A stretch of DNA of 64,000 bases from Planctomycetota bacterium. Its GTDB lineage: Bacteria > Planctomycetota > DG-23 > JAZDKG01. A program made the position numbers and the translations under genes. Shown here one piece after another: positions 1 to 64,000 of this stretch. How positions within the stretch are numbered: position 1 is the first letter of the stretch; every line of letters starts with the position of its first letter. The stretch lies in assembly GCA_043803205.1 (NCBI GenBank), contig JAZDKG010000070.1, positions 1,725-65,724 on the forward strand, in the 5' to 3' direction. The notes beneath the pieces are model-generated. The model searched no databases and was not told the origin of the DNA. It worked only from the letters and a program-made list of their open reading frames with translations.

Positions 1-32
1 GACAGCGATCGCCGCAGGGCCTTTCGTTCTTG

Positions 33-707
33 TCATGCTTTCTCCTCTACCTCTGAATCGCGATACGCCTCCAACCCGACAAGCTGGTTCTTGAGGGGCG
101 AATCCACGTGCTCCCGCATCTGTCTGTAGGCGATCTGGGGATCGCGGGTGGCCAAGGCCTCGACGACTTTCTTGTGCGCATTCATTACCGGCGGCATGGG
201 CGTGGGGATCGCAATCCCAAGCGTTGCCACACGCGCTATCTCCCGCTCCAAGAGGGGCAATCCGGCGATCTGGGCGATCTTGGTGTGAAAGGCCAGGTCC
301 AAGGCCTCCGCCCTTGTATCCTCGCAGCGACCTACCTGCTTGAGGGCGTCCATGCGGACGGCAATCCGGTTGAGTTCCTCAATGTCCTCGTCCGTGATTT
401 TGTCGGCGGCAAGTACTGCCGATTCGCTCAGAATGGCGCGCCGAATGGCATAAATCCCCTTCATAGTCTCGGGCGTCAGGCCAACTACGCGGTACCCCAC
501 CCGAGGGATCATCTCCACGAGCCCGTTCTGCCGCAGCTTATTCATCGCATCCCGCACGGGGGTAACAGACACCCCGAGCTCGGAGGCGATTTCGCGTATC
601 GTCAATTTATGACCAGGCTTAAGATCCCTGCGGGCGATTCGATCGCACAAGGCGGCGTAGACGACCCCCCCTTGCGTCTGGAACTGCTCGATCGTCAGCG
701 TTCTCAT
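33..707 (-). CDS. GntR-family transcriptional regulator (N-terminal wHTH, C-terminal FCD/FadR-like domain)
   Basis: ORF track 33..722. HTH-like segment LTIREIASELGVSVTPVRDAMNKL. Listed start codon at 720-722 is TTG; the first ATG (MRTLTIEQ...) is at 707. Confidence 0.75.
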   Translation of the reverse strand: MRTLTIEQFQTQGGVVYAALCDRIARRDLKPGHKLTIREIASELGVSVTPVRDAMNKLRQNGLVEMIPRVGYRVVGLTPETMKGIYAIRRAILSESAVLAADKITDEDIEELNRIAVRMDALKQVGRCEDTRAEALDLAFHTKIAQIAGLPLLEREIARVATLGIAIPTPMPPVMNAHKKVVEALATRDPQIAYRQMREHVDSPLKNQLVGLEAYRDSEVEEKA

Positions 708-749
708 GGTTTCAGTTCCCAAATTGATCTAAAGGCCCCTCGTGACGCA

Positions 750-761
750 TTGATGCATCAA
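750..761. promoter_or_regulatory. perfect 12-bp palindrome TTGATGCATCAA about 45 nt upstream of the GntR start; candidate autoregulatory operator
   Basis: read directly from sequence (gacgcaTTGATGCATCAAgac). GntR/FadR regulators bind short palindromes in their own promoters. Confidence 0.3.
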
Positions 762-798
762 GACAATATACACCCCCCCTCCCACTTGTCAAGCCGCT

Positions 799-844
799 TT
801 CGAAAAAAAATTCGAAAAAAACGCGAGGGTGTGCCCCCCCCCCC
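799..844. repeat. two tandem A-tracts (TTCGAAAAAAAA / TTCGAAAAAAA) followed by a C11 homopolymer, in an otherwise GC-rich intergenic region
   Basis: seen directly at 799-821 (A-tracts) and 834-844 (poly-C). Confidence 0.6.
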
Positions 845-1012
845 ACCTAACCTCTTCGGCTACACCCGTACTTCGGGATCCCTTCGCTCCGCGATTATGT
901 CTCTTGTCGAAAGACCACGCTTGCGGAAGGCGCGGGAGCAACGCTACTGCGGGACGCGGAGCTTTTCTCATTCCGGTTCACTGAGGAGGCGGGGGAAGCG
1001 CGCTCATGGCGC

Positions 1013-1582
1013 TCAGGACGAAGAGGGATTCTGTTTCGCTTCGACGATGTCCCCGAAGAGGAGGTAGAAGGGCTTCGGGTATTTATAGCCGTGGAGGACC
1101 TGGGCCTTGAGGACGTCGAAGTATCCCTCGTCGTCGACAAGGTCCTCGCGGACGGAGCCGCCGAGGATGCGGCCGACGACGAAGCTGTGGTAGCCGATCT
1201 CCAACTCCTTCAGGAAGCGGCACTCGATCGCCGCCACGCACTCGGCGATCCGTGGGACGGCGACGTGTTTGGAGGGGGCGGTCGAGAGCCCCGCCTCGTC
1301 GAGCTCACTCAGCTCCTCCGGGACGTCCTGCCCGAAGACCTCGACGGCGTCCGCGAGGGCCCGGTCGGGGATATTGATGACGAACTCGCCGACGCGCCTG
1401 ATGTTGTGATAGGTGTGGGTGGGTTTTCCGACGGCGATGCCGACCTGGAGGCTGCCGAGGTTCGTCCAGGCGCCGAACGCGCCGCCGTTCACGACTCCGG
1501 TGGCATGCTGGGTCGTCACAAGAACAATAGGGCGGGTCGCGCAGAGGCGCTGGGCGGCCTCGGCATTGAGCTCTCTGTGCAT
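1013..1582 (-). CDS. flavin reductase-like FMN-binding domain protein
   Basis: 189 aa. PIVLVTT...GVVNGGAFGAWTNLGS...VGIAVGKPTHTYHNI pattern is typical of the flavin reductase-like split-barrel domain. Confidence 0.55.
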   Translation of the reverse strand: MHRELNAEAAQRLCATRPIVLVTTQHATGVVNGGAFGAWTNLGSLQVGIAVGKPTHTYHNIRRVGEFVINIPDRALADAVEVFGQDVPEELSELDEAGLSTAPSKHVAVPRIAECVAAIECRFLKELEIGYHSFVVGRILGGSVREDLVDDEGYFDVLKAQVLHGYKYPKPFYLLFGDIVEAKQNPSSS

Positions 1583-1609
1583 GTCAGGTCCTCCGAAGCA
1601 TCGGTTTCA

Positions 1610-2113
1610 TCATCGCCGCACGCGCAAGCGGACGGGAACGGCCTCCTCGGCGCGATGGCAATGGCAGATCGCCAGCGCCAGGGCGTCGGCGGCGTCGTCG
1701 GGCTCGGGGACTTGCGCCAGTCCGAGGAGGACGCGGACCATCTCCTGCACCTGGACTTTGTGGGCGCGGCCGTTTCCGACGACGGCTTTTTTCACCCGGG
1801 CGGGCTCGTATTCATAGAGGGCGACACCGGCGTGGGCGACGGCGAGCATGGCCGCTCCGCGGGCCTGCCCCATCACGAGGGCGGTGCGGACGTTTTGTCC
1901 GTAGAAGACATCCTCGATCGCGGCGGCGTCGGGACGCGCCCGCCGGAGGACGCCGGCAAGCTCGCCGTAGAGCTGGACGAGTTTCTCGCAGAACGGCTTG
2001 TCTCGCGGGATCGAGATGGCGCCGTAGTCGAGCGCCGCGAGGCGGTTGCCGCGCTGCTCGACCAGGCCCCAGCCGGTGCGCGAGGTTCCCGGATCGATGC
2101 CGAGCACGCGCAT
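1610..2113 (-). CDS. ruvC: crossover junction endodeoxyribonuclease RuvC
   Basis: 167 aa. MRVLGIDPGTSRTGWGLVE...AAIEDVFYGQNVRTALVMGQARGAAM...DAADALALAICH, the RuvC catalytic D/E/D motifs. Start overlaps the stop of the upstream ABC gene by 1 nt. Confidence 0.85.
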   Translation of the reverse strand: MRVLGIDPGTSRTGWGLVEQRGNRLAALDYGAISIPRDKPFCEKLVQLYGELAGVLRRARPDAAAIEDVFYGQNVRTALVMGQARGAAMLAVAHAGVALYEYEPARVKKAVVGNGRAHKVQVQEMVRVLLGLAQVPEPDDAADALALAICHCHRAEEAVPVRLRVRR

Positions 2114-3942
2114 CAGGACTCCTCCGTCTTGAACTGGGTGGCGTAGAGGACGCGATAGGTGGGGCTGGAGCGGAGGAGCTCTTCGTGCGCGCCGATCGTC
2201 TCGATTCGTCCCGAGCGGAGCACGACGACCATGTCGGCCCGCATGATGGTGGAGAGGCGGTGGGCGATGACGAAGGTTGTCCGTCCCTTGGCGAACTCCT
2301 CGAGGGCCTCGTGGACAGCGCGCTCGCTCTCGCTATCGAGCGCGCTCATCGCCTCGTCGAAGATGAGGATATCGGGATCGCGCAGGACAGCGCGGGCGAT
2401 GGCGATGCGCTGTCGCTGGCCGCCCGAGAAGTCGACGCCCTCCTCTCCAAGGCGCGTGTCGTAGCCGGCGGCCAGGCCCTCGATAAAGGGGTGGGCGTTC
2501 GCGCGGCGGGCGGCGGCGACGATAGCGTCTCTAGAGGCGCCGGCGGTGCCGTAGGCGATGTTCTGCGCCACCGTATCGTTGAAGAGGACGGTCTCCTGGG
2601 TGACCATGCCGATCCGGGAGCGAAGGGACGAGAGCTTCAGGCTGCGCAGGTCGAGGCCGTCGTAAAGGATGCGCCCGCGGGCGGGGTCGTAGAGGCGGGG
2701 GATGAGGTTCGCGAGGGTCGTCTTTCCGGCGCCGCTGTGTCCGACGAGGGCCACGCACTGTCCAGGACGGACGCGAAAGGTCACGTCGCGGAGGACGAGG
2801 GGGCCGTCGCCATAGGCGAAGGAGACGCCCTCGAAGGTGAGCTCGCCCTTGAGGGGTCCCGCAGTCGCGGGATCGGGGGCGTCGGTGATGGCGGGGGCGG
2901 TGTCCATGAAATCGAAGACGCGACGGGCGCCCGCCAGACATCCCTGGAGGTTGTTGTTGACGTTGGAGAGCTTGCGCAGGCTGTCGAGGAGGCTCGCCAT
3001 GAGGATATAGAAGGTAAGGAGCAGCGCGGCGGACATGACGCGGAGCGTGAGGACGAGGTAGGCCCCGACGACGAGCACCGCGGCGGCGCCGATCACGGTG
3101 AGGATCTCGACGGCGGGGCGGACGGCGGCGTCGGCTCTTTCGACGGACATGCGCTTGCGGAAGAGCCTGCGGTTCGCGTCGTCGAAGCGCTCTCTCTCGT
3201 AGCCTTCCATGCAGAAGACCTTGACGATGCGGACTCCCCGGAAGACCTCTTCGAGCATGGTCATCATGCGGGAGCTAGTCTGGAGGGCTTCTTTCGTCGC
3301 GCGGCGGACGAGTCGTCCGAAGTAGGTGATGATGGCCGTCACGGGGAGGAAGATGAAAGGGAACACGATCGTCAACTGCCAGCTCACGCGCAGGCAGAGG
3401 GCCACGACGACCGCTGCCCGAAGCGGTTCGCGAAGGGCCTTGCCGAAGAAGGTCCGGATGCCCGCATTGATCGCGGCCATGTCGTTGCTGAAGCGCGAGA
3501 GCAGCGGCCCGACCCCCTGGCGCTGGAAGAACTCGAGGTCCTGGGCGACGACGTTGCCGTGCAAGTCGCTTGTGAGATCGCGGACGACGCTGCATCCCAC
3601 GTGGGCCGCGCAATAGTCCTGGATGAAGCGGAAGGCGCCTTGGACGAGCTCGAGCAGGACGAGGAGGACGCAGATGGCGATGAGGGCAACGAAGGGGGAG
3701 CTGCGGAACGCCTCGGGGAGGAGCCAATCGAGGAAGACCCCGAGTCCGCTCATTTCCTGGGCGTCAGCGAATCGGACGGGACCGTCATGGCCTCCCAGGA
3801 GGAGCTGCAGGGCCGGGTAGATGCCGAGAAGGCTCGCGCCGCCGAGGCCCGCGATGAGGATGGAGAAGACGATGGTCGCGGCGAGTCGAGACGGGTACCG
3901 GAGAACCCGTCGAACCAGTCTCCTAAGGTCGGTTTCCCTCAC
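2113..3942 (-). CDS. ABC transporter, fused permease/ATPase, MsbA-like lipid exporter
   Basis: 609 aa. N-terminal 6-TM domain. Walker A GHSGAGKTT, signature FSGGQRQRIAIARA, Walker B ILIFDEAMSALD. Sits in an LPS core operon; 4-nt overlap with the upstream heptosyltransferase. Confidence 0.8.
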   Translation of the reverse strand: MRETDLRRLVRRVLRYPSRLAATIVFSILIAGLGGASLLGIYPALQLLLGGHDGPVRFADAQEMSGLGVFLDWLLPEAFRSSPFVALIAICVLLVLLELVQGAFRFIQDYCAAHVGCSVVRDLTSDLHGNVVAQDLEFFQRQGVGPLLSRFSNDMAAINAGIRTFFGKALREPLRAAVVVALCLRVSWQLTIVFPFIFLPVTAIITYFGRLVRRATKEALQTSSRMMTMLEEVFRGVRIVKVFCMEGYERERFDDANRRLFRKRMSVERADAAVRPAVEILTVIGAAAVLVVGAYLVLTLRVMSAALLLTFYILMASLLDSLRKLSNVNNNLQGCLAGARRVFDFMDTAPAITDAPDPATAGPLKGELTFEGVSFAYGDGPLVLRDVTFRVRPGQCVALVGHSGAGKTTLANLIPRLYDPARGRILYDGLDLRSLKLSSLRSRIGMVTQETVLFNDTVAQNIAYGTAGASRDAIVAAARRANAHPFIEGLAAGYDTRLGEEGVDFSGGQRQRIAIARAVLRDPDILIFDEAMSALDSESERAVHEALEEFAKGRTTFVIAHRLSTIMRADMVVVLRSGRIETIGAHEELLRSSPTYRVLYATQFKTEES

Positions 3943-5069
3943 GCTTCTCTATCCAACACCTTGAGGGCCAGGCGGAGCACGGAAGGCGGGTCGATCGCCT
4001 CCATGCAGCGCCGGTCGGAGCAATAGCGCCTGAGGCACGGGGCGCAGTCGAGGTCGGGGGGGCACACCACGTGGCGCCGCTGCCGATAGGGACCGGTCCT
4101 CGCAGGGTCCGTGGGGCCGAAGACGGCGACAAGGGGCGTCGCGAGCGCGTCGGCGATGTGCATGGGGCCGGAGTCATTCGTGAGAAAGAGGTCGGCGTCA
4201 GCGAGCAGCGCGACGAGCTCCTTGAGGGAGGTTTCACCCGCGAGGTTGACGGCGTCGCCCCCCACCCGCGCCCGGATTCGATCCGCCCGGGAGCGCTCCC
4301 TTGCGGTGCCGGCGAACACGACCTTGGCGCGACGCTCGGCGACGAGGGCCCCGGCCACGTATGCGAATCCGTCGATCGTCCACTCCTTCGAGGGCCAGCG
4401 CGCCGCCGGGGAAACCAGCACGAGGGGACGTCGGGCGTCGCGAACGTCGGCGAAGCGCTCCCGCATCCGTCGGCGCGCGTCTGCATCGACGACGATCGGG
4501 AAGTCCACGGAAACGCGCCGGAGGTGGAGACGGTCCGCCAGGAGGAGATAGCGATCGACGGCGTGCATCGGGATGCCCGGGCCGTCCACCCTTACGTTGT
4601 AGAACTTGTGGCTGAGCTCGCGCGCGCTGCGGAAGCCCACGCGGACGGGGGCCCCCGTAGCGTAGCTCATGAGCCCGCTGCGGAAGAGCCCCTGGAGATC
4701 AATCACGAGATCGAAGCCGCCGAGCTCGATCGCGCGGAGGAACCTCCCGAACCCCAGCAGGCTCTCCCAGGCGCGCCGCGTCGAGTCCCAGCGCCCGCGG
4801 TCCCAAGATATCACCTCGTCAAGGGCACCGTTCCCCGCGAGCACCGCTGCGAAATCCTTGTGCACGAGCCATGCGATCCACGCATCCGGGAAGTTGCCGC
4901 GCAGCGCGCCCAGGAGAGGCAGGCTGTGCACGATGTCCCCCAGTGCGCTGGGCTTGACGATCAGGATGCGGCGGATCTCGCGCAGGCTGTGGACCGGATG
5001 CCCGGCGTGACGAAAGCCCTGCCGCCACAGATGCAGGATTCGCTCCTGGTCCACTGAGGCGGCGCTCAT
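3939..5069 (-). CDS. glycosyltransferase family 9 (LPS heptosyltransferase, WaaC/WaaF-like)
   Basis: ILIVKPSALGDIVHSLPLL... and C-terminal TNDSGPMHIADALATPLVAVFGPTDP motif. ORF track extends to 5267. The internal ATG at 5069 (MSAASVDQERILHLW) forms an ATGA overlap with the upstream kinase stop. Confidence 0.75.
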   Translation of the reverse strand: MSAASVDQERILHLWRQGFRHAGHPVHSLREIRRILIVKPSALGDIVHSLPLLGALRGNFPDAWIAWLVHKDFAAVLAGNGALDEVISWDRGRWDSTRRAWESLLGFGRFLRAIELGGFDLVIDLQGLFRSGLMSYATGAPVRVGFRSARELSHKFYNVRVDGPGIPMHAVDRYLLLADRLHLRRVSVDFPIVVDADARRRMRERFADVRDARRPLVLVSPAARWPSKEWTIDGFAYVAGALVAERRAKVVFAGTARERSRADRIRARVGGDAVNLAGETSLKELVALLADADLFLTNDSGPMHIADALATPLVAVFGPTDPARTGPYRQRRHVVCPPDLDCAPCLRRYCSDRRCMEAIDPPSVLRLALKVLDREA

Positions 5070-6703
5070 GAGGCGCGCCTCGCGCGGACGGCGCTCGAAA
5101 GCAGGCTCCACCACCGCTCCAGCTCCGGGCGCGACTGTGCCGCAAGCCCGAGGTAGGCTTTGAGAAAGCGCAGCCCGTCCGTCGTCCGCACGGCGCGCGT
5201 CGAGCGCGCCGATACTGCGAGCCTGGCGAGATCGAGCATCCTGCGTCCTGTCGACAGGCGTCTGCACCGTGAGATTCCGTCCAAGTCGATAAGATACACG
5301 GCCCTGGGCTCACCATCCTCCCGCGAGAGGAGGATGTTGCTCACCTTGAGGTCGCGGTGAGAGAACCCCCTTTCGTGGAGTGAGGCGACCGCGCGGCCCA
5401 AGAGCTCCGCCGCGCAAGCTCCGGCTTTCAGTCTATCCCTTCCGGCGAGATTTGGAAGTACACGGGTGAGAAAGGCATGAAGCTCCCGGGCGTCGGCGAT
5501 GCGCTGCGTCACGACGCCGCTCTCCCGTAGGAGGCCGAGGCGCCGGACCTCCCAAGCGGCTACGGGCATGGCGGTGGGGACATCGCGGACGAAGAGGGCG
5601 TTGGCGAGCCGCCAGCCACGCAGGGCCCTGGAGCGTCGGACGAGATAGCTCAGTGCCCAGCGCGGTCCCTTGTTCTTGTAGCGCTTCACGACGATCTCGG
5701 CGGGGCCTTCGGGGCCGTCGAGGGCGTGAACCTCCACGCGGGTCGTGCCGCCGTCCTTGAGAAGCTTGGCTCCGACGCCGGTCTTCATGAGGGTGAGGAG
5801 CGCATCGCGATCCCATCCCCGGCGCAGGAAGTAGCGTCTGCCATCGAGCCTTCCCGTCTCGAAGTACTTGTTGTTCCGGACGCAGCGGCGTTCGCGGCTG
5901 GACCAGAACGCCTTGCGCCCCGCGAGGCTCGCGCGCTCGATCTCTCTCGGGTCGAGCCCCACGGGATCGGTCTCCTCATATGCGGCGAGGAAGCGTCGGC
6001 GCTGGGTGCGGGTGGTCCATCGGCTCCAGAACCAGTTGAAGACGGCGAGGTTGCGAAGGCGCAGGAGCGCGGGGAGTCCGCCGGGGCGGTCGCTAAGGGA
6101 CACGTCGTGAAGGTCAGTGAGGAAGAAGTCCATGGCGCCCGCGTTCCGGCGGGCGAGGATGTTTCCCGCGTGGAGGTCGCGGTGGAAGACGCCTGCGTCG
6201 TGGACCGAGCGGATGAAGCGGGCGAGCGCCGGCCCCATCTCGCGCAGCATATCGGTCCTATGGCGAGGGGAAGCGCGGGATACGATCACGCTGAGGGGGA
6301 GAGCCCCGTCGATCGCGGCCGTCACGAGGAAGTTCGAGAGGAGCGCCCCGAAGCGCCTGCGCTCCCCCATCGCCAACGGCTCGGGGACGGGGATCCCGCG
6401 CGCGGCGCAGCGCGTCGACACTTCCCACTCCACCTTTCCCGTCGAGGGACGGAAGAGGAAACGGAAGCGGTCCCACCACGTCGGACGCCTGTATTCCTTG
6501 ACGAAGAGGGCGCCGCCGGGGCGCTCCCACCGGTAGACCGCCCGTGCGGGCCCCTCCTTGACAACCTGCGTCGCGCCGTCGCGGGAGAGGTTCTCCCAGT
6601 CGGCGAGGAGGCTGGGGAGCTCCTGGGCGAAGGACGGGACGACGGTCCAGACGACGCCTCCGCGCTTCAGTCGGACGGGTTTGTTCGCCGTCGTGTCTTC
6701 CAC
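5066..6703 (-). CDS. tandem two-domain lipopolysaccharide kinase (WaaP/Kdo kinase family, PF06293-like)
   Basis: 545 aa. Domain 1 has FVKEY lysine and catalytic loop FHRDLHAGNIL. Domain 2 has VVKRYKNKG, SHRDLKVSNILL, and DFG-like IDLDG. Confidence 0.7.
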   Translation of the reverse strand: MEDTTANKPVRLKRGGVVWTVVPSFAQELPSLLADWENLSRDGATQVVKEGPARAVYRWERPGGALFVKEYRRPTWWDRFRFLFRPSTGKVEWEVSTRCAARGIPVPEPLAMGERRRFGALLSNFLVTAAIDGALPLSVIVSRASPRHRTDMLREMGPALARFIRSVHDAGVFHRDLHAGNILARRNAGAMDFFLTDLHDVSLSDRPGGLPALLRLRNLAVFNWFWSRWTTRTQRRRFLAAYEETDPVGLDPREIERASLAGRKAFWSSRERRCVRNNKYFETGRLDGRRYFLRRGWDRDALLTLMKTGVGAKLLKDGGTTRVEVHALDGPEGPAEIVVKRYKNKGPRWALSYLVRRSRALRGWRLANALFVRDVPTAMPVAAWEVRRLGLLRESGVVTQRIADARELHAFLTRVLPNLAGRDRLKAGACAAELLGRAVASLHERGFSHRDLKVSNILLSREDGEPRAVYLIDLDGISRCRRLSTGRRMLDLARLAVSARSTRAVRTTDGLRFLKAYLGLAAQSRPELERWWSLLSSAVRARRAS

Positions 6704-6727
6704 GGAGCGGCCTCTTCCTTCAACGCG

Positions 6728-8347
6728 CTAGTGTCCCGCGTCTGCGGGGACGGGGGGACGCGGGAAACGGTAGATCACGATACGCTCTTCCGAGGCGCCG
6801 GGATCCTTTCTCTCCCGCACAACGGGCTCCAAGGCGTAGTTCGGGACCGAGTTCGCGAAGTCCGGGATGCACTTGTCGAACTCGTCAAGGTCAACGATCA
6901 GGAATTCATAGGACCCGTCCTGGGCGCGACGCAGGAGGGCGTCGAGGGAGCGGACATCCGAGAGCGCGAGGTCATCAGCGGTCCCCTGGGCGTAGAGGGC
7001 GGCGCGCCCGTCCCGGAAATAGAGGAACCGTTTCCCGGGCCCGAATGTCTCGAGGATCCTACGGCCGGCCTCGCGGTATCCCGAGGTTTCGTGGCGTTGG
7101 AGCTTGAACGCCTGGAAGGAGAGCACCACGACGCAGGCGGCGAGGATCATCCCAAAGACGGTGGCTCTCCGGGCGGGCGTGCCCGGGCTGCGCGACGGAA
7201 GGCCCGTGAGAGCCTTCGTCGCCACGTCGATCCCTCTCGCGGCCCACGGGAGCGCAAGAGCCCCGACAAGGATGAGGTGCCGACTGGAGACGTATCCGAT
7301 GCGGCAGGCGAGAAGGAAGGCAAGGGCCACCGAGATCACGATGACCGCGACGAAGTAGAGCTCCCCCGCACGTCTCCTCCCTTCCCAGATCGCGCCCACG
7401 ACCGCAAGCAAGAAGAGCAGAGGATGCACCGCTTGGGTCACCTGGGAGAGGACGAAGAGAGCCGCAACGGGAAGGTCGCCGCGCAGGCGGACGACGACGG
7501 AGTCGGCGTCCGTCGGCTCCCGGCCGTCGCGGGGGGCCGCCGGAAGGGACTCCACGTCCGGTCGCCCGTTCTCCGGCTGCAACGCGAGGTTCATGGCCGT
7601 TTCACTCATCACCAACGCGGCGAGGGATTTCTTCTTGGAGAGGGTCCAACGGCCGGTGTCACATCGGAGGAACACGAGATAGGGCCCCGCGGCGGCGGCG
7701 AATATCACCGCGCTCATGAGGAGGCAGATCGCTTTGGCGACGACGCGCCCGCGCCAATGCGGCAGGCCCGCCACCGCGATCGCCGACGCGCCGATGATGA
7801 AGACGACGCCGCCCTCCGGACGGGTGAGATAGGCCAGTCCGGAGAAAAGGCCCAGAAGCGCGGCCGCCGCCGCATCGCCGTCGGCGGCGGCGCGGAACCC
7901 GGCGGCGAGGGCCGCCAGACAGAGAAAGACGTATGTCGGCTCGGTGAGGACGTCGGCGCTGGGCCTCGCGAATCTCGGCAGGAACACGAAGAGAAGGCCC
8001 GCCGCCAAGGCGGTCCTTACACCGAAAATCCGCCGAACGAGGAGATACAGCGGGACCAGCGCGGCGACGGACATGGTCAGGCTCACGACCTGCCCGGCGA
8101 CGATCCAGCCGGGGACGGCTAGATGCGCGACCACCACCAAGAAGGGGTAGAAGGGATGCTGAGCGTGCGCAAGGAAGACGCCGACGCGTCCGGCCGCGAA
8201 GGCCCGGGCCATCTCCAGGAATCCGACTGCGTCCTTGGCAACGACGACCACGCGCTCGAAGAGCACGATGCGCGTCGCGATCGCCAGCGCGACGAGAAGG
8301 AGGAACAGCACAAGCTCGCGTCTCGGCGACGTCTCCTCATTCAACAA
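6728..8347 (-). CDS. GT-C fold membrane glycosyltransferase, ArnT/PMT-like (GT39/GT83-type)
   Basis: 539 aa. About 11 N-terminal hydrophobic helices, first-loop AKDAVGFLEMARAF, C-terminal soluble domain. The architecture resembles ArnT / protein-O-mannosyltransferases. Confidence 0.45.
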   Translation of the reverse strand: MLNEETSPRRELVLFLLLVALAIATRIVLFERVVVVAKDAVGFLEMARAFAAGRVGVFLAHAQHPFYPFLVVVAHLAVPGWIVAGQVVSLTMSVAALVPLYLLVRRIFGVRTALAAGLLFVFLPRFARPSADVLTEPTYVFLCLAALAAGFRAAADGDAAAAALLGLFSGLAYLTRPEGGVVFIIGASAIAVAGLPHWRGRVVAKAICLLMSAVIFAAAAGPYLVFLRCDTGRWTLSKKKSLAALVMSETAMNLALQPENGRPDVESLPAAPRDGREPTDADSVVVRLRGDLPVAALFVLSQVTQAVHPLLFLLAVVGAIWEGRRRAGELYFVAVIVISVALAFLLACRIGYVSSRHLILVGALALPWAARGIDVATKALTGLPSRSPGTPARRATVFGMILAACVVVLSFQAFKLQRHETSGYREAGRRILETFGPGKRFLYFRDGRAALYAQGTADDLALSDVRSLDALLRRAQDGSYEFLIVDLDEFDKCIPDFANSVPNYALEPVVRERKDPGASEERIVIYRFPRPPVPADAGH

Positions 8348-8445
8348 CGCTCAACTCCCTTTGGCAGGTCTTTCTGCGAGGCCAGTATACCCGTCGGGGA
8401 GACCATCACAATACCGGCGCGGCCCGTGCGGCGGCGAAGGGAGAC

Positions 8446-8473
8446 TTGCAAAGGCCCGCCGAGGCGATATGTT
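8446..8473 (+). promoter_or_regulatory. candidate sigma70 promoter TTGCAA-N16-TATGTT upstream of the GT4 gene
   Basis: read from sequence; about 75 nt upstream of the 8551 start. Confidence 0.25.
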
Positions 8474-8550
8474 CGTCCTGGGGAAGGAAGGCCGAAGTCC
8501 CGAAGGGCCGTTTTCCGTCACGCGTGCGGAATCGCCGCCAAGGATAGCCC

Positions 8551-9585
8551 ATGATCGCACCTCCATCCGGGGCGCTGCGCGTACTGTATCTCGTACAGAA
8601 TCCCAAGAGCCCGAGCGCGAGGTTCCGGGCCGTCGAGATGGCGCCGCAGCTTCTATCGTTCGGCGTCGCCTCCGAGGTGCGCGCGATCGGGCGGCATGGG
8701 GCGGAGCGGAAAGCGGTCTTCCGGGAGGCGGCGGCTTATGACGTGGTGGTGCTGGCGCGCAGGCTGCTCACGGGGAGGGACCTCCGGCAGCTCAGGCGCG
8801 CGGCGCGCGTCCTCATCTACGAGTTCGATGACGCCGTCATGTACCGCGACCCGCGCAGGGGGCGTCCGAAGTCCCTTGTGAGACGCCTGCGGTTCCGCAA
8901 CGCGGTCCGGAGCGCCGACGCGATCATCGCCGGGAACCACATTCTCGCCGAAGAGGCGAGGAGATACTGCGAGGCGCCGGTGTTCGTGGTCCCGACGGCG
9001 GTGGACACGCAGCGGTATCGTGCGACGCGGGGGGACAGGCACCCGGAGGTGTCGGTCGGCTGGCTCGGCTCGAGAGGAAGCGTGTGGTATTTCGACCGTT
9101 TCGCGGACGTCTGGGAGCGCGTGAGCGAGGAGATGGGCGACTCCGTGCGCTTCCGGGTAGTCTGCGACGTCCCCCCGACATGGCGGAGCGCCCTTCTTGA
9201 CTACATCCCGTGGTCGCCTGAGGCGGAGCTGGCGGCGCTATCCTCTTTCGACGTGGGGTTGATGCCTTTGACCGACGATCCGTTCTCCCGGGGGAAATGC
9301 GCCTGCAAGATCCTCCAGTACTTCGCCGCGGGACTTCCGGTCGTGGCGAGTCCCGTCGGGATGAACCGCGAGGTCGTGACTCCGGGCGTGACTGGCTTCC
9401 TTGCGGAAGAGCCGGAACAATGGGCGGAGTATGTCGGGCGACTCGCGACGGATCACACGTTGAGGGAGAAGCTGGGAGCCGCGGGACGGGAACTCGTCGC
9501 GCGGGACTATGACGTGCGGATCGTCGCACGACGACTGGCGCAGATTCTCAAGGGAAGAGGCTCCAGCGAGAACGAGACAACTTAA
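8551..9585 (+). CDS. glycosyltransferase family 4 (GT-B, GT1 superfamily)
   Basis: 344 aa. C-terminal KILQYFAAGLPVVASPVGMNREVV, the EX7E-type motif region of GT4 enzymes. Confidence 0.7.
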   Translation: MIAPPSGALRVLYLVQNPKSPSARFRAVEMAPQLLSFGVASEVRAIGRHGAERKAVFREAAAYDVVVLARRLLTGRDLRQLRRAARVLIYEFDDAVMYRDPRRGRPKSLVRRLRFRNAVRSADAIIAGNHILAEEARRYCEAPVFVVPTAVDTQRYRATRGDRHPEVSVGWLGSRGSVWYFDRFADVWERVSEEMGDSVRFRVVCDVPPTWRSALLDYIPWSPEAELAALSSFDVGLMPLTDDPFSRGKCACKILQYFAAGLPVVASPVGMNREVVTPGVTGFLAEEPEQWAEYVGRLATDHTLREKLGAAGRELVARDYDVRIVARRLAQILKGRGSSENETT

Positions 9586-9761
9586 GTATCTCCCTCAAGG
9601 CCCCAAGAGCGGGGGGACGCACAAGGTGACGCACCGGCATGCGTTTTTCATCATGTCCCGCCGTAAGATGAGGCGATATATACGGTAAGGGGCGGCGCGT
9701 ACTCGCTTCGCTTCCACCGTCGGCCGACGCGCGGAGCGGGCTTTCGGCCGCGACGCGATCG

Positions 9762-11510
9762 GTGCCGGGGATCCGCATAGGAGCTAGAACCATGTCGCGA
9801 ATCATGTCGGCGGAAGGTTTCCTCATCTTCCTCCTCGTGGGACTTCACCTTTTCATATTCACGCGCGGGATGGACGAGGAGGGATGGGGGTCGCTATCCA
9901 ACACCGTGTCCATTCTCGAAGACCGGGATCTCAACCTAGCGAACAACCGGTTCCCGTCCCAGGAGGGGCCGTCCGCGCCCGTCGAGACGGCGGTGCCGGC
10001 GGAAGTCGCTCCGGAGACCGAACCGCATGAGGGACCGGCGGCGGGGGAGCCTGTTCCACCTCCCGAGCACATAGAAGTCCCGCCGGCGGCTCCGGAGGGC
10101 CAGTCGGAGGATGCCCCTGCCGCAATGCCGGCGGCGGAGGAGGAGACACCGACACCCACAGGTCCATATGGGGCCAGTCCGGCGAACGCGGAGCGCATCG
10201 TAGCAAGGACGCCTCTCGGGACGAGCTTCTTCGACATTCCCTTCGTGTGGGCGGCGAATCGGTGGTTCATTCCCGAGGCGAAGCAGGACGATGATCAGGA
10301 GACGGTCCACGCGAAGAAGGCGGCGAAGGAGTCGACGGATGTCTTCGCGCTGCTTTTAAGTCGGTCATTCTGGACGGTCCTAGCGATGCTCGTCCTCTAC
10401 GCCGTCCTCACGGATCTCGAATTCCCGCGCGGCGACAGCCTCATGTCGGTCCTTTTCATCTTCGCAAGCTCGTCGCTCACGTGGTATGGGGCATCGAGCT
10501 CATCCTACGGGGTTGCCACGTTCGTGTTCGCACTCATCCTCTACGCATTCACGCACCTCCTGCTCAAGATCAAGCAGGAAGCCGGGTACGAGTACTACGG
10601 CCGATGGTTCGGGATCGGGTTACTCGTAGGCTTAGCGGGCCTGGTAGAGTACGGCAGCGTATGGCTAGCGGCGGTGTTCGTGCTGTACCTTCTTCTGGAC
10701 CGAACGGGGTGGGGGACGGCGATTCTCAAGATCATCGTCTTCGCCCTCGGGTTCGGCGCCGTGTGGTGGATCAACCCGTGCTACTGGTCGACGCAGTTCG
10801 GGACGGGGGTCTTCTCGGCCCTGCGGGAGACGTTCCAGCTCGCGGGCTGGCACCTAGCGCCGGTGCGGGTGCTGTTCCACCTGCGCAACGGCTTCTTCCT
10901 TTTTGCGCCGCTCTATTTCTTCGGGTTCTTCGGGCTGCTCCTGTACCTCATGAACCGGAGTGAGGCGCCCGTCGAGTTTCGTCTGGGAGGCGTCTCCCTC
11001 CTGAGTCTGCTGGCGCTGTCCTTCGCGGCGGGGCTGAACGTGCGATGGACGCAAGGGGGCTTCGGCCAGCACCTCCTGACGCCCGCGCTCGTGTTCGTCG
11101 CGATCGGGGTCGGCGAGCTTCTCGGCGCCGAGGACAAGAGGTTCCTGCGCTATCTCCTCGGGTTCGCTGCGACCGTCTGGAGCTATCTCGTGTTCCTCCT
11201 CGCCCGCTCCGGCATACTGGGCGACAGCGCCTACGGTCTTGCCGATGTCCGGCCATACTGGAAAGCGATCTGGGGGAAGGACTACACCTGGAAGTGGATC
11301 CTGAACCGGGTCGGGAACTGCTCGGCGACGATGAACTACATGCTCGCCGAGGAGCGCCGGGGAGTTTTTCTTGTCTTCATCGTGGCGGCGTTCCTGCTGC
11401 TGCTGCCAGCATTCTCCTTCGTGCGTGAGCACCGGCTGCGGGAGCAGCTTGAGCGCAAGGCCCGTCGCGACGCGGCGGACAAGTGGCGGGCGCCCGGCTG
11501 GCAGCGATAG
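9762..11510 (+). CDS. polytopic membrane protein with N-terminal TM anchor, Pro/Glu/Ala-rich linker and 10+ TM core (possible O-antigen ligase/polymerase-like or GT-C-like)
   Basis: 582 aa. Low-complexity PSAPVETAVPAEVAPETEPHEGPAAGEPVPPPEHIEVPPAAPEG linker, then a W/Y/G-rich multi-helix domain. No recognisable catalytic motif. Confidence 0.45.
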   Translation: MPGIRIGARTMSRIMSAEGFLIFLLVGLHLFIFTRGMDEEGWGSLSNTVSILEDRDLNLANNRFPSQEGPSAPVETAVPAEVAPETEPHEGPAAGEPVPPPEHIEVPPAAPEGQSEDAPAAMPAAEEETPTPTGPYGASPANAERIVARTPLGTSFFDIPFVWAANRWFIPEAKQDDDQETVHAKKAAKESTDVFALLLSRSFWTVLAMLVLYAVLTDLEFPRGDSLMSVLFIFASSSLTWYGASSSSYGVATFVFALILYAFTHLLLKIKQEAGYEYYGRWFGIGLLVGLAGLVEYGSVWLAAVFVLYLLLDRTGWGTAILKIIVFALGFGAVWWINPCYWSTQFGTGVFSALRETFQLAGWHLAPVRVLFHLRNGFFLFAPLYFFGFFGLLLYLMNRSEAPVEFRLGGVSLLSLLALSFAAGLNVRWTQGGFGQHLLTPALVFVAIGVGELLGAEDKRFLRYLLGFAATVWSYLVFLLARSGILGDSAYGLADVRPYWKAIWGKDYTWKWILNRVGNCSATMNYMLAEERRGVFLVFIVAAFLLLLPAFSFVREHRLREQLERKARRDAADKWRAPGWQR

Positions 11511-11550
11511 CGCATTTGCGGCGGGACGGCGTTTGCCTTATCATGTCACG

Positions 11551-12294
11551 ATGATGACACGTAGGGAAATCCGCTCGCACAATCCCGCGGAACCTTGTCA
11601 CGTCAAGGTCACGGTTATCGTTCCCGCCTACAACGAGGCGGCGACCCTAGAGGCGATCCTCGAGCGCCTGGAGTCCCGGGACGACGTCGACGAGGTGCTC
11701 GTGGTGGACGACGGTTCTACGGACGGGACATCCGCGATCGTCCTTCGGTTCACGGAGCGGGACACGCGCTTTCGCCTGCTGCGCCATCCGACCAACCTCG
11801 GGAAGGGGGCGGCGGTGCGAACGGCGCTCGCGCAGGCGACCGGCGACGTTTTCATCATCCAGGACGCCGACCTCGAGTACGATCCCGTCGACTTCCCGAA
11901 ACTCCTTTCCCCCATCCGACAGGGCAAGGCCGACGTGGTGTACGGATCGCGCATCCGGGGGAGGAATCCGATGAGCTATCTTTCCTTCTTCCTGGGAGGG
12001 GTGACGCTTTCGATTCTCACGGACCTTTTGTACGCGGCGCGCATCACGGACGAGCCGACGTGCTACAAGGCGTTCCGCCGCGAGGCGCTCTCCCGGATCG
12101 AGCTGCGGGCCAACGGTTTCGAGTTCTGCCCGGAGCTGACGGCGAAGCTGCTCCTTTCGGGGCGGAGGATCCACGAGGTGGCGATATCCTACGTCCCGCG
12201 CACGAAGGACCAAGGGAAGAAGATTCGCTGGACCGACGGCCTCAAAGCCGTGTGGACACTTTTCTTCCTGCGGCTTACGGGGAAGGTGCGCTGA
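11551..12294 (+). CDS. glycosyltransferase family 2, polyprenyl-phosphate sugar transferase (Dpm1/ArnC/GtrB-like)
   Basis: VTVIVPAYNEAATLEAIL...VVDDGSTDGT...IIQDADLEYDP, the GT-A DXD motifs. Start reset to ATGATG at 11551. The track ORF 11371.. overlaps the upstream gene in frame. Confidence 0.7.
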   Translation: MMTRREIRSHNPAEPCHVKVTVIVPAYNEAATLEAILERLESRDDVDEVLVVDDGSTDGTSAIVLRFTERDTRFRLLRHPTNLGKGAAVRTALAQATGDVFIIQDADLEYDPVDFPKLLSPIRQGKADVVYGSRIRGRNPMSYLSFFLGGVTLSILTDLLYAARITDEPTCYKAFRREALSRIELRANGFEFCPELTAKLLLSGRRIHEVAISYVPRTKDQGKKIRWTDGLKAVWTLFFLRLTGKVR

Positions 12295-12369
12295 CGCGTC
12301 CGGCGCGAGCCGGCTGACGGGCGGCGGCGCGTCTGGTATAATGTCCGGGACGCGAGGGAGCGCGACAGG

Positions 12370-13566
12370 ATGCACATTCTCTACCTCACGAGCGACAGGA
12401 TTCCGGCGGGCGACGGCTCGAGCGCGCGGACGCTGGAGATCGCGGGGAACCTCGTCCGGCTGGGACACCAGGTGGACCTCGTGATCGACGCCGGAGCGTC
12501 GCAGCCGATCAAGGAGGTGATCTCCGGGGTCAAGGTGCGGCGGGTCAAGCAGACGGTGCTCGGCCGCTCGATCCCGATCTTGGCGTCGCGGAAACTGCTC
12601 TCCTTCCTGCAGCGCGACTACGACGTGGTGCTGGAACGGTTCTCGACGTTCGGGGGTACTGGGACGCTCGTGAGCCTGGTGAAGGACATCCCGTGCGTGC
12701 TCGAGGTGAATGCGCCGCACGCCGAGGAGCTGATCTGGCGCCGGCGTCTGCGCAACCCCGTCAAGACGGCGCTGCGGAGCTTGGGGCGCCTCCAGTTCCG
12801 GCTCAGCGCGATGATTTTAGCGCCCCGGCCATCGATCATTCCGTCGCTGTCCCAAGGGAAGACGCGGGAGACCGCGTGGGGCGTCAACACCGACCTTTTC
12901 AACACGGAGCTGGCGACGTCGAAGCGGGTGCAGAACCTGCGATGGACCTACGACCTCGAGGGGCGGACGGTGGTCGTCTTTTGCGGTAGCTTCGAAAGCC
13001 GTCAGAGCGTGGGGCGGCTCGCCGAGATCGCCGACCGCGTGACGCACGAGGATGCGAACGTCCGCTTTCTTCTCGTCGGAGAAGGCCCGACGAGCAACGA
13101 GCTCAGGAAAGAGATCGCGTTCCGGCGGATCGCGGACCGCGTCTTCTTCGCGGGCCGGCAGGCGTACCACGAGATCCCCTACTTCTTAGCCTGCGGGCAC
13201 GTGGGGATTGCGCCCTACGGCGTAGAGGACGACGAGCTTTGCAGGCGGTTCGGCTTCTACGGGATCCCGGCCAAGGTGTTCGAGTACATGGCCGCCGGCC
13301 TCCCGGTGGTCACCTTCGACTACGACGCGCTGCGGCGGATCCTGGGCAAGGACGAGTGCGGGGTCCTCGCCGCGCCCGGGGACATCGCGGGTATCACGGA
13401 GGGCGTCCTCGGGCTGTGCCGGGACGCAGCCCGCCGGAGCGCTCTGGGACGCAACGCCCGCAAGCGGGCGCAGGAGCTCTATGCGTGGCCCTCGCAGGTC
13501 CAGCGCCTGACGCAACTCCTGGAGGGGATGCTGGCGAAGAGCCCGGCCCGCCGGAGACTGTTCTAG
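12370..13566 (+). CDS. glycosyltransferase family 4
   Basis: 398 aa. ...FCGSFESRQSVGRL... and FEYMAAGLPVVTFDYDALRRILG motif. Confidence 0.7.
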   Translation: MHILYLTSDRIPAGDGSSARTLEIAGNLVRLGHQVDLVIDAGASQPIKEVISGVKVRRVKQTVLGRSIPILASRKLLSFLQRDYDVVLERFSTFGGTGTLVSLVKDIPCVLEVNAPHAEELIWRRRLRNPVKTALRSLGRLQFRLSAMILAPRPSIIPSLSQGKTRETAWGVNTDLFNTELATSKRVQNLRWTYDLEGRTVVVFCGSFESRQSVGRLAEIADRVTHEDANVRFLLVGEGPTSNELRKEIAFRRIADRVFFAGRQAYHEIPYFLACGHVGIAPYGVEDDELCRRFGFYGIPAKVFEYMAAGLPVVTFDYDALRRILGKDECGVLAAPGDIAGITEGVLGLCRDAARRSALGRNARKRAQELYAWPSQVQRLTQLLEGMLAKSPARRRLF

Positions 13567-13733
13567 AGGACCCGCCGAGCGGGGAATCAACCCTTTTTGG
13601 GCTTGACACAAGACGAGCGCGTTCGTACTTTCGCACGTGCACGGGGCGATCCGTCGGGCGGTTTTGGGGACGCGGGTGCCTCCGCCGACAGCTCCCGCCC
13701 GCGATCGGCGCCCCGACGTCGGAGGAACGGAAC

Positions 13734-14090
13734 ATGGACGGCCGAAAGCAGAGGCTCATGGTCGAACCGAGGGGGGAGGTGACGATCGTGACCTTCGTGG
13801 ACAAGAAGATCCTCGACGAGTCCAACATCCAGGACATCGGGGACCAGCTTTTCGAGCTGATCGAGAAGCACTACAAGATCGACCTCTTGCTCAACTTCGA
13901 GAACGTGGAGTATCTCTCCAGCGCGGCGCTGGGGAAGCTCATCACCCTGAACAAGAAGGTGAAGGCGGAAAACGGAAAACTGAAGCTCTGCTGCATCCGG
14001 CCCCAGATCTACGACGTGTTCAAGATCACCAAGCTGAACAAACTATTCGAGATCCACGATACCGAGGAGCGGGCGCTGGCGCGCTTCTGA
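13734..14090 (+). CDS. STAS-domain anti-sigma factor antagonist (SpoIIAA/RsbV-like)
   Basis: 118 aa. Conserved phospho-serine region EYLSSAALGKL. GGAGG RBS about 8 nt upstream of ATG 13734. The track ORF 13239.. is an in-frame 5' extension over the GT4 gene. Confidence 0.75.
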   Translation: MDGRKQRLMVEPRGEVTIVTFVDKKILDESNIQDIGDQLFELIEKHYKIDLLLNFENVEYLSSAALGKLITLNKKVKAENGKLKLCCIRPQIYDVFKITKLNKLFEIHDTEERALARF

Positions 14091-14139
14091 GGCTCCCTCC
14101 CACGCCGTTCCCGTGCGTCACCGGTCCCAGGACAAGGGT

Positions 14140-14568
14140 ATGGACTGGCAAACGGTCGTCATCCCCAGTCATCCGAATTTCATGGGGGTGGTCGAGCGTC
14201 GGGTGCTTACGTCCTTGGTGGACCTGGGGTTTGACGACGCGCAGCTCTTCGCGGTGCGGCTGGCGCTGGAGGAGGCGGTGACGAACGCCATCAAGCACGG
14301 CAACAAGATGGACCCGTCCAAGAAGGTGACCATCCGGTTCAAGATCGATTCGGAAAAGGTTTCCTTCGAGGTAAGCGACGAGGGGGAGGGGTTCGACTAC
14401 AACGCGGTGCCCGATCCCACGGACGACGAGCACCTGGAGCTTCCGCACGGGAGAGGGCTTCTGCTCATGCGGGCCTATGCGGACGAGGTGACCTACAACG
14501 AGGCCGGGAACCAGGTCCGTCTCGTCATGAAGCTGGATCAGGATCGCGTCGAAGAGGGGGCTTTGTGA
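14140..14568 (+). CDS. anti-sigma regulatory factor, serine kinase (RsbW/SpoIIAB-like, HATPase_c)
   Basis: LALEEAVTNAIKHGN (N-box), SDEGEGFDYN (G1), HGRGLLLM (G2). Alternative GTG start at 14113. Confidence 0.7.
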   Translation: MDWQTVVIPSHPNFMGVVERRVLTSLVDLGFDDAQLFAVRLALEEAVTNAIKHGNKMDPSKKVTIRFKIDSEKVSFEVSDEGEGFDYNAVPDPTDDEHLELPHGRGLLLMRAYADEVTYNEAGNQVRLVMKLDQDRVEEGAL

Positions 14569-14692
14569 GCTTCGGGGAGCGTCCTTTTCCGGACGCGTCG
14601 CCCGTTCGTCTCCGGCGCGAGGGGAGGAGTGCGGTTTTTTCGAGCACGTTCCCCTCTTCCGAGGTCCATGCTCTTTCCGCGACGAAGCGCCC

Positions 14693-17290
14693 ATGACGCC
14701 GATGTTCAAACAGTATCACGAGGTGAAGGCGAGGCACAGGGACGCCATCCTGCTCTTCCGCATGGGCGATTTTTACGAGATGTTTTACGAGGACGCGATT
14801 CTCGCGTCCCGGATCCTGGGGCTGGCGCTCACGAGCCGCTCCAAGGAGCCCGACGCCCCCCCCATGGCGGGGTTTCCTCATCACAGCGCCGAGACGCACA
14901 TCGAGAAGCTCATCCGGGCGGGGCACAAGGTCGCGATCTGCGAGCAACTCGAGGACCCGACGGTCGCCAAGGGGATCGTCGACCGGGGGGTGATCCGCGT
15001 GGTCACGCCAGGGACGCTGACGGAGGAGAAGATGCTATCCGCGGGGAAGGAGAACTTCCTTGCGGCCGTCCGACCGCGTGTCCGCGGGGCCAGGGGGGCG
15101 GCGGGGATCGCGTGGGTGGAGCTGTCGACGGGCAGCTTCGAGGTTGCGGAGGTTTCGGTCGACGAGGCGCGGGACGAGCTTGCGCGGATCGCGCCTGCCG
15201 AGTGCCTGTTCGCTGAGAGCGTAGGCGACGACGATGAGCTTTTGCGTTTCGCGACCGACGAGCTGGGCGGCATGGTGACGCGCGTGCCGGACTGGACCTT
15301 CGAATCGCGCTCCGCCACGAACCTGCTCCTGGAGCATTTCTCCGTGACGACGTTGGCAGGTTTCGGGGTGGACCATCTAGAGGGGGCGGTGGCGGCCGCG
15401 GGGGCGATCCTGCGCTACCTAGGCGAGACGCAAAAGACCAGCCTCTCCCACATCCGCGGGCTGCGCGTCCACCGACCGGCCGACTACCTTCTCATGGATC
15501 GGGGCACCATCCGGGCGCTGGAGCTCACCGAGACCATGCGCACGGGGGAGGAGCGCGGGTCGCTCATCGGCGTGCTCGATCGCACGCGGACGCCAATGGG
15601 GAAGCGGCTGCTGCGGCGCTGGACGCTCTCGCCTCTCGTGGACGTCGAGGGGATCCGGCGCCGCCTGGACGCGGTCGCGGAGCTTGTCGGAAAGCGGCAG
15701 GTCGTCGAGGATCTCGCGGGGCTCCTAGCGGACTGCAACGACATCGAGCGTCTGACGGGGAGGCTGGCCACCGGCCGGGCGCATCCGCGGGATCTGCTAT
15801 CGCTCTCGGAGTCGCTTGCGATCCTACCGGACGTCTCGGGGCTGCTGGCGACACTCGAGGCGGGGCTCTTCCGCGGGATGACTCCGGTGGACATCCTCGA
15901 GGACGTCCGACGACGCATGGTCGACGCGATCGACCCGGACGCGCCGATGCTGCTCAAGGAGGGAGGGCTCATCCGCGACGGGCACACCGCGCGTCTGGAC
16001 GAGCTGCGCTCTCTCATCCGGGACGGGACGGCGTGGATCGCGAACTACCAAGCGGAGGAGATCCGCCGGACGAGGATCCCGACGCTCAAGGTCGGCTTCA
16101 ACAACGTCTTCGGGTATTACATTGAGATCACCCACGTCCACGGGGAGCGGGTCCCGCCGGAGTACATCCGCAAGCAGACGCTCAAGAACGCCGAGCGCTA
16201 CATCACGCCCGAGCTCAAGGAGTACGAGCGCAAGGTCTTGACCGCGCAGGAGGAGAGCCGGCAGCTGGAGTACGATCTCTTCGTGGCGCTGCGCGAGGAG
16301 TTGGCGAAGGAGGTCGGACGCCTGAAGAAGGCCGCCGAGACGCTAGCGGAGCTCGACGTGCTGGGGGGACTGGCGTCATCGGCGATCGCGCACCGCTACG
16401 CGCGTCCGGAGATCGTGGAGGAGCCGGTCCTTTTCATCACGGAGGGACGCCACCCCGTCCTCGAACAGCTCCTTACGGATACGCGCTTCGTTCCCAACGA
16501 CGCGGCCATGTCCGAGGACGAGGGCCGGGTGCTGCTCATCACGGGGCCGAACATGGCGGGGAAGTCCACGTACATCCGGCAGGTGGCGCTCATCGTGATC
16601 TTGGCGCAGATGGGGAGCTTTGTACCGGCGCGCGAGGCGCGCATCGGGATCGTGGACCGCATCTTCACCCGGGTCGGGGCGTCGGACGAACTCGCGCGCG
16701 GGCAGTCGACGTTCATGGTCGAGATGATCGAGGCGGCCAACATCCTCAACAACGCCACGCGGCGCAGCCTCATCATCCTGGACGAGGTGGGGAGAGGCAC
16801 GTCCACATTCGACGGCATTTCGCTTGCGTGGGCGATCACGGAGCACATCCACGACCGCGTCGACGCGCGGACCCTCTTCGCCACCCACTACCACGAGCTC
16901 ACGGAGCTCGCGGACCATCTCGAGAAGGTGGAGAACTACAACGTGGCCGTCAAGGAATGGGGACACGAGGTCGTGTTCCTGCGGCGGATCGTGCCTGGGG
17001 CGACGGACAAGTCCTACGGCATCCACGTGGCAAGGCTGGCCGGGGTCCCGCCGGAGGTCATCGAGCGCGCACGGGCGCTCTTGGTCAATCTCGAGGAGAA
17101 CGTGCTCTCGATCCGGGAACGTCCCGACCGGCGCGGCCCCAAGCCGCGGCTGGCGCAGTTGTCGCTCTTCCGAAGCCCGGCGGAGGCGCGGCTCTTGGAG
17201 GAAATGCGGCGGATCGATCCCGAGGTGCTTACGCCGATCGAGGCGCTCCAGAAACTGACGGAGCTGCGGCGGCAACTTACGGAGGGGTAG
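14693..17290 (+). CDS. mutS: DNA mismatch repair protein MutS
   Basis: 865 aa. MFKQYHEVKARHRDAILLFRMGDFYEMFYEDA and Walker A GPNMAGKSTYIRQ. Confidence 0.9.
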   Translation: MTPMFKQYHEVKARHRDAILLFRMGDFYEMFYEDAILASRILGLALTSRSKEPDAPPMAGFPHHSAETHIEKLIRAGHKVAICEQLEDPTVAKGIVDRGVIRVVTPGTLTEEKMLSAGKENFLAAVRPRVRGARGAAGIAWVELSTGSFEVAEVSVDEARDELARIAPAECLFAESVGDDDELLRFATDELGGMVTRVPDWTFESRSATNLLLEHFSVTTLAGFGVDHLEGAVAAAGAILRYLGETQKTSLSHIRGLRVHRPADYLLMDRGTIRALELTETMRTGEERGSLIGVLDRTRTPMGKRLLRRWTLSPLVDVEGIRRRLDAVAELVGKRQVVEDLAGLLADCNDIERLTGRLATGRAHPRDLLSLSESLAILPDVSGLLATLEAGLFRGMTPVDILEDVRRRMVDAIDPDAPMLLKEGGLIRDGHTARLDELRSLIRDGTAWIANYQAEEIRRTRIPTLKVGFNNVFGYYIEITHVHGERVPPEYIRKQTLKNAERYITPELKEYERKVLTAQEESRQLEYDLFVALREELAKEVGRLKKAAETLAELDVLGGLASSAIAHRYARPEIVEEPVLFITEGRHPVLEQLLTDTRFVPNDAAMSEDEGRVLLITGPNMAGKSTYIRQVALIVILAQMGSFVPAREARIGIVDRIFTRVGASDELARGQSTFMVEMIEAANILNNATRRSLIILDEVGRGTSTFDGISLAWAITEHIHDRVDARTLFATHYHELTELADHLEKVENYNVAVKEWGHEVVFLRRIVPGATDKSYGIHVARLAGVPPEVIERARALLVNLEENVLSIRERPDRRGPKPRLAQLSLFRSPAEARLLEEMRRIDPEVLTPIEALQKLTELRRQLTEG

Positions 17291-17397
17291 CCCCCCCTGC
17301 GGCCGAGGGAGCTTCGGCGGGCAAGCTTGACAAGGCGTTCGTCGCCGGTATGTTTCTTGAGACACAGCACAAGGGTTCAGAGGAAAGGAGACCCGCC

Positions 17398-17601
17398 GTG
17401 GCGGAAGCCACCACCTTTAAGGAAGAGATGACGATCCTCGAGGCCGTCCAAGCCCATCCGGACGCCGCCGGCATCCTGCAGGGGAGCGGGATGCACTGTT
17501 TAGGCTGCGTGATCGCCCGCGGGGAGACGTTAGGCGACGGGGCCCGCGCGCACGGGATTCCGGTGGAGGGACTCCTAGCCAAGCTCAACGCCCTGAAATG
17601 A
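17398..17601 (+). CDS. DUF1858-type small redox-disulfide protein (hybrid-cluster-protein-associated domain)
   Basis: FKEEMTILEAVQAHPDAAGILQGSGMHCLGCVIARGETLGDGARAHGIPVEGLLAKL fits the DUF1858 pattern. GTG start with GGAAAGGAG RBS. Alternative ATG starts at 17350 or 17428. Confidence 0.5.
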   Translation: MAEATTFKEEMTILEAVQAHPDAAGILQGSGMHCLGCVIARGETLGDGARAHGIPVEGLLAKLNALK

Positions 17602-17622
17602 CGCGGCGCCGACGCGCGTGTC

Positions 17623-18525
17623 TCAGGTCCTGGTGATCTTAAGACTGGGTTCCTTCGGGACGTGCGAACGCACGAAGTCCTTGGTGACTCGATTGAGGGG
17701 AGGAAGGAACTCTATCTGTTCCCCCGTCGCGGTTTTGATCTTTCGCGCCAGCCGGAGATGGTAGAAGGGCTCCAAGGCCTCTTCGAGCTCGATCAGGCGC
17801 ACGCCGACGCGTCTTGCGAGCGAGGGCGGGCTCTCGATGAGGCCCGAGTTCGCCCGGTAGAGGGTCAGGAGGGTCTTCCTCACGGGGCTGGAGATGAGGT
17901 CGTTGAGCCCCTGCGCAGCGACCTTCTTGCCGGTTTCAATCAACTTCGTCGCGGAGGACTCCACGAGGACGCAGATGTTGTTTCCGGCGTCCGAGGGCAC
18001 GAGCCAGAACCTCGCCAGTCCGGGATGATAGGTTCCGCCGGGATGGCCATGAAGGACCTCGCCGTCGCGGAAGTACACCGTAAGCTCAAGCCTGCCGTGG
18101 CCGGCGCTGGCGACCGCGGACCGCTCCGCGGCGGAGGGACGCCTGTCGGGAGGCGGAGAGAACTCGCGCACGTGACAGACGAGCTTCACATCGGAGAACG
18201 CCACGAGGACGCGCTCGGCGGCGCCGACTTGCGCGAGCGGTACGATGTAGAAGCTCTCCGCGTGCGGATCGAGCTTGTAGCTCGTCCCTTTCAGGATCCT
18301 GCCGTCTTTGAAGTGCACGACGAGCTTGAGGTGCATCGACTTCTGCGTGCGGACGTCTTCCGCGGGTTGCGTGACCTGCATCTTCAAGGTCCGGATGCAG
18401 CCGAGGCAGTAGAGGTTCCCGTCGATGCACTTAAGGAGGCAGCGCGAGCAGCCGAAGCAGCCGCAACGGGTACAATACCCGATAGCCTGCAACTGGGCGT
18501 GTTGGTGGCACTTTTGAACCGCCAC
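17623..18525 (-). CDS. hypothetical protein: N-terminal Cys-rich zinc-ribbon/B-box-like module plus two tandem ~65-aa repeats
   Basis: 300 aa. CHQHAQLQAIGYCTRCGCFGCSRCLLKCIDGNLYCLGCI. Repeats HLKLVVHFKDGRILKGTSYKLDPHAESFYIVPL and LELTVYFRDGEVLHGHPGGTYHPGLARFWLVPS. Confidence 0.5.
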   Translation of the reverse strand: MAVQKCHQHAQLQAIGYCTRCGCFGCSRCLLKCIDGNLYCLGCIRTLKMQVTQPAEDVRTQKSMHLKLVVHFKDGRILKGTSYKLDPHAESFYIVPLAQVGAAERVLVAFSDVKLVCHVREFSPPPDRRPSAAERSAVASAGHGRLELTVYFRDGEVLHGHPGGTYHPGLARFWLVPSDAGNNICVLVESSATKLIETGKKVAAQGLNDLISSPVRKTLLTLYRANSGLIESPPSLARRVGVRLIELEEALEPFYHLRLARKIKTATGEQIEFLPPLNRVTKDFVRSHVPKEPSLKITRT

Positions 18526-18591
18526 TGCCCTGCGCCTCTCAAGAGCCCACGTTCCTTGAGCGCCCCTTTAACGCCCCGGGCGCTCCATTCC

Positions 18592-18620
18592 AATATACCC
18601 CGCTTTTCGCCCGCGTGCAA
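18592..18620 (-). promoter_or_regulatory. sigma70-like promoter TTGCAC-N17-TATATT driving the Zn-ribbon repeat protein gene
   Basis: reverse complement of 18592-18620; gene start at 18525. Confidence 0.4.
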
Positions 18621-18659
18621 GGCGAGCAGCCGCATCCTCGGCGCACCATCCCAAGATTC

Positions 18660-18688
18660 TTGACATTCCGGCGTTCAGGCGCTAATGT
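18660..18688 (+). promoter_or_regulatory. sigma70-like promoter TTGACA-N17-TAATGT driving the icd-lpxK-hldE... operon
   Basis: read directly; about 55 nt upstream of ATG 18743. Confidence 0.45.
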
Positions 18689-18742
18689 CGCGCACGTGTC
18701 GGCGGACTTTCCTTTTTCTCTAAGGGCCTGTCGGAGATCAAG

Positions 18743-19819
18743 ATGCATCAAGTGACCCTCATTCCGGGCGACGGAACCGGTCCGGAAATAGCTGAGGCGG
18801 CGCGGATGCTTGTCGAGGCCGCGGGCGTCGCCGTGAACTGGGACGTCCAGTCCGCGGGCTTGGCCACGATGGAGACGGAGGGCACGCCCCTGCCCGACAG
18901 GGTCCTCGACTCGATCCGTCGGACGGGCGTCGCGCTCAAGGCCCCCATCACCACCCCGGTCGGAACGGGGTTTCGCTCCGTCAACGTTGCGCTCCGGCAG
19001 ACGCTGGACCTTTACGCGTGCCTGCGCCCGTGCAAGGTGTACAAGGGCGTGCGGTCGCGATACGAGAACGTAGATCTCGTCGTGGTCCGCGAGAACACCG
19101 AGGATCTCTACGCTGGGATCGAGTTCGCGCGGGGGGCGGACTCCACGCGGAAGCTCTTGGCTGCGCTCGAGGAGCTCCAGAGCAAGGTGATCCGGGAGGA
19201 CTCCGCCGTCAGCATCAAGCCGATCAGCGAGTACGCGTCCCGGCGGATTGTCACGTTCGCCTTCGAGTACGCGCGCTCCGCTAAACGCCGAAAGGTCACC
19301 GCCGTTCACAAAGCCAACATCATGAAATACAGCGACGGCCTGTTTCTGGAGACCGCCCGCGCGGTGGCCTCGAGCTACGGCGACGTCGAGTTCGAGGATC
19401 GCATCGTGGACAACATGTGCATGCAGCTCGTGCAGCGGCCCGAGGCGTACGACGTCCTCGTCATGCCCAACCTTTATGGCGACATCGTCTCGGACCTGTG
19501 CGCGGGGCTGGTCGGCGGCCTGGGGGTTGCGCCGGGGGCGAACATCGGAGACCGCTGCGCCGTCTTCGAGGCGACGCACGGCAGCGCGCCGAAATACACG
19601 GGCCTCAACAAGGTGAACCCGACGGCCCTCGTGCTGTCGGCGGCGCTGATGCTGCGACACATCGGCGAGAAGGACGCCGCCAACCGCTTGGAGGCCGCCG
19701 TCGCCGAGGTCATCGCCGAAGGCAAGCACGTAACGTACGATCTCAAGGCAAACCGCGACGATGCTTGCGCCGTGGGAACCCGGGAGATGGCCCAAGCCAT
19801 CGCGCGGCGGCTTCGCTGA
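18743..19819 (+). CDS. isocitrate/homoisocitrate dehydrogenase family (NAD(P)-dependent beta-decarboxylating dehydrogenase)
   Basis: 358 aa. [13 protein letters not shown]...[14 protein letters not shown]...[19 protein letters not shown]. Confidence 0.75.
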
Positions 19820-20954
19820 ACAAAGGCACTTCCAGCACGGTACGGAGCGCAAAGCGTTGCGGGGACTTTCGAGCGGACGCGCTTTCTATCTCGACGCCAT
19901 CGCGGGCAAGCGCACCGACGGCGCGGCGCGCGCGCTCATGTCCTTCCTGGTTCCGCTTTCGCGGATCTACGAGGCGGCGATCCGCCGGCGGAACCTCTCC
20001 TTCGACCGCGGACGGGCCGTTGCATCCCTGGAGATCCCGGTCCTCTCCATCGGCAACATTACCGTGGGAGGAACGGGCAAGACGGTCCTGATCGAGGACC
20101 TAGCCCGCAGGTTGCTCAGACTGGGACTGCGACCTCTCATCGTGAGCCGGGGCTACAAGGGAGATTCGGGCGGGAACGACGAGTTTCAACTCCTCGCGGA
20201 AAACCTGCCCCACGTCCCGCACGTCACGGGGAAGAAGCGCATCAAGGCGGCACACGAGGGGATCACGGCCCACCGGCCGGACGTCATTATCCTTGACGAC
20301 GCCTTCAGCCATCGGGGGCTCGCGCGCGACCTCGACATCGTGACGATCGATGCGCTGTGCCCGTTCGGTTACGGGGCGCTTCTGCCGAGGGGCCTGCTTC
20401 GCGAACCGCCGGAGGAGCTAGCGCGCGCGGACCTCGTCGTCCTCACGCGCAGCGACCTCATCCGAGAGGAGGATCGTCAGGCAATCGAAACGGACCTCGC
20501 CAGGCTTTCCGGGAAGGCCGCCGTCATCGAGGCCTTCCATGATCCATGGCGCGCGGTTGACATTATGAACTCGCGCGAGGTAGATCACCGAACTCTCGCA
20601 GGGACACCGAGTTACGTGTTCTGCGCAATCGGGAACCCCCAGGGCTTCAAGCTCACTGTCGCAAAGCTGTCCATCCCCGTCGTCGGGGAGACCTATTTTA
20701 TTGACCATCATCGGTACACGCCCGGGGACCTGCGGGCGATCGAAGTCGAGGCGTGCGCGCGAGGCGCGCGGTGCTTGCTGGTCACCCAAAAAGACAGGGT
20801 GAAACTCACGCGCATCGGATATAATTGGCGACTGCCGATTCGCAGCATCGACGTCCGTATGGCGTACCTTTCAGGCGAGGAGATCCTGGAGGAACGGATC
20901 GCCGGCGCCGTGGCGCGCGGGGGGCGCCGGGCGCAGCCAGCGCGCCATCCCTGA
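19761..20954 (+). CDS. lpxK: tetraacyldisaccharide 4'-kinase LpxK
   Basis: [15 protein letters not shown]...[26 protein letters not shown]...IVSRGYKG. Start uncertain: ATG 19761 overlaps icd by 59 nt. Alternatives are TTG 19857 or ATG 19938. Confidence 0.7.
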
Positions 20955-20967
20955 GGAGCACCCCGAC

Positions 20968-22464
20968 TTGACCAGTCGTTCCCATCTGCGACAGATGATC
21001 GAGAAGCTCGGCAAGCCCACCGTGCTCGTGATCGGCGACTTCATCCTGGACCGTTACATCTGGGGACGGGTGGACCGGATCAGCCCCGAGGCCCCCATCC
21101 CCGTCCTTGCTGCCGAGACCGAAGAAGAGCGCCCGGGGGGTGTCGGGAGCGTCCTCAACAACTTGGCGGCGCTGGGCGCGAAGTGCAGGGCGATCGGTGT
21201 CGTCGGGGATGACGAGGAAGGCCGACGGTTCCATGGTCTGCTCGACGCGGCGGGGCTGTCGGGCGCATGCGGGACCGTGTTCACGGACCCGCGCCGGCGT
21301 ACCACCGTGAAGACGCGCCTCATCGCGAAGGTCCAGCACCTCCTGCGCGTGGATCAGGAACACACCCATCCCCTCGACGGCGAGCTCGAGCAGGCGCTCA
21401 TCGCCCGGGCCCTAGCGCACATGGACGACAGCGACATCATCCTTGTGAGCGACTATGGGAAGGGGGTCGTCTCGGCGGCGGTCATGGAAGCCGTCGTGTC
21501 GAGCGCCCGACGGCGCGGTCTCAGGGTGATCGTAGACCCCTGGCGGGGACGCGACTACGCCCATTACCGGCGCGCCACCGCGGTCACTCCGAACCGCAAC
21601 GAGACCCAGATCGCGACGGGCATCCGTCTCGAGGCGACCGATGCTTACGAGAAGGCCGCCCGCAGGCTCATCCGCGAATACGAGCTCGATGCCGTCGTGA
21701 TCACCCTTGACAGGGACGGGATCTACTGCGCCGAAGGGTCTTCGCCGGGGCGGCTCATCCCCACGCGGCCGCGCGCCATCTTCGACGTCACCGGCGCTGG
21801 CGACATCGTGCTGAGCGTTCTCGGGGTGGGACTGGCGAGCGGGCTGGATCTAGAGAGCGCGGCGGAGCTGGCGAACCTAGCGGCCGGGGTGGAGGTCGAG
21901 AAACTGGGGGCGGCCCCCGTCTCGATCTGTGAGATGCTCAACGCCGTCTCGGATTCGCCGCACCACGCCAGGGCGAAGGTCGTGAGCGAAGAGGAACTCC
22001 TGTCCAAGCTCGCGGAGCACCGTCGCCGCGGAGAACGGATCGTGCTGGCAAACGGGTGTTTCGACCTGCTGCACGCGGGGCACGCGGAGTTTCTAGCGTT
22101 CGCCCGCCGGCAGGGGGACACACTCGTCGTGGCGCTCAACTCCGATTCCTCGGTGGCGGGCCTCAAGGGGCCCGACAGGCCCTTTCAATCCCAGTCCGAA
22201 CGGGCTAGAATACTTGCGGCATTGGGCGACGTGAATTACGTGGTCGTCTTTGACGAGCCGACCCCGGAGCGGATCGTGCGCAGCGTGAGGCCCGATGTCC
22301 TGGTCAAGGGCGAGGACTGGCGCGAGCGCGGCGTGGTCGGAAGGGAGTTCGTGGAGAGCTACGGCGGGACGGTGGTGCTGGCGCCTCTGGTCGAGGGCGT
22401 GTCGACCACGCAGATCGTGTCCAGCATCCGGCAGGGAGGCGGCGGCGTCCGGGAAAGAACATGA
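20968..22464 (+). CDS. hldE: bifunctional D-beta-D-heptose 7-phosphate kinase / D-beta-D-heptose 1-phosphate adenylyltransferase HldE (RfaE)
   Basis: 498 aa. N-terminal pfkB kinase (LVIGDFILDRYIWGRVDRISPEAPIPVL, GAGD). C-terminal cytidylyltransferase (IVLANGCFDLLHAGHAEFL). Confidence 0.85.
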   Translation: MTSRSHLRQMIEKLGKPTVLVIGDFILDRYIWGRVDRISPEAPIPVLAAETEEERPGGVGSVLNNLAALGAKCRAIGVVGDDEEGRRFHGLLDAAGLSGACGTVFTDPRRRTTVKTRLIAKVQHLLRVDQEHTHPLDGELEQALIARALAHMDDSDIILVSDYGKGVVSAAVMEAVVSSARRRGLRVIVDPWRGRDYAHYRRATAVTPNRNETQIATGIRLEATDAYEKAARRLIREYELDAVVITLDRDGIYCAEGSSPGRLIPTRPRAIFDVTGAGDIVLSVLGVGLASGLDLESAAELANLAAGVEVEKLGAAPVSICEMLNAVSDSPHHARAKVVSEEELLSKLAEHRRRGERIVLANGCFDLLHAGHAEFLAFARRQGDTLVVALNSDSSVAGLKGPDRPFQSQSERARILAALGDVNYVVVFDEPTPERIVRSVRPDVLVKGEDWRERGVVGREFVESYGGTVVLAPLVEGVSTTQIVSSIRQGGGGVRERT

Positions 22465-23075
22465 GCGAGGAACGAATCCAAGCCATCGTGAACGAAGCGG
22501 TCGAAGTCCTTCGCGCGATCGACGCCGCGCAGGTGAAGGCGATCCGCTCGGCCGCGGACGCGATAGTCAAGGCGCTGCGAAGGGACCGTCGGGTCTACAT
22601 CCTGGGGAACGGCGGAAGCGCCGCCGACGCGCAGCACTTCGCAGCCGAGCTCGTTGGAAGGTTCCGCATGGACCGCAAGGCTCTACCCGTGACGGCGCTG
22701 ACCACGGACACGTCGATCCTGACGTCGATCGGCAACGACTACGGGTACCAGTGCATCTTCAGCAAGCAGGTGGAGGGTTTCGTGCACCGGGGGGACGTGG
22801 TGGTGTGCATCTCGACGAGCGGGAACTCGCCTAACGTTGTGGCGGCCATGATGATCGCCCGGGAGCTGGGGGCGACGACGATCGGGCTCGCGGGCCACGA
22901 CGGCGGAAAGATGAAGAGCTTGTGCGACGTCTTGGTGAGCGTTCCCGCGGAATCGACCGCGCGGGCGCAGGAGGCGCACGGCGTCGTCATCCATGCGATC
23001 TGCGAACTCGTCGAGGGCGAGATCTTCTCCCCCCAGCGGAGGGGGAAAACGGGCAAGGCTTCCAACGGCCGGTAG
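22461..23075 (+). CDS. gmhA: phosphoheptose isomerase GmhA (SIS domain)
   Basis: 204 aa. YILGNGGSAADAQHFAAELVGRF...CISTSGNSPNVV. ATGA overlap with hldE. Confidence 0.85.
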   Translation: MSEERIQAIVNEAVEVLRAIDAAQVKAIRSAADAIVKALRRDRRVYILGNGGSAADAQHFAAELVGRFRMDRKALPVTALTTDTSILTSIGNDYGYQCIFSKQVEGFVHRGDVVVCISTSGNSPNVVAAMMIARELGATTIGLAGHDGGKMKSLCDVLVSVPAESTARAQEAHGVVIHAICELVEGEIFSPQRRGKTGKASNGR

Positions 23076-23136
23076 AGATCCAGCGTCCGCCGCCAAAAGC
23101 GAGAACGTTCGCGCGCCCGCGCGCGGCCCTACACGC

Positions 23137-24645
23137 ATGAAAGTACTTTTCGTCTATCCAAACCGGGACTGCCAGATCGGCTTCAACTACGGCCTAGCGT
23201 TCCTGAGCGCGGTGCTCAAGGAGGCGGGACACGAGACGCGGCTTCTCAACCTCAACGAGAAGCTCGCGACGCTTCCGACCTTGGAGGAGATAGGACGGGC
23301 GGTGCGCGACTACGCGCCGGACCTTGTCGGGATGAGCGTCGTGACGAACCAGTGGCGCTACGCCCTCGAGGTGGCGCAAGCCGTCCGGAAGGTCACCGAC
23401 GCGCCCCTCGTATGCGGCGGCATCCACGCGACCATGTCGGCGGAGGAGATCCTGGAAGGGACCCCATTCGACTACGCCGTCGTCGGCGAGGGGGAAGGGG
23501 CCATCCTTGACCTCGTGCGCGCGATTGATCGGAACGCCGACGTCTCGAGGATCTCGAACCTCGCCTGCCGCATTGACGGGAAGGTGCAGGTGAACGCCGT
23601 CCGCCCGCTCGTGAACCTATCGACACTCCCTAGAAAGGACTACGGGCTCTTCGACTTCCAGCGCATGATCGACGCCAAGGACGGATGGGTCGGGATCATG
23701 GCCGGGCGGGGGTGCCCGTTCCGCTGCACATACTGCTTCAACCATGCGATCGTGGAACGCTACAGCCGGGACACAGGTCTCTCCCCCGCCGCGCTCCACT
23801 ACGTCCGCTGGCACCCCGTCGAGGAGGTCATCGAGGAGATCCTGTGGCTCCAGAAGACCTACCGGCGGATTCGCATGATCATCTTCGACGACGACCTCTT
23901 CACCCTCGACCGCGAGTACCTAGCGGAGTTCACGAAGCAGTACCGCGCGCGCGTGCGGCTCCCCTTCGTGGCGAACGCCCACGTGAAACACTTCGACCGC
24001 GACATAGCGCGCATGTTCAAGGACGCCGGCTGCGCTATCGTCAAGTTCGGGGTGGAGTCGGGGAGCGACCGGATCCGGCGGGACATCATGCACCGGAGGA
24101 TGTCCAACGGGGAGATCGAGCGCGCTTTCGAGGCGGCACACGAGGCGGGGCTGCACACCTCGGCGTTCGTCATGCTCGGATTACCGCACGAGGGACGCGA
24201 GGAAATCGAGGAGACGGTCCGCCTGCTGGGACGCATCGGCCCCGGACGGTTCCGCTGGGCAATCTTCTTTCCCTTTCCGGGGACGCGCGCCTTCGAGATC
24301 GCGCGCGAGGGCGGTTTCATCGACGAGGCGAAGCTGCCGACGCTGTCGAACTTCTTCGAGGATTCGGCGCTCGACTTCGGGCCCGAGCACAACCTCTTCA
24401 TCCGGAAGCTCCGTCGGGCGCTGCCTTGGTACGTCAACGCGGCGTGCGACCGCGAAGGCGCCGACTACTACCACAAGCTCGTGCGCCTTGTGGAGCGCTG
24501 GGACGAGAGCGCATGGGAGCGGCTCTCCCCACGGATGATCGAGTTCGACCGGAACGTCTCCGCGCACGCGGAGCGCAAAGGCTGGCGACACTACCTGGTG
24601 CGCTTCAACGATTTCATGGCGGTGGACAGCGCGTGGAAGGAATGA
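23137..24645 (+). CDS. B12-binding-domain radical SAM enzyme (class B rSAM)
   Basis: N-terminal MKVLFVYPNRD...GHETRLLNL B12/Rossmann-like domain. GRGCPFRCTYCFN CX3CX2C cluster motif. Start reset from 22993 to ATG 23137. Confidence 0.75.
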   Translation: MKVLFVYPNRDCQIGFNYGLAFLSAVLKEAGHETRLLNLNEKLATLPTLEEIGRAVRDYAPDLVGMSVVTNQWRYALEVAQAVRKVTDAPLVCGGIHATMSAEEILEGTPFDYAVVGEGEGAILDLVRAIDRNADVSRISNLACRIDGKVQVNAVRPLVNLSTLPRKDYGLFDFQRMIDAKDGWVGIMAGRGCPFRCTYCFNHAIVERYSRDTGLSPAALHYVRWHPVEEVIEEILWLQKTYRRIRMIIFDDDLFTLDREYLAEFTKQYRARVRLPFVANAHVKHFDRDIARMFKDAGCAIVKFGVESGSDRIRRDIMHRRMSNGEIERAFEAAHEAGLHTSAFVMLGLPHEGREEIEETVRLLGRIGPGRFRWAIFFPFPGTRAFEIAREGGFIDEAKLPTLSNFFEDSALDFGPEHNLFIRKLRRALPWYVNAACDREGADYYHKLVRLVERWDESAWERLSPRMIEFDRNVSAHAERKGWRHYLVRFNDFMAVDSAWKE

Positions 24646-25700
24646 TCGGCCCCATCCGGACGATCCTCATCCGCTCTCCCAACTGGGTGGGCGATTGCGT
24701 CATGGCGACTCCGGCGCTGGCGGCCTTCCGAGACGCCTTCCGGGACGCGACGATCCTGCTCTTGGCCCCGTCCTATACGGCCGAGGTGTTCGAAGGGGGC
24801 GACTGGTTCGACGAGCTCCTGGTTGTGCCAGGGAGTCGAAGCCTCGGGGCTTTTTTGCGCGCGGTGCAGACCGCAGCGGCCCTTCGCCGCCGACGGGCGG
24901 ACCTCGGCATCCTCATGACGAACTCCCTGGGAAGCGCGGTCCTCATGAAGCTCGCCGGGGCGCGCAACATCGTGGGGTACTCCCGCAACGGTCGGTCCGC
25001 GCTCCTCACCACGGCTCTAGCACCCGCGCGCACGCTCGGGGGATTCGTCCCCGGTCCCATGGTTGATTATTACCTGGAACTCGCCCGGGCCGTCCGTCGT
25101 AGGACTGACGGGACGGAGGATCGGAGAATCCGCCTTGCCACGACGCCCCGAGAAGAGGAGGCGGCTCGCACGCTCTGGGAGCGACTGGGTCTGGGATCGA
25201 GACGAGTGGCGGGGCTCAACCCCGGGGCGGCCTTCGGCAGCGCGAAATGCTGGCCTCCCGCGCACTTCGCCGCTCTCGGGCGGATGCTGGCGGAGCGATC
25301 GGGGCTCGACGTCCTCGTCCTCTGCGGACCGGCCGAGCGGAGCGTCGCCCGCGCGATCATAACCGAGGCCGGGCACCCGGCAGTGAGGGGTCTCGAAGGG
25401 GAAGACGTCCCCCTGGGGGTCCTAAAGGCCGTGGTGCGGCGGCTCGCGCTGCTCGTGACGAACGATTCAGGCCCGCGTCACTTCGCGTGCGCCTTCGCGG
25501 TCCCGACCGTCACGGTTTTCGGTCCGACCGACGAACGGTGGAGCGAGACGGCCCGAACGGACGAAATAAAGATCGTGCGCGACCTCGCGTGCAGGCCCTG
25601 CATGAGACGCGTTTGTCCCACCGACCACGCCTGCATGCGCTCCATCGAACCGGAGGCGGTCTACGAGGCCGCTACGGAACTTCTCAAGGGACACAGATGA
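24642..25700 (+). CDS. glycosyltransferase family 9 (heptosyltransferase, WaaF/WaaC-like)
   Basis: MIGPIRTILIRSPNWVGDCVMATPAL... and TNDSGPRHFACAFAVPTVTVFGPTDERW. ATGA overlap with the rSAM gene. Confidence 0.75.
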   Translation: MIGPIRTILIRSPNWVGDCVMATPALAAFRDAFRDATILLLAPSYTAEVFEGGDWFDELLVVPGSRSLGAFLRAVQTAAALRRRRADLGILMTNSLGSAVLMKLAGARNIVGYSRNGRSALLTTALAPARTLGGFVPGPMVDYYLELARAVRRRTDGTEDRRIRLATTPREEEAARTLWERLGLGSRRVAGLNPGAAFGSAKCWPPAHFAALGRMLAERSGLDVLVLCGPAERSVARAIITEAGHPAVRGLEGEDVPLGVLKAVVRRLALLVTNDSGPRHFACAFAVPTVTVFGPTDERWSETARTDEIKIVRDLACRPCMRRVCPTDHACMRSIEPEAVYEAATELLKGHR

Positions 25701-26707
25701 ACGAAGGACTCAAGCGCGTCGTCCGGCGATTCCCAAAGGCCCGCATCGCTGTCGTGGGCGACTTCGTCGCGGACCTGTATGTGCACACCCGTCCCCGCCG
25801 CTTGAGCCGCGAGGCCCCCGTCATCATCTGCGAGTATGAGGGCGAGGAGATGGTCGCCGGGAGCGCCGGGAACACGGCGGCGAACGCGCTGGCGCTCGGC
25901 GCCGGCGTGCGCTGCATCGGGATCATCGGCGACGACGCGGAAGGACGGGGGCTGGCACGCCTGTTGAGGAGAGAGGGCGCCGACACCCGGGGGCTCCTAC
26001 GCGCCCGTAACCGTCCAACTACCACGAAGACGCGCATCCTGGCCGGCGACCTGCACACGATCAAGCAGCAGGTCATCCGGATCGACCGCCACAGCGTGCG
26101 CGGGGCGACGGCCGCGCAGGAACGCACGCTCACGCGTGCGCTGGCGAGAAGCGTGCCGCGCGTCCAAGCCGTCATCGCCAGCGACTATGACGACAGCACC
26201 CTCACGCCCGAGGTGATCTCCGTCCTGTGCGCGCACGCGGCGCGCCTCCCCCTCGTCGTGGACAGTCGCGCTCGACTGCGGCAGTTCGCAAACGCCTTTG
26301 TCGCGACTCCCAACGAGACGGAGGCGCTCGAGCTCACCGGCATGATCCCGCGGACGCGGGGAACGGCGCGCGACCTTGCGCGCCTCGGGGAGCGCCTGCG
26401 GGGCGCGCTCCGGGCCCGGCACATCCTGCTTACGCGGGGAAACCAGGGCATGGTCCTCTACGAGCAAGGCCGCGCCCCCTACATCATCCCGATCGTGGGG
26501 AGCACGGACATCGTGGACGTGACCGGGGCGGGGGACACTGTGGCGGCGGCGTTGACGCTGGCGATCGTAAGCGGGGCGTCGATGCGTCAAGCCGCATGGA
26601 TCGCGAACTGCGCGGCGGGGGTGACCGTGATGAAGCCCGGCGCCGCCGCCCTCACGCGGCGGGAGCTTCTTGACGCGATCGAGAGCGCCGGCCCCATAAG
26701 GACGTGA
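25697..26707 (+). CDS. pfkB-family sugar kinase, RfaE domain-I / HldA-like (heptose 7-phosphate kinase paralog)
   Basis: [26 protein letters not shown]...[13 protein letters not shown] overlap with the GT9 gene. Confidence 0.7.
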
Positions 26708-26711
26708 CGAC

Positions 26712-27236
26712 ATGGCGCGCTTCGTCCGCTCGCACGCGGGTCTTCGTCGGATCCTGGACCGCCACCGCCGGAACGGCGAACGGATCGTGATGGCGAACGG
26801 CTGCTTCGAGCTCCTTCACGTGGGACACATCCGCTACCTCGAGGCGGCGTCGCGCCTCGGCGACATCCTCGTCGTGGCGGTGAACACCGATGCGAGCGTG
26901 CGTCAGCTCAAGGGGAGGGGTCGTCCGCTCGTGGACCTGGCGGAGCGCGTGGAGACGCTCCGGGCTCTGCGCTGCGTGGACTACGTCACGGCGTTCGGCG
27001 GGAAGACGTGCGACGCGCTCTTGAGCACGATCCGGCCCGACGTGCACGCCAAGGGAACCGACTACGCGACCGACACTGTTCCGGAGCGCAAGACCGTGCG
27101 CGCGTACGGCGGCAAGACCGTCATCGTCGGCGATCCCAAGCGGCACTCCGTGACGGACTTGATCCGGAGGATCGGGTCGCTCGGCGTCGAGGCGCGCGGC
27201 CGCCCCGTTAAGCGTCGCCCCCGAAGGAAGGCATGA
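26712..27236 (+). CDS. cytidylyltransferase-like, RfaE domain-II / HldC-like (heptose 1-phosphate adenylyltransferase paralog)
   Basis: [19 protein letters not shown] (HxGH)...VAVNTDASV...CVDYV, 174 aa. Confidence 0.75.
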
Positions 27237-29725
27237 AGACCACCAAGATCATCTTCAATGGCCGCACCGAGGGCCTCTTCCGCGGCGCTGGTCTCTCGAC
27301 CGCCGAGGATTTTTTACGCTCGCCCATGGAACGAGTGACCGCGCGCTCCATCGAGTGGACCACGGGCGACCTCACGCCGGCGGGGATGTCCGCAACGTTC
27401 GTCCTCAAGACATTCTTCCCCGTGCGTCCCTGGCGGATGGGCGGGAGGGACCGCTGTCCCTGCCTTCGGGAGTACGCCAACCTGCTCTATCTCCTCGAGG
27501 CGGGCGTCGGCGTCCCCGAGCCAGCGGTCGCCGGCCACGAGGTCGAGGATGGAAGACTCGTCGGCTCCTTCCTCGTGACCGAGAAGCTCTACGACGCATC
27601 GCCCTGGCCCGTGCCTTTCCGGAGCCGCACGGAGCGACTCGACGCGCTGCGCGTCCTGGGCCTCACCATAAAGAGGATGCACGAGGCGCGCTTTCATCAC
27701 GGGGACGCCCTCTTCTGCAATATCCTGTGGCGCGTCCCGCAGACGCGGGACGGACCGTCGTGCTTCATCACGAACTGTCCCCGCGGCAAGTCCATCCGAA
27801 GGGACCTCAGCGAAGGGGAGCGCGCGGACGACCTGGGGGCGCTCCTGGTCGATGCGGGGCGGGCGCTTACGCGGACGGAATGCCTGAGGATCCTTCTCCA
27901 CTACCGGGGCGAGGGCGGGCTCGACGCGGCGTTTGCGAAGAAGGCGCTTGCGGCCCGTCGCGCGCGCATCCTCCGTCGGGCGCGGGTGTTCCTACGCGCC
28001 GACGCCCTCCCGGGGATGCCCATGTCGTTTCAGGCGCCGCCCGACACGCTTGTCTCCTTCGACGACGCGATCCTTCACGAGCTCAACGTCCGCAAGCTGG
28101 CGGATTTTGAAACGCTGCGCCGCCCGCCCGGACGGGAGGTCGTGTCGGGGCGAAGACCCGTCTACCGCCTGGAGGGGCGACCGGGCAAGGAGGACCTCTT
28201 CGTCAAGGTGATCGGCGCGCATGCGCTCAAGGAGAAGCTCGCGGCGTTTTTGCCGACGCTCGCATCCCGCACGCGGGCGCTCAACGAGTGGTTCGCCCTT
28301 CACGCAGCCTTAGGCGCGGGGCTTCGTGTGCCGCGACCCCTGGGGATCGTGCAGCGTCGTTCCAGGGAAGCGCCCATCGAATCGATCCTTGTCACCGCCG
28401 CCCTGCCGGAACGCGCCCGTCGGCTCGATCTCTTCCTCGACTCGCTTGGCGACGGGCGGGGGGCAGACCTTGCATCTCTCTGGCGGGCCATCGCCGTAGC
28501 CGTCGGGAGGCTCCATGCCGCCGGTCTCGTCCACAACGAGCTCTTTGCCAAGCACATCTTCGTCAGCGCCGCGCCGGACGCGCGTCCTCCCTTCCGTTGG
28601 GAGGTTCACTTCCTCGACCTCCAGAACGCGCGCGTGCGACGCGCGACGGCACTGCGAGCGCGGGCGCGGGACCTGGCGGCGCTGCGTGCGAGCGTGCCGC
28701 CCTTTATTCTTCCGACGACGGGCTGGAACGAGTTCCTGCGCTCCTACGTCGCGTCCTGCCCGCCGGATGTACGCTATCCCGCGCTCCGCAGAGCCGTGGG
28801 GAGCGCCCAACGGAAGCTCGGAGCCAACCGTCGGGTCACGCGGATGCTCTACGAATGGGCCGATCCCGCGACTGCGGGACCGCAGGCGCGACTTCCTCTC
28901 CGGGAGAGCATCATCCAGGTCTCCGAGAGCCTGCGCGAGCGGCTGCTCGTCCACGCGGATTATGCCCAAGCCTTAGCGGACGCGGGCCTGGCAACTACGC
29001 TGGATTTCCTCTACTGCGAGGGGTCGGCCATCCGCGCCAAGGAGAGCCGGTCGATCTCGCGGCTCACCCTCAAGACGGGGGAGCGATCGGTTCCGCTGTA
29101 TCTGAAGCGTCACGAGGGCCAGACCCTCGGGCAGGTCCTCGCCGAACTCCTGCGCACCGGCCGGATCGAAAGCCCGGGGCTCCACGAAGCGGCCAACATT
29201 CAGCTCCTGCGCTCGCGGGGGATTGCCGCCCCTATCGTGGTCGCGGCGGGAGAGGAGCTTAAGCCCTTCTGGACGAGGCGGTCGTTTCTTCTCACGGCGG
29301 CGCTGGAGGGCGCACGCCCCCTCGACGATTTCTTTCGGGAGAAGAGCGCGCAGGCGCCACGTCTCAAGACGAAGATCATCGACCATCTTGCGCGTTTAGC
29401 GCGGCACCTTCACGCGTCGGGGTTCCACCATCAGGACTTCTACCTCAACCACGTTTTCATCCGCCCGGACGAGAAGCCGGAGCTCATCCTCATCGATCTT
29501 CAGCGCATGTACCGCCGACGGCGGCTCCGGCGGCGGTGGATCATCAAGGACCTCGGGCAGCTCAACTACTCCGCGGACCGGGCAGAGCTTAGCCGCGCCG
29601 ACCGCCTGCGGTTTTTCAAGACGTACCTCAACGCAAGCTACCTTTCCCGCGCGGACAAGCGGTTTCTTACGCGCATCCTTCGCAAGACATCCCGCATCAT
29701 CCACCATACCGGCTTCGGACAATGA
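27233..29725 (+). CDS. triple-domain lipopolysaccharide-kinase-like protein (three tandem WaaP/Kdo-kinase-family domains with variant catalytic loops)
   Basis: 830 aa. Domain 1 has FVLKTF lysine and [12 protein letters not shown] loop. Domain 2 has LFVKVIG and [12 protein letters not shown] (Asp to Asn). Domain 3 has LYLKRHEG and [12 protein letters not shown], with ILIDLQ. ATGA overlap with the upstream gene. Confidence 0.65.
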
Positions 29726-29758
29726 AGCCGTAGCGGAGAAGCCAAAGGCCGGACATCC

Positions 29759-30934
29759 ATGAAGCTCGCTTTCCTCATCGAACACTTCGATCCTTCGCGG
29801 GGCGGGGCGGAGACGTACGTCGCCCAGTTTGCGGACGGATGCGCCAGGCGCGGCCACGAGGTGCACATCGTCGCGCGCTCGGGCGATGCGGGGGCGCTGC
29901 CGGCCGGCGTGACGCTCCACCGCATCCCGGCGGCGAGCCTTCTCCCGTGGCGGAAGTTCGACCGGAACGCGAACGAGGTTATGCAGGAGCTGGGGGCGGA
30001 CATCGTGCTCGGGACCGGAAAGACCACCTGCCAGGACGTCCTCCAGCCCCATGGCGGCGTGTATCGCGCGTCGCTGCGTCAGAACGGGGCCTTAGCCACG
30101 GGGACGGCGACCGGACTCCTGCGCGACGCCTGCGAGCTCTTCTCCTGGAAGCGACGATGCTACCTCTCAATCGAGAAGCAGCAGTATGCGTCGAGCGACA
30201 CAGAGTTCATCGCGGTCTCACGGATGGTCAAGTCCGACATGATGCGCTACTACGCCGTTCCAGAGGAGAGAATCCACGTCATCTACAACGGCGTAGACAC
30301 GACCCGTTTCCGTCCCGAGAACGCGGGGGTCTACCGCGAGGAGACGCGGGCGGCGCTGGGAGCGGGCCCAGGCGACCTCGTCGCCCTCCTCGTCGCACAC
30401 AATTCTCGACTCAAGGGCGTGCGATGTTTGCTGCAGGCCGTCGCGGCATTGGCAGACAAGGTCCCCGCGCGGGCCGTCATCGTGGGGAAGGGGAAAGCAA
30501 AACCCTATCAACGTCTAGCGCAAGCTCTCGGGATCGCGGAGCGGGTTCGCTTCGAGCCGTCCACGGCGCGACCCGAAGAGTACTATGCCGCGGCGGACAT
30601 CTACTGCCATCCCACGTGGTATGATCCGTGCTCCCTTGTCGTCCTGGAAGCCCTTGCGTCGGGGCTGCCCGTCATCACGACACGCTGGAACGGCGCAGGC
30701 GAGCTCATCACGAGCGGTCGCGAGGGCTACGTTATGTCCGACCCATCGGACCACGAGGAGCTAGCGCGCTTGATCCGACTCCTCGCCGAAGAGCCGGCGC
30801 GGCGAGCGGCCGGCGCAGCCGCCCGCGCGCTCGCGCTAGAGCACACGCTTGAGAGAAACCATCGCGAGATGATCGAGATCCTGGAACGGGCCGGTGAAAA
30901 GGCTCGCAGGAAATCCCCGAACGCGATACCATAG
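29759..30934 (+). CDS. glycosyltransferase family 4
   Basis: MKLAFLIEHFDPSRGGAETYV...; C-terminal LVVLEALASGLPVITTRWNGAGELI. Confidence 0.7.
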   Translation: MKLAFLIEHFDPSRGGAETYVAQFADGCARRGHEVHIVARSGDAGALPAGVTLHRIPAASLLPWRKFDRNANEVMQELGADIVLGTGKTTCQDVLQPHGGVYRASLRQNGALATGTATGLLRDACELFSWKRRCYLSIEKQQYASSDTEFIAVSRMVKSDMMRYYAVPEERIHVIYNGVDTTRFRPENAGVYREETRAALGAGPGDLVALLVAHNSRLKGVRCLLQAVAALADKVPARAVIVGKGKAKPYQRLAQALGIAERVRFEPSTARPEEYYAAADIYCHPTWYDPCSLVVLEALASGLPVITTRWNGAGELITSGREGYVMSDPSDHEELARLIRLLAEEPARRAAGAAARALALEHTLERNHREMIEILERAGEKARRKSPNAIP

Positions 30935-30965
30935 CGCCGACAGCTCTTTCCCCGGAGGCCTTCCG

Positions 30966-31619
30966 TTGTCGGCGACACTCTACACCGCCATCTGCATGAT
31001 TGTCTCCTACCTCTGCGGGGCGATCCCGTTCGGCCACCTCGCAGGCAGGGTCTTCGCCGGCATCGACATACGGGAACAGGGGAGCCGGAACCCGGGCGCC
31101 ACAAACGTATTGCGCGTTGTCGGCCTGGGGCCTGGGCTTCTGGTACTCGCACTCGACGCGCTCAAAGGCTTCATCCCGGTGATATTGTCGCGAGTATTCG
31201 CGGACACGATCGGGGACGGGACGGGGACGGAGCTTGTGATGGTCCTGTCGGCGGCGGCCGCCATCTTCGGACACATGTTCTCCATCTTTCTCTTAGGCCG
31301 GGGCGGAAAGGGCGTCGCAACGGCGGCGGGCGCGTGCCTAGCGATCATCCCCGCCGAGACGGCCATCGCGCTGACGGTGTGGGGGGGAACCGTCGTCGCG
31401 TCCCGGTACGTCTCCCTGGGGTCGATGTGCGCCGCGGTCGCACTGGGCGTGTCGCTCTTTTTCCTGGAACGGGACCTCTTCAGCACACGACTCCCCCTGC
31501 TCGTTTTTGTGCTCGTCCTCTGCGCCCTCGTGATCGTGCGCCACCGCGCGAACATTCGCAGGCTTCTCAAGGGCGAGGAGAACCGCCTGTCGTTCTCATC
31601 CCGGAAAGGCTCCCCATGA
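30966..31619 (+). CDS. plsY: glycerol-3-phosphate acyltransferase PlsY (acyl-phosphate dependent)
   Basis: SATLYTAICMIVSYLCGAIPFGHL...SRNPGATNVLRVVG matches PlsY N-termini. TTG start at 30966 with GGAGG 9 nt upstream. Track ORF starts at ATG 30894, overlapping the GT4 gene. Confidence 0.7.
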   Translation: MSATLYTAICMIVSYLCGAIPFGHLAGRVFAGIDIREQGSRNPGATNVLRVVGLGPGLLVLALDALKGFIPVILSRVFADTIGDGTGTELVMVLSAAAAIFGHMFSIFLLGRGGKGVATAAGACLAIIPAETAIALTVWGGTVVASRYVSLGSMCAAVALGVSLFFLERDLFSTRLPLLVFVLVLCALVIVRHRANIRRLLKGEENRLSFSSRKGSP

Positions 31620-33097
31620 AGACGTCGCGCGCCGTTTTCCGCTCGTTCTCCGTCGTGTTGCTGCTCGCATCGGTGTGCGGGCCGGCGCTCGCAGAAAGGA
31701 GGACAGAGATGTCGCCCATGGAACTTGTCGAGCTTATCCTCAGCGAGACAGAGCCTCTGCAGAGGGATCGCGGGGACCGCCTTCCCCTGATCCATTGGCA
31801 CGCGCGCGCGCTTGAGGCCGACGACGCGCGTCTCGAGGAGATCATCCGCGACCTGGACGCGCGCGGCATCGGGTTCTTCAGCCTCTGGGAGACGGGAACG
31901 AGCAGGGAATCGTCGCTCGCGCTGGCGCTGCGTGTCGCCGCCATTCAGAAAAGGCTCGGCCTCCCCGTGATCGTCTTCGCCAACGGCCCGATGCACATGT
32001 TTTTCAACGGCGAGGAGAGCACCGCCCACGTGGACGACGAGGGCAAGCCATTCTTCGACGACTCTTTCGGCGGGACGAAGATGGGCTGTCCCTTTGCACT
32101 CGAGCAGCGCATCGCGCCGATGAGGAAGGGGATGGAGTCCTTCGTTCAGGCTTACGTCGAACGAGACCTCCCCATCGACATCGCGTTCGCCGACTGGGAG
32201 ATCGACGGCCCCATCGAGTGGAATGACGCTTGGAAGAACTCGAAGCGTTGCCGGCGCTGCCGGGAGCATATCCCCGACATCGACGACTTCGCCGCCTTCC
32301 AAAAGGCGCTGCGCGCCATCCGCAGCAGGCTTCAGAAGGAGGTCTTAGCCGAGCCCATCCTCTCGGCGTTTCCGAAAGCCCTTGTCGGGAACTACGGTGT
32401 CTACCCGAACGACGGCTATCGGTACTGGCTGGACTACTACGAACACGAGGACTTCCCCGAGGGGGTGGCGCTCAAGACGGACGGCGGCGCCCGCTACCGC
32501 CCGTGGGCGGACGAGTTCAAGGACACCGGCTTCACCTTCGCGATGCCGGTCGTCTACACGTGGTCCCGGTGCTACCGCTGGTATGACGACGAGAACACGG
32601 ACTGGCGATGGTTCACCAACATGCTCCTCAACGCGACCAACGCGGGGAAGAGCACGTCGCCGAACATCCCCATCATCAGTTGGATCCACCACGCGATCAT
32701 CTGGGAGTCCGGGAAGAGCTCCGAAGACGTGGTCCAGTTCAGCACGGAGAAGTACAAGGAGCTTCTCTGGCACATGCTGCTGCGCGGGTGTGACGCCTTC
32801 GCTCTCTGGTGCACGAACCAGGAGGTCGACTTCGAGACGCGGCCGCTGCACGAGGTCTACGCCGAATCCCTCGAGTGGCGCGAGTTCCTCGACCGAGGCC
32901 AACCGGTCTCTTTCGAGGTGCCCCGCGGGGCGGGCCCCGTGGTGTCGGGGCTGCGGCTCGGGGACCGCATGCTCGTCCGAAGGACGGATTTCGGAGACCC
33001 TTCAGCGCCCGCTTCGATCACCGTCGGGGGAAAGACGCTTCCCGTCCCGAGCGCGCCCGGGGTCTGCCGGGTAATCGGCCTCTCCAGCAGTCCATAG
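31616..33097 (+). CDS. secreted/periplasmic hypothetical protein with signal peptide
   Basis: MKTSRAVFRSFSVVLLLASVCGPALAE signal peptide, 493 aa, W/Y/D-rich, no motif recognised. Start reset from 31334 (ATGA overlap with plsY). Confidence 0.5.
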   Translation: MKTSRAVFRSFSVVLLLASVCGPALAERRTEMSPMELVELILSETEPLQRDRGDRLPLIHWHARALEADDARLEEIIRDLDARGIGFFSLWETGTSRESSLALALRVAAIQKRLGLPVIVFANGPMHMFFNGEESTAHVDDEGKPFFDDSFGGTKMGCPFALEQRIAPMRKGMESFVQAYVERDLPIDIAFADWEIDGPIEWNDAWKNSKRCRRCREHIPDIDDFAAFQKALRAIRSRLQKEVLAEPILSAFPKALVGNYGVYPNDGYRYWLDYYEHEDFPEGVALKTDGGARYRPWADEFKDTGFTFAMPVVYTWSRCYRWYDDENTDWRWFTNMLLNATNAGKSTSPNIPIISWIHHAIIWESGKSSEDVVQFSTEKYKELLWHMLLRGCDAFALWCTNQEVDFETRPLHEVYAESLEWREFLDRGQPVSFEVPRGAGPVVSGLRLGDRMLVRRTDFGDPSAPASITVGGKTLPVPSAPGVCRVIGLSSSP

Positions 33098-33120
33098 GGA
33101 AGATCCGCCTCGCTCCGCGC

Positions 33121-34623
33121 TTAGGTGGCGTGGGTCGCCGCGCGTCCAGCCCATCGAGAGGAGTGCGCCAGCGAGAGCACCCCCACGTAGAGGTACCCCA
33201 GCGCGAAGAGGAGGAGGAAGGGGATCGACGAGTAGTACCCGAGGGTGAAGGCCCACCAGATCGTCCAGGCCACGTAGCACGCAAGGGCCAGCTCGAGGAA
33301 GGGAAGGTACGTGACCTTCCCACGGTACTTGGCCATCCTGGCGCGCACTTCCTCCCGTCCGCCGCCGTACTTGGGCGTGCGCTCGAAGGCGCTCCTGTGC
33401 CCCAGGAGGCCCTCGGCCACTCCCTTCGCGTTCACGAGCGAAAGCCCGATCCCCAGGCACATGAGGAAGGGAAGGTAGGCCAGCGTCTTCCACCAGGTCC
33501 TCTTGACCCCCCTCTGCGCGACCACGTAGAAGACGGACGCGCTTAAGGACGCGAGCACGAAGAGCGGCACGTCGATCGCGAGGACCCCGTACCATCCGCT
33601 CCAGACGTTGGACTCGAACCGGCAGACGATCGCGGGCCAGAGCGCCAGCGTCATGAGGAACACGTAGACGTAGACCGTGGAGCACGTGAGGTGGAAGACG
33701 GCCTCCAGCTTCACCCACCACGGGAGGTCGCTCGCCAGCACCTTCGGGAGGATTTTCTTCGCCGTCTGCACCGCCCCCTTCGTCCAACGATGCTGCTGGC
33801 CCTTGAACGCGTTCATCTCGGCGGGAAGCTCCGCGGGACAGACCACTTCGGGGAGATAGACGAACTTCCATCCGCCGAGCTGCGCGCGGTAGGAGAGATC
33901 CAGGTCCTCCGTGAGCGTGTCATGCTCCCACTCGCCGCTCGACTCGATCGCCCGTCGTCTCCAAATCCCCGCCGTCCCGTTGAAATTGATGAACCGCCCT
34001 GACCGGCTGCGCGCGAGATGCTCCACGACGAAATGCCCGTCCAGGAAGATCGCCTGGCCCTTCGTGAGGAGGCTCTGGTCCTCGTTCATGTGCCCCCAGC
34101 GCACCTGCACCATGCCGACGGAAGGCTCGGCGAAGTGATGGATGGTCCTCTCGAGGAACTCGGGCGCCGGAATGAAATCCGCGTCGAAGAGGGCGATAAA
34201 CTCCCCGCGGGCCTCCTTGAGGCCCACCTGGAGCGCGCCGGCCTTGTACCCCGTGCGATCCTCGCGATGGATGAGGCGGATGTCAAGGCCCCGGGAGCGC
34301 ATGTCCTGGACGCAGGTCCGGACGATGTCAGCGGTCTCGTCGGTGGAATCGTCGAGCACCTGGATCTCCAGGAGCTCGCTGGGATAACGGATGCGACAGG
34401 CGGCCTCGATGAGGCGGCGCACCACGAACATCTCGTTATAGACCGGGAGCTGGATGGTCACGGGCGGAAGCGGGTCCAGGCGCTTGTCGGGCTCCCCGGC
34501 CGAGCGTCTGTGCCTCCAATAGAGCATCACCAGTACGTACCGGTGGAGCCCATAGATGACCACCATCACCACCACCCAGAGGTAGAAGACGAAGAAGACG
34601 CTCTTGACCGCGGAAAGGAACAT
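33121..34623 (-). CDS. processive family-2 glycosyltransferase (cellulose-synthase-like; D, D, D, QxxRW motifs)
   Basis: 500 aa. N-terminal TM, QVLDDSTDET, FDADF, TEDLD, KGQQHRWTKG, then 4 C-terminal TM helices. Confidence 0.75.
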   Translation of the reverse strand: MFLSAVKSVFFVFYLWVVVMVVIYGLHRYVLVMLYWRHRRSAGEPDKRLDPLPPVTIQLPVYNEMFVVRRLIEAACRIRYPSELLEIQVLDDSTDETADIVRTCVQDMRSRGLDIRLIHREDRTGYKAGALQVGLKEARGEFIALFDADFIPAPEFLERTIHHFAEPSVGMVQVRWGHMNEDQSLLTKGQAIFLDGHFVVEHLARSRSGRFINFNGTAGIWRRRAIESSGEWEHDTLTEDLDLSYRAQLGGWKFVYLPEVVCPAELPAEMNAFKGQQHRWTKGAVQTAKKILPKVLASDLPWWVKLEAVFHLTCSTVYVYVFLMTLALWPAIVCRFESNVWSGWYGVLAIDVPLFVLASLSASVFYVVAQRGVKRTWWKTLAYLPFLMCLGIGLSLVNAKGVAEGLLGHRSAFERTPKYGGGREEVRARMAKYRGKVTYLPFLELALACYVAWTIWWAFTLGYYSSIPFLLLFALGYLYVGVLSLAHSSRWAGRAATHAT

Positions 34624-34728
34624 GGCCGTATGGCACCCCGCCTAAGCCTCCCCGTTCATCCGTCTCATCTTGGTCCGCTCGCAGATGAAGTCAAGGGAAA
34701 AGGCACTCCCGACGCGGCCGGGACGGCC

Positions 34729-35175
34729 CTACGCTGTGCGGCCCGCGAGCGCATCGCGGATCCGGCGCTCCAGCCCCTCGAGCTCAGCGGCCTCGACCTC
34801 TCTGGGCCTCCAGTTGAGGAGCCCCACATCGTCGCGCGTCCAGCGGGGGATGAGATGGATGTGCAAATGCTCCACGACCTGACCGGCGCTGCACCCCGTG
34901 TTGTTGAGCAGGTTGAGGCCGTCCGCCCCCACGGCCCGCATCACGGCACCGGCAAGCGCCGGCAAGACCTCGGGGAGGCCCTCCAAAGCGGGCGGGTCGA
35001 TCCGGGCGAGCGAGGTCACATGGGTCGTCGGCACGAGGAGCGTATGTCCCCGGCTCACCGGATGGATGTCGAGAAACGCCACGAACCGCGCGTCGCGGTA
35101 CACGATCCGGGCCGGGATCTCCCCCCGCACGATCTTGCAGAAGATGCAATTGGGGTCCGGCGCGCTCAAGGTCAC
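34729..35175 (-). CDS. HIT-family (histidine triad) nucleotide hydrolase/transferase
   Basis: 148 aa from GTG 35175 (GGGGGAG RBS). CIFCKIV...HTLLVPT...VVEHLHIHLIP histidine triad. Track ORF 34729..35466 is a 5' extension into rplQ. Confidence 0.75.
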   Translation of the reverse strand: MTLSAPDPNCIFCKIVRGEIPARIVYRDARFVAFLDIHPVSRGHTLLVPTTHVTSLARIDPPALEGLPEVLPALAGAVMRAVGADGLNLLNNTGCSAGQVVEHLHIHLIPRWTRDDVGLLNWRPREVEAAELEGLERRIRDALAGRTA

Positions 35176-35197
35176 GGCACTCCCCCGCTTCGTCTTC

Positions 35198-35605
35198 CTA
35201 CTTCCCCTTGCCCTTCCCAGGCTCCTCGGGCTTGTCCTGGGAGCCCTCCTTCGTGACGAGCTCCCAGATAACGAGGTCCGCGCTATCGCCGATGCGGTGT
35301 TTGAAGTGCCTGATAATCCGCGTGTAACCGCCCGGTCGGCTCGAGTATCGCGGGGCGATCTCGTTGAAGAGCTTGCGGACCATCGCCTCGTGAGGGAGGA
35401 TCGACAGGGCGCGCCTATAGTTCGCCAGGCTCTTTTCCCGCGCCAACGTGATGAGCTTTTCCGCAAAGGGTCGGACCGCTTTCGCTTTTTCGGGGGTGGT
35501 GACCACGCGTCCGCTCTCGAAGAGGGCCAAGGCGAGGTTGCGGCGCAACGCTTTGCGGTGCGACGATTTCCTCCCCAGGATTCCCCGGATCTTGCGGTGT
35601 CTCAT
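35198..35605 (-). CDS. rplQ: 50S ribosomal protein L17
   Basis: MRHRKIRGILGRKSSHRKALRRNLA... Confidence 0.92.
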   Translation of the reverse strand: MRHRKIRGILGRKSSHRKALRRNLALALFESGRVVTTPEKAKAVRPFAEKLITLAREKSLANYRRALSILPHEAMVRKLFNEIAPRYSSRPGGYTRIIRHFKHRIGDSADLVIWELVTKEGSQDKPEEPGKGKGK

Positions 35606-36642
35606 CCTTTCGCCTCCGCCTCGTCCTTGTCGATCTCCTCGTCCTGCTCTTCTTTCTCTTCGTCCTCTTCGCCCGGCTTCAGTTCAAGGCCCATCGCGGC
35701 CAGCTTGGTCTCGACCTCGGTGAGGGAGGTCTTCCCGAAGTTTCGGATCTCCAGGAGTTCCTCGCCCGTCTTGGCGACCAGTTCTCCGATCGTCCGGATG
35801 CCGGCGGACTCCAGGCAGTTGGAGGCGCGGACGGAGAGGTCCAGCTCTTCGATGTTCATCTCGTATTTCTTCGCGCGCTCCATCTCGAGGGCCGGCTCTT
35901 CGGCGACCTGGGCCGCATCCGCCGCCATCTTCTCGCCCAGCTCGAAGTATTGCACGAAGGGATTCAGGTGTTTGCGGAGGATCTTCGCCGCCTCCACGAG
36001 GGCCATCTCCGGGGTGACCGTCCCATCGGTCCAGATTTCCAGGATCAGGCGGTCGTAGTTGGTCCTCTGGCCGACGCGGGTGTCCTCGGTCCGGTAGCGC
36101 ACGCGGGTCACCGGGGAGAAGACCATGTCGAGCGGGACACGCCCGATCATCGACTCCTTCCCTTCGCTCTCTTCCGCCGTGATGTAGCCGCGGCCCTTGC
36201 GGACCTCCATCTCCATGACGAAGGGCCGGTCGACGTTGAGGGTGGCGATATGATGCTGTCCGTGGAGGATCTCGACGCGCTCATCCGTGCGGATGTCGGC
36301 TGCCGTGACCTCCCCTTTCGCGTTCTTCTCGATTCGCATCTTGCGGGGCTCATCGCCCTGGAGGCGCACCACGAGTCCCTTCACGTTGAGCACGATGTCC
36401 GTGATGTCCTCGACGACGCCCTCGATGGAACTGAACTCGTGTGCGACGCCTTCGAGCGAGATCCAGGCGACGGCGGCGCCCTCGAGGCTGCTGAGGAGAA
36501 TCCGCCTCAGGCTGTTCCCGACCGTCGTCCCGAACCCCCGTTCGAAGGGCTCGGCGGTGAAGCAGCCATAGGTAGGGGTAAGCGTCGCCGTATCGCAGGT
36601 GACGCGCGCCGGCAGTTCCAGGCCCCTCCATCGAACTCTCAT
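35602..36642 (-). CDS. rpoA: DNA-directed RNA polymerase subunit alpha
   Basis: 346 aa. ...TLTPTYGCFTAEPFERGFGTTVGNSLRRILLSSLEGAAV... Confidence 0.92.
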   Translation of the reverse strand: MRVRWRGLELPARVTCDTATLTPTYGCFTAEPFERGFGTTVGNSLRRILLSSLEGAAVAWISLEGVAHEFSSIEGVVEDITDIVLNVKGLVVRLQGDEPRKMRIEKNAKGEVTAADIRTDERVEILHGQHHIATLNVDRPFVMEMEVRKGRGYITAEESEGKESMIGRVPLDMVFSPVTRVRYRTEDTRVGQRTNYDRLILEIWTDGTVTPEMALVEAAKILRKHLNPFVQYFELGEKMAADAAQVAEEPALEMERAKKYEMNIEELDLSVRASNCLESAGIRTIGELVAKTGEELLEIRNFGKTSLTEVETKLAAMGLELKPGEEDEEKEEQDEEIDKDEAEAKG

Positions 36643-36703
36643 GCTTCAACCTCCCGTACGCTAAACGTAAGGATGGGCGTCCCGGCGGGACGCCCTCGCC
36701 GGA

Positions 36704-37330
36704 CTACTTCGACGAGAACTCCACAATGAGCTGCTCCTCGACGGGCATCGACACCTCGTCCCTGGCGGGGAGTCGGAGCACCTTGACGACAGGGGGATCC
36801 GCCGCGATGTCCAGCCACGTCGGCCGCTCCCGCTGGCGCGTGAGGTCCATCGTGTCCTTCACCGCCTTGCGCAGAGGCTCGGCGTCCCGGACGGTGAGCA
36901 CGTCGCCCAGCCGGACGCCGTACGACGGGATGTCGGTCTTGCGTCCGTTCACGCGGATCCAGCCGTGACGGATCATCTGACGCGCCTGGGCGCGCGAGGC
37001 CGCCAGCCCGGAGCGGTACATCACGTTGTCCAGGCGTCTCTCCAACGACAGCAGCAGATGCTCGCCGGTGTTTCCCTTCTTCTGGAGCGCTTCCCGGAAG
37101 TATCTTCGGAACTGCGCGTCCAGCACCCCGTAGACGCGTTTGGCCCGCTGCTTTTCGCGGAGCTGCATCGCGTATTCGCCGGTCTTTCCCCGGCGGAAGG
37201 GGTGCTCGCCGGGGGGATACGCCCGGTCTTGCATCGCGCACTTAGGGCTGTCGCACCGGTAGCCCTTGAGGAAGAGCTTCATGCGCTCCCGACGACAGAA
37301 CTTGCAAACAGGACCCGAGTACCTCGCCAT
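36704..37330 (-). CDS. rpsD: 30S ribosomal protein S4
   Basis: MARYSGPVCKFCRRERMKLFLKG... Confidence 0.92.
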   Translation of the reverse strand: MARYSGPVCKFCRRERMKLFLKGYRCDSPKCAMQDRAYPPGEHPFRRGKTGEYAMQLREKQRAKRVYGVLDAQFRRYFREALQKKGNTGEHLLLSLERRLDNVMYRSGLAASRAQARQMIRHGWIRVNGRKTDIPSYGVRLGDVLTVRDAEPLRKAVKDTMDLTRQRERPTWLDIAADPPVVKVLRLPARDEVSMPVEEQLIVEFSSK

Positions 37331-37342
37331 GCACTTTCCTCT

Positions 37343-37720
37343 CTACACGCGACGCCTCTTGCGAGGCCGACAACCATCGTGAGGGAGGGGCGTGACGTCC
37401 TCGATCGCGCGGACCTCCAACCCCATCGCCTGCAACGCCGTGATGGCGCTCTCCCGGCCGCTGCCGGGCCCCTTGACACGGACCTCGACCTCGCGGATCC
37501 CGAACTTGCGGGCTTTTTCCGCGACGGTCTCGGCGGCGCGCTGCGCCGCAAAGGGGGTGCTCTTTCGAGAGCCCTTGAAGCCGATCGTGCCGGCGCTGTC
37601 CCAGCAGAGGACCTCCCCCGCCGTGTCCGTCACCGAGATGATCGTGTTGTTGAACGTCGCCTTGATATGGACGATCCCCTTGACGACGTTGCGATGCGCT
37701 TTCTTCTTGCCGGCAGCCAT
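37343..37720 (-). CDS. rpsK: 30S ribosomal protein S11
   Basis: ...[18 protein letters not shown]... Confidence 0.92.
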
Positions 37721-37747
37721 TCGATCCTCCGGATCAATGTCCCGCGA

Positions 37748-38134
37748 TTATCCGCGGAGCGACGTCACGCTCTTCTTCCCCGCCACCGTCGTCTTCTTGC
37801 CCGGGCGGGTCCGCGCGTTGGTGCGGGTCCGCTGCCCGCGGACGGGGAGTCCTCTCCTGTGCCGGAGTCCCCGGTAGCAGCCGATGTCCCGCAGGCGGGA
37901 GATGTTCTGGGCCTCCTGACGCCGGAGCTGTCCCTCGATCACCCAGTCCTTCTCGATGATCGAGGCGAGGCGGTTGATTTCGTCCTCGGTGAGCTCCTTG
38001 GCGCGCTTGTCCGGGCTGATCCCCGCCTCTGCGAGGATCCGCTCGCTGGAGGTCCGTCCCACGCCGTAGATGTAGGTGAGCGACACCGCGATGCGCTTGG
38101 CGTCCGGGATCTCAATACCGACGATACGAGGCAT
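37748..38134 (-). CDS. rpsM: 30S ribosomal protein S13
   Basis: [26 protein letters not shown]... Confidence 0.92.
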
Positions 38135-38152
38135 ACCCTCTCCTCTCGCTCG

Positions 38153-38266
38153 TTAGCCCTGCCGGCGCTTGTGTCGCGGGTTCTGACAGATCACCCGCAC
38201 CACGCCCTTGCGCCGGACGATCTTACAGTGCTCACAGATTCGCTTGATACTCGACCGAACCTTCAT
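38153..38266 (-). CDS. rpmJ: 50S ribosomal protein L36
   Basis: Not in the ORF track. Hand-translated minus strand gives [37 protein letters not shown]. Confidence 0.85.
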
Positions 38267-38291
38267 CCCAACGGCTCCTATCGAATCCGTC

Positions 38292-38516
38292 CTACTCCCG
38301 GTAGACGATGCGTCCCCGCGTGAGGTCGTACGGGGACATCTCGACCGTCACCCGGTCGCCGGGAAGGATCCGGATGAAGTTCATCCGCATCTTCCCCGAC
38401 ACGTGCGCCAGGACAAGGTGTCCGTTGGCGAGCTCGACGCGGAACATCGCGTTGGGCAACGCCTCTTTCACCACGGCCTCGACGCGTATGGGCTCCTCTT
38501 TCGCCACGACCTTCAC
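38292..38516 (-). CDS. infA: translation initiation factor IF-1
   Basis: ...[54 protein letters not shown]. Confidence 0.92.
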
Positions 38517-38526
38517 CTCGTTCCGT

Positions 38527-39291
38527 TCAACCTTCGCCGAAATCCGTCAGCACGCGGGCCCCGTCCTCCGTGACGGCCACCGTGTGCTCGAAATGCACGC
38601 TCGTCAGCCGATCGCGCGTGACCACCGTCCATCCGTCGGACAGCGTCTCCACGTCGCCCCCTCCGGCGTTCACCATCGGCTCGATCGCGAGCACCATCCC
38701 GACCTCGAGCTTCGTCCCGGCGCGCAGGATCCCACCATCTACAAAGTTCGGGACCTGCGGCTCCTCGTGCATCTCCCGACCGATCCCGTGGCCCGTGTAT
38801 TTCCTGACCACGGAAAAGCCGTTCCGTTCCGCCCGGGACTGGATCGCACCGCACAGCTCCGCGAGCGCCAGTCCCGCGCGCGCCTTGGCGATCGCGTCGG
38901 AGAGCGCTTCCCTTCCGACCGCCAGGAGCGCCCGGTCGCGCTCGCTCACCTCGCCGACCGGAAACGTCCAGGCGGCGTCGGCGCACCAGCCCTTCCGCCG
39001 CACCCCGACGTCGACGCTGACGAGGTCGCCCCGGACAAGCTCCCTCGGCCCGGGGATCCCGTGGACGACCTCCTCGTTCACCGAGATGCACGCGGACGCC
39101 GGGAAGCCCCGGTATCCCAGGAAGAGGGGCACGCCCCCGTTCTTCCGGATCACCTCGTCGACGCGCGCGTTCAGCGCCGCCGTCGTCACACTCAGCGCGA
39201 TCATCCCGCGAACCTCGAGAAGAGCCTCCGCCACGATCCGTCCCGCCCTTTCCATGAGACGGACCTGCCGAGCGGTTTTGAGGTGAATCAT
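38527..39291 (-). CDS. map: methionine aminopeptidase, type I
   Basis: 254 aa. ...[18 protein letters not shown]...[14 protein letters not shown]... Confidence 0.9.
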
Positions 39292-39956
39292 CCACGCCCA
39301 CTCCTGTCCGACAGCGTCGCCAGCGCCGTCGAGACGCGCCTGGCGACCGACTCCTCGTCGTCGTCGCCGGGAACCTCCACGAGCGCTCCGCGCGCCCGGT
39401 AGAAGTCGATGAGGGGCGCCGTCTCCTTGTCATAGATCGAAAGCCGCTCCCGGATCGCGTCCGGGCGGTCGTCCTTGCGCTGAATAAGTTCGACGCCGCA
39501 GGCGTCGCACCGTCCGTCGCTGGCGGGGGGCATGAGCTTCACGTGGTAGTTGCGTCCGCATTTCGGACAGGTTCTCCGTCCGGACAGCCTCTCGAGCACC
39601 GTGTCGGAGCGCACCGCGAAGTAAACTACGGCGTCCAAGACTTCCCCCTGAACCCGCAACGCTTCCTCGAGCGCTTCCGCCTGGGCGAGGTTCCTGGGAA
39701 AGCCGTCGAGCACGAACCCTTTTCGGTCGGGCACGCGGCGGAGGCTCTCCTCCACCAGCTTCACGACCAGTTCGTCGGGGACGAGTCGGCCCTCATCCAC
39801 GTAACCTTTCGCTTCCTTTCCGAGCTTCGTGCCTTGACGCATCGCCGTCCGCAGGAGTTCGCCTGTCGAGACGTGCACGAGGTCGAACTCCGTTGCGGCG
39901 CGCAACGCCTGCGTTCCTTTTCCCGCGCCCGGTCGTCCCAGGAATACGAGTCTCAT
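39288..39956 (-). CDS. adk: adenylate kinase
   Basis: MRLVFLGRPGAGKGTQA... with Zn-lid CPKCGRNYH...CDACG. Only the C-terminal 222 aa of track ORF 39288..40898. ATGA overlap with secY. Confidence 0.9.
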   Translation of the reverse strand: MRLVFLGRPGAGKGTQALRAATEFDLVHVSTGELLRTAMRQGTKLGKEAKGYVDEGRLVPDELVVKLVEESLRRVPDRKGFVLDGFPRNLAQAEALEEALRVQGEVLDAVVYFAVRSDTVLERLSGRRTCPKCGRNYHVKLMPPASDGRCDACGVELIQRKDDRPDAIRERLSIYDKETAPLIDFYRARGALVEVPGDDDEESVARRVSTALATLSDRSGRG

Positions 39957-41281
39957 CGGCGCCCCCGAATCCGGCCGCCCTTGGCCCCAAGGAAGCCGCC
40001 GTAATGTTTCTGGATCATCTGGCTCTCGAGCCTTTCCATGAGGTCGAGGCCCACGCCGACGACGATCAGGATCGACGTGCCGCCGAAGTACTGGATCACC
40101 TCGTAGCGTCCGCCGATGTTGAAGGCGCGGCCCACGAGTTGGGGGAGGAGGGCGATCGCCGTCAGGAACGCCGCCCCCGCGAAGGTGATCCGGACCATCA
40201 CGCCTTCGAGGTAATCCGCGGTCTTCCTCCCGGGCCGAATCCCCGGGATGAAGCTTCCGTACTGCTTCAGGTCGTCCGAGAGCTCCTTCGGCTTGAACGT
40301 AAGCGACGTCCAGAAGTAGCAGAAGAAGAAGATGAGCGGCACATAGCACAACACGTACAGAAATCCCCCCGCCTGGAACCACTTCACCATGGTCTCCCAG
40401 AAGCTCGCCCCCTGCGTGATGCCCGAGATCGTCCGGAAGAAGTAGGCCGGGAAGATCAGGAGGCTGGACCCGAAGATGATCGGCATGACGGAGGCGTGGT
40501 TCACGCGGAGGGGGAGGTAGGTCCGCTGGCCCCCCAGCACGCGCGTGCCGCGGGTGATCTTGGCCTGCTGCATGGGGATGCGTCTCTGTCCCTGGGTGAT
40601 GAAGACGACGCCCACGACGACGACGACGAACACGACGAGGAGGGCCCCGACGGTCAAGGGGTTGAGGCCCCCGGATTCCGTCAGTCGCCAGGTCATGTTG
40701 GAGCCGACGAAGTGCACGGCCTGGGGCAACCGGGAAACGATCCCGGCCATGATGATGAGCGAGACGCCGTTCCCGACTCCGTATTCGGTGATCTGGTCCC
40801 CGAGCCACATGAGGAACATGGCGCCCGTCGTGAGGGTCATCATCGTAAGGAAGTAGAACCCGATTCCGGACGGCATGGCGCCACCGCCCAGAAGCCACTT
40901 GTAATAGACGGTCCCCTGGAAGAGGCAGATCGCGATCGTCCCGAGCCGATGGTAGAAGCGGATCTTCTCGTATCCCTTCGCCCCCTCCTTGCTGAGCTGT
41001 TCGAGGTGGGGGATGACGCCCTGGAGGAGTTGAAGGATGATCGTAGCGGTGATGTAGGGCATGATACCCAGCGCGAAGACGCTCAGTCTCCCCAGCGCGC
41101 CGCCCGAGACGATGTCCACCACGCCCAGGAGGGGGCTAAAGAACTCCTTGACGGCTTCCGGGCGGGCGCCCGGAAGCGGAAGGGCGCTGCCAAGGCGATA
41201 GACCACGAGGAGTCCCAGCGTGATCCAGATCCGCTTCTTCATCTCCTGGTCGCGGAAGAGATTGAGAAGCTGTTTCAGCAC
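39953..41281 (-). CDS. secY: preprotein translocase subunit SecY
   Basis: 442 aa, 10 TM, ...LGIMPYITATIILQLL... Confidence 0.92.
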   Translation of the reverse strand: MLKQLLNLFRDQEMKKRIWITLGLLVVYRLGSALPLPGARPEAVKEFFSPLLGVVDIVSGGALGRLSVFALGIMPYITATIILQLLQGVIPHLEQLSKEGAKGYEKIRFYHRLGTIAICLFQGTVYYKWLLGGGAMPSGIGFYFLTMMTLTTGAMFLMWLGDQITEYGVGNGVSLIIMAGIVSRLPQAVHFVGSNMTWRLTESGGLNPLTVGALLVVFVVVVVGVVFITQGQRRIPMQQAKITRGTRVLGGQRTYLPLRVNHASVMPIIFGSSLLIFPAYFFRTISGITQGASFWETMVKWFQAGGFLYVLCYVPLIFFFCYFWTSLTFKPKELSDDLKQYGSFIPGIRPGRKTADYLEGVMVRITFAGAAFLTAIALLPQLVGRAFNIGGRYEVIQYFGGTSILIVVGVGLDLMERLESQMIQKHYGGFLGAKGGRIRGRR

Positions 41282-41724
41282 GACACGATCTCCACACTGC
41301 CCCCGGCCTTTTCGATCTTCGCGCGGGCGCCCGCACTGGCGCGGTGCACCTTCACGCGGAGCGGGCGATCCACGTCCCCGTCGCCCAGGAGTTTCACGCC
41401 ATCGCGGACGTTCTTCACGAGGCCGTGCTCGCGAAGCGCCTCCACGGTGACCTCGTCGTTCGGGTGGAAGACCTTGAGGTCCGCCACGTTGACGATCGCG
41501 TATTCCTTGCGGAAGTTGGCGTTATTGAACCCGCGCTTGGGGATCCGGCGGAAGAGCGGCATCTGGCCGCCCTCAAAGAAGCGCCGGCGGGAATAGCCGC
41601 TGCGCGCCTTCTGTCCCTTGGAGCCCCTGCCCGAGGTCCCGCCGACCCCGGATGCGGTGCCCCGTCCCCGGCGCTTGCGACGCCCCTTCGGCACCTTTAC
41701 CGCGTAGACGTCCTTCAGGTTCAT
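41275..41724 (-). CDS. rplO: 50S ribosomal protein L15
   Basis: MNLKDVYAVKVPKGRRKRRGRGTASGVGGTSGRGSKGQKARSG... Confidence 0.92.
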   Translation of the reverse strand: MNLKDVYAVKVPKGRRKRRGRGTASGVGGTSGRGSKGQKARSGYSRRRFFEGGQMPLFRRIPKRGFNNANFRKEYAIVNVADLKVFHPNDEVTVEALREHGLVKNVRDGVKLLGDGDVDRPLRVKVHRASAGARAKIEKAGGSVEIVSC

Positions 41725-42203
41725 CGGAGCTTCACTCCCCGCAGCTTCTCGACCTGCTCGACCGTCTTGAGCTTCGTCAAGCCGTTCATCGCCGCTTTCA
41801 CGAGGTTGACGGGGTTAGCGGACCGGATCGACTTCGTGAACACGTTCCGCACCCCCGCCGCCACCACGACCGCGCGCACCGCCGCCCCCGCGATGACGCC
41901 GGTCCCGGGGGGCGCGGGCTTGAGGACCACCTTCGCGGCTCCGTATTCGCCCCACACCAGGTGCGGGATCGTACCGTCGTGCACGGGCACGTCGACCAGG
42001 TGCTTGTGCGCGTCCTGGACCGCTTTCTCCACGGCGTCGGGGACTTCGTTCGCTTTCCCGAACCCGCACCCCACTCTTCCGCGGCGGTTGCCGACCACGA
42101 CAAGCGCGCTGAAGCTGAAGCGCCTCCCGCCCTTGACGACCGTCGCCACCCGGTTGATCCGAACCACCGTCTCCGAGAACTCGGGCATTTCCTGCTCAGG
42201 CAC
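41721..42203 (-). CDS. rpsE: 30S ribosomal protein S5
   Basis: ...VVRINRVATVVKGGRRFSFSALVVVGN... Confidence 0.92.
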   Translation of the reverse strand: MPEQEMPEFSETVVRINRVATVVKGGRRFSFSALVVVGNRRGRVGCGFGKANEVPDAVEKAVQDAHKHLVDVPVHDGTIPHLVWGEYGAAKVVLKPAPPGTGVIAGAAVRAVVVAAGVRNVFTKSIRSANPVNLVKAAMNGLTKLKTVEQVEKLRGVKLR

Positions 42204-42220
42204 GATCCACTCTCCACCAA

Positions 42221-42583
42221 TCAGAACTGAAGACCCGCCTCACGGGCGGCGTCAGCCAGCGCCTTGATGCGGCCGTGGTACTTGTATCCCGCGCGGTCGA
42301 ACGCGACTTTGCGAACCCCATGTTCCTGCGCGATGCGGGCGATCTCCTTCCCCACCGCCTTCGCCGCGTCCTGTTTGCGACACTTTCCGAACTCCTCGCG
42401 CAGCCGTTTCGTAAGCGTCGAGCAGCCCCCGAGCGTGCGCTGCGCCACGTCGTCGACGAGCTGACAGTAGATCTGCCGCTCGCTGCGAAAGACGCACAGC
42501 CTCGGCCGCTCAGCGGTGCCGGAGAGCTTCCGCCGCACCCGAAGGTGCCGGCGCAGGCGCCTCTCCCGATTCTCCCGCGTCAT
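42221..42583 (-). CDS. rplR: 50S ribosomal protein L18
   Basis: ...[33 protein letters not shown]... Confidence 0.92.
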
Positions 42584-42619
42584 CCGTCGCTCCTCTCTCT
42601 TCCACGGGCACCGACCGTT

Positions 42620-43174
42620 TTAGGCGGGCCCGCTCACGAACGCCTTGCCCTGCTTGCGTCGGACCGTTTCGCCCGCGTAGCGGATGCCTTTGCCCTTGTA
42701 GGGCTCGGGGGGACGGACGGCGCGCACCTCGCAGGCGAACTGTCCGACCAGCTGCTTGTCCGCCCCGGTGATGATGATCTCCGTCGGGGAGGGGCATTCC
42801 ACTTTCAGGCCCTCGGGCACAGGCATCTCGACCGCGTGGCTGAAGCCCACGTTCACGGCGAGCTTTTTCCCCTGGACCTTCGCGTTATAGCCCACGCCGA
42901 CGATCTCGAGCTTTTTGGTAAATCCCTTGCTGACGCCGAGGACCATGTTGGCCGCCAGCGCCCGCACGAGGCCGTGGAGCGCCCGGTTGCGCTTCTCGTC
43001 GTCCAGGCGATGCACCGTGATGCGCCGTGCTCCGTCGTCCACCTCCACCCGGATGGGGTCCGGGACGGGGAGCGTAAGCTTCCCCAGCGGCCCCGACACC
43101 TCGAGCACGCGCGCGCTCACCGAGGCCTTCACCTTTTCCCCCATCTCCACCGGTTTGCGTCCGATCCGCGACAT
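42620..43174 (-). CDS. rplF: 50S ribosomal protein L6
   Basis: MSRIGRKPVEMGEKVKASVS... Confidence 0.92.
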   Translation of the reverse strand: MSRIGRKPVEMGEKVKASVSARVLEVSGPLGKLTLPVPDPIRVEVDDGARRITVHRLDDEKRNRALHGLVRALAANMVLGVSKGFTKKLEIVGVGYNAKVQGKKLAVNVGFSHAVEMPVPEGLKVECPSPTEIIITGADKQLVGQFACEVRAVRPPEPYKGKGIRYAGETVRRKQGKAFVSGPA

Positions 43175-43187
43175 CGTAAAATCCTAC

Positions 43188-43586
43188 CTACCACACCTTG
43201 CAGAGGACCTCGCCGCCGACGCGCAGGCGTCTCGCCTCCCGGTCGCTCAGCACGCCACGGGGCGTCGAGACGACCGCGATTCCCATCCCGCCGAGCACGC
43301 GCGGAAGGTCCTTCATCGCACAGTACACGCGTCGGCCGGGCCGACTCTCCCGGACGATTTTCGTGATCACCTTCTCCCCGTTCTCCCCGTACCTCAACGT
43401 CACCGTCAGCGCCGCGCGCTCGCCCTCGCGTTGCACCGAGTAGTCCTCGATGAAGCCTTCGCGCTTGAGGGCGCTGGCGATCCCCACCTTGAGCCTCGAG
43501 CTGGGCATCGACGCCGTGGCGCGCCCGATCCGCATGGCATTGCGCATCCGCGTCAACATGTCGGCCACAGGATCCGTCATCACCAT
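43188..43586 (-). CDS. rpsH: 30S ribosomal protein S8
   Basis: MVMTDPVADMLTRMRNAMRIGRA... Confidence 0.92.
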   Translation of the reverse strand: MVMTDPVADMLTRMRNAMRIGRATASMPSSRLKVGIASALKREGFIEDYSVQREGERAALTVTLRYGENGEKVITKIVRESRPGRRVYCAMKDLPRVLGGMGIAVVSTPRGVLSDREARRLRVGGEVLCKVW

Positions 43587-43617
43587 CGAAACGCTCTCCT
43601 TCTCTTCCCGTCGGCGG

Positions 43618-43803
43618 TCACCAGCTCGCCTTGCGGACGCCCGGGATCTTGCCCTCGAGGGCGAGGTTCCGGAAACAGATCCGGCAGATCCCGAACTTCC
43701 GGTAATAGGCCCGCGCGCGGCCGCACAGCGCGCACCGGTTGTACCTGCGCACGGGGAACTTCGGGGGCTTCCTGCATTTCTCGATCAACGCCAGACGAGC
43801 CAT
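43618..43803 (-). CDS. rpsZ: 30S ribosomal protein S14, Zn-binding type Z
   Basis: 61 aa, MARLALIEK...[22 protein letters not shown] (four Cys). Confidence 0.92.
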
Positions 43804-43813
43804 GTGCGTCCTT

Positions 43814-44356
43814 TCACTGCGTCCGGAACGGCATGCCGAAATGCGCGAGGAGTCGCCTCGAGGCGTCCGTCGATGTGCTCCGGATCACAATCGTGATGTT
43901 CATCCCCTGCTGGAACTCCACCTGATCAACCGAGATCTCCGGGAACACGAGCTGGTCCGTGAGGCCCAGCGAGTAGTTCCCGTGCGGGTCAAACGCGTCC
44001 GGGGAAAGCCCCCGGAAGTCGCGCACGCGGGGGAGGACGATGGAGATCAGGCGGTCCAGGAACTCATACATGCGCTTCCGGCGCAGCGTGACCTTGAGCC
44101 CGACCTTGACACCCATGCGGACCTTGAAGGCCGACACGCTCTTGCGCGCCTGCGTCACCAGGGGTTTCTGGCCCGTGATAAGCGCGATGTCCTTGGTCGC
44201 CGCCTCCATGCGTTTCGGGTCCTGCAGCGCCTTTCCGAGGCCCATGGACACGACGATCTTCTCCACCCGGGGCACCGCGTAGCGGTTCTTCTCCCCGAGC
44301 TCTTCCATCAAGGCCGGAACGATTTCTTCCCGATAGCGTTCACGCAGTCGAACCAT
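43814..44356 (-). CDS. rplE: 50S ribosomal protein L5
   Basis: [21 protein letters not shown]... Confidence 0.92.
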
Positions 44357-44407
44357 CGCTTCTCTCCGCGGAGCGCCCGCCGTCCGGCGGGCCGTCTCCG
44401 AAACCTC

Positions 44408-44758
44408 CTACTGCGAGGAGCCCTTTGGCATCTCTTTTCCGCATTTCTTGCACACGCGGACCTTTTCTCCCTCGCGGGTCTGGACGCCGTAGCGTCTCCC
44501 CCGGTCGCACTCCGCGCACACGACGAGCACGTTGGACACGTCGATCGGCGCCTCGCGCCGGGAGCGCGCGCCGTATGGGTTATCCTGGCTGCGACGGACG
44601 TGCTTCACGACGATATTCACGCCCTGCACCACAACGCGGCCTTTTTTGGGGATGCACTGGAGCACCTGCCCCTTCTTCCCCTTGTACCGCCCCGTCATCA
44701 CCTCCACGAGGTCGCCCCGTCGCACGTGCATGTGCATCCGCTCCCTCACTGCGTGCAT
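44408..44758 (-). CDS. rplX: 50S ribosomal protein L24
   Basis: ...HVRRGDLVEVMTGRYKGKKGQVL... (KOW). Confidence 0.9.
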   Translation of the reverse strand: MHAVRERMHMHVRRGDLVEVMTGRYKGKKGQVLQCIPKKGRVVVQGVNIVVKHVRRSQDNPYGARSRREAPIDVSNVLVVCAECDRGRRYGVQTREGEKVRVCKKCGKEMPKGSSQ

Positions 44759-45126
44759 CAGACGACCTCCGCCGCTAGCGACACGATCTTCATGAAGTTC
44801 TTCTGCCTCAGCTCACGCGCCACCGCGCCGAAGATGCGCGTGCCCCTGGGCTCCCGGTTCTCGTCGATGATGACGATCGCGTTCCGGTCGAAGCGCAGTC
44901 CCGAGCCGTCCTCCCGGCGGATGAGCGACTTGGTCCGGACCACGACGCCCTTAACGATCTCGCCGGGCTGCACCGCGCCGCCCGGGATCGCCTTCTTCAC
45001 GGTGGCCACGATGATGTCCCCGACGCGGGCGTAGCGTCGTCCGGACCCGCCCAGGACCCGGATGCACAACACCTGCTTGGCGCCGGTGTTGTCAGCCACA
45101 TCGAGCCTGGTCTCCTGCATAATCAT
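44758..45126 (-). CDS. rplN: 50S ribosomal protein L14
   Basis: [28 protein letters not shown]... Confidence 0.92.
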
Positions 45127-45147
45127 CTTCGTCGCTCCATCGTCGTC

Positions 45148-45405
45148 CTACTCGGCGGCCCGCAGAACCCGCACGAGCCGCCAGCGTTTTCGCCGCGACA
45201 ACGGCCGCGTCTGCGCGATCTCCACAACGTCCCCCACCTTCGCCTTCTTCTCCTCGTCGTGCGCGAGGTACTTCTGCGCGCGTCGGATGTACTTCTTGTA
45301 CCGCGCGTGCTGCACCAGGCGCTCGTGCCGCACCACGATCGTCTTCTGCATCGCGTCCGAGGTCACCACCCCCACCAGCGTCATGCGTTTGCTTCTCGGC
45401 TCCAT
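45148..45405 (-). CDS. rpsQ: 30S ribosomal protein S17
   Basis: ...KRMTLVGVVTSDAMQKTIVVRHERLVQHARYKKYI... Confidence 0.92.
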   Translation of the reverse strand: MEPRSKRMTLVGVVTSDAMQKTIVVRHERLVQHARYKKYIRRAQKYLAHDEEKKAKVGDVVEIAQTRPLSRRKRWRLVRVLRAAE

Positions 45406-45632
45406 CAGGCCTTCTCCTCGACCCCGGCCTTCCCGGCCGTCTCTTTCTGTCTCAGGATCGTCTTGAGCTGCGCCAGCGTGCGGCGGCTGCGGGAATACTC
45501 GGCGTTCTTCTGCGCGCCCTCGATCGCCATCTGGAACCGGAGGTTGAAGATTTTCTTCTGCGTATCGGCGATCCGCTGCTCCAAGTCCTCGGCCGGGAGG
45601 TCACGCGCCTCCAGAAGCTCGTTGCGCTTCAT
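45405..45632 (-). CDS. rpmC: 50S ribosomal protein L29
   Basis: [34 protein letters not shown].... ATG at 45632 inside track ORF 45405..45662. Confidence 0.88.
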
Positions 45633-46048
45633 ATCGTGCGCCTCCTCGGGACAAACCTGCACTTGACGCCCATCTTGTGCGAGACCCGGCTGAGGGTCTG
45701 GCGCGCGAGATCCTCCGTCACCCCTCCGAGCTCGAAGAGGATCGTCCCGGGTCTGACGACGGCGGTCCAGAACTCCGGCTCCCCCTTCCCCGTCCCCATG
45801 CGCGTTTCGGCGGGTTTGGCGGTCAGGCTCTTGTGCGGAAAGACCCGGATCCAGAGCTTCCCCTCGCGTCCCAGGAAGTGGGTAGCTGCCACCCGGCCCG
45901 CCTCGATCTGCCGCGCCGTGAGCCAGCCAGACTGCAACGACTGGAGTCCGTAGTCCCCGAACTCGACGGCGTTGCCGCGGCTCGCCAGACCCTTCACCCT
46001 ACCGCGCTGCAGCTTTCGAAACTTGACGCGCTTGGGCATCAGCGCCAT
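45629..46048 (-). CDS. rplP: 50S ribosomal protein L16
   Basis: [23 protein letters not shown].... Likely start at 46039 (MPKR). Overlaps the rpsC 3' end by about 40 nt. Confidence 0.9.
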
Positions 46049-46697
46049 CGTTCACGTCCTCTCTTTCCCTTCGATCGCCCCGATAGATCCATACCTTCAC
46101 GCCGATCGCCCCGTAGGTCGTCCGGGCGGTCGTGGTTCCGTAGGAGATGTCCGCTTGGAGCGTCGTGAGCGGAATGCTCCCCGAGATGGCGTTCTCGGTC
46201 CGGGCCATTTCGGCCCCGCCGAGGCGACCGGAGACGCGCACCTTCACGCCGCGGGCGCCAGCCTGCATGCAGGTGTCCAGCGTCCGTTTCATCGCCCTCC
46301 GGAAGCTCTGCCTCTTGATGAGCTGCTCCGCAATCGACTCCGCCACGAGCTGGGCGTCGAGGTCCGGGTCCTTCACCTCGCGGATGCTCACGCTCACGTT
46401 TCCCGTCCTTCGAGTGAGCTCCTCGATCGCCAGGCGCAGCTCATCGACGATCGCGCCACGCTTCCCGATAATGAGGCCCGGGCGGGCGGCGTAGAGGATG
46501 ACGTTCAGCTCCTCGCCCTTGCGCTCGAGCTCGATCTTCGGGATCCCGGCGCGTCCGTAGCGTCCCTTCACGTAGCGCCGGACCTTCTGGTCCTCGAGGA
46601 GTTTTTTCGGGAACTCCTGTTTGGTCGCGTACCAGCGACTGGACCAGTCTTCGGTCACGCCCACTCGGAACCCCGTCGGATGAACCTTTTGCCCCAT
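45999..46697 (-). CDS. rpsC: 30S ribosomal protein S3
   Basis: [24 protein letters not shown]... (KH domain). ATG at 46697 inside track ORF 45999..46823. Confidence 0.92.
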
Positions 46698-46708
46698 ACG
46701 AGCTGCCC

Positions 46709-47038
46709 TTAAGCTTTCGGGCGGACCGCCACCCGGATGTGGCTCGTCCGCTTGAGAATTCGGTTCCACATGCCGCGCGCGCGGGCCTGTCCCCGCTTGA
46801 GCGTCGGCCCGTCGTCCGCGCACACTTCCACCACGTAGAGGTCGTCGACGTCCACGTCGACTCCGGCGTTTGCTATTGCGCTACGCAGCACCTTATGGAC
46901 GAAGATCGCCCCCCGCTTGCGGCTTGTCTGGAGGATGGTCAGCGCCTCGTTCACGGGTTTTCCGCGGATGAGGTCCAGGACCGGCCTTACCTTGTAAGGC
47001 GAGATCCTCGCAAACCGATGTCGCGCGACGAAATCCAT
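46709..47038 (-). CDS. rplV: 50S ribosomal protein L22
   Basis: ...ARHRFARISPYKVRPVLDLIRGKPVNEALTIL... Confidence 0.92.
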   Translation of the reverse strand: MDFVARHRFARISPYKVRPVLDLIRGKPVNEALTILQTSRKRGAIFVHKVLRSAIANAGVDVDVDDLYVVEVCADDGPTLKRGQARARGMWNRILKRTSHIRVAVRPKA

Positions 47039-47059
47039 CTCTTTCTCTCTCCGGCTGCG

Positions 47060-47335
47060 CTATTCCTCAGCAGCTTTTCTCGTCGAGTGTCCGCGGAAGG
47101 TCCGCGTGGGCGCGAACTCTCCAAGCTTGTGTCCCACCATCTCCTCGGTCACGAACGCCTTCACGAAGATCCGTCCATTATGGACGAGGAAGGTGTGGCC
47201 GACGAATTCCGGGACGATCGTACACGCGCGGCGCCACGTCTTGATCGGCTCCCGCGACCCTTCCTGGTCCTGTCGGGTCACCTTCCGAAGAAGCTTCGGG
47301 TCTACGTTGGGGCCTTTTTTCACCGAACGAGACAT
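47060..47335 (-). CDS. rpsS: 30S ribosomal protein S19
   Basis: [19 protein letters not shown]...[13 protein letters not shown]... Confidence 0.92.
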
Positions 47336-47348
47336 CTGTCCAGGTCTC

Positions 47349-48182
47349 CTACTTCTTCCCCTTCGCGCGACGCAGGATGAACTTGCTCGACCGGTTCCGG
47401 CGTTTGCGCGTCTTGCCGCCCTTCGATAGTAACCCCGTCGGACTGCACGGATGCCGTCCGCCCCCCGTCCTTCCCTCCCCGCCCCCCATCGGGTGGCTGA
47501 CGGGGTTCTGCGCCGTCCCGCGGACGTAGGGACGCCAGCCTTTCCAGCGGTTCCGGCCGGCCTTGCCGATGGAGATCGTGTTATGCTCGGCGTTGCCGAC
47601 CTGCCCGATCGTCGCTATACAGTCGACGTGGACCTTGCGCATCTCCTTGCTGGGCAAGATGAGCATCGCGTAGTCGCCCTCGCGCGCGCTCAGGATCACG
47701 TAGCTTCCGGCGGAGCGGGCGAGCCGCGCCCCCATCCCCGGCGTGAGTTCCACAGCGTGCACCTCAAGGCCCAGGGGGATATTCCGCAGGGGCATGGCGT
47801 TGCCCGTCTTGGGCTCGACGCGCTCCCCGGCCACGATCGAGTCCCCGACCGCGAGGCCCTTCGGGGCGAGGATGTAGCGTTTTTCGCCGTCGGCGTAATG
47901 GAGGAGCGCGATCCGGGCGCTACGGTTGGGATCGTACTCCACCGCCGCCACCTTAGCCGGGACGTCGCGCTTGTCCCTCTTGAAGTCGATCACACGGAGG
48001 AGCTTTCGGGCGCCGCCCCCCCGGTGCCGCGCCGTGATTTTCCCCTGGAAGTTCCGTCCGCCTCGGCGGGACACACGTCGCACGAGCGTCTTCTCGGGCC
48101 TGCCCCTCGTCACCTCAGAGAAGTCCGAGACGGTGCCGAAGCGCCTCCCCGGTGTCGTCGGCTTGTATTCTTTCACGCCCAT
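47349..48182 (-). CDS. rplB: 50S ribosomal protein L2
   Basis: 277 aa, ...[28 protein letters not shown]... Confidence 0.92.
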
Positions 48183-48215
48183 GATGGTCTCCCCGGCGGT
48201 CTACTCACGATGCCC

Positions 48216-48503
48216 TTAGATGAACTCGATGCGCTGACCTTCGGCCAGCGTGACGATCGCCTTTTTCCAATCGGGCAGTTTCACGGATCCGGAGCGGGCC
48301 CTACGGTGCTTTCCCAAGACATTGGCCGTGCGCACCTTCATCACCTTCACGCCGAAGCGCTCCTCCACCGCCCGTCGGATATCCGACTTCGTCGCGCCCT
48401 TGTCCACCTCGAAGAGGTAGGCGTTGCGAGATTCGGTGAGGTATGTCCCGCGCTCCGTGATGAGCGGACGTCGGATCGTGTAATGCGACGGCAAGGCGGT
48501 CAC
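48216..48503 (-). CDS. rplW: 50S ribosomal protein L23
   Basis: ...YTIRRPLITERGTYL...VKVMKVRTANVLGKHRR...DWKKAIVTL.... GTG start at 48503 (GTGA overlap with rplD stop). The ATG-extended track ORF to 48671 would overlap rplD by 170 nt. Confidence 0.8.
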   Translation of the reverse strand: MTALPSHYTIRRPLITERGTYLTESRNAYLFEVDKGATKSDIRRAVEERFGVKVMKVRTANVLGKHRRARSGSVKLPDWKKAIVTLAEGQRIEFI

Positions 48504-49126
48504 GACGCACCTCCCACCAAGCTTTCCAGCGCCTGCTTGGTGAAGACGAGCTTGTGCGCGCGGACCACCTCGTAGGCGTTCAGATCCTTGACGGGCAGCA
48601 TCCGCACGAACGGGATGTTCCGCACCGCGCGCCACAGGTCGCCGCTGGGCCCCTCCACCACGAGAAGACACCTCTCCCGCACCCCCGCCTTTGCGAAGAT
48701 CTCCGCGGCGTGGCGCGTCTTGGGCTCCGGCACGGTGAACGCGTCCAGGACCACCACCTCGCCGTCCCGGAACTTCGAGAGCAGCGCGCTGCGCAGGGCG
48801 CCCCGGCGGGCCGGACGGTTGATCCGCACGCTGTAGTCCCGCGGTTTGGGTCCGTGGGCCCGTCCGCCGCCCACCCTTACGGGGGTCCGGATCGGGCCGG
48901 CCCTCGCGCGTCCGGTTCCTTTCTGCCGGTACAGTTTCCTCTTGCTCCCCTCGACCTCCCCGCGGCTCTTTGTCCGCGCTGTCCCGACGCGCTGGTTGTG
49001 TCCATAGAAGATCACGACGTCACGCACGAGACGCTTCTTCACCTTGCCTCCGAGGACGTCCTCGGAGAAGCGGATCGTCTCCCCCTTCGTCCCGTCCTGA
49101 TGATGGATCACCGCAAGTTCGATCAT
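48500..49126 (-). CDS. rplD: 50S ribosomal protein L4
   Basis: MIELAVIHHQDGTKGETIRFSEDVLGGKV.... ATG 49126 inside the track ORF. Confidence 0.9.
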   Translation of the reverse strand: MIELAVIHHQDGTKGETIRFSEDVLGGKVKKRLVRDVVIFYGHNQRVGTARTKSRGEVEGSKRKLYRQKGTGRARAGPIRTPVRVGGGRAHGPKPRDYSVRINRPARRGALRSALLSKFRDGEVVVLDAFTVPEPKTRHAAEIFAKAGVRERCLLVVEGPSGDLWRAVRNIPFVRMLPVKDLNAYEVVRAHKLVFTKQALESLVGGAS

Positions 49127-49145
49127 CCCCGAGAACCTTCCTCTT

Positions 49146-49775
49146 CTATCGCTTCGTCGGTCGGATAATGACATGACCCCCGTTCGCGCCCGGGACGGCC
49201 CCCTCGACGAGCAGGATACCGTTCTCCTTGTCTATTCTCACGACCCGGAGGTTGATCGAGGTCCTGCGGCAGGCGCCCATGTGCCCCCCCATCTTTTTCC
49301 CCTTGACCACGCGCGAGGGCCAGGCGCTAGCCCCGATCGAGCCGGGCGCGCGATGGCGGCGTTTGCACCCGTGCGACGCCCCGAACCCCGCGAAATGCCA
49401 GCGCTTCATCACCCCCGCGAAGCCCCGGTCCTTCATCATCCCTATCACGTCCACGCGCTGAACCCCATCGAGGAGCTCCAGTCCCGCCGCAGAGCCCAGT
49501 TCCACCGCGTCGCCCGCGTCCACCGGCACTTCCCGCACAAACTTCTTGGGTTCCGCGTTCGCCTTCTTGACGTGCCCGGTCTCGGGCTTCTTTGCCAGCG
49601 AGCGTCTCTTATCCTCGTACCCGAGCTGCACCGCGCAGTACCCGTCGCGCTCCGGCGTTTTCACCTGCAGGACCGTGCACGGACCCACGGCGAGGACCGT
49701 CACGCCGACGGCGGCCCCCTGCTCGTCGAAGACCTGGGTCATGCCCAGCTTCTTTCCCAGCACTCCGCGGATCAT
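49146..49775 (-). CDS. rplC: 50S ribosomal protein L3
   Basis: MIRGVLGKKLGMTQVFDEQGAAVGVTVL... Confidence 0.92.
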   Translation of the reverse strand: MIRGVLGKKLGMTQVFDEQGAAVGVTVLAVGPCTVLQVKTPERDGYCAVQLGYEDKRRSLAKKPETGHVKKANAEPKKFVREVPVDAGDAVELGSAAGLELLDGVQRVDVIGMMKDRGFAGVMKRWHFAGFGASHGCKRRHRAPGSIGASAWPSRVVKGKKMGGHMGACRRTSINLRVVRIDKENGILLVEGAVPGANGGHVIIRPTKR

Positions 49776-49871
49776 CCGTCTCTCCCTTCGCCGCCCCGCA
49801 CCCCCGCGAGGCGCTTCTTCTAGAACAGCGGAAGCGCGTCGTCACGCGCTTCGCATCTTTTCCCGTCGCAC

Positions 49872-50180
49872 TCAGGCCTTGATCTTGATGAACACCCCCG
49901 CAGGCATGTTGAGCTTCTGCAGGGCCTCCACCGTCTTCGCCGTCGGTTCGAAGATATCGATCAGCCGCTTGTGCGTGCGAATCTCAAACTGCTCCCGCGC
50001 CTTCTTATCAATGTGCGGACTGCGCAGCACCGTATACCGCTCGATCCGGGTCGGCAGAGGCACGGGGCCGCTTACACGCGCCCCCGTCCTCCTAGCGGTC
50101 TCGACGATATCCGTCGCCGACTGGTCGAGGATCCGGTGGTCGTACGCCTCCATCCGCAGACGAATGCTCTCTCTCGTCAC
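49872..50180 (-). CDS. rpsJ: 30S ribosomal protein S10
   Basis: ...[39 protein letters not shown]... Confidence 0.92.
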
Positions 50181-50273
50181 CCGTGTGCTCCTCTCGCACT
50201 TCCAGGCGTCGTACAGTCGCCAGACATAGGCTCCCCCCGGCTTACAAAGGCCGAGAGATGCCGAGAAATGTCT

Positions 50274-50302
50274 ATTTTAGAGACCGGGCCTGCGCTGGTC
50301 AA
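50274..50302 (-). promoter_or_regulatory. near-consensus sigma70 promoter TTGACC-N17-TAAAAT in the fusA-rpsJ intergenic region (internal S10-operon promoter)
   Basis: reverse complement of 50274-50302, in a locally AT-richer 256-nt gap. Predicted TSS about 85 nt upstream of the rpsJ start. Confidence 0.5.
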
Positions 50303-50436
50303 CAAGAATTACCAAATCAACTCCTGAATTTCCAAGAGATTACATCCCCTCGCCCCCCCGGCCAGACCGCCGAAACCTTCCTCACGTCACAGGCGGGCGA
50401 TTTGACCTAACATACTTGACCCGCTTGGCGTTACAG

Positions 50437-52497
50437 CTACATCAGGATCTTGGCAGCGATCCGGTCCGGCACCACCCGGTATTCCAGGGGCTCCATTGTG
50501 TAGACGGCCCGTCCCTGGCTGATCGAGCGCAGGGTGCTAGCGTACCCGAACATCTCGCTCAACGGCACGACGCACTCGACCACCCGCGTCCCGTCGAACT
50601 GCTCGATGCGCTCGATCTCCGCGCGTCGGCTGTTGAGGTCGCTCATCACGTCCCCGAGGTACTCGACGGGGATCGTGACCTGCACCCGCATGATCGGTTC
50701 CAGAAGCTGCACGCCTGCCGCATGCGCGGCGTGTTCCAGCGCGCGTCCCGCCGCCCCCTGGAACGCCACCTCGTTCGAATCCCTCGAATCGTAGGCGCCT
50801 CCCACCACGCGCGCCCGCACGTTGATCATCGGGTACCCCGTCTTGATCCCCGTCCGCACGGCGTCCGCCAGCCCCTGTTCCACGCTCGACTGGAACTGCT
50901 TGGGTATCTGCGTTTCCGCGACGGCGAACTCCACTTCGATCGGACGGTTGCTCGATACGACGTCGAAATCTATCGCCACCTGGGCGTACAGCCTGCGGGC
51001 CCCCACCATTTGCTCCACCTTGCCCTCGCCGCGGACGGCGCGCTTGAGGGTCTCCTTGTACGCCACCCGGGGCTGACCAACGTTCGCCGTCACGCGGAAG
51101 TCCCGCTCCATCCGGTTCTTGAGCACATCGAGGTGCAGTTCCCCCATCCCGCTCACGATGAGCTGTCCCGTCTCCTCGTCGCTGTGCCACTCGAAGGTCG
51201 GGTCTTCCCGCGCTAGTCGCGCGAGCACATCGAGCATCCGGTCCCGGTCGCGCACGGACTTAGGCTCCATGGCCATCGAGATCACGGTGGACGGGAACTG
51301 CACGCTTTCGAGGTACACCTCGTGGTGGGTGTCGCAGAGCGTGTCCCCGGTGCTCGTCGCCTTCGGACCGGTGACGGCCACGATCTCGCCGGGACCGGCC
51401 TCGTCGGTGCGCTCGTGCCGGGAGGCCTGCACGTGATAGATCCCGGTGATGACCTCCTTCTTATGCGCGCGAGGGTTCGCGACCCTGGTTCCGCACTTGA
51501 GTCTTCCCGAGTAGACGCGCACCCACACGTATTCCTGGTGGGCGTCGCTGGTGACCTTGAACGCCAGCGCCGTCAGGGGCTCCTTCGGGTCGGGCCTGCG
51601 CTCGACGGTCTTTTCCTTTTTCGGGTCGAAGGCCCGCACCGGGCCGATGTCCAGGGGGCTCGGCAGGTACGCGGGAATCGCGTCTAGGAGGAGCTGCACC
51701 CCCTTGTTGCGCAGGCTCGCACCGCAGAGCACCGGCACCAGCTTCGCGGAGAGCGTTGCGGCCCGGATCGCCCGACGCAGATCCGCGGCCTCGACCTCGA
51801 GCCCCTCCACGTACTTCCTCGTGAGCTCGGCGTCGAAGTCGGCGACGGCCTCGACGAGCGCCTCCCGTCCCCGGCGCGCCTCCCGACGTCTCTCCTCCCG
51901 GATCTCCTCCCGGATCACCCTCACCCCCGCGGACTCCTCGTCGAAATACACCTCCTGCATCTCCACGAGATCGACGACGCCGCGGAACTCCCCTTCCGCG
52001 CCGATCGGGAGCGTCGTGACGACGGGCGTGCAGGACAGACGCTTCCGCATCTGCTCCATCACGCGCCACAGGTCCGCCCCCACGCGGTCCAGCTTGTTGA
52101 CGTAGCATATGCGGGGCACGCGGTACTTGTCCGCCTGGCGCCAGACCGTTTCCGACTGCGCCTCCACGCCCCCCACGCCGCAGAAGATGACCACCGCCCC
52201 GTCGAGGACGCGGAGGCTGCGTTCCACCTCCGCCGTGAAGTCCACGTGTCCGGGGGTGTCGATGATGTTGATCCGGTGCCCCGCCCAGTTGCAGGAGACG
52301 GCCGCCGACTTGATCGTGATTCCCCGCTCCTGCTCCTCTTCCTCGAAATCGGTCTCGGTCGTCCCCTCGTCGACTTCGCCGAGCCTATGGGTTTCCCCCG
52401 CGTAGTACAGGATCCGCTCGGTGGTGGTGGTTTTGCCCGCGTCGATGTGCGCCACGATCCCGATGTTGCGCACTTTCTCGATCGGAACGCGCTCCAT
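50437..52497 (-). CDS. fusA: translation elongation factor G
   Basis: 686 aa. ...[25 protein letters not shown]... and ...[26 protein letters not shown].... Confidence 0.9.
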
Positions 52498-52541
52498 GAT
52501 CCCTCACCGGAAAGCGCAGAGCCTCTGCGTTCCCCCCTAGC

Positions 52542-53018
52542 TTACCACGCGAAGTGCGCGAACGCCTTGTTGGCGTCCGCCATCTTATGCACGTTCTCCC
52601 TCTGGGTGTGGGCGGCGCCCTCGCGGTTGTATGCCGCCACGAGCTCGTCGGCCAACCGATAGGACATCGCCTTGCCCTTGCGCGCGCGGGCGGCCTGGAT
52701 TATCCAGCGAAACGCCAGCGCCTGCTGCCGCTTGGGCCCGACCGACATCGGGACCTGGTACGTGGCGCCCCCAACGCGCTTCGAGCGGACCTCCACGTGG
52801 GGCTTCACGTTGTTCACGGCCGTTTCGAAGATCGTCAGCGCAGGCGTGTCCTTGATCCGGTCCTCGACGAGCTGCATCGTCTGGTAGAAGGTCCTCTGCG
52901 AGACCGCCTTCTTCCCGTCCCACATCATCGTGTTGATGAACTTGCTGACGAGCGCGCTTGCGTACCGGGGATCCGGTCGCAGCGACTGGGCGGACTTCGT
53001 CCATTTCTTCAGTGCCAT
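52542..53018 (-). CDS. rpsG: 30S ribosomal protein S7
   Basis: ...FINTMMWDGKKAVSQRTFYQTM... Confidence 0.92.
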   Translation of the reverse strand: MALKKWTKSAQSLRPDPRYASALVSKFINTMMWDGKKAVSQRTFYQTMQLVEDRIKDTPALTIFETAVNNVKPHVEVRSKRVGGATYQVPMSVGPKRQQALAFRWIIQAARARKGKAMSYRLADELVAAYNREGAAHTQRENVHKMADANKAFAHFAW

Positions 53019-53033
53019 GCGGTGCTCTCCTCG

Positions 53034-53405
53034 CTACTTGGGCGTCTTGGCGCCGTATTTCGAACGCCCCTGCCGACGCGCCTCCACGCCGCTGGCATCG
53101 AGCGTCCCCCGGATGATGTGATACCGCACCCCGGGGAGATCCCGTACCCGCCCACCCCGGACGAGCACGATCGAGTGCTCCTGGAGGTTGTGTCCCTCCC
53201 CCGGGATGTAGGCTGTGACCTCTTTCCCGTTGGAGAGCCGCACACGCGCGACCTTCCGAAGCGCGGAGTTGGGCTTCTTGGGGGTCTGGGTTTTCACGAT
53301 GCGGCAGACGCCCCGTTTCTGGGGGCACCGGTCCAGCACCGGGCTTTTGGAGCGCCGTCGCACTTTCCGCCGGCCCCGTCGCACCATTTGGTTCGTGGTA
53401 GGCAT
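53034..53405 (-). CDS. rpsL: 30S ribosomal protein S12
   Basis: [57 protein letters not shown]... Confidence 0.94.
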
Positions 53406-53430
53406 GCCTTTCCTTTCTATGTTCCTTCTC

Positions 53431-57624
<4,194 letters not shown>

Positions 57625-57675
57625 GTTGCTAGGCCTCCATCTCGGGTGTCCCGACCCGCCCCGTCGCGGGGCCCG

Positions 57676-60600
57676 TCACTCCTGCAGGCTCCCCACCGCG
57701 GACTTCTCGAGCTGCATGTTCAAGCCCAGCCCCCGGATCTCGTTCGTCAGCACCTCGAACGACACGGGGGTCCCGGCCTCCAGGGTGTTCTCTCCCTTGA
57801 CCATCGACTCGTAGATCTTCGTCCGGCCCTCCACGTCGTCGGACTTCACCGTCAGGAGCTCCTGGAGGATGTAGGCCGCCCCGTAGGCCTCCAGCGCCCA
57901 CACCTCCATTTCCCCGAAGCGCTGTCCGCCGAAGCGCGCCTTGCCTCCCAGCGGCTGCTGCGTGATGAGGCTGTACGGTCCCGTCGCCCGCGCGTGCACC
58001 TTGTCGTCCACCAGGTGATGCAGTTTCATCATGTAGAAGTAGCCCACCGTGACCTTCTGGTCGAAGGCCTCACCTGTCCGTCCATCATGGAGCACGGCTT
58101 GCCCGTCGGGGGTAAGGCCCGCGCTGACCAGGGCCTCCTTGATCTCGTTTTCCTTCGCGCCGTCAAAGACCGGCGAGATCGCCTGGAATCCCAGGATCTT
58201 CGCCGCCCATCCCAGATGGGTCTCGAGGATCTGTCCGACGTTCATTCGGCTGGGCACGCCCAGCGGGTTGACCACGATCTGCACGGGCGTCCCGTCCGCG
58301 AGGAACGGCATGTCCTCCTTGGGGAGGATCTTCGCGATCACGCCCTTGTTCCCGTGACGGCCGGCCATCTTGTCGCCGACCGACAGCGTCCGTTTCGTCG
58401 CCACGTACACCTTCACCATCTCCAGCACCCCCGGCGGAAGCTCGTCCCCGCGCCGCAGATGCCCGATCTGCCGGTCCTGCTCGAACTGGAGCTCTTCCAC
58501 GATCTGCTCGTAGGTCTCGTAGATCGCCAGCGCCTTGCGCCGCGCCTCGGGCGGGATGTCGAACTTGGCGAAGTCCAGCCCCTCCGAAAGCTCGAGGAGC
58601 TCCTGCTTGCCGGCCTCGCCGGTCGTATGCACCACCAGCCCCGAGTCCTTCATCCGCATGCGGAACTGGCCAGCCTCCTCCATCGACCGGATCATCTCCC
58701 GCATCGCGGTGGTGATCTTCTCCTGGTACTCTTCCTCGATCCGTTTGCTTTCGCGCTCGGCCTTCCGGCGCTTGGCATCCGGCTGGTGCGTCAGCCTCGA
58801 GAACTTCTGCACGTCGATCACGATCCCCTCGACCCCGCTGGGCACTTCCAGGGATTCGTTCTTCACGTCCTCCCCGGCCTTGCCGAAGATCGCGTGCAGG
58901 AGCTTCTCCTCCGGCGAGAGCTCGCTCTTGGACTTCGGCGAGACCTTTCCGACGAGGATGTCCCCCGGTCCCACCTTGGTCCCGATCCGGATGCCCCCGT
59001 CCTCATCCAGGTTTCTGAGCGCCTTTTCGCTCACGTTCGGGATGTCGCGGGTGAACTCCTCCTTCCCGAGCTTCGTCTCCCGCACCTCCACCTCGAACTC
59101 CTCGATGTGGATGGAGGTGTAGACGTCCTCGTGCAGGAGCGCCTCGCTGATGAGGATGGCGTCTTCGAAGTTGTACCCGTCCCACGCCATGAAGGCCACG
59201 AGCACGTTCTTGCCCAGCGCGAGCTCTCCGTGGAAGGTGGCGGCCCCGTCGGCGATCACGTCCCCCTTCTTCACGCGGTCCCGCTCCCGAACCACGGGTC
59301 TCTGGTTTAGGCAGGTGCGCTCGTTCAAGCCCACGAACTTCCGCAACCTGTATTCCTTCTCCCCCACGACGATGCGCGTGGCGTCCACGTAGTTCACCAC
59401 GCCCTCCTCCTCCGCGCGCACCACCATCCCCGAGTTCTCGGCCACGGCCCGCTCGATGCCCGTGACCACGATCGCGGGCTCGGAGACGAGGAGCGGCACC
59501 GCCTGCCGCTGCATGTTCGACCCCATCAGCGCCCGGTTCGCGTCGTTATGCTCGAGGAACGGGATGAGGGCCGCCGACACCCCGACGAGCTGCTTCGTCG
59601 AGATGTCCACCACGTCCACCTCATGGGCCTCGCAGGTGGTGAAATCGCCCAGGTAGCGCACCGGGACGGGTTCCGCGATGATCTCCCCGTTCGACTTCAC
59701 GTTGATGTCGGCCGGCGCGATTCGCAGCTCCACCTCCTCGTCGGCCCGCAGCAGCCGCACCTTGTCCGTGACACGCCCCCGGCGCACGACGCGGTACGGC
59801 GTCACCAGGAACCCGTATTCATCGACGCTGGCGTAGAGCGACAGCGAAGAGATGAGACCGATGTTCGTCCCCTCGGGCGTCTCGATCGGACAGATCCGCC
59901 CGTAGTGCGAGATGTGCACGTCGCGCACCTCGAAGCCCGCGCGCTTCCGGTTTAGGCCTCCCGGTCCCAGGGCGCTCAGCCGCCTCTCGTGCGTGAGCTG
60001 CGCCAGCGGGTTCGTCTGGTCCACCACCTGGGAGAGCTCCCCCCTCCCGAAGAAGTACTCGATCGCGCTCGAGATCGTTTTGGAGTTCACGAGCGTCCGC
60101 GGCGTCAGTTCCTCCGGCTCCTTGAGGCTCATCCGCTCCTGGACGGTGCGTCGGAGCTTCAGGAACCCCTTGCGGATCTCGTCGCTGGCGAGTTCCCCGA
60201 TCGTCCGCAGCCGCCGGTTCCCGAGGTGATCGATGTCATGACCTCGCCCTCCCCCGCCCGCAGCTTCATGAGGTACCGAATAGCGTTCACGAGATCCCCC
60301 TCGCGCAGGGTCATCTCGGTTTCCGGCAGCTCCTGCCCGAACTTCCGGTTCAGGCGGAAGCGTCCGACCCGTCCCAGCCGGTACCGGTTCGTGTCATAGA
60401 ACTTCTCATGGAAGAGGTCCCGCGCCTTCTGGATGCTGGCGGGGTTCCCCGGTCGAAGACGCTTGTAGAGGAAAAGCAGCGCGTCCTCGTGACTGGCGGT
60501 CGTGTCCTCGGCCAGCGAGTTGAGAAGGACCGGGTCCGCGTTCGCGTCGATGAGCTCGATGGTCCCGCCCCCCTCCTTCCTGAACTCCCGGATCGCATCC

Positions 60601-61358
60601 TCCCGCATGCGCTCCCCCGCCTTGAGCAGGACGGTCTTCCCGTCCTCGCCGACGATGTCCTCGACCACGTACATCCCGCGCGTCTTGCTGGCGAGCCTGG
60701 GCTCCTTGGTGTTGAACTTCCGCGTCGGGTAGAACGCGCGCAGGATCGCCGACGAGCTCGAGAGCTTTTCGCTCATGGCGCGCAAGAGACAGGTCACGGG
60801 GAGCTTGCCGGACTGGTCGATGCGGACAACGATCGCGTCCTTCTTCGTGACGTTGATCTCGATCCAGCTCCCCCGCTCGGGGATGATCCGGCAGCTTTGC
60901 AGCCTCTTCTCCTCCAATCCCCCCTCCTCCAGGAAATCCACGCCGGGCGACCGGTGGAGCTGACTGACGATCACCCGCTCCGCCCCGTTGATGACGAACT
61001 CCCCTCCCCCCATCATGATGGGGATCTCCCCGAGGTACACCTCCTCCTCAACCGGCTGCGCTTTGTTGAGTCTCAGGTAGACCCGGAAAGGCTTGCCGTA
61101 GGTGAGCCGCAGCTGCCGACACTCCTCGGGGGAGTACCGCGGCTTGGAGAGATCGTAGCCCAGGTACTCCAGCGACATCGTCTTGTCGTAGCTCTCGATC
61201 GGAAAGACCTCGCGCAGGACGGCTTCCAGGCCCTTGTTCATGCGCTTCGGCCGCGGGACGTCCTCTTGCAGGAACTCCGCGTAGGCGCGCGTCTGGATCT
61301 CCGTCAGGCTGGGGACGTCCAGGACCTCTTGCACCTTGCCGAAATACCGCTTTTCCAT
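57676..61358 (-). CDS. rpoB: DNA-directed RNA polymerase subunit beta, disrupted by an apparent 1-nt deletion frameshift near 60238-60240 (track ORFs 60159..61358 and 57676..60132)
   Basis: N-terminal ORF ends ...[11 protein letters not shown] then out-of-frame [10 protein letters not shown].... C-terminal frame reads ...[43 protein letters not shown]... continuously. Restoring one G in GAGGTC(G)ATGAC gives the conserved [13 protein letters not shown]. Confidence 0.9.
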
Positions 61359-61514
61359 GGGATCGGGTCCCTCACAAACGCTTTACCGTGAGCCCACCGC
61401 ACCCCCGCAGAGGTACAGAAAAATCCCACCCCGCCGCAAAGGGCGCCGCCGCGCTTGCACCTGCCCTCCCTCGCCTTGCGCTCAAGACACCTCCCCGGTC
61501 TCTCCGGCCGATCC

Positions 61515-61937
61515 TCACTTGAGCTCGACCGTCGCGCCGGCTTCCTCGAGCTGCGCCTTCATCTTGGCCGCCTCGTCTTTCGTAACGGCCTCTTTCACGC
61601 TCTTCGGCACCCCCTCGACGAGGTCCTTGGCCTCCTTCAGTCCCAGGCTCGTGATCGCGCGCACGACCTTGATCACCTGGATCTTGTTTGCGCCGAAGGA
61701 CGTGAGCACGATGTCGAACGCGCTCTTCTCCTCCTTCGCCGCGGCTTCTCCCCCTGCCGCGGGCGCCGCCGCCACCACGGCCACGGGAGCCGCCGCGCTC
61801 ACCCCGAATTTCTCCTCAAAGGCCTTCACGAGCTCGCTCGCCTCCAGCAGCGTCAGCCCGCTCACGAGATCGAGGATCTTCTCGACCTTCTCGCTCACCG
61901 CACCTTGTCCCTTCTTCTCACCTTCGTTCTCTGCCAT
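61515..61937 (-). CDS. rplL: 50S ribosomal protein L7/L12
   Basis: ...[52 protein letters not shown]... Confidence 0.92.
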
Positions 61938-62523
61938 CGTCTCCTCCGTTGCCTGGAACTATCGCCCCGGGGATTGTCCCGGAGGCTTGTCCTGAACTCT
62001 CCGACTCCTTGGCCAACTTGTCGCGGTACCCCGCGAACGCATATCCGAGTGACCGCGCGAGCCCCGCGAACGCGCCCGCCACGCCGCGCAGCGGCGCCGC
62101 CATGAGCCCCACGATCTGTCCGTACAACGCCAGGCGTGACGGGATGCGACCCACGGCCTGCGTCTCGTCGGCGTCCAGCGTCCTGCCCTCCACCAACGCC
62201 CCCCTGACGGTCAGGGTCTTGCACTCCTTCGAGGCGCCCATCACCGCCTTCACGAGCTCCAGCGGGTCTTGCCCGCCCGTGGCGACCGCGCAGGGTCCGC
62301 CCAGCAGCCTCCCGATGTTCTTGCGACCAGCCTGCTCGAGCGCCCGCTCGAACAGGCTGCTCTTTACCACATGGATCTCGACTCCCTTCGACGCCAGCGC
62401 ACCGCGCACGACGCCAAACTCCTGCGCCGACGTCCCCTGATAGCCGCACACCACGCAGTCCCGCACCGAGCCGTAGCGCTGCGTGAACTCCGCGACCGTC
62501 CGTTCCTTGATCGCCCTGGCCAC
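61918..62523 (-). CDS. rplJ: 50S ribosomal protein L10
   Basis: [19 protein letters not shown]...; overlaps the rplL start by 20 nt. Confidence 0.9.
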
Positions 62524-62552
62524 CCAACCTTCTCCTTCGTTCTACCCGCCCG

Positions 62553-63233
62553 TCAGGCGGTCTCCAGCAGCACCCCGGGGCCCATACTCGTCGAAAGGTA
62601 CACTTGTTCCACGAACGTCCCCTTTGTCGTCGCGGGCCGGCTGGCGCGGATGTGCTCCGTGAACGCGCGGATGTTCTCCTCCAGGTCCTCCGCCTTGAAG
62701 CCCACCTTTCCCACGGGCGCGTGCACGTTCCCCCCCGTGTCCGTCCGGTACTCGACCTTGCCCGCGGCGAACTCCTTCAGCACCTTTACCACGTCGGGGG
62801 TCACCGTTCCGCTCTTGGGGGACGGCATCAGGCCTTTCGGGCCCAGGATGCGTCCGAGCTTACCCACGCGCGACATCATTGTCGGGTGCGCGATCGCCAC
62901 GTCGAATTCCATCCACCCTCCCTCGACCTTCTTCGCGAGGTCCTCTCCGCCGGCCTCGATCGCGCCCGCCTTTTTCGCCTCTTCGGCCAAGGCACCGTCC
63001 GCGAAGACGACGACCCGCACGGTCTTGCCCAGCCCTTTCGGCAGCGACACCGACCCGCGGATCGCCTGTTCCGCCTTCTTCGGATCGACCCCCAGCTTCA
63101 TCACGACCTCGACGGTCTCGTCGTACTTGCACGGGCGGAACGACTTCAGCACCTGCAGCGCCTCGGCGATGCTGTAGTGCTTTTCCCGATCGACCTTCCC
63201 GGCGTTCTCGATGTAGCGCCGACTTCGTCTCAT
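62553..63233 (-). CDS. rplA: 50S ribosomal protein L1
   Basis: ...RRSRRYIENAGKVDREKHYSIAEALQVLKS... Confidence 0.92.
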   Translation of the reverse strand: MRRSRRYIENAGKVDREKHYSIAEALQVLKSFRPCKYDETVEVVMKLGVDPKKAEQAIRGSVSLPKGLGKTVRVVVFADGALAEEAKKAGAIEAGGEDLAKKVEGGWMEFDVAIAHPTMMSRVGKLGRILGPKGLMPSPKSGTVTPDVVKVLKEFAAGKVEYRTDTGGNVHAPVGKVGFKAEDLEENIRAFTEHIRASRPATTKGTFVEQVYLSTSMGPGVLLETA

Positions 63234-63254
63234 GTCCTCGCCTTCCTCTCCCCC

Positions 63255-63683
63255 CTAGTCCGCCTCGACCTCGATGCCCATGCTCCGCGCCGTCCCCTCA
63301 ATGATCCGCACGGCTTGGGGGATGTCCCGCGCGTTAAGGTCGCGCATCTTCTTCTGCGCGATCTCCACCACCTGGCTGCGCTTCACCTTTCCCGCCACCT
63401 CTTTCGAGGGGTTTGCCGCGCCCTTCGCCAGGCCTGCCGCCAGCTTGAGCAACACCGCCGCCGGGGGCGATTTCGTGATGAACGTGAACGTCCGGTCGTT
63501 GTACGCCGTGATCTCCACCGGGATGATCATCCCCGCCTGGTCGCGGGTCTGCTCGTTGAAGCGCTGGATGAACTCCGGGATGTTTAGTCCGTGCTGTCCG
63601 AGCGCGGGCCCGACCGGCGGCGCGGGAGTCGCCTGCCCCGCCGGCACCTGCAGCTTGATTTTCGCGACAACCACCTTCGCCAT
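63255..63683 (-). CDS. rplK: 50S ribosomal protein L11
   Basis: [35 protein letters not shown]... Confidence 0.92.
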
Positions 63684-63696
63684 TCGTTCTCGCTCC

Positions 63697-64000
63697 CTAG
63701 ATCGGCTCCACCTGCCAGTACTCGAGCTCCACAGGCGTCGCGCGGCCGAAGATCGTCACGATCACCTTCACCAACCCCTTCCCCGCGTTGACCTCCTCCA
63801 CAACGCCGTCGAAGTTCTCGAACGGCCCCTCCTTGATCTTGACGCTGTCCCCCTCCTTGAAGTTGATCACCAGCCTCGGGGCTTCCTCGGTCCGTTTGGC
63901 GTCCCCGAGCATCTTTTCGACCTCGTGGTCCGCCATCGCCACCGGGCGACGCTCCGCCCCGATGAAATCTCCGATCCCCGGGGTTTCCCGCACGAGGTAC
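63697..64000 (-). CDS. nusG: transcription termination/antitermination factor NusG, C-terminal KOW part (5' end beyond window)
   Basis: ...[54 protein letters not shown]. Reading frame stays open to the window edge. Confidence 0.85.

Follow-up and report, generated by a model that had tools for sequence, protein, structure and literature searches.

Core phosphates cross-link lipopolysaccharide (LPS) via divalent cations and determine how stable the outer membrane is and how easily antibiotics cross it. In Pseudomonas aeruginosa the kinases responsible for these phosphates are essential, and di- or triphosphate groups occur on some LPS cores. WaaP, KdkA, WaaY and InaA are characterised enzymes with a single domain; of these, WaaP (RfaP; P. 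aeruginosa 6DFL, E. coli b3630) is the LPS core heptose(I) 4-O-kinase. In Planctomycetota, which have long been argued to be without a classical outer membrane, LPS core chemistry is almost unknown.

The WaaP structure has a short activation segment and a three-helix C-terminal subdomain, and its catalytic loop, HRDxYxxH, supplies a substrate-binding Tyr165 and a Mg-binding His168, accompanied by a DLH-R motif (PMC6147952). In P. aeruginosa WaaP, the residues K51, D163, and D188 are each needed for growth (PMC6147952). The genes for several core kinases of this organism adjoin one another, and their products act sequentially, the later ones depending on the first (PMC3147165).

A two-module kinase gene and its operon

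The window, i.e., the whole stretch of 64,000 nucleotides analysed here, contains a minus-strand gene for a protein with two PF06293 (Kdo) modules (Table 1). Its GTG start codon at position 6703 is preceded by the Shine-Dalgarno-like stretch AAGGAAGAGG, and its TGA stop occupies positions 5066-5068. The product matches NCBI MFH0963244.1 at 100%, with an identical start; this entry, from a Planctomycetota MAG, is annotated as "lipopolysaccharide kinase InaA family protein". The tandem protein has no NCBIfam InaA match and no significant BLASTP match to E. coli InaA, and by sequence comparison the name reads as a family label only. The whole protein scores 114.7 bits against PF06293 in two stretches. 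Scored singly, the N half reaches 53.7 bits and the C half 64.4 bits against a gathering threshold of 21.3 bits, so neither half fails to align to the family, and the tandem of two LPS-kinase domains proposed in an earlier sequence-only reading is borne out.

Table 1. Positions of the tandem kinase gene, its modules and key residues, and of neighbouring genes in the window
Feature	Position	Strand	Basis or conservation
Tandem PF06293 kinase gene	5066..6703	-	545 aa plus stop; ORF reading, Pfam, NCBI protein match
N-terminal kinase module, aa 1-275	5879..6703	-	PF06293 match alone; phmmer; secondary structure
K69, beta3 lysine, N module	6497..6499	-	K in 208/211 (99%); aligns with WaaP K51
E92, alphaC glutamate, N module	6428..6430	-	E in 204/211 (97%); aligns with WaaP E78
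N catalytic loop H174-R-D176-L-H178-A-G-N181	6161..6184	-	Family signature HxDLHxGN
N DFG-equivalent D197-L198-H199-D200	6104..6115	-	D197 in 210/211
C-terminal kinase module, aa 276-545	5069..5878	-	PF06293 match alone; layout as N module
K340, beta3 lysine, C module	5684..5686	-	K in 209/211 (99%)
G363 (preceded by R362) at expected alphaC glutamate position, C module	5615..5617	-	Family alignment, profile alignment
C catalytic loop H449-R-D451-L-K453-V-S-N456	5336..5359	-	Family signature HRDLKxxN
C DFG-equivalent I472-D473-L474-D475-G476	5276..5290	-	D473 in 211/211
PMT_2 / ArnT-type GT-C glycosyltransferase, first operon gene	6728..8347	-	PF13231 36.7 bits
GT9 heptosyltransferase, 376 aa	3939..5069	-	PF01075 183 bits; ATG in kinase-stop overlap
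MsbA-like ABC exporter	2113..3942	-	ABC_membrane and ABC_tran; GTGA overlap with GT9
RuvC, last operon gene	1610..2113	-	PF02075 169 bits; TGATG overlap with MsbA-like gene
GT4 glycosyltransferase "GT4a"	8551..9585	+	Pfam GT4/GT1 domains; divergent from operon
Triple PF06293-domain paralog, NCBI MFH0963263.1	27233..29725	+	3 Kdo stretches, 215 bits

Pfam and NCBIfam identification of the neighbours, together with a reading of the junctions, upheld the suggested ArnT-like/GT9/msbA/ruvC operon, with the order PMT_2, tandem kinase, GT9, MsbA-like gene, RuvC. The PMT_2 gene ends 24 nt ahead of the kinase start, and the junctions that follow are overlaps of 4 nt or 1 nt; the ATGA shared by the kinase stop and the GT9 start was read directly from the sequence, as had been claimed. 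The GT9 gene exceeds the cutoff of the heptosyltransferase II model TIGR02195 (140.7 vs. 134.6), scores 153.5, below the cutoff of 185.3, with the heptosyltransferase I model, and matches E. coli WaaF, WaaC, and WaaQ by BLASTP at 102, 93, and 93 bits, respectively. Among NCBIfam models, MsbA_lipidA fits the ABC exporter best (467 bits, below the cutoff of 602). Relatives at 47-50% identity show the same gene order; RuvC keeps its position in the related loci L083 and L085, and a PMT_2 homolog precedes the kinase and overlaps its start in L083, L085, and L086. A promoter and terminator scan gave one promoter-like site upstream of PMT_2, which did not rise above shuffled sequence.

Elsewhere, the window holds HldE-like ADP-heptose genes, a second GT9 gene, and a WaaG-like GT4 gene. 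The partner protein with three domains that the sequence-only reading had mentioned is also present. Its third domain scores 174.1 against the RfaP model NF011703 (cutoff 170) and 76.6 bits against E. coli WaaP by BLASTP, and is, judging by these scores, the WaaP-like domain of this genome. On reading its sequence, the triple paralog appears to include degenerate modules.

Sequence and predicted structure of the two modules

The AF2 model of the tandem protein (pLDDT 94.9, pTM 0.89) has WaaP 6dfl_A as its top Foldseek match in the PDB (E-value 6.8e-12, TM (target) 0.60), and the predicted fold is WaaP-like. Each module is modelled with a short activation segment and a three-helix C-terminal subdomain, as in WaaP. 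In the N module, the predicted secondary structure runs from a beta-hairpin/helix extension through the kinase core to three C-terminal helices, and phmmer aligns residues 47-243, a span of 197 residues, with WaaP 6dfl_A (E-value 1.3e-8).

Reading of the sequence confirmed the HRD...N loops and the DLHD and IDLDG motifs in both halves. The beta3 lysine, catalytic aspartate, asparagine, and Mg-binding aspartate are present in each (K69/D176/N181/D197 and K340/D451/N456/D473) and are conserved at 97-100% in 211 relatives, the tandem family members in which all residue counts were made. In the N loop, D176 occurs in 211/211, H178 in 204/211, and N181 in 208/211 members; the corresponding counts for the C loop are 211/211 for D451, 199/211 (94%) for K453, and 205/211 (97%) for N456. 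This retention of catalytic residues in the tandem members indicates, at the level of sequence, that both sites are under selection. Neither loop has the HRDxYxxH pattern of WaaP (N, HRDLHAGN and DLHD; C, HRDLKVSN and DLDG), and of these motifs the N-module DLH triplet alone, equivalent to WaaP D188-L189-H190, is common to the two proteins.

The claim that both domains are intact therefore holds for the catalytic-loop and DFG-like motifs; it does not hold for the alphaC glutamate, which is missing from the C module in all 211 family members. The N module has E92 (97%), whereas the C module has G363, at a position with 0% Asp/Glu in the family. The profile alignment places "skA--Ew" of the N module opposite "SrA-RaW" of the C module, and in the AF2 model G363 and E92 both come fifth in their helices (359-372 and 88-101, respectively). 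The neighbouring R362 position is Arg in 154/211 members. Since this glutamate is the partner of the beta3 lysine in active kinases, the C module is less certain to be active than the N module. On the other hand, C-type modules also occur as free-standing genes. P0058 is a complete gene of 301 aa with an unrelated gene, rather than an N module, upstream; P0059 is called complete and has its upstream neighbour on the opposite strand. P0058 and, going by its gene call, P0059 are therefore not fragments of tandem genes at contig ends, and they suggest that a C module can work alone.

Aligned to each other by BLASTP, the two halves share 31% identity over 219 residues (E-value 1e-14), and hhalign of the N-family and C-family profiles gives a probability of 100% (E-value 2e-53, 226 columns). 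Each half is the other's best BLASTP match, at 58.5 bits vs. 46.6 or less for anything else compared. The modules nevertheless keep different conserved catalytic loops by sequence, HxDLHxGN with DLH in the N module vs. HRDLKxxN with DLDG in the C module. The N-N and C-C distance matrices correlate (r = 0.70; permutation maximum 0.08), which indicates that the modules have co-evolved. A neighbour-joining tree with 100 bootstraps was built from 36 N and 36 C domains together with WaaP, WaaY, InaA, the three domains of the triple protein, six neighbouring single-domain kinases, and five other single-domain hits (P0058, P0059, P0105, P0069, and P0072). The C domains group in this tree (the exact split recurred in 31% of replicates, with a mean best Jaccard of 0.93), and an exclusive clade of N plus C domains appeared in 0 of 100 replicates with this small single-domain sample. 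The tree and the scores against the N-module HMM (median 151 bits for C domains, 148 for domain 3 of the triple protein, 120 for E. coli WaaP) are both ambiguous between internal duplication and a fusion of paralogs.

Distribution and recurring context of tandem kinases

Relatives fall into 449 clusters at 50% identity (E-value at or below 1e-30). Nearly all of the best 150 of the 449 are full-length and co-linear with the window protein, and two clean domains were found in 207 of the 218 relatives collected. The tandem had been called unusual for the family, which is true relative to the characterised single-domain enzymes, but not in sequence space, where it forms a large clade. This clade extends over most Planctomycetota orders, with members in Gemmataceae, Isosphaeraceae, Pirellulales, and Phycisphaerae. 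Cultured Isosphaeraceae have orthologs, and among the cultured strains with one are Paludisphaera soli JC670 and Aquisphaera insulae JC669. A literature search for tandem LPS kinases and planctomycetal core kinases found nothing relevant; the tandem PF06293 kinases of Planctomycetota are, on the sequence comparisons made here, an uncharacterised clade, defined by co-linear full length, an N-type module (HxDLHxGN, alphaC Glu), and a C-type module (HRDLKxxN, no alphaC Glu). The window protein has all of these features.

Genomic context was counted in 80 GTDB loci, from a search seeded with 10 close sequences. A GT4a or GT9 homolog lies within the flanks in 60 of them, and neither was found within the available flanks of the other 20. 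The commonest neighbour, a GT4a homolog immediately upstream in the same orientation, occurs in 37 of the 66 loci with an upstream flank. GT9 lies directly downstream in 17 of the 80 loci, an MsbA-like gene is present in 12, and an extra WaaP-like single-domain kinase in 6.

Proposed function and comparison with known systems

The reading favoured here, with moderate confidence, is that the protein would phosphorylate the LPS inner core in the cytoplasm, through two sub-functionalised active sites that act at two different phosphorylation sites. We infer the LPS core as substrate, the activity of both modules, the two sites, and the order of steps. The enzyme would be soluble, membrane-peripheral, and ATP-dependent, its two WaaP/Kdo modules being inherited as one unit. 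At the cytoplasmic face, the co-translated GT9 and other core transferases would add heptose to Kdo-lipid A, and each module would then phosphorylate a different hydroxyl of the nascent core, either at two positions on one sugar or on neighbouring sugars, possibly in a fixed order. The MsbA-like exporter would flip the phosphorylated core-lipid A, which the ArnT-type GT-C enzyme of the operon may decorate periplasmically. The recurrent GT9 adjacency and the ADP-heptose genes of the window are consistent with phosphorylation of heptose.

The two modules could also form an obligatory relay, in which the canonical N module adds the first phosphate to a core sugar and the C module, on binding this product, attaches a second one, possibly onto the phosphate already there to give a di- or triphosphate. 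The C module, which lacks the alphaC glutamate, has an arginine-rich alphaC helix (R356, R359, R362) and an HRDLK loop of the Ser/Thr-kinase type. Such a relay is very unlikely; were it true, C-type modules, which also occur as free-standing genes, would make up a catalytic class of their own among PF06293 kinases and be more than diverged copies.

The replacement of the alphaC glutamate by Ala/Ser/Gly in 211/211 C modules could instead mean that only the N module works and adds a single phosphate, the C module serving to bind nucleotide or substrate as a regulatory or scaffolding domain, as in a JAK-type pseudokinase-kinase pair. The WaaP E78A variant is indeed severely impaired, with 128-fold more EDTA sensitivity, yet it is viable and still supports growth (PMC6147952). 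Foldseek also retrieves JAK/TYK2 pseudokinase-kinase tandems, but at an rmsd above 22 A, so that the tandem topology alone is common to JAK and the tandem LPS kinase, and the triple paralog of the window appears to carry degenerate modules of its own. Pseudokinases usually lose at least one of the catalytic residues, whereas K340, D451, K453, N456, and D473 are kept at 94-100%, and stand-alone C-type genes exist. A single working module is an unlikely reading. That the enzyme phosphorylates proteins on Ser/Thr or Tyr, controlling envelope biogenesis in this way, and not sugars, is highly improbable. The C loop, HRDLKxxN, matches the consensus of Ser/Thr protein kinases exactly, and P. aeruginosa WaaP reportedly has tyrosine-kinase activity, a finding said to be that of Zhao and Lam in 2002. 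However, the Pfam Pkinase (PF00069) match of the whole protein (39.6 bits) covers only the 40 catalytic-loop residues 435-474, and the C half alone scores 27.3 against a cutoff of 31.7, so the full-length domain is not matched. In the AF2 model, moreover, the activation loop, the APE motif, and the GHI subdomain are all lacking, each module having the WaaP-like three-helix end, and the study of the WaaP structure found no protein phosphorylation (PMC6147952).

The substrate could also be another glycoconjugate, such as lipid A itself, a polyprenyl-phosphate-linked intermediate for GT-C enzymes, or another envelope polysaccharide. The commonest planctomycetal neighbour is an uncharacterised GT4, at 37 loci against 17 for GT9; besides the PMT_2 GT-C gene, the cluster in the window includes genes for a GT2 resembling polyprenyl-phosphate sugar synthases and for a membrane protein of 582 aa without annotation; and scores against the WaaP and KdkA models are low. 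The GT9 and MsbA-like genes, however, are translationally coupled to the kinase both here and in relatives, WaaP-like kinases co-cluster with the tandem kinase, and every characterised PF06293 member, to our knowledge, acts on LPS core sugars. A substrate other than the heptose/Kdo inner core is distinctly unlikely.

By sequence, a fused two-kinase enzyme type is real and common in Planctomycetota, and it probably adds two phosphates to the LPS core. The conserved double kinase, with the separate WaaP-like domain, would predict a heavily phosphorylated core in this phylum, and the family offers a natural experiment in kinase-module function where the alphaC glutamate is missing. The advance is incremental rather than field-changing, as the family, fold, and pathway were already known.

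Among known systems, WaaP shares with the tandem protein the Pfam family, the beta3 lysine, and the HRD aspartate, as well as the alphaC glutamate and DLH in the N module only, and in both cases the gene lies beside heptosyltransferase and GT4 genes. WaaP differs in being a single domain of about 265 aa with a loop histidine where the tandem modules have asparagine, and its equivalog cutoff (NF011703, 170) is missed by the whole protein (79.8), the N half (41.5), and the C half (41.9). KdkA, the Kdo kinase of Haemophilus and Vibrio, is also a PF06293 member, and of the NCBIfam models its own scores highest on the whole protein and on the C module, a likeness drawn from profile scores; it too is single-domain, and the scores are far under its cutoff (NF002475, 142; whole 89.9, N half 37.6, C half 55.6). 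As neither half reaches the WaaP or KdkA cutoff, the acceptor sugar is not transferable by homology. InaA is likewise a PF06293 member, with no known substrate. JAK/TYK2 pseudokinase-kinase pairs, retrieved by Foldseek, and RSK, which has two active kinases and came up through weak sequence similarity to the C-module loop, resemble the tandem protein in having two kinase-like folds per chain, but are of unrelated origin, place their domains differently, and are protein rather than sugar kinases. WaaY, the HepII kinase, gave no PF06176 match at an E-value of 0.01 or below and only 18.9 bits (E-value 0.75) for the E. coli protein by BLASTP. Its resemblance, shared with WaaP/WapP/WapQ/PA5006 of P. 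aeruginosa, lies in the provision of several core phosphates by jointly encoded kinase domains, which in those organisms are separate polypeptides. If each module phosphorylates a different hydroxyl, as proposed, one polypeptide would do the job of WaaP plus WaaY in E. coli and of WaaP/WapP/WapQ in P. aeruginosa.

The tandem kinase gene and its surroundings

The tandem kinase is identical, start included, to NCBI MFH0963244.1, encoded on a 73.7-kb contig. The Pfam PF06293 model scores 114.7 bits in two stretches of the whole protein. With the halves cut at residue 275/276 and searched alone, it scores 53.7 bits (N half) and 64.4 bits (C half) against a gathering threshold of 21.3, which places neither half outside the family; the outcome that would have refuted the sequence-only reading, a half failing to align, did not occur. 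Aligning the halves to each other, a check proposed by the sequence-only reading, gives 31% identity over 219 residues (E 1e-14), and the catalytic-loop and DFG-like motifs quoted by that reading occur in both. The feature is real and was correctly described, and a family-level annotation already exists. The basic junction motif (W267..R270..R273-C-x-R-x-N-K-Y-F281) is conserved, with R270 in 82% and R273 in 87% of the family; it lies on the long helix joining the modules and may serve to clamp the domains together or to bind lipid or LPS.

Features of the window and their coordinates
Feature	Coordinates	Strand	Description
ruvC	1610..2113	-	Holliday-junction resolvase
Tandem PF06293 kinase gene	5066..6703	-	GTG start, AAGGAAGAGG ahead of it, TGA stop; 545 aa
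Junction motif	5861..5905	-	aa 267-281 of the tandem kinase
798-aa ORF	5726..8122	+	Antisense to kinase and PMT_2 genes; rich in Gly, Glu, Arg, Asp; presumably a shadow ORF of 68% GC sequence
GT4a	8551..9585	+	Glycosyltransferase gene, divergent from the kinase operon
582-aa protein	9762..11510	+	Hydrophobic, apparently membrane
GT2	11542..12294	+	Resembles polyprenyl-phosphate sugar synthases (AglJ, ArnC-like)
Second LPS-core cluster, HldE-type genes	20968..30934	+	Fused HldE-like PfkB+cytidylyltransferase; split PfkB kinase/cytidylyltransferase pair (second HldE, two genes)
Second LPS-core cluster, other genes	20968..30934	+	Radical SAM/B12-binding enzyme; second GT9; WaaG-like GT4 (99 bits to E. 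coli WaaG)
Triple paralog	27233..29725	+	MFH0963263.1; in the second LPS-core cluster
GC-skew peak	about 24000..28000		Cumulative skew maximum near 24-28 kb, then steady fall to window end; could be a strand-bias switch or replication landmark

The ArnT-like / GT9 / msbA / ruvC operon proposed earlier was recovered with its genes, the exporter being only MsbA-like. A PMT_2 (ArnT-type GT-C) gene ends 24 nt ahead of the kinase start, the kinase stop overlaps the GT9 start in ATGA, as had been claimed, and the GT9/exporter and exporter/RuvC junctions overlap in GTGA and TGATG, respectively. The 376-aa GT9 passes the heptosyltransferase II model (140.7 vs. cutoff 134.6), scores 153.5 on the heptosyltransferase I model, under the cutoff of 185.3, and resembles WaaF, WaaC, and WaaQ of E. 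coli to a similar degree. The same gene order (PMT_2 > tandem kinase > GT9 > ABC > RuvC) is found for two relatives at 47-50% identity (P0006 and P0003). The ruvC gene closes the LPS operon and is coupled to it in translation, a position kept in L083 and L085, loci of relatives at 47-50% identity. The 582-aa protein, which looks like a membrane protein from its sequence alone, has no match in Pfam or NCBIfam; it may be an overlooked GT-C glycosyltransferase, with GT2 as its donor synthase.

Active-site residues of the N and C modules

Catalytic residues of the two modules, with conservation over a 211-member alignment of tandem relatives
Element	N module	C module
beta3 Lys	K69, 99%	K340, 99%
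alphaC Glu	E92, 97%	Absent: G363; Ala/Ser/Gly, 0% Asp/Glu
Catalytic loop	H174-R-D176...N181	H449-R-D451...N456
Catalytic Asp	D176, 100%	D451, 100%
Residue at Asp+2	H178, 97%	K453, 94%
Asn	N181, 99%	N456, 97%
DFG-equivalent	D197-L-H-D	I472-D473-L-D-G
Mg-binding Asp	D197, ~100%	D473, 100%

From these residues, both modules look catalytic yet differ from each other, each conserving its own signature: the N module has HxDLHxGN and DLH, the C module HRDLKxxN and DLDG. Profile-profile alignment of the N and C families (probability 100%, E 2e-53, 226 columns) sets the N motif R-x-S-x-A-x-x-E-W opposite the C motif R-x-S-R-A-x-R-[AS]-W; the residue just before the absent glutamate is Arg in 73% of members. 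In the AlphaFold2 secondary structure, E92 (helix 88-101) and G363 (helix 359-372) occupy the same turn of equivalent helices. The C module of the tandem clade is a conserved glutamate-less variant. It is also viable alone, since complete free-standing C-type genes exist: P0058 (301 aa; HRDLKVSN, IDLDG, Ser at the Glu position), which is preceded by a gene with no relation to the N module, and P0059 (299 aa), whose upstream neighbour is on the opposite strand. The free-standing C-type genes P0059 and 149..1054 of locus L087 carry HRDLKxxN without the alphaC Glu and nest among tandem C modules in the tree, which suggests that the N module is lost occasionally.

Spread and origin of the tandem architecture

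Searched exhaustively with phmmer, 1.84 billion cluster representatives gave the tandem kinase 6566 matches at E<=1e-3, 2135 at E<=1e-10, and 449 at E<=1e-30; nearly all of the best 150 are 500-660 aa long and aligned end to end. With a single-module HMM, 207 of the 218 collected relatives have two clean domains, and a further six have two with the first match split. The tandem, described earlier as unusual for the family, is so compared with characterised single-domain enzymes only; in sequence space it is a large family. A literature search found no paper on tandem LPS kinases of this type, and the tandem clade that includes the protein, though populous, is unstudied. Relatives in GTDB species genomes come from Gemmataceae/Gemmatales, Isosphaeraceae (including the cultured Paludisphaera soli JC670 and Aquisphaera insulae JC669), Pirellulales, Planctomycetales, Phycisphaerae, and Brocadia, with a few in MAGs labelled Verrucomicrobiales, Anaerolineales, or Alcaligenaceae. 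Loci L048, L054, L057, L060, and L068, whose MAGs carry the label Alcaligenaceae or Anaerolineales/Anaerolineaceae, could reflect mis-binning or horizontal transfer beyond the PVC group.

Each half is the best BLASTP match of the other (58.5 bits; next best 42-47 bits), and the N-N and C-C distance matrices correlate with r 0.70 (permutation maximum 0.08), indicating that the N+C pair arose once and has been passed on together ever since. By neighbour joining, the tree is star-like: C modules cluster (exact split, 31% bootstrap), and none of 100 replicates recovers a clade made up of N and C modules only. On the family HMMs, WaaP-like domains score nearly as high as the sister module. Internal duplication and fusion of two paralogs were both considered, and neither is ranked over the other.

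Predicted structure, function and known LPS kinases

The AlphaFold2 model (pLDDT 94.9, pTM 0.89, from an input alignment of 65 sequences) implies that the modules have a defined placement relative to each other. In the prediction, a beta-hairpin/helix extension opens each module, the kinase core that follows has a short activation segment, and three helices form the C-terminal end; a short activation loop and a three-helix end are also reported for WaaP (PMC6147952).

That the tandem kinase is an LPS-related PF06293 kinase is held with high confidence, and that both modules act, on distinct sites, with moderate confidence. A rival reading makes the C module non-catalytic. In P. aeruginosa, the WaaP substitutions K51A, D163A, and D188N are each incompatible with growth, and E78A, at the alphaC Glu, keeps growth with a 128-fold rise in EDTA sensitivity (PMC6147952); the absent glutamate therefore weakens, without removing, the case for an active C module. 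The top Foldseek match in the PDB is WaaP (6dfl_A, E 6.8e-12, TM 0.60 on target), followed by JAK/TYK2 tandems, PRPK/Bud32, and Rio kinases; the JAK/TYK2 tandems superpose at an rmsd above 22 A and have topology alone in common.

Function as a protein kinase is another rival, and a substrate in a non-core glycan a third. The gene neighbourhoods were compared at 80 GTDB loci. GT9 lies directly downstream in 17 of the 73 loci with enough downstream flank and anywhere within the flanks in 24 of 80, an MsbA-like gene occurs in 12, and neither a GT4a nor a GT9 homolog in 20. Six loci carry an extra single-domain kinase, all six grouping with E. coli WaaP and domain 3 of the triple paralog in the tree. 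A GT4a homolog is directly upstream on the same strand in 37 of the 66 loci with enough upstream flank; no other neighbour of tandem kinases is as well conserved elsewhere in the Planctomycetota as GT4a, which does not resemble E. coli WaaG or WaaB and whose NCBIfam matches are all weak.

On the preferred LPS-core reading, the protein would be a cytoplasmic, membrane-peripheral double kinase that phosphorylates two sites of the nascent inner core after heptosylation and before MsbA-type flipping, with the ArnT-type enzyme possibly decorating the LPS in the periplasm afterwards.

No known enzyme was matched at NCBIfam threshold: KdkA (NF002475, cutoff 142) scores 89.9 on the whole protein, 37.6 on the N half, and 55.6 on the C half, and WaaP/RfaP (NF011703, cutoff 170) scores 79.8, 41.5, and 41.9, respectively. 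The tandem kinase has no significant match to E. coli WaaY or InaA. The triple-domain partner cited by the sequence-only reading is present in the window; it reaches the WaaP/RfaP cutoff with 174.1, and its domain 3 has a WaaP-type loop (HHQDFYLNH) and 76.6 bits to E. coli WaaP. Domain 2 reads HNELFAKH (Asp to Glu) and domain 1 ITNCP at the expected DFG Asp, so two of its three modules may be degenerate. Its architecture is far rarer than the tandem, as a single further homolog was found (P0220, 858 aa, 47% identity). Since this paralog reaches the WaaP cutoff and has as neighbours ADP-heptose genes of HldE type, another GT9, and a GT4 resembling WaaG, the genome possesses both a WaaP candidate and a source of heptose apart from the tandem kinase, whose most likely targets are other sites. 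In P. aeruginosa, later core phosphorylations require the first (PMC3147165). The analogues of the tandem double kinase would be E. coli WaaP plus WaaY, or P. aeruginosa WaaP/WapP/WapQ.

What the first reader, a model, noticed from the sequence alone, without database searches (positions are those of the whole stretch)
23137..24645. B12-binding radical-SAM enzyme embedded, with 4-nt overlaps, inside the ADP-heptose operon (gmhA - rSAM - GT9 - hldA - hldC)
The gene begins 62 nt after the gmhA stop. Its stop is fused ATGA-wise to a GT9 heptosyltransferase, which in turn overlaps a heptose kinase. Class-B (cobalamin) radical-SAM enzymes typically perform C-methylation or other radical chemistry on unactivated carbons, including sugar C-methylations in antibiotic pathways. 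I am not aware of such an enzyme being part of the canonical ADP-heptose or LPS inner-core pathway. Its position suggests a radical modification, such as C-methylation or epimerisation, of a heptose or core sugar.
Basis: partly seen in the sequence, partly recalled or inferred. Interest (0 to 1): 0.68.

Follow-up and report, generated by a model that had tools for sequence, protein, structure and literature searches.

The report
Radical-SAM enzyme in LPS heptose operon
A well-conserved but uncharacterised B12-type radical-SAM enzyme sits directly in front of a heptosyltransferase gene in the LPS inner-core operons of many, mostly anaerobic and uncultured, bacteria, which points to a so far undescribed radical step in building the LPS core.

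Summary
Window 23137-24645 (+) encodes a 502-aa protein with a B12-binding domain, a radical-SAM core (C193-x3-C197-x2-C200) and a family-specific C-terminal domain. It lies 61 nt after gmhA and shares ATGA overlaps within a GT9 - heptose kinase - adenylyltransferase - Kdo/WaaP kinase string.

It reaches no curated family cut-off (BchE, HpnJ, HpnR, ladderane rSAM, AprD4, PhpK and others all fail). It belongs to a tight orthologous group (49-63% identity) found in Planctomycetota/anammox bacteria, Thermodesulfobacteriota, Nitrospinae, Poribacteria and Abyssobacteria.

In 80 species-representative genomes, a GT9 gene lies immediately downstream in 58, immediately upstream in 2 and within 6 kb in 11. 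Only 6 loci with enough flank lack one. No hopanoid genes appear. More distant relatives sit in other glycan loci or are fused to glycosyl- or methyltransferases.

The same operon also exists without the rSAM, so it is an accessory tailoring step, not a core pathway enzyme.

The most likely role is a cobalamin-dependent radical modification, C-methylation first, of an inner-core heptose or its ADP-activated precursor, coupled to the adjacent GT9. The chemistry is inferred, not shown. I found no publication describing it.

The parts
19761..20954 (+). lpxK (tetraacyldisaccharide 4'-kinase), first LPS gene of the co-directional string; exact start codon not verified
   Evidence: Pfam LpxK 232.6 bits; TIGR00682 159 bits against a cut-off of 92. 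The same gene sits upstream in L173, L011, L030 and L033.
20968..22464 (+). Fused hldE (heptose-7-P kinase plus heptose-1-P adenylyltransferase); its stop overlaps the gmhA start (ATGA)
   Evidence: PfkB plus CTP_transf_like domains; PRK11316 HldE 452.6 bits, below its 521 cut-off. Overlap read.
22461..23075 (+). gmhA (sedoheptulose-7-P isomerase)
   Evidence: SIS_2 109.7 bits; PRK13936 214 bits and TIGR00441 187.6 bits.
23076..23136 (+). 61-nt intergenic spacer between gmhA and the rSAM gene; no + strand terminator or promoter match
   Evidence: Sequence. The only terminator-like match here is on the minus strand, and the site count across 18-32 kb is no higher than in shuffles. No Rfam hit.
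23137..24645 (+). The focal gene: a 502-aa B12-binding-domain radical-SAM protein, founding a GT9-linked orthologous group
23182..23514 (+). N-terminal Rossmann-type B12-binding domain (aa 16-126; GGxHxT at G94-T99, GEGE at G117-E120)
   Evidence: PF02310 73.4 bits. The family profile aligns this region to the cobalamin domains of TsrM, OxsB, TokK and CysS. Invariant columns.
23713..23736 (+). CxxxCxxC motif (C193, C197, C200) for the radical-SAM [4Fe-4S] cluster
   Evidence: Codons read. All three Cys are invariant in 24 sequences.
23704..24228 (+). Radical-SAM partial TIM-barrel core (aa 190-364)
   Evidence: PF04055 87.3 bits. AlphaFold2 model with pLDDT 93.3. Foldseek matches to class-B rSAM structures.
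24334..24642 (+). Family-specific, mostly helical C-terminal domain (aa ~400-502; invariant F406, L412, F414, N419, W431, V433, N434, D471, H485, Y486); presumed substrate-binding
   Evidence: Alignment A1. Helices 416-481 in the model. This domain is shared only with full-length cousins; most relatives align over aa 1-400 only.
24642..25700 (+). GT9 heptosyltransferase (WaaF-like), translationally coupled to the rSAM gene; the conserved partner
   Evidence: PF01075 111.7 bits; TIGR02195 148 bits against a cut-off of 134.6. Directly adjacent to the rSAM in 60/77 informative species loci.
25697..26707 (+). Second, stand-alone heptose-7-P kinase-like PfkB protein (hldA-like)
   Evidence: PfkB 113.5 bits; TIGR02198 265.8 bits, below its 345 cut-off. 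Follows the GT9 in about 23 rSAM loci.
26712..27236 (+). Second, stand-alone heptose-1-P adenylyltransferase-like protein (hldC-like)
   Evidence: CTP_transf_like 68 bits; TIGR02199 170 bits, below its 181.5 cut-off.
27233..29725 (+). 830-aa protein with three Kdo/WaaP-type LPS core kinase stretches
   Evidence: PF06293 215 bits in 3 stretches; RfaP PRK15123 174 bits against a cut-off of 170.
29759..30934 (+). GT4 glycosyltransferase, last core-glycan gene of the string before plsY
   Evidence: Glycos_transf_1 and Glyco_transf_4. plsY (G3P_acyltransf) at 30894-31619.

Best explanation
The gene encodes a cytoplasmic, cobalamin-type (class B) radical-SAM enzyme that tailors a sugar of the LPS inner core. 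It works together with the GT9 heptosyltransferase to which it is translationally coupled.

Proposed mechanism (inferred):
- The [4Fe-4S] cluster on C193/C197/C200 reductively cleaves SAM to a 5'-deoxyadenosyl radical.
- That radical abstracts a hydrogen from an unactivated carbon of a glycero-manno-heptose. The substrate is either the ADP-activated or phosphorylated precursor made by the neighbouring GmhA/HldE (or HldA/HldC) enzymes, or the heptose just installed on Kdo-lipid A.
- The substrate radical is then quenched by methyl transfer from methylcobalamin held in the N-terminal domain, giving a C-methyl heptose (for example a 6-C- or 7-C-methyl heptose), as GenK and Fom3 do on hydroxylated carbons.
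- The GT9 installs or extends this sugar.

The step is optional: it decorates the core and is not needed to build it.

What is shown: domain content, fold, family boundaries, conserved synteny with GT9 and LPS genes, and accessory status. What is inferred: sugar substrate, heptose identity, cobalamin use and methylation.

My split of confidence:
- About 0.65 that it modifies an LPS-core sugar or its precursor in concert with the GT9.
- About 0.35 that the reaction is C-methylation.
- About 0.3 that it is another radical reaction on the same sugars (diol dehydration, epimerisation, or oxidation/cyclisation).
For: Domains and fold.
- B12-binding plus Radical_SAM domains are above Pfam cut-offs, and the CxxxCxxC motif is invariant.
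- The model is high-confidence (pLDDT 93.3, pTM 0.90). It matches class-B rSAM structures: TsrM, MgmA, AprD4, CysS, OxsB and TokK, with E 1e-16 to 1e-22 and TM 0.62-0.67.
- The N-terminal domain aligns by sequence to the true cobalamin binders TsrM, OxsB, TokK and CysS. The cobalamin-free AprD4 matches only the core, aa 219-399.

Synteny.
- In 80 species representatives, a GT9 lies immediately downstream on the same strand in 58, immediately upstream in 2 and within 6 kb in 11. It is absent despite sufficient flank in only 6.
- hld or gmhA genes lie within 3 kb in 35 of the 80.
- Further neighbours are LpxK, LpxL-type acyltransferase, GmhB-like phosphatase, Kdo/WaaP kinases, KdsA/KdsB, and GT2/GT4 enzymes.
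- The operon is tightly packed with ATGA overlaps and shows no terminator excess.

Conservation. The orthologous group is very tight: it forms a single 50%-identity cluster, after which scores drop from 619 to 439 bits. It keeps 49-56% identity across phyla, which is more conserved than the partner GT9 at 34-47%.

Relatives are glycan-linked.
- P0122 (46% identity) follows a fused hldE.
- P0130 (34%) lies between Wza, an NDP-sugar pyrophosphorylase, an SDR epimerase/dehydratase, the priming transferase and Wzz.
- Core-only relatives are fused to a glycosyltransferase-like domain or to SAM methyltransferase and APH kinase domains.

Accessory status. The same operon occurs without the rSAM in L098 and L099.

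Chemistry prior. Cobalamin-dependent rSAM enzymes are predominantly methylases (abstract of PMC13142503, seen).
Against: - There is no direct evidence for substrate, product or cobalamin binding.
- No curated methylase family is matched. The best profile scores are tied between a methylase (ApyD, 128.8 bits) and a non-methylating cyclase (BchE, 128.5 bits).
- The best solved-structure sequence match to the catalytic core is the diol dehydratase AprD4.
- Six loci, including one Kuenenia MAG, have no GT9 nearby.
- Nucleotide-sugar profiling of Kuenenia reported ADP- and GDP-heptose but no modified ADP-heptose. However, in the one Kuenenia MAG examined the gene is not GT9-linked, and those surveys were not designed to detect such a sugar.
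- No C-methyl heptose is known to me from any LPS core (own knowledge).
- Synteny cannot tell whether the enzyme acts before or after glycosyl transfer.
Confidence: 0.5

Rival explanations
1. A non-methylating radical enzyme acts on the exocyclic glycero side chain of heptose (or of Kdo). One option is an AprD4-like 1,2-diol dehydratase that removes a hydroxyl from the C6-C7 (Kdo: C7-C8) vicinal diol, giving a deoxy-keto sugar. Another is a BchE/HpnJ/OxsB-like oxidation or ring rearrangement.
For: - AprD4 is the best solved-structure sequence match to the catalytic core: 87.5 bits over aa 219-399. It also has the highest TM-scores, TMq 0.67 and TMt 0.74.
- BchE ties for the best NCBIfam hit.
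- Several cobalamin-type rSAMs are not methylases (abstracts of PMC13142503 and PMC13598231). HpnJ is proposed to rearrange a glucosamine ring (PMC13459092).
- In L063 and L065-L067 the rSAM is next to a Zn-dependent alcohol dehydrogenase and aldolases. This could be the reductase partner that AprD4 has in AprD3 (own knowledge).
Against: - All these similarities are at superfamily level: 73 bits against a 500 cut-off for the AprD4 family, and 128 against 481 for BchE.
- Unlike AprD4, the N-terminal domain resembles genuine cobalamin-binding domains.
- No reductase or dehydrogenase is conserved next to the gene in most loci.
Confidence: 0.25
2. A non-orthologous replacement of HldD. The rSAM would epimerise C6 of ADP-D-glycero-D-manno-heptose by hydrogen abstraction and re-donation, completing the ADP-L,D-heptose pathway just before the WaaF-like transferase.
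For: - In Brocadiia-type loci the order is hldE-gmhA-gmhB-rSAM-GT9. The rSAM therefore occupies the slot of the one missing pathway enzyme, much like hldD-waaF-waaC in E. coli (own knowledge).
- No bona fide HldD lies within 10 kb of any of the 80 rSAM loci or in the 64-kb window. The nearby SDRs are GalE-like.
- HldD is adjacent to hldE in about 17 of 80 rSAM-less metagenome loci.
- C299 is an invariant non-cluster cysteine that could serve as a hydrogen donor.
Against: - The closest rSAM-less operons (L098, L099) have neither HldD nor any other gene in that slot.
- HldD adjacency is seen mainly in lineages more distant from the window, so the exclusivity is confounded by phylogeny.
- Known rSAM epimerases do not use a B12 domain, and HldD needs no oxygen, so anaerobes have no obvious reason to replace it (own knowledge).
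- Whole genomes could not be searched for HldD.
Confidence: 0.1
3. The enzyme acts on the lipid A/Kdo acceptor rather than on heptose. It could be an anaerobic, oxygen-independent counterpart of the KdoO or LpxO hydroxylases, or a methylase or cross-linker of lipid A acyl chains, preparing the acceptor for the GT9.
For: - The taxa are predominantly anaerobes.
- BchE, which performs oxygen-independent oxidation, is a top profile hit.
- lpxK and lpxL-type acyltransferase genes recur upstream.
- A ladderane-lipid B12 rSAM model is among the better hits at 110 bits.
Against: - The tight, often overlapping, pairing is with a GT9 gene, not with lpx genes.
- Relatives sit in NDP-sugar and polysaccharide loci or are fused to glycosyltransferase domains.
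- The score is far below the lipid-family cut-off, 110 against 360.
- A 2026 review of lipid-modifying rSAMs lists nothing for LPS.
Confidence: 0.1
4. The gene has no role in LPS. It would be a housekeeping or unrelated rSAM that merely travels with the GT9 gene.
For: Six loci lack a nearby GT9, and in a Kuenenia MAG the neighbours are cytochrome-like genes. One cousin lies on a phage- or plasmid-like contig.
Against: Adjacency is kept in 60/77 loci across at least five phylum-level groups despite otherwise shuffled neighbourhoods, with translational coupling. That pattern is hard to maintain without a functional link.
Confidence: 0.05

Closest known systems
GenK / Fom3-type cobalamin-dependent radical-SAM C-methyltransferases (class B rSAM acting on sugars or nucleotide-linked substrates)
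   Same: Same architecture of an N-terminal B12 domain followed by a CxxxCxxC radical-SAM core. Same fold class as the solved methylases TokK, CysS, TsrM and MgmA. From my own knowledge, GenK methylates a hydroxylated sugar carbon and Fom3 a cytidylylated substrate. That is the analogy for ADP-heptose made by an adjacent nucleotidyltransferase.
   Different: There is no family-level sequence relationship: no methylase model comes near its cut-off. The C-terminal domain is different. The setting is primary cell-envelope (LPS core) biosynthesis rather than antibiotic pathways. Methylation is not demonstrated.
AprD4 (radical-SAM 1,2-diol dehydratase of apramycin biosynthesis, PDB 6FD2)
   Same: It is the best solved-structure sequence match to the catalytic core (87.5 bits) and has the highest TM-scores. 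It acts on an aminosugar diol, and heptose and Kdo offer a comparable vicinal diol.
   Different: The score is 73 bits against a 500 cut-off for the AprD4 family. The AprD4 N-terminal domain is not matched by the family profile, whereas true cobalamin domains are. No conserved partner reductase is present.
BchE / HpnJ / HpnR / ladderane-cluster B12 rSAMs (COG1032 'BchE-like' group)
   Same: These are among the better-scoring curated models, except HpnR: BchE 128, ladderane 110, HpnJ 107, HpnR 52 bits. They share the GGxHxT and GEGE motifs of the N-terminal domain. HpnJ is thought to remodel a sugar (glucosamine) head group.
   Different: All scores are 3- to 12-fold below the equivalog cut-offs. 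No bacteriochlorophyll, hopanoid or ladderane/FAS genes occur in any of the loci examined.
Canonical ADP-L-glycero-beta-D-manno-heptose / inner-core pathway (GmhA, HldE or HldA+HldC, GmhB, HldD; WaaC/WaaF GT9 transferases)
   Same: The gene is embedded among bona fide homologues of GmhA, HldE, HldA/HldC, GmhB (in relatives) and a WaaF-like GT9.
   Different: No radical-SAM step belongs to this pathway as curated (NCBIfam) or in the literature searched. The operon functions without the gene in relatives. HldD was not found near any rSAM locus.

Membership tests
Radical SAM superfamily | CxxxCxxC motif for the [4Fe-4S] cluster and a partial TIM-barrel core recognised by PF04055 | tested here: met
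   C193/C197/C200 are invariant. PF04055 scores 87.3 bits against a cut-off of 29.5. The fold matches radical-SAM structures.
Class B (cobalamin-binding-domain) radical SAM enzymes | N-terminal Rossmann-type B12-binding domain preceding the radical-SAM core | tested here: met
   PF02310 scores 73.4 bits against a cut-off of 32.1, aa 16-126. The family profile aligns this domain to TsrM, OxsB, TokK and CysS. The top Foldseek hits are all class-B enzymes.
Class B (cobalamin-binding-domain) radical SAM enzymes | Actual binding and catalytic use of cobalamin | not testable with these tools
   There is no DxHxxG motif, which is typical of base-off/His-off class B enzymes but also of the cobalamin-free AprD4. 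This needs cofactor analysis of purified protein.
HpnJ / HpnR (hopanoid rSAMs) | Score above the equivalog cut-off, and linkage to hopanoid (hpn/shc) genes | tested here: not met
   HpnJ scores 107.4 against 577.6 and HpnR 52.2 against 650. No hopanoid genes were identified in the window's LPS region or among the recurrent neighbours in the 80+ loci examined.
BchE (anaerobic Mg-protoporphyrin cyclase) | Score above the TIGR02026 cut-off, and a bacteriochlorophyll gene context | tested here: not met
   128.5 bits against a cut-off of 481. The context is LPS, not photosynthesis.
Ladderane-cluster B12 rSAM (TIGR04072) | Score above the cut-off, and linkage to anammox FAS/ladderane genes | tested here: not met
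   110.2 bits against a cut-off of 360. The family also occurs in non-anammox phyla, and its neighbours are LPS genes.
AprD4-family radical-SAM diol dehydratase | Score above the NF033070 cut-off | tested here: not met
   73 bits against a cut-off of 500. Only the core region aligns to 6FD2.
Known B12-rSAM methylase families (PhpK, TsrM-type Trp methylase, MgmA/MJ0865, RiPP C-methylases, KedN5, ApyD) | Score above the respective NCBIfam cut-off | tested here: not met
   ApyD scores 128.8 against 750, PhpK 79.6 against 600, MJ_0865 63.5 against 360, Trp methylase 45 against 500 and KedN5 41 against 700.
Canonical ADP-heptose pathway enzymes (GmhA, HldE, GmhB, HldD) | Homology to one of the four enzyme families | tested here: not met
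   The protein has only B12-binding and rSAM domains. It is unrelated to the SIS, PfkB, cytidylyltransferase, HAD or SDR folds of those enzymes.
GT9-linked rSAM orthologous group (defined here) | About 500 aa; at least ~49% identity over the full length including the C-terminal domain; adjacent GT9 gene | tested here: met
   63% identity to P0002 with an identical operon. 49-56% identity to 80 species representatives. Forms a single 50% cluster. The GT9 overlaps its stop codon.

The most novel reading that the evidence does not exclude
rSAM-GT9-HldA-HldC is a self-contained, horizontally spread four-gene module that makes and installs a previously unknown inner-core sugar. The rSAM converts a glycero-manno-heptose phosphate or ADP-heptose into a C-methylated heptose (formally a deoxy-octose) or a deoxy-heptose. 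The dedicated second kinase/adenylyltransferase pair activates it, which would explain why operons such as this one carry both a fused hldE and a split hldA/hldC. The coupled GT9 then transfers it to the core. This would be the first radical-SAM and first cobalamin-dependent step in LPS core biosynthesis, and a new higher-sugar chemotype typical of anaerobic sediment and anammox bacteria.
Probability: 0.25. Interest if true: 0.8.

Novelty: new variant of a known kind. Interest (0 to 1): 0.62.

Why it matters
LPS inner-core biosynthesis is regarded as a closed, well-understood pathway built from nucleotide-sugar and glycosyltransferase chemistry. A conserved radical-SAM step would add a new type of reaction, and probably a new sugar, to it.

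The lineages concerned are anammox Planctomycetota, sulfate-reducing and syntrophic Thermodesulfobacteriota, Nitrospinae and Abyssobacteria. Their envelopes are almost unstudied chemically.

The family is abundant in metagenomes: the two homologue searches scored 3361 (E <= 1e-10) and 1723 (E <= 1e-50) proteins, and there were 513 relatives among species representatives. It is tightly conserved and has no curated name, so assigning it a function would annotate many genes at once.

It would also widen the known substrate range of cobalamin-type radical-SAM enzymes from antibiotics, cofactors and lipids to primary cell-envelope glycans. Finally, it could yield a chemical biomarker, a modified heptose, for anaerobic sediment communities.

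Tried and rejected
- Exact-sequence look-up of the window protein (P0001) for gene calls: not on record. I annotated the window by ORF/GC3 analysis and Pfam/NCBIfam instead.
- A second homologue search from a Desulfobacterales orthologue returned only MAGs and an Olavius symbiont. No cultured isolate was identified. Anammox enrichments (Kuenenia, Scalindua, Brocadia) are the only handle.
- Testing HldD absence: whole genomes cannot be searched with these tools. The neighbourhood test is confounded by phylogeny, so the HldD-replacement idea is neither confirmed nor excluded.
It behaved as expected, giving 32-55% full-length hits beside hldE in other lineages, but it is not a verified sequence.
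- Literature: six full-text searches and one review check found no description of a radical-SAM enzyme in heptose or LPS-core loci.
- Regulatory RNA, riboswitch, promoter and terminator scans gave nothing.
- Ladderane, hopanoid and bacteriochlorophyll assignments were considered because of the anammox hosts and JGI's 'anaerobic Mg-protoporphyrin cyclase' labels. I rejected them on scores and context.
- My greedy ORF caller mis-called some high-GC loci, including the window itself. The adjacency statistics therefore rest on tblastn.
Full report
**Observation**

The ORF at 23137-24645 (+) is real and its boundaries are as reported.
- The 23137 ATG is supported by the N-termini of 23 homologues. 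GC3 is 0.86, typical of genes in this 65.7% GC window.
- gmhA ends at 23075, leaving a 61-nt spacer.
- ATGA overlaps join rSAM/GT9 (24642-24645), GT9/kinase (25697-25700), hldC/Kdo-kinase (27233-27236) and, upstream, hldE/gmhA (22461-22464). The kinase and hldC are 4 nt apart.
- Pfam finds B12-binding (73 bits, aa 16-126) and Radical_SAM (87 bits, aa 190-364). The cluster motif is C193-x3-C197-x2-C200.
- The co-directional string is lpxK - hldE (fused) - gmhA - rSAM - GT9 (TIGR02195 heptosyltransferase II, 148 bits against 134.6) - hldA-like - hldC-like - 830-aa triple Kdo/WaaP kinase - GT4 - plsY.
- No Rfam hit and no excess of terminator- or promoter-like sites interrupts the string.
- The window matches a Planctomycetota MAG protein at 100% identity (P0001).

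**What the protein is**

No NCBIfam equivalog is reached. Scores against cut-offs are ApyD 129/750, BchE 128/481, ladderane rSAM 110/360, HpnJ 107/578, PhpK 80/600, AprD4 73/500 and HpnR 52/650.

An AlphaFold2 model built on 24 homologues is confident (pLDDT 93.3, pTM 0.90). Foldseek places it among class-B radical-SAM structures with no clear favourite: TsrM, MgmA, AprD4, CysS, OxsB and TokK, all at TM 0.62-0.67.

A profile of the family aligns its N-terminal domain to the cobalamin domains of TsrM, OxsB, TokK and CysS. The cobalamin-free AprD4 matches only the catalytic core. I read this as mild support for genuine cobalamin binding.

The C-terminal ~100 residues are a family-specific helical domain with invariant aromatic, Asn and His residues.

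**Family and distribution**

An exhaustive search of 1.84 billion cluster representatives gives 3848 relatives at E <= 1e-30. The orthologues collapse into one 50%-identity cluster (619 bits), followed by a drop to 439 bits.

Orthologues keep 49-63% identity over the full length. They occur in:
- Planctomycetota (Brocadiales, Scalindua, Kuenenia, Anammoxibacter)
- Thermodesulfobacteriota (Syntrophobacterales, Desulfobacterales, Syntrophales, Desulfatiglandaceae)
- Nitrospinae
- Poribacteria
- Abyssobacteria

Nearly all are MAGs and most are anaerobes.

**Genomic context**

I first examined five loci found by exact-protein look-up. I then examined 80 species-representative loci with 10-kb flanks, scored by tblastn with the window's own proteins.

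| GT9 position relative to the rSAM | Loci (of 80) |
|---|---|
| Within 400 nt downstream, same strand | 58 |
| Directly upstream | 2 |
| Within 6 kb | 11 |
| None, despite at least 1.1 kb of downstream flank | 6 |
| None, downstream flank shorter than 1.1 kb | 3 |

- hld or gmhA genes lie within 3 kb in 35 of the 80.
- Clustering of all neighbours adds a GmhB-like phosphatase directly upstream in Brocadiia-type loci (hldE-gmhA-gmhB-rSAM-GT9). It also adds LpxK, an LpxL-type acyltransferase, Kdo/WaaP kinases, GT2/GT4 enzymes, and a second, longer GT9-like protein in Desulfobacterales and Scalindua.
- No hopanoid, chlorophyll or ladderane genes occur.
- The closest relative (63% identity) has the same operon gene for gene.

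**Wider clade**

- The full-length cousin P0122 (46% identity) follows a fused hldE.
- P0123 (39%) follows an HldC-like nucleotidyltransferase.
- P0130 (34%) lies in a Wza - B12-rSAM - NDP-sugar pyrophosphorylase - SDR - B12-rSAM - priming transferase - Wzz cluster.
- Core-only relatives are fused to SAM methyltransferase, APH-kinase or glycosyltransferase-like domains.

The clade as a whole is glycan-associated, which supports a sugar substrate.

**Accessory nature**

A reciprocal scan anchored on HldE recovered 80 metagenome loci at 35-51% identity to the window's HldE. None carries the rSAM.

Two of these are as close to the window as the rSAM-bearing loci are:
- L099: lpxK-hldE-gmhA-gmhB-GT9-Kdo kinase-GT4
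- L098: gmhA-hldE-GT9-Kdo kinase-GT4

They have the same operon without the rSAM and without hldA/hldC. The GT9 therefore does not depend on the rSAM. The rSAM, often together with hldA/hldC, looks like an inserted tailoring module.

**Mechanism**

*Shown.* This is a class-B-type radical-SAM enzyme that is cytoplasmic by composition. It is translationally coupled to a WaaF-like GT9 inside an LPS core operon, and the coupling is conserved across phyla.

*Inferred.* It abstracts a hydrogen from an inner-core sugar or its activated precursor and most probably methylates it via methylcobalamin. Methylation is the predominant reaction of this subclass (abstract of PMC13142503). By analogy, from my own knowledge, GenK methylates a hydroxylated sugar carbon and Fom3 a nucleotide-linked substrate.

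*Alternatives that fit equally well structurally.*
- AprD4-like dehydration of the C6-C7 (or Kdo C7-C8) diol.
- BchE/HpnJ-like oxidation or rearrangement.
- C6 epimerisation replacing HldD.

The HldD idea is attractive on position. The rSAM sits where hldD sits in E. coli hldD-waaF-waaC (own knowledge), and no bona fide HldD lies within 10 kb of any rSAM locus. It is weakened because rSAM-less sister operons also lack HldD there. It cannot be settled without whole genomes.

**Comparison with what is known, and novelty**

Six literature searches, and a 2026 review of lipid-modifying radical-SAM enzymes, contain nothing on a radical-SAM enzyme in heptose or LPS-core biosynthesis.

Metabolomic work on Kuenenia reports ADP- and GDP-heptose only.

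The enzyme class is known. The family, its conserved partnership with GT9, and a radical step in LPS core assembly are not. I therefore rate it a new variant of a known kind, with interest 0.62.

The most novel reading still open is a self-contained module that makes and installs a new C-methyl or deoxy heptose. I give it about 0.25 probability.

Noticed in passing
window 20968-22464 and 25697-27236: The operon carries two heptose kinase/adenylyltransferase sets: a fused hldE upstream of gmhA, and a split hldA-like plus hldC-like pair downstream of the GT9. The split pair is closer to the split pairs of other rSAM loci (41-59% identity) than to the hldE domains (30-42%). It is absent from the rSAM-less sister operons L098 and L099.
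   Followed up: partly
window 27233-29725: An 830-aa protein has three tandem Kdo/WaaP-type LPS kinase stretches (PF06293 x3; RfaP model 174 bits against a cut-off of 170). Relatives have one to three such domains (499-851 aa).
   Followed up: no
L090 7001-8533 (contig ctg96159l, 90.5 kb): A full-length cousin of the rSAM (P0129, 37% identity) lies on a contig dominated by small unannotated ORFs plus DnaB helicase, primase-like, RNase HII, dCMP deaminase and IstB-like genes. The contig looks like a phage or other mobile element.
   Followed up: no
L099 1295-8442; L098 28-5596: Metagenome contigs carry the same lpxK-hldE-gmhA-(gmhB)-GT9-Kdo kinase-GT4 operon as the window but without the rSAM and without hldA/hldC. 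In L099 the GmhB-like ORF is 311 aa, so it has an extra C-terminal ~150 aa.
   Followed up: partly
L053 8447-9934, and equivalents in L006, L007, L010, L034, L035, L071, L074, L076-L078, L081, L082, L084: A second, ~500-aa GT9-like protein with a ~150-aa N-terminal extension of unknown function lies next to the rSAM in Desulfobacterales-type loci and close by, usually just beyond the partner GT9, in Scalindua-type loci. Only a short C-terminal stretch matches PF01075.
   Followed up: partly
L084 (three copies) and L035 (two copies): Several paralogous copies of the B12-rSAM occur within one 20-kb locus.
   Followed up: no
L063, L065, L066, L067: In these Planctomycetota-type loci the rSAM is flanked by a Zn-dependent alcohol dehydrogenase, a DeoC/LacD-type aldolase and a class-II (fuculose-phosphate-type) aldolase, with the GT9 4-5 kb away. 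This suggests a linked sugar-phosphate branch.
   Followed up: partly
P0183, P0168, P0231, P0244 (proteins): Multidomain relatives exist: B12-rSAM fused to a class-I SAM methyltransferase; to a methyltransferase plus an APH-type kinase; and a 1467-aa protein with two B12-rSAM modules and a glycosyltransferase-like domain.
   Followed up: partly
window 9762-11510 (+) and 31334-33097 (+): Two long ORFs (582 and 587 aa) with coding-like GC3 flank the glycosyltransferase-rich region and have no Pfam match at E <= 1e-3.
   Followed up: no
window 8551-13566 and 33121-34623: Further glycosyltransferase genes (two GT4-like at 8551-9585 and 12370-13566, GT2 at 11371-12294, and GT2 at 33121-34623 on the minus strand) surround the operon. 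mutS (14693-17290), a DUF6982 gene (minus strand, 17623-18525) and an isocitrate/isopropylmalate dehydrogenase-family gene (18743-19819) lie between them and lpxK. rpoA is at 35602-36642 on the minus strand.
   Followed up: partly

Follow-up and report, generated by a model that had tools for sequence, protein, structure and literature searches.

A three-domain WaaP-family protein of a Planctomycetota bacterium with one predicted heptose kinase domain and two apparently non-catalytic modules

The window analyzed here, a 64,000-nt stretch from a Planctomycetota metagenome-assembled genome (MAG), encodes an 830-aa protein built of three tandem WaaP-family (PF06293) domains and a 545-aa paralog built of two. 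On balance, we believe that the 830-aa protein is probably a fusion of three WaaP-family paralogs, with a single active heptose kinase and two modules retained in non-catalytic form. Fusions of two or three such domains are common in uncultured bacteria. To our knowledge, LPS core kinases are understood from work on a few Proteobacteria, whose enzymes have a single domain. Phosphorylation of the LPS core stabilizes the outer membrane; Pseudomonas aeruginosa cannot live without it, and its WaaP is a target for antibiotics.

RESULTS

Domain composition and predicted fold

The two genes and their parts are listed below.

27233..29725, + strand: gene of the 830-aa three-domain WaaP-family protein (open reading frame; three PF06293 stretches in a Pfam scan, 215 bits summed)
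27233..28006, + strand: domain 1 (aa 1-258), WaaP-like kinase fold with a degenerate active site (PF06293, 44.7 bits)
28007..28132, + strand: junction of domains 1 and 2 (aa 259-300), ending in LADFETL, the best-conserved segment of the protein
28016..28843, + strand: domain 2 (aa 262-537), WaaP-type, ATP-site residues present and catalytic residues lost (PF06293, 70.2 bits)
28901..29722, + strand: domain 3 (aa 557-830), predicted intact WaaP-type heptose kinase domain (PF06293, 107.8 bits)
5066..6703, - strand: gene of the 545-aa two-domain kinase paralog (open reading frame with a GTG start; two PF06293 stretches, 114.7 bits)
5867..6649, - strand: domain 1 of the 545-aa protein (aa 19-279), HRDxxxxN-type (PF06293, 53.7 bits)
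5081..5842, - strand: domain 2 of the 545-aa protein (aa 288-541), 'K-[AG]-HRD-K-N-D-G' class (PF06293, 64.4 bits)

The 830-aa sequence is 100% identical to an NCBI MAG protein of a Planctomycetota bacterium. When each of the five domains was scanned separately, all scored above the PF06293 gathering score of 21.3 bits, in agreement with an earlier sequence-only reading that had placed three plus two WaaP/Kdo domains in these two proteins; no kinase-family domain beyond these five was found in the whole window. That reading had also assigned the family lysine motif to every domain, and K59, K325 and K625 of the 830-aa protein and K69 and K340 of the 545-aa protein indeed share one invariant alignment column. 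The kinase fold was borne out as well. An AF2 model of the 830-aa protein (mean pLDDT 86.4, pTM 0.78) has WaaP (6DFL) as its best PDB match with a TM score of 0.80, and predicts a compact multi-domain arrangement, the packing being judged from the pTM alone. Domain 1 modelled by itself (pLDDT 86) also matches 6DFL best (E=4.5e-13), followed by PRPK/Bud32 and RIO1. For domain 2 the fold is indicated by the Pfam match and by a matching order of secondary structures within the AF2 model, and domain 3 matches the 6DFL sequence with E=5e-19.

Automatic annotation of such a protein can mislead. The whole 830-aa protein scores 174.2 bits against the NCBIfam RfaP equivalog NF011703 and so passes the 170-bit cutoff, only because the scores of three domains are summed; domain 3 alone reaches 125.5 bits, and for this reason phosphorylation of HepI at O-4, which the operon context supports, is a putative assignment only. 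NCBI names the protein after InaA (NF007383), a model against which it scores 36 bits as a whole and 25.3 bits for domain 3, below the cutoff of 235; the name is a generic family label.

Conservation along the protein was measured among four orthologs as amino-acid identity and not as dN/dS, synonymous sites being saturated at 45-49% protein identity. Mean identity is 65% in the junction versus 38% in domain 1, 40% in domain 2 and 53% in domain 3. Codon-position GC is even along the gene.

Active-site residues of the three domains

The comparison with WaaP draws on mutagenesis of the P. aeruginosa enzyme, in which K51, H161, D163, Y165, H168, D188 (as D188N) and R191 are essential and R162 is dispensable; in the solved WaaP structure a His takes the place of the usual Asn as Mg2+ ligand, and the C-terminal subdomain binds acyl-ACP tightly (PMC6147952). 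Domain 3 has the complete essential set, and domains 1 and 2 do not. Its signature (K625, E652, H733, D735, Y737, H740, D755, R758) is the same in the WaaP proteins of Escherichia coli and P. aeruginosa and does not vary across the orthologs. The catalytic loop HHQDFYLNH (aa 732-740), which the sequence-only reading had counted as non-canonical, is a normal WaaP loop: it aligns residue for residue with NHRDCYICH of WaaP and matches every residue found essential by mutagenesis. In one pairwise alignment with WaaP, three of the four covered ACP-contact basic residues remain basic (R221, R226, R229), while the R222 position is Ala. We infer that domain 3 most likely phosphorylates an inner-core heptose.

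In domain 1 the catalytic loop is HHGDALFCN (aa 155-163), with L160 at the position of Y165, N163 at that of H168 and N181 at that of D188. Across the four orthologs the D188 position reads N/T/N/H, the metal-binding Asp being found in none, and the lysine position is unconserved (K/T/K/R). Because Asn181 replaces the metal-binding Asp, the D188N change is lethal in WaaP and the orthologs also do without the Asp, domain 1 is considered a putative pseudokinase.

The catalytic loop of domain 2 is VHNELFAKH (aa 433-441). The domain retains K325, E352, H434, H441 and D462 and carries Glu436 in place of D163, Phe438 in place of Y165 and Asn465 in place of R191. The earlier account of this loop has to be corrected on two points: the residue at the catalytic Asp position is Glu436, not an Asn, and the downstream His that had been taken as a defect is the norm of the WaaP family. 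Its conclusion that the protein contains at least one probable pseudokinase holds, although it missed the loss of the metal-binding Asp in domain 1. Across the four orthologs the catalytic position of domain 2 reads E/G/D/D, with Gly in the nearest ortholog and Asp in two others (P0003 and P0004), whose domain 2 is fully intact. The closest non-orthologous relatives of domain 2 are intact N-terminal domains of two-domain proteins. Domain 2 of the 830-aa protein is thus probably non-catalytic; it might have weak or altered activity, since the Lys, the Glu and the Asp of the DxQ motif are kept and Glu sometimes replaces Asp as a base. The predicted inactivity of both domains is based on residues tested in a protein of ~25% identity.

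The 545-aa paralog

Domain 1 of the 545-aa protein holds every core catalytic residue (K69, E92, H174-R175-D176, N181 and D197), and domain 2 has K340, H449-R450-D451, N456 and D473; the catalytic loops are HRDLHAGN (aa 174-181) and HRDLKVSN (aa 449-456). Judged by these residues, both domains are apparently active. Domain 2 is nearest to Kdo-kinase and Bud32 models and is the best of the domains against the KdkA equivalog NF002475, at 55.6 bits with a cutoff of 142; its class recurs in other loci and proteins of our collection (L002, L004, P0040, P0060 and P0072). The WaaP-derived domain HMM could not align E. coli WaaY because of its divergence, and no domain was assigned the WaaY type. A 562-aa protein of Planctomycetes bacterium DG_23 is collinear with the 545-aa protein at 33% identity. 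Of two metagenome scans with the 545-aa protein, one was empty and the other gave only the DG_23 contig already known. Multi-site phosphorylation by the 545-aa protein, with its two intact domains, is plausible, as it is for relatives in which all domains are intact.

Operon context

Both genes lie among genes of heptose and LPS synthesis, which are listed below.

19761..23075, + strand: LpxK, bifunctional HldE-like and GmhA (SIS) genes, upstream of the 830-aa gene (Pfam; NCBIfam HldE, 452.6 bits)
23137..27236, + strand: B12-binding radical SAM protein, GT9 heptosyltransferase II, HldA-like PfkB kinase and HldC-like adenylyltransferase (domain models)
29759..30934, + strand: GT4 glycosyltransferase directly downstream of the 830-aa gene, after a 33-nt gap (Pfam)
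2113..5069, - strand: GT9 heptosyltransferase (3942-5069) and MsbA-like ABC exporter (2113-3942), downstream of the 545-aa gene (domain models)
6728..8347, - strand: PMT_2 (ArnT/GT39-like) membrane glycosyltransferase, upstream of the 545-aa gene (Pfam PF13231, 36.7 bits)

The 830-aa gene follows the HldA-like gene (rfaE_dom_I, 266 bits) and the HldC-like gene (rfaE_dom_II, 170 bits), overlapping the stop of the latter by an ATGA at 27233-27236 with GAAGGAAGG just before it. The stop of the 545-aa gene overlaps the start of the GT9 gene by an ATGA at 5069-5066, and its GTG start at 6703 is preceded by a 24-nt gap with the ribosome-binding site GAAGGAAGAGG. The placement of the two genes in heptose/LPS operons, after hldA/hldC in one case and upstream of a GT9 gene in the other, had been read correctly from the sequence.

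The order in the operon of the 830-aa gene is LpxK, HldE, GmhA, radical SAM, GT9, HldA, HldC, kinase and GT4, and it is conserved in loci L008-L010 of other genomes. Specifically, the LpxK-HldE-GmhA order is identical in L008 and L009, the segment from radical SAM to HldC is syntenic in L008-L010 and L007, and the downstream GT4 gene is syntenic in L008. In E. coli waaG, a GT4 gene, is followed by waaP, and DG_23 has a protein that combines GT4 and WaaP domains. The DG_23 gene order of two-domain kinase, GT9 and ABC exporter equals that of the 545-aa locus.

Frequency and patterns of fused kinases

Relatives were gathered by an exhaustive HMMER search, and we examined the 150 best representatives of clusters formed at 50% identity; a word-indexed protein search was insensitive, with 2 matches for the protein alone and 6 for a profile built from 10 sequences. 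Two kinase domains are present in 57 of these best 150 representatives and three in another 18 (75/150 multi-domain), in a list ranked by summed score that favours multi-domain proteins and so biases the estimate of frequency. The full WaaP signature is present in the C-terminal domain of 72 of the 75 multi-domain proteins. With intact domains written as A and degenerate ones as x, the patterns among the 75 are AA (38), xA (18), AxA (10), xAA (3), xxA (3) and AAA (2); both P0009 and P0015 have three domains, all intact. A kinase-pseudokinase pattern thus occurs in 18 of the 57 two-domain and 16 of the 18 three-domain relatives. The 830-aa protein itself, with the pattern xxA, belongs with the tandem kinase-pseudokinases, which are a functional class and not a homologous family. 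Fusions of kinase domains to GT4, GT9 or acyltransferase domains were also seen among the relatives.

The unfused state exists too: three kinase genes lie separately in the L001 locus, and in L003 two neighbouring genes share a 4-nt overlap. In P. aeruginosa, whose heavily phosphorylated cores need 3-4 kinases, waaP-wapP-wapQ-PA5006 lie within one operon (PMC3147165).

The sequence-only reading had presented the arrangement as undescribed and, by implication, rare. No description of tandem or pseudokinase-containing WaaP/Kdo-family proteins, or of Planctomycetes LPS core kinases, was found in the literature searched, outside of which lie most subscription journals, so that this absence is not proof. 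Rarity is contradicted by the 75 of the best 150 representatives that are multi-domain: fusions of two to three domains are to a large extent an already common annotated architecture, under generic names ('heptose I phosphotransferase', 'InaA family') in the source annotations.

DISCUSSION

Proposed mechanism and alternatives

In the explanation that we favour, three paralogous LPS-core kinase modules, which are separate neighbouring operon genes in other bacteria, would have become one gene. A fusion origin is supported by the unfused gene sets of L001, L003 and P. aeruginosa, by the intact N-terminal domains of two-domain proteins that are nearest to domain 2, and by P0009 and P0015 with their three intact domains. 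Only the C-terminal module (aa 557-830) would have stayed an enzyme, an ATP-dependent WaaP-type kinase that would phosphorylate inner-core heptose on the cytoplasmic side of the inner membrane, in a step following that of the neighbouring GT9 heptosyltransferase. Domain 1 would no longer bind the catalytic metal, and domain 2 would have its ATP-site Lys, Glu and Asp with the catalytic base and two substrate-site residues gone. Both may lie against the active domain, where they would probably serve stability, the binding of a substrate or partner, or regulation. Their identity of 38-40% among orthologs, their high pLDDT and the 65% identity of the junction speak for their retention. The 545-aa paralog, made of other kinase subclasses, would probably add core phosphates on Kdo or a second heptose. 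With one active domain in the 830-aa protein and two apparently active ones in the 545-aa protein, the window would encode about three working LPS kinases in total. The corresponding number in E. coli is two (WaaP and WaaY). The P. aeruginosa operon has three LPS kinase genes and one putative one (PMC3147165). In this account the domain content, the fold, the residue patterns, the synteny and how often the architecture occurs are observed, and the heptose substrate, the inactivity of domains 1 and 2 and their scaffold role are inferred.

One competing proposal is that the 830-aa protein has three active domains, which form a multi-site, possibly processive machine for phosphorylation of core heptoses; the sequence-only reading had suggested such a machine, built of kinase and pseudokinase modules. 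The five residues retained by domain 2 and the acidic Glu436 at its catalytic position are consistent with this proposal, as are the intact domain 2 of P0003 and P0004, the fully intact P0009 and P0015, and the existence of P. aeruginosa cores that need 3-4 kinases (PMC3147165). However, just one of the three domains keeps the residues essential in WaaP. Domain 1 has an Asn at the metal-binding position where D188N abolishes WaaP function (PMC6147952), its lysine varies among orthologs and none of them has the Asp. Domain 2 has lost the equivalents of D163, Y165 and R191 together, each of them essential in WaaP, and the Gly in its closest ortholog indicates relaxed catalytic constraint. We therefore regard activity of all three domains as distinctly improbable. 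A somewhat better case, though still an unlikely one, can be made for the degenerate domains having gained a new activity or ligand role, such as binding of ADP-heptose, acyl-ACP or a lipid A-core intermediate or a non-kinase nucleotide transfer, that couples the kinase to the HldC, GT9 and GT4 steps. Non-kinase nucleotide-transfer chemistry does occur in some atypical kinase-fold proteins. Domains 1 and 2 are conserved and well folded (pLDDT about 85-90, 38-40% identity) with a highly conserved junction, the gene is translationally coupled to that of HldC, the fusions of relatives to GT4, GT9 and acyltransferase domains show that core-assembly steps are physically coupled, and the C-terminal subdomain of the solved WaaP binds acyl-ACP tightly (PMC6147952). 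Against this, no new conserved motif was identified in domain 1 or 2, and the former catalytic positions vary among orthologs with no convergence on a new pattern.

Two further possibilities concern the identity of the gene and its product. That the proteins are protein kinases or other small-molecule kinases that merely lie near LPS genes seems very unlikely. Weak matches to Bud32, RIO, APH and Pkinase models, chiefly of the 545-aa protein, would allow it, and no single domain reaches any NCBIfam equivalog cutoff; yet domain 3 has WaaP as its best match by both sequence and structure, with all substrate-site residues present (the equivalents of Y165, H168 and R191), and each gene has a start/stop overlap with a gene for a heptosyltransferase or another heptose-pathway enzyme, in an operon that other genomes share. 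An assembly or frameshift error merging three adjacent kinase genes into one long open reading frame would be conceivable for a sequence taken from a MAG, particularly as other genomes do have separate adjacent kinase genes. We reject this explanation on the ortholog evidence and give it next to no weight: four independent assemblies (NCBI, JGI, ENA) contain collinear, unbroken 830-875-aa open reading frames with conserved junctions at 45-49% identity, and the P0003-type gene is present on six contigs, of which the three examined came from three different samples. The uniform codon-position GC and the predicted compact multi-domain fold also speak against an artefact.

Returning to a fusion with one active heptose kinase, we tentatively suggest that the degenerate domains, far from being decaying remnants, might have been kept by selection in a non-catalytic role, regulating or positioning the kinase; they might hold the lipid A-core acceptor, acyl-ACP or a partner (HldC, GT9 or GT4). 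If this is true, the protein would be a bacterial glycolipid-kinase counterpart of the eukaryotic kinase-pseudokinase tandems, widespread in Planctomycetota and other uncultured Gram-negatives. In Planctomycetota, as in other uncultured lineages, fusion of core kinases with one another and with GT4, GT9 or acyltransferase domains is routine, and in the fused copies catalysis appears often to be lost while the domain is still retained. The relatives thus provide a natural series from all-active through partly dead to only-one-active proteins, which could be used to probe the role of non-catalytic kinase folds in envelope assembly and to ask which core-assembly steps are physically coupled. The finding is incremental and not transformative: family, chemistry and pathway were known before, and neighbouring operon genes often fuse in evolution.

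Comparison with known systems

WaaP (RfaP) of E. coli and P. aeruginosa, including 6DFL, resembles domain 3 in fold (TM 0.80), essential residues and the Mg2+-ligand His, and the inner-core operon with an adjacent GT4 gene recalls waaG-waaP of E. coli. With its single domain, WaaP is about 265 aa long; the WaaP module described here makes up the C-terminal third of a chain of 830 aa. The waaP-wapP-wapQ-PA5006 cluster of P. aeruginosa likewise places several paralogous WaaP-family kinases in one core operon with heptosyltransferases, for multiple inner-core phosphorylation, and represents the unfused state as in L001 and L003. It differs in consisting of four separate genes (three LPS kinases and the putative PA5006), while the modules described here are covalently joined as 3+2, with catalytic residues missing from two of the five. 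KdkA, which phosphorylates Kdo, and WaaY, the kinase of heptose II, are members of the PF06293 superfamily as well, and domain 2 of the 545-aa protein has the classical HRDxKxxN and DxG motifs; it is far under the KdkA equivalog cutoff, and neither KdkA nor WaaY function is assignable. The eukaryotic tandems (JAK JH2-JH1, GCN2 and the plant tandem kinase proteins) offer an analogy, in that an active kinase and one or more non-catalytic kinase folds share one chain. Specific homology is absent, the Foldseek matches to JAK having TM scores of 0.13-0.17, and those tandems are signalling protein kinases, whereas the protein described here is a predicted bacterial glycolipid kinase encoded in an envelope-biosynthesis operon.

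Domain content and predicted fold of the two proteins

Two genes in the window (65.7% GC) encode proteins built from lipopolysaccharide (LPS) kinase domains.

27233–29725, + strand, triple-kinase gene, ORF of 830 aa
5066–6703, − strand, two-domain kinase gene, ORF of 545 aa with a GTG start

PF06293 (Kdo/WaaP, Pfam) matched the 830-aa protein in three stretches (215 bits) and the 545-aa protein in two (115 bits). When the putative domains were scanned singly, domains 1, 2 and 3 of the 830-aa protein scored 44.7, 70.2 and 107.8 bits and those of the 545-aa protein 53.7 and 64.4 bits, all above the gathering score of 21.3 bits. The five all belong to PF06293, in agreement with the three plus two kinase domains proposed by the sequence-only reading. 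A six-frame scan of the window with the family HMM found no further kinase domains. The gene junctions were also as that reading gave them: the start codon (ATG) of the 830-aa gene and the stop codon of the gene before it share an ATGA at 27233–27236, with a GAAGGAAGG ribosome-binding site ahead, and the TGA of the 545-aa gene overlaps the ATG of a GT9 gene (ATGA at 5069–5066). A protein identical to the 830-aa one is recorded at NCBI for a Planctomycetota MAG under the name ‘lipopolysaccharide kinase InaA family protein’.

AlphaFold2 was run on the 830-aa chain with a 10-sequence alignment. The whole chain was modelled with a mean pLDDT of 86.4 and a pTM of 0.78, and the order of strands and helices recurs three times along it. 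The top PDB match was Pseudomonas aeruginosa WaaP (6DFL, target-normalised TM 0.80), followed by PRPK/Bud32 and RIO1. Domain 1 was modelled separately because its sequence signal is the weakest of the domains; WaaP was again the best match (pLDDT 86, pTM 0.83, E = 4.5e-13). Together, the two models place the repeats in a genuine WaaP-like kinase fold, as had been claimed.

Active-site residues

In WaaP, K51 and E78 form the ATP-site pair, H161-R162-D163 is the ‘HRD’ motif, D188-L-H is the ‘DFG’ equivalent, H168 replaces the usual Asn as ligand of the second Mg2+, and Y165, H168 and R191 are listed as substrate-binding (PMC6147952). Mutants K51A, H161A, D163A, Y165A, H168A, D188N and R191A do not grow, and R162A has only a mild effect (PMC6147952). 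The window's domains were aligned to an HMM made from 45 single-domain relatives.

Table. Residues at P. aeruginosa WaaP positions, in the order K51-E78-H161-R162-D163-Y165-H168-D188-R191
E. coli WaaP (reference): KEHRDYHDR
830-aa protein, domain 3: KEHQDYHDR (K625, E652, H733, Q734, D735, Y737, H740, D755, R758)
830-aa protein, domain 2: KEHNEFHDN (E436, F438, N465)
830-aa protein, domain 1: KEHGDLNNR (L160, N163, N181)
545-aa protein, domain 1: KEHRDHNDD
545-aa protein, domain 2: KGHRDKNDG

Set against the E. coli signature, domain 3 is by its residues a canonical WaaP. Its loop had been read as non-canonical; HHQDFYLNH matches WaaP NHRDCYICH column for column. Three of the essential residues are gone from domain 2, which still has the Lys, Glu and Asp of the ATP site. 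Its catalytic Asp had been thought replaced by Asn, but the alignment puts Glu at that position. In domain 1 the exact change D188N, lethal in WaaP, is present. Both domains of the 545-aa protein carry the classical Lys/HRD/Asn/Asp set and look active.

Domain 3 has the residues that define WaaP, and is the best single domain against the NCBIfam RfaP equivalog NF011703 (125.5 bits, cutoff 170). The whole 830-aa protein, at 174.2 bits, exceeds 170 only through the summing of three domains, a pitfall for the annotation of multi-domain proteins in general. Scored singly, no domain reached the NCBIfam cutoffs for KdkA or InaA.

Conservation among orthologs

An exhaustive HMMER search gave 3962 matches at E ≤ 1e-3, three of which are collinear full-length orthologs of the 830-aa protein with 45–49% identity (P0002, 858 aa; P0003, 851 aa; P0004, 875 aa). 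When these were aligned with the window's protein, the motifs of domain 3 were invariant across the four. The catalytic position of domain 2 is E, G, D and D, and its R191 position N, G, R and R, so by these residues two orthologs have an intact domain 2, and the window's protein and its closest relative a degenerate one. In domain 1 the D188 position is N, T, N and H and the lysine position K, T, K and R, residues by which the domain is judged dead in all four.

Averaged over pairs of the four proteins, identity rises from 38% in domain 1 and 40% in domain 2 to 53% in domain 3; the best-conserved segment is the junction of domains 1 and 2 (aa 259–300, 65%). These identities and the high pLDDT speak for retention of the degenerate domains as structural modules and against their free decay.

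Recurrence and probable origin of the fused architecture

Domains were counted in the 150 top-ranked cluster representatives (clustering at 50% identity): 75 were single-domain, 57 two-domain and 18 three-domain. Since ranking by summed score favours multi-domain proteins, this count is a lower bound on distinct families (at least 75 multi-domain clusters) and gives no frequency. With A for an intact and x for a degenerate or fragmentary domain, the two-domain proteins among these 150 were AA (38), xA (18) and xx (1), and the three-domain proteins AAA (2), AxA (10), xAA (3) and xxA (3), the last being the pattern of the window's 830-aa protein. The C-terminal domain has the full WaaP signature in 54 of the 57 two-domain and all 18 three-domain proteins. 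Upstream domains in the same set are intact WaaP-like (KEH[PT]DYHDR), of a ‘KAHRDKNDG’ class to which the second domain of the 545-aa protein belongs, or degenerate. Outside the orthologs, domain 2 is closest to intact N-terminal domains found in two-domain proteins; one of these, P0006, is collinear with aa 304–826 of the 830-aa protein.

Gemmataceae contain another, distinct three-domain family, ∼865 aa long. Fusions join kinase domains to GT9 as well (953 aa, Planctomycetota), to GT4 (674 aa, in DG_23) and to proteins that their sources call lauroyltransferase or Kdo transferase. The relatives carry generic source names: ‘hypothetical’, ‘InaA family’, ‘Bud32’ or ‘heptose I phosphotransferase’. 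Six representatives of 920–956 aa (P0022, from a 953-aa Planctomycetota cluster, P0039, P0053, P0065, P0118 and P0134) have an extension of ∼350 aa before two kinase domains. One P0022 cluster member is named ‘lipopolysaccharide heptosyltransferase II’ at NCBI, so at least that member is, by name, a GT9 fusion. In five of the six, Q, E or A stands in place of the catalytic Asp of the first kinase domain, which would make these proteins another kinase–pseudokinase arrangement.

Unfused states were also found. One compared locus (L001) has three single-domain kinases, a Nitrospirota locus (L003) has a 4-nt overlap between two kinase genes, and a Phycisphaeraceae locus (L002) encodes a two-domain ‘KAHRDKNDG’ plus WaaP protein. 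A single P. aeruginosa operon carries waaP, wapP, wapQ and the putative kinase gene PA5006 (PMC3147165). Fusion of neighbouring paralogs would be expected to leave such a pattern.

In the DG_23 fusion (L004, 8801–10825), GT4 is N-terminal to an intact WaaP domain in one 674-aa protein. The window's GT4 gene (29759–30934) lies directly 3′ of the triple kinase, and E. coli waaG (GT4) immediately precedes and overlaps waaP (L011, 9154–11068). This fusion evidence suggests a functional link between the GT4 and WaaP steps.

Operon context

The operon of the 830-aa gene reads LpxK, HldE-like, GmhA, B12/radical-SAM, GT9, HldA-like, HldC-like, triple kinase, GT4, PlsY. Its GT9 scores 148 bits against the heptosyltransferase II model, above cutoff. 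The surroundings of the ortholog P0151 repeat this operon gene for gene with one extra GT2, and an overlapping cytidylyltransferase gene lies directly ahead of the P0002 gene. The second locus has the order PMT_2, two-domain kinase, GT9, MsbA-like exporter. Planctomycetes bacterium DG_23 shares the order two-domain kinase, GT9, ABC, and a 562-aa protein from there aligns collinearly with the 545-aa protein of the window (33% identity).

ADP-heptose activation genes are present in duplicate, as HldE-like bifunctional plus GmhA (20968–23075) and as a split HldA-like plus HldC-like pair (25697–27236) adjoining the triple kinase; both sets are kept in the ortholog locus L008 (1807–3915 and 6508–8004). 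Because both score below the NCBIfam equivalog cutoffs, one of them may serve to activate some other sugar. Between GmhA and GT9 lies a B12-binding radical SAM enzyme (23137–24645, + strand), in a position kept in L008 (3954–5462). Its best NCBIfam matches are radical SAM enzymes of C-methyltransferase or cyclase type, all far below cutoff, and it may modify a sugar or lipid. Directly upstream of the two-domain kinase gene, the PMT_2 (ArnT/GT39-like) membrane glycosyltransferase (6728–8347, − strand) has no NCBIfam match; its position is a hint that lipid A or core is modified on the periplasmic face by the same operon.

Two ORFs with coding-like codon-position GC and no Pfam matches flank the LPS loci (9762–11510 and 31619–33097, both + strand); one, of 582 aa, is hydrophobic and by look a multi-pass membrane protein, and the other has 492 aa. 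At ∼35200–63700 (− strand), a long run of short high-GC3 ORFs plus ORFs of 1397 and 818 aa looks like a ribosomal-protein/RNA polymerase subunit cluster, which could serve to place the MAG within Planctomycetota.

Proposed function and comparison with known systems

The 830-aa protein belongs to a known family and a known pathway. The arrangement had not been recognised as described, and a literature search of incomplete coverage likewise found no description of tandem or pseudokinase WaaP/Kdo-family members. The fused, partly degenerate architecture is a variant plentiful in databases and apparently examined by nobody. It offers an orderly evolutionary series and, possibly, an example of pseudokinase retention in a bacterial glycolipid kinase, rather than a new kind of system. 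Its resemblance to eukaryotic kinase–pseudokinase tandems is analogy only (TM to JAK 0.13–0.17).

We propose that domain 3 would phosphorylate inner-core heptose with ATP/Mg2+ by the WaaP mechanism. Domain 1 would be incapable of phosphotransfer catalysis and domain 2 inactive or severely impaired, possibly still binding nucleotide; both may act as scaffold, binding or regulatory modules. The ‘multi-site machine’ of the sequence-only reading is unsupported for the 830-aa protein itself, where only domain 3 keeps the full WaaP residue set. Multi-site phosphorylation is a reasonable proposal, on residues, for the all-intact relatives and the 545-aa protein, whose domains would add two kinase activities directed at Kdo or heptose. 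Counting these two with domain 3, the window would encode ∼3 working LPS kinases, compared with two in E. coli and three genes plus one putative in the P. aeruginosa operon.
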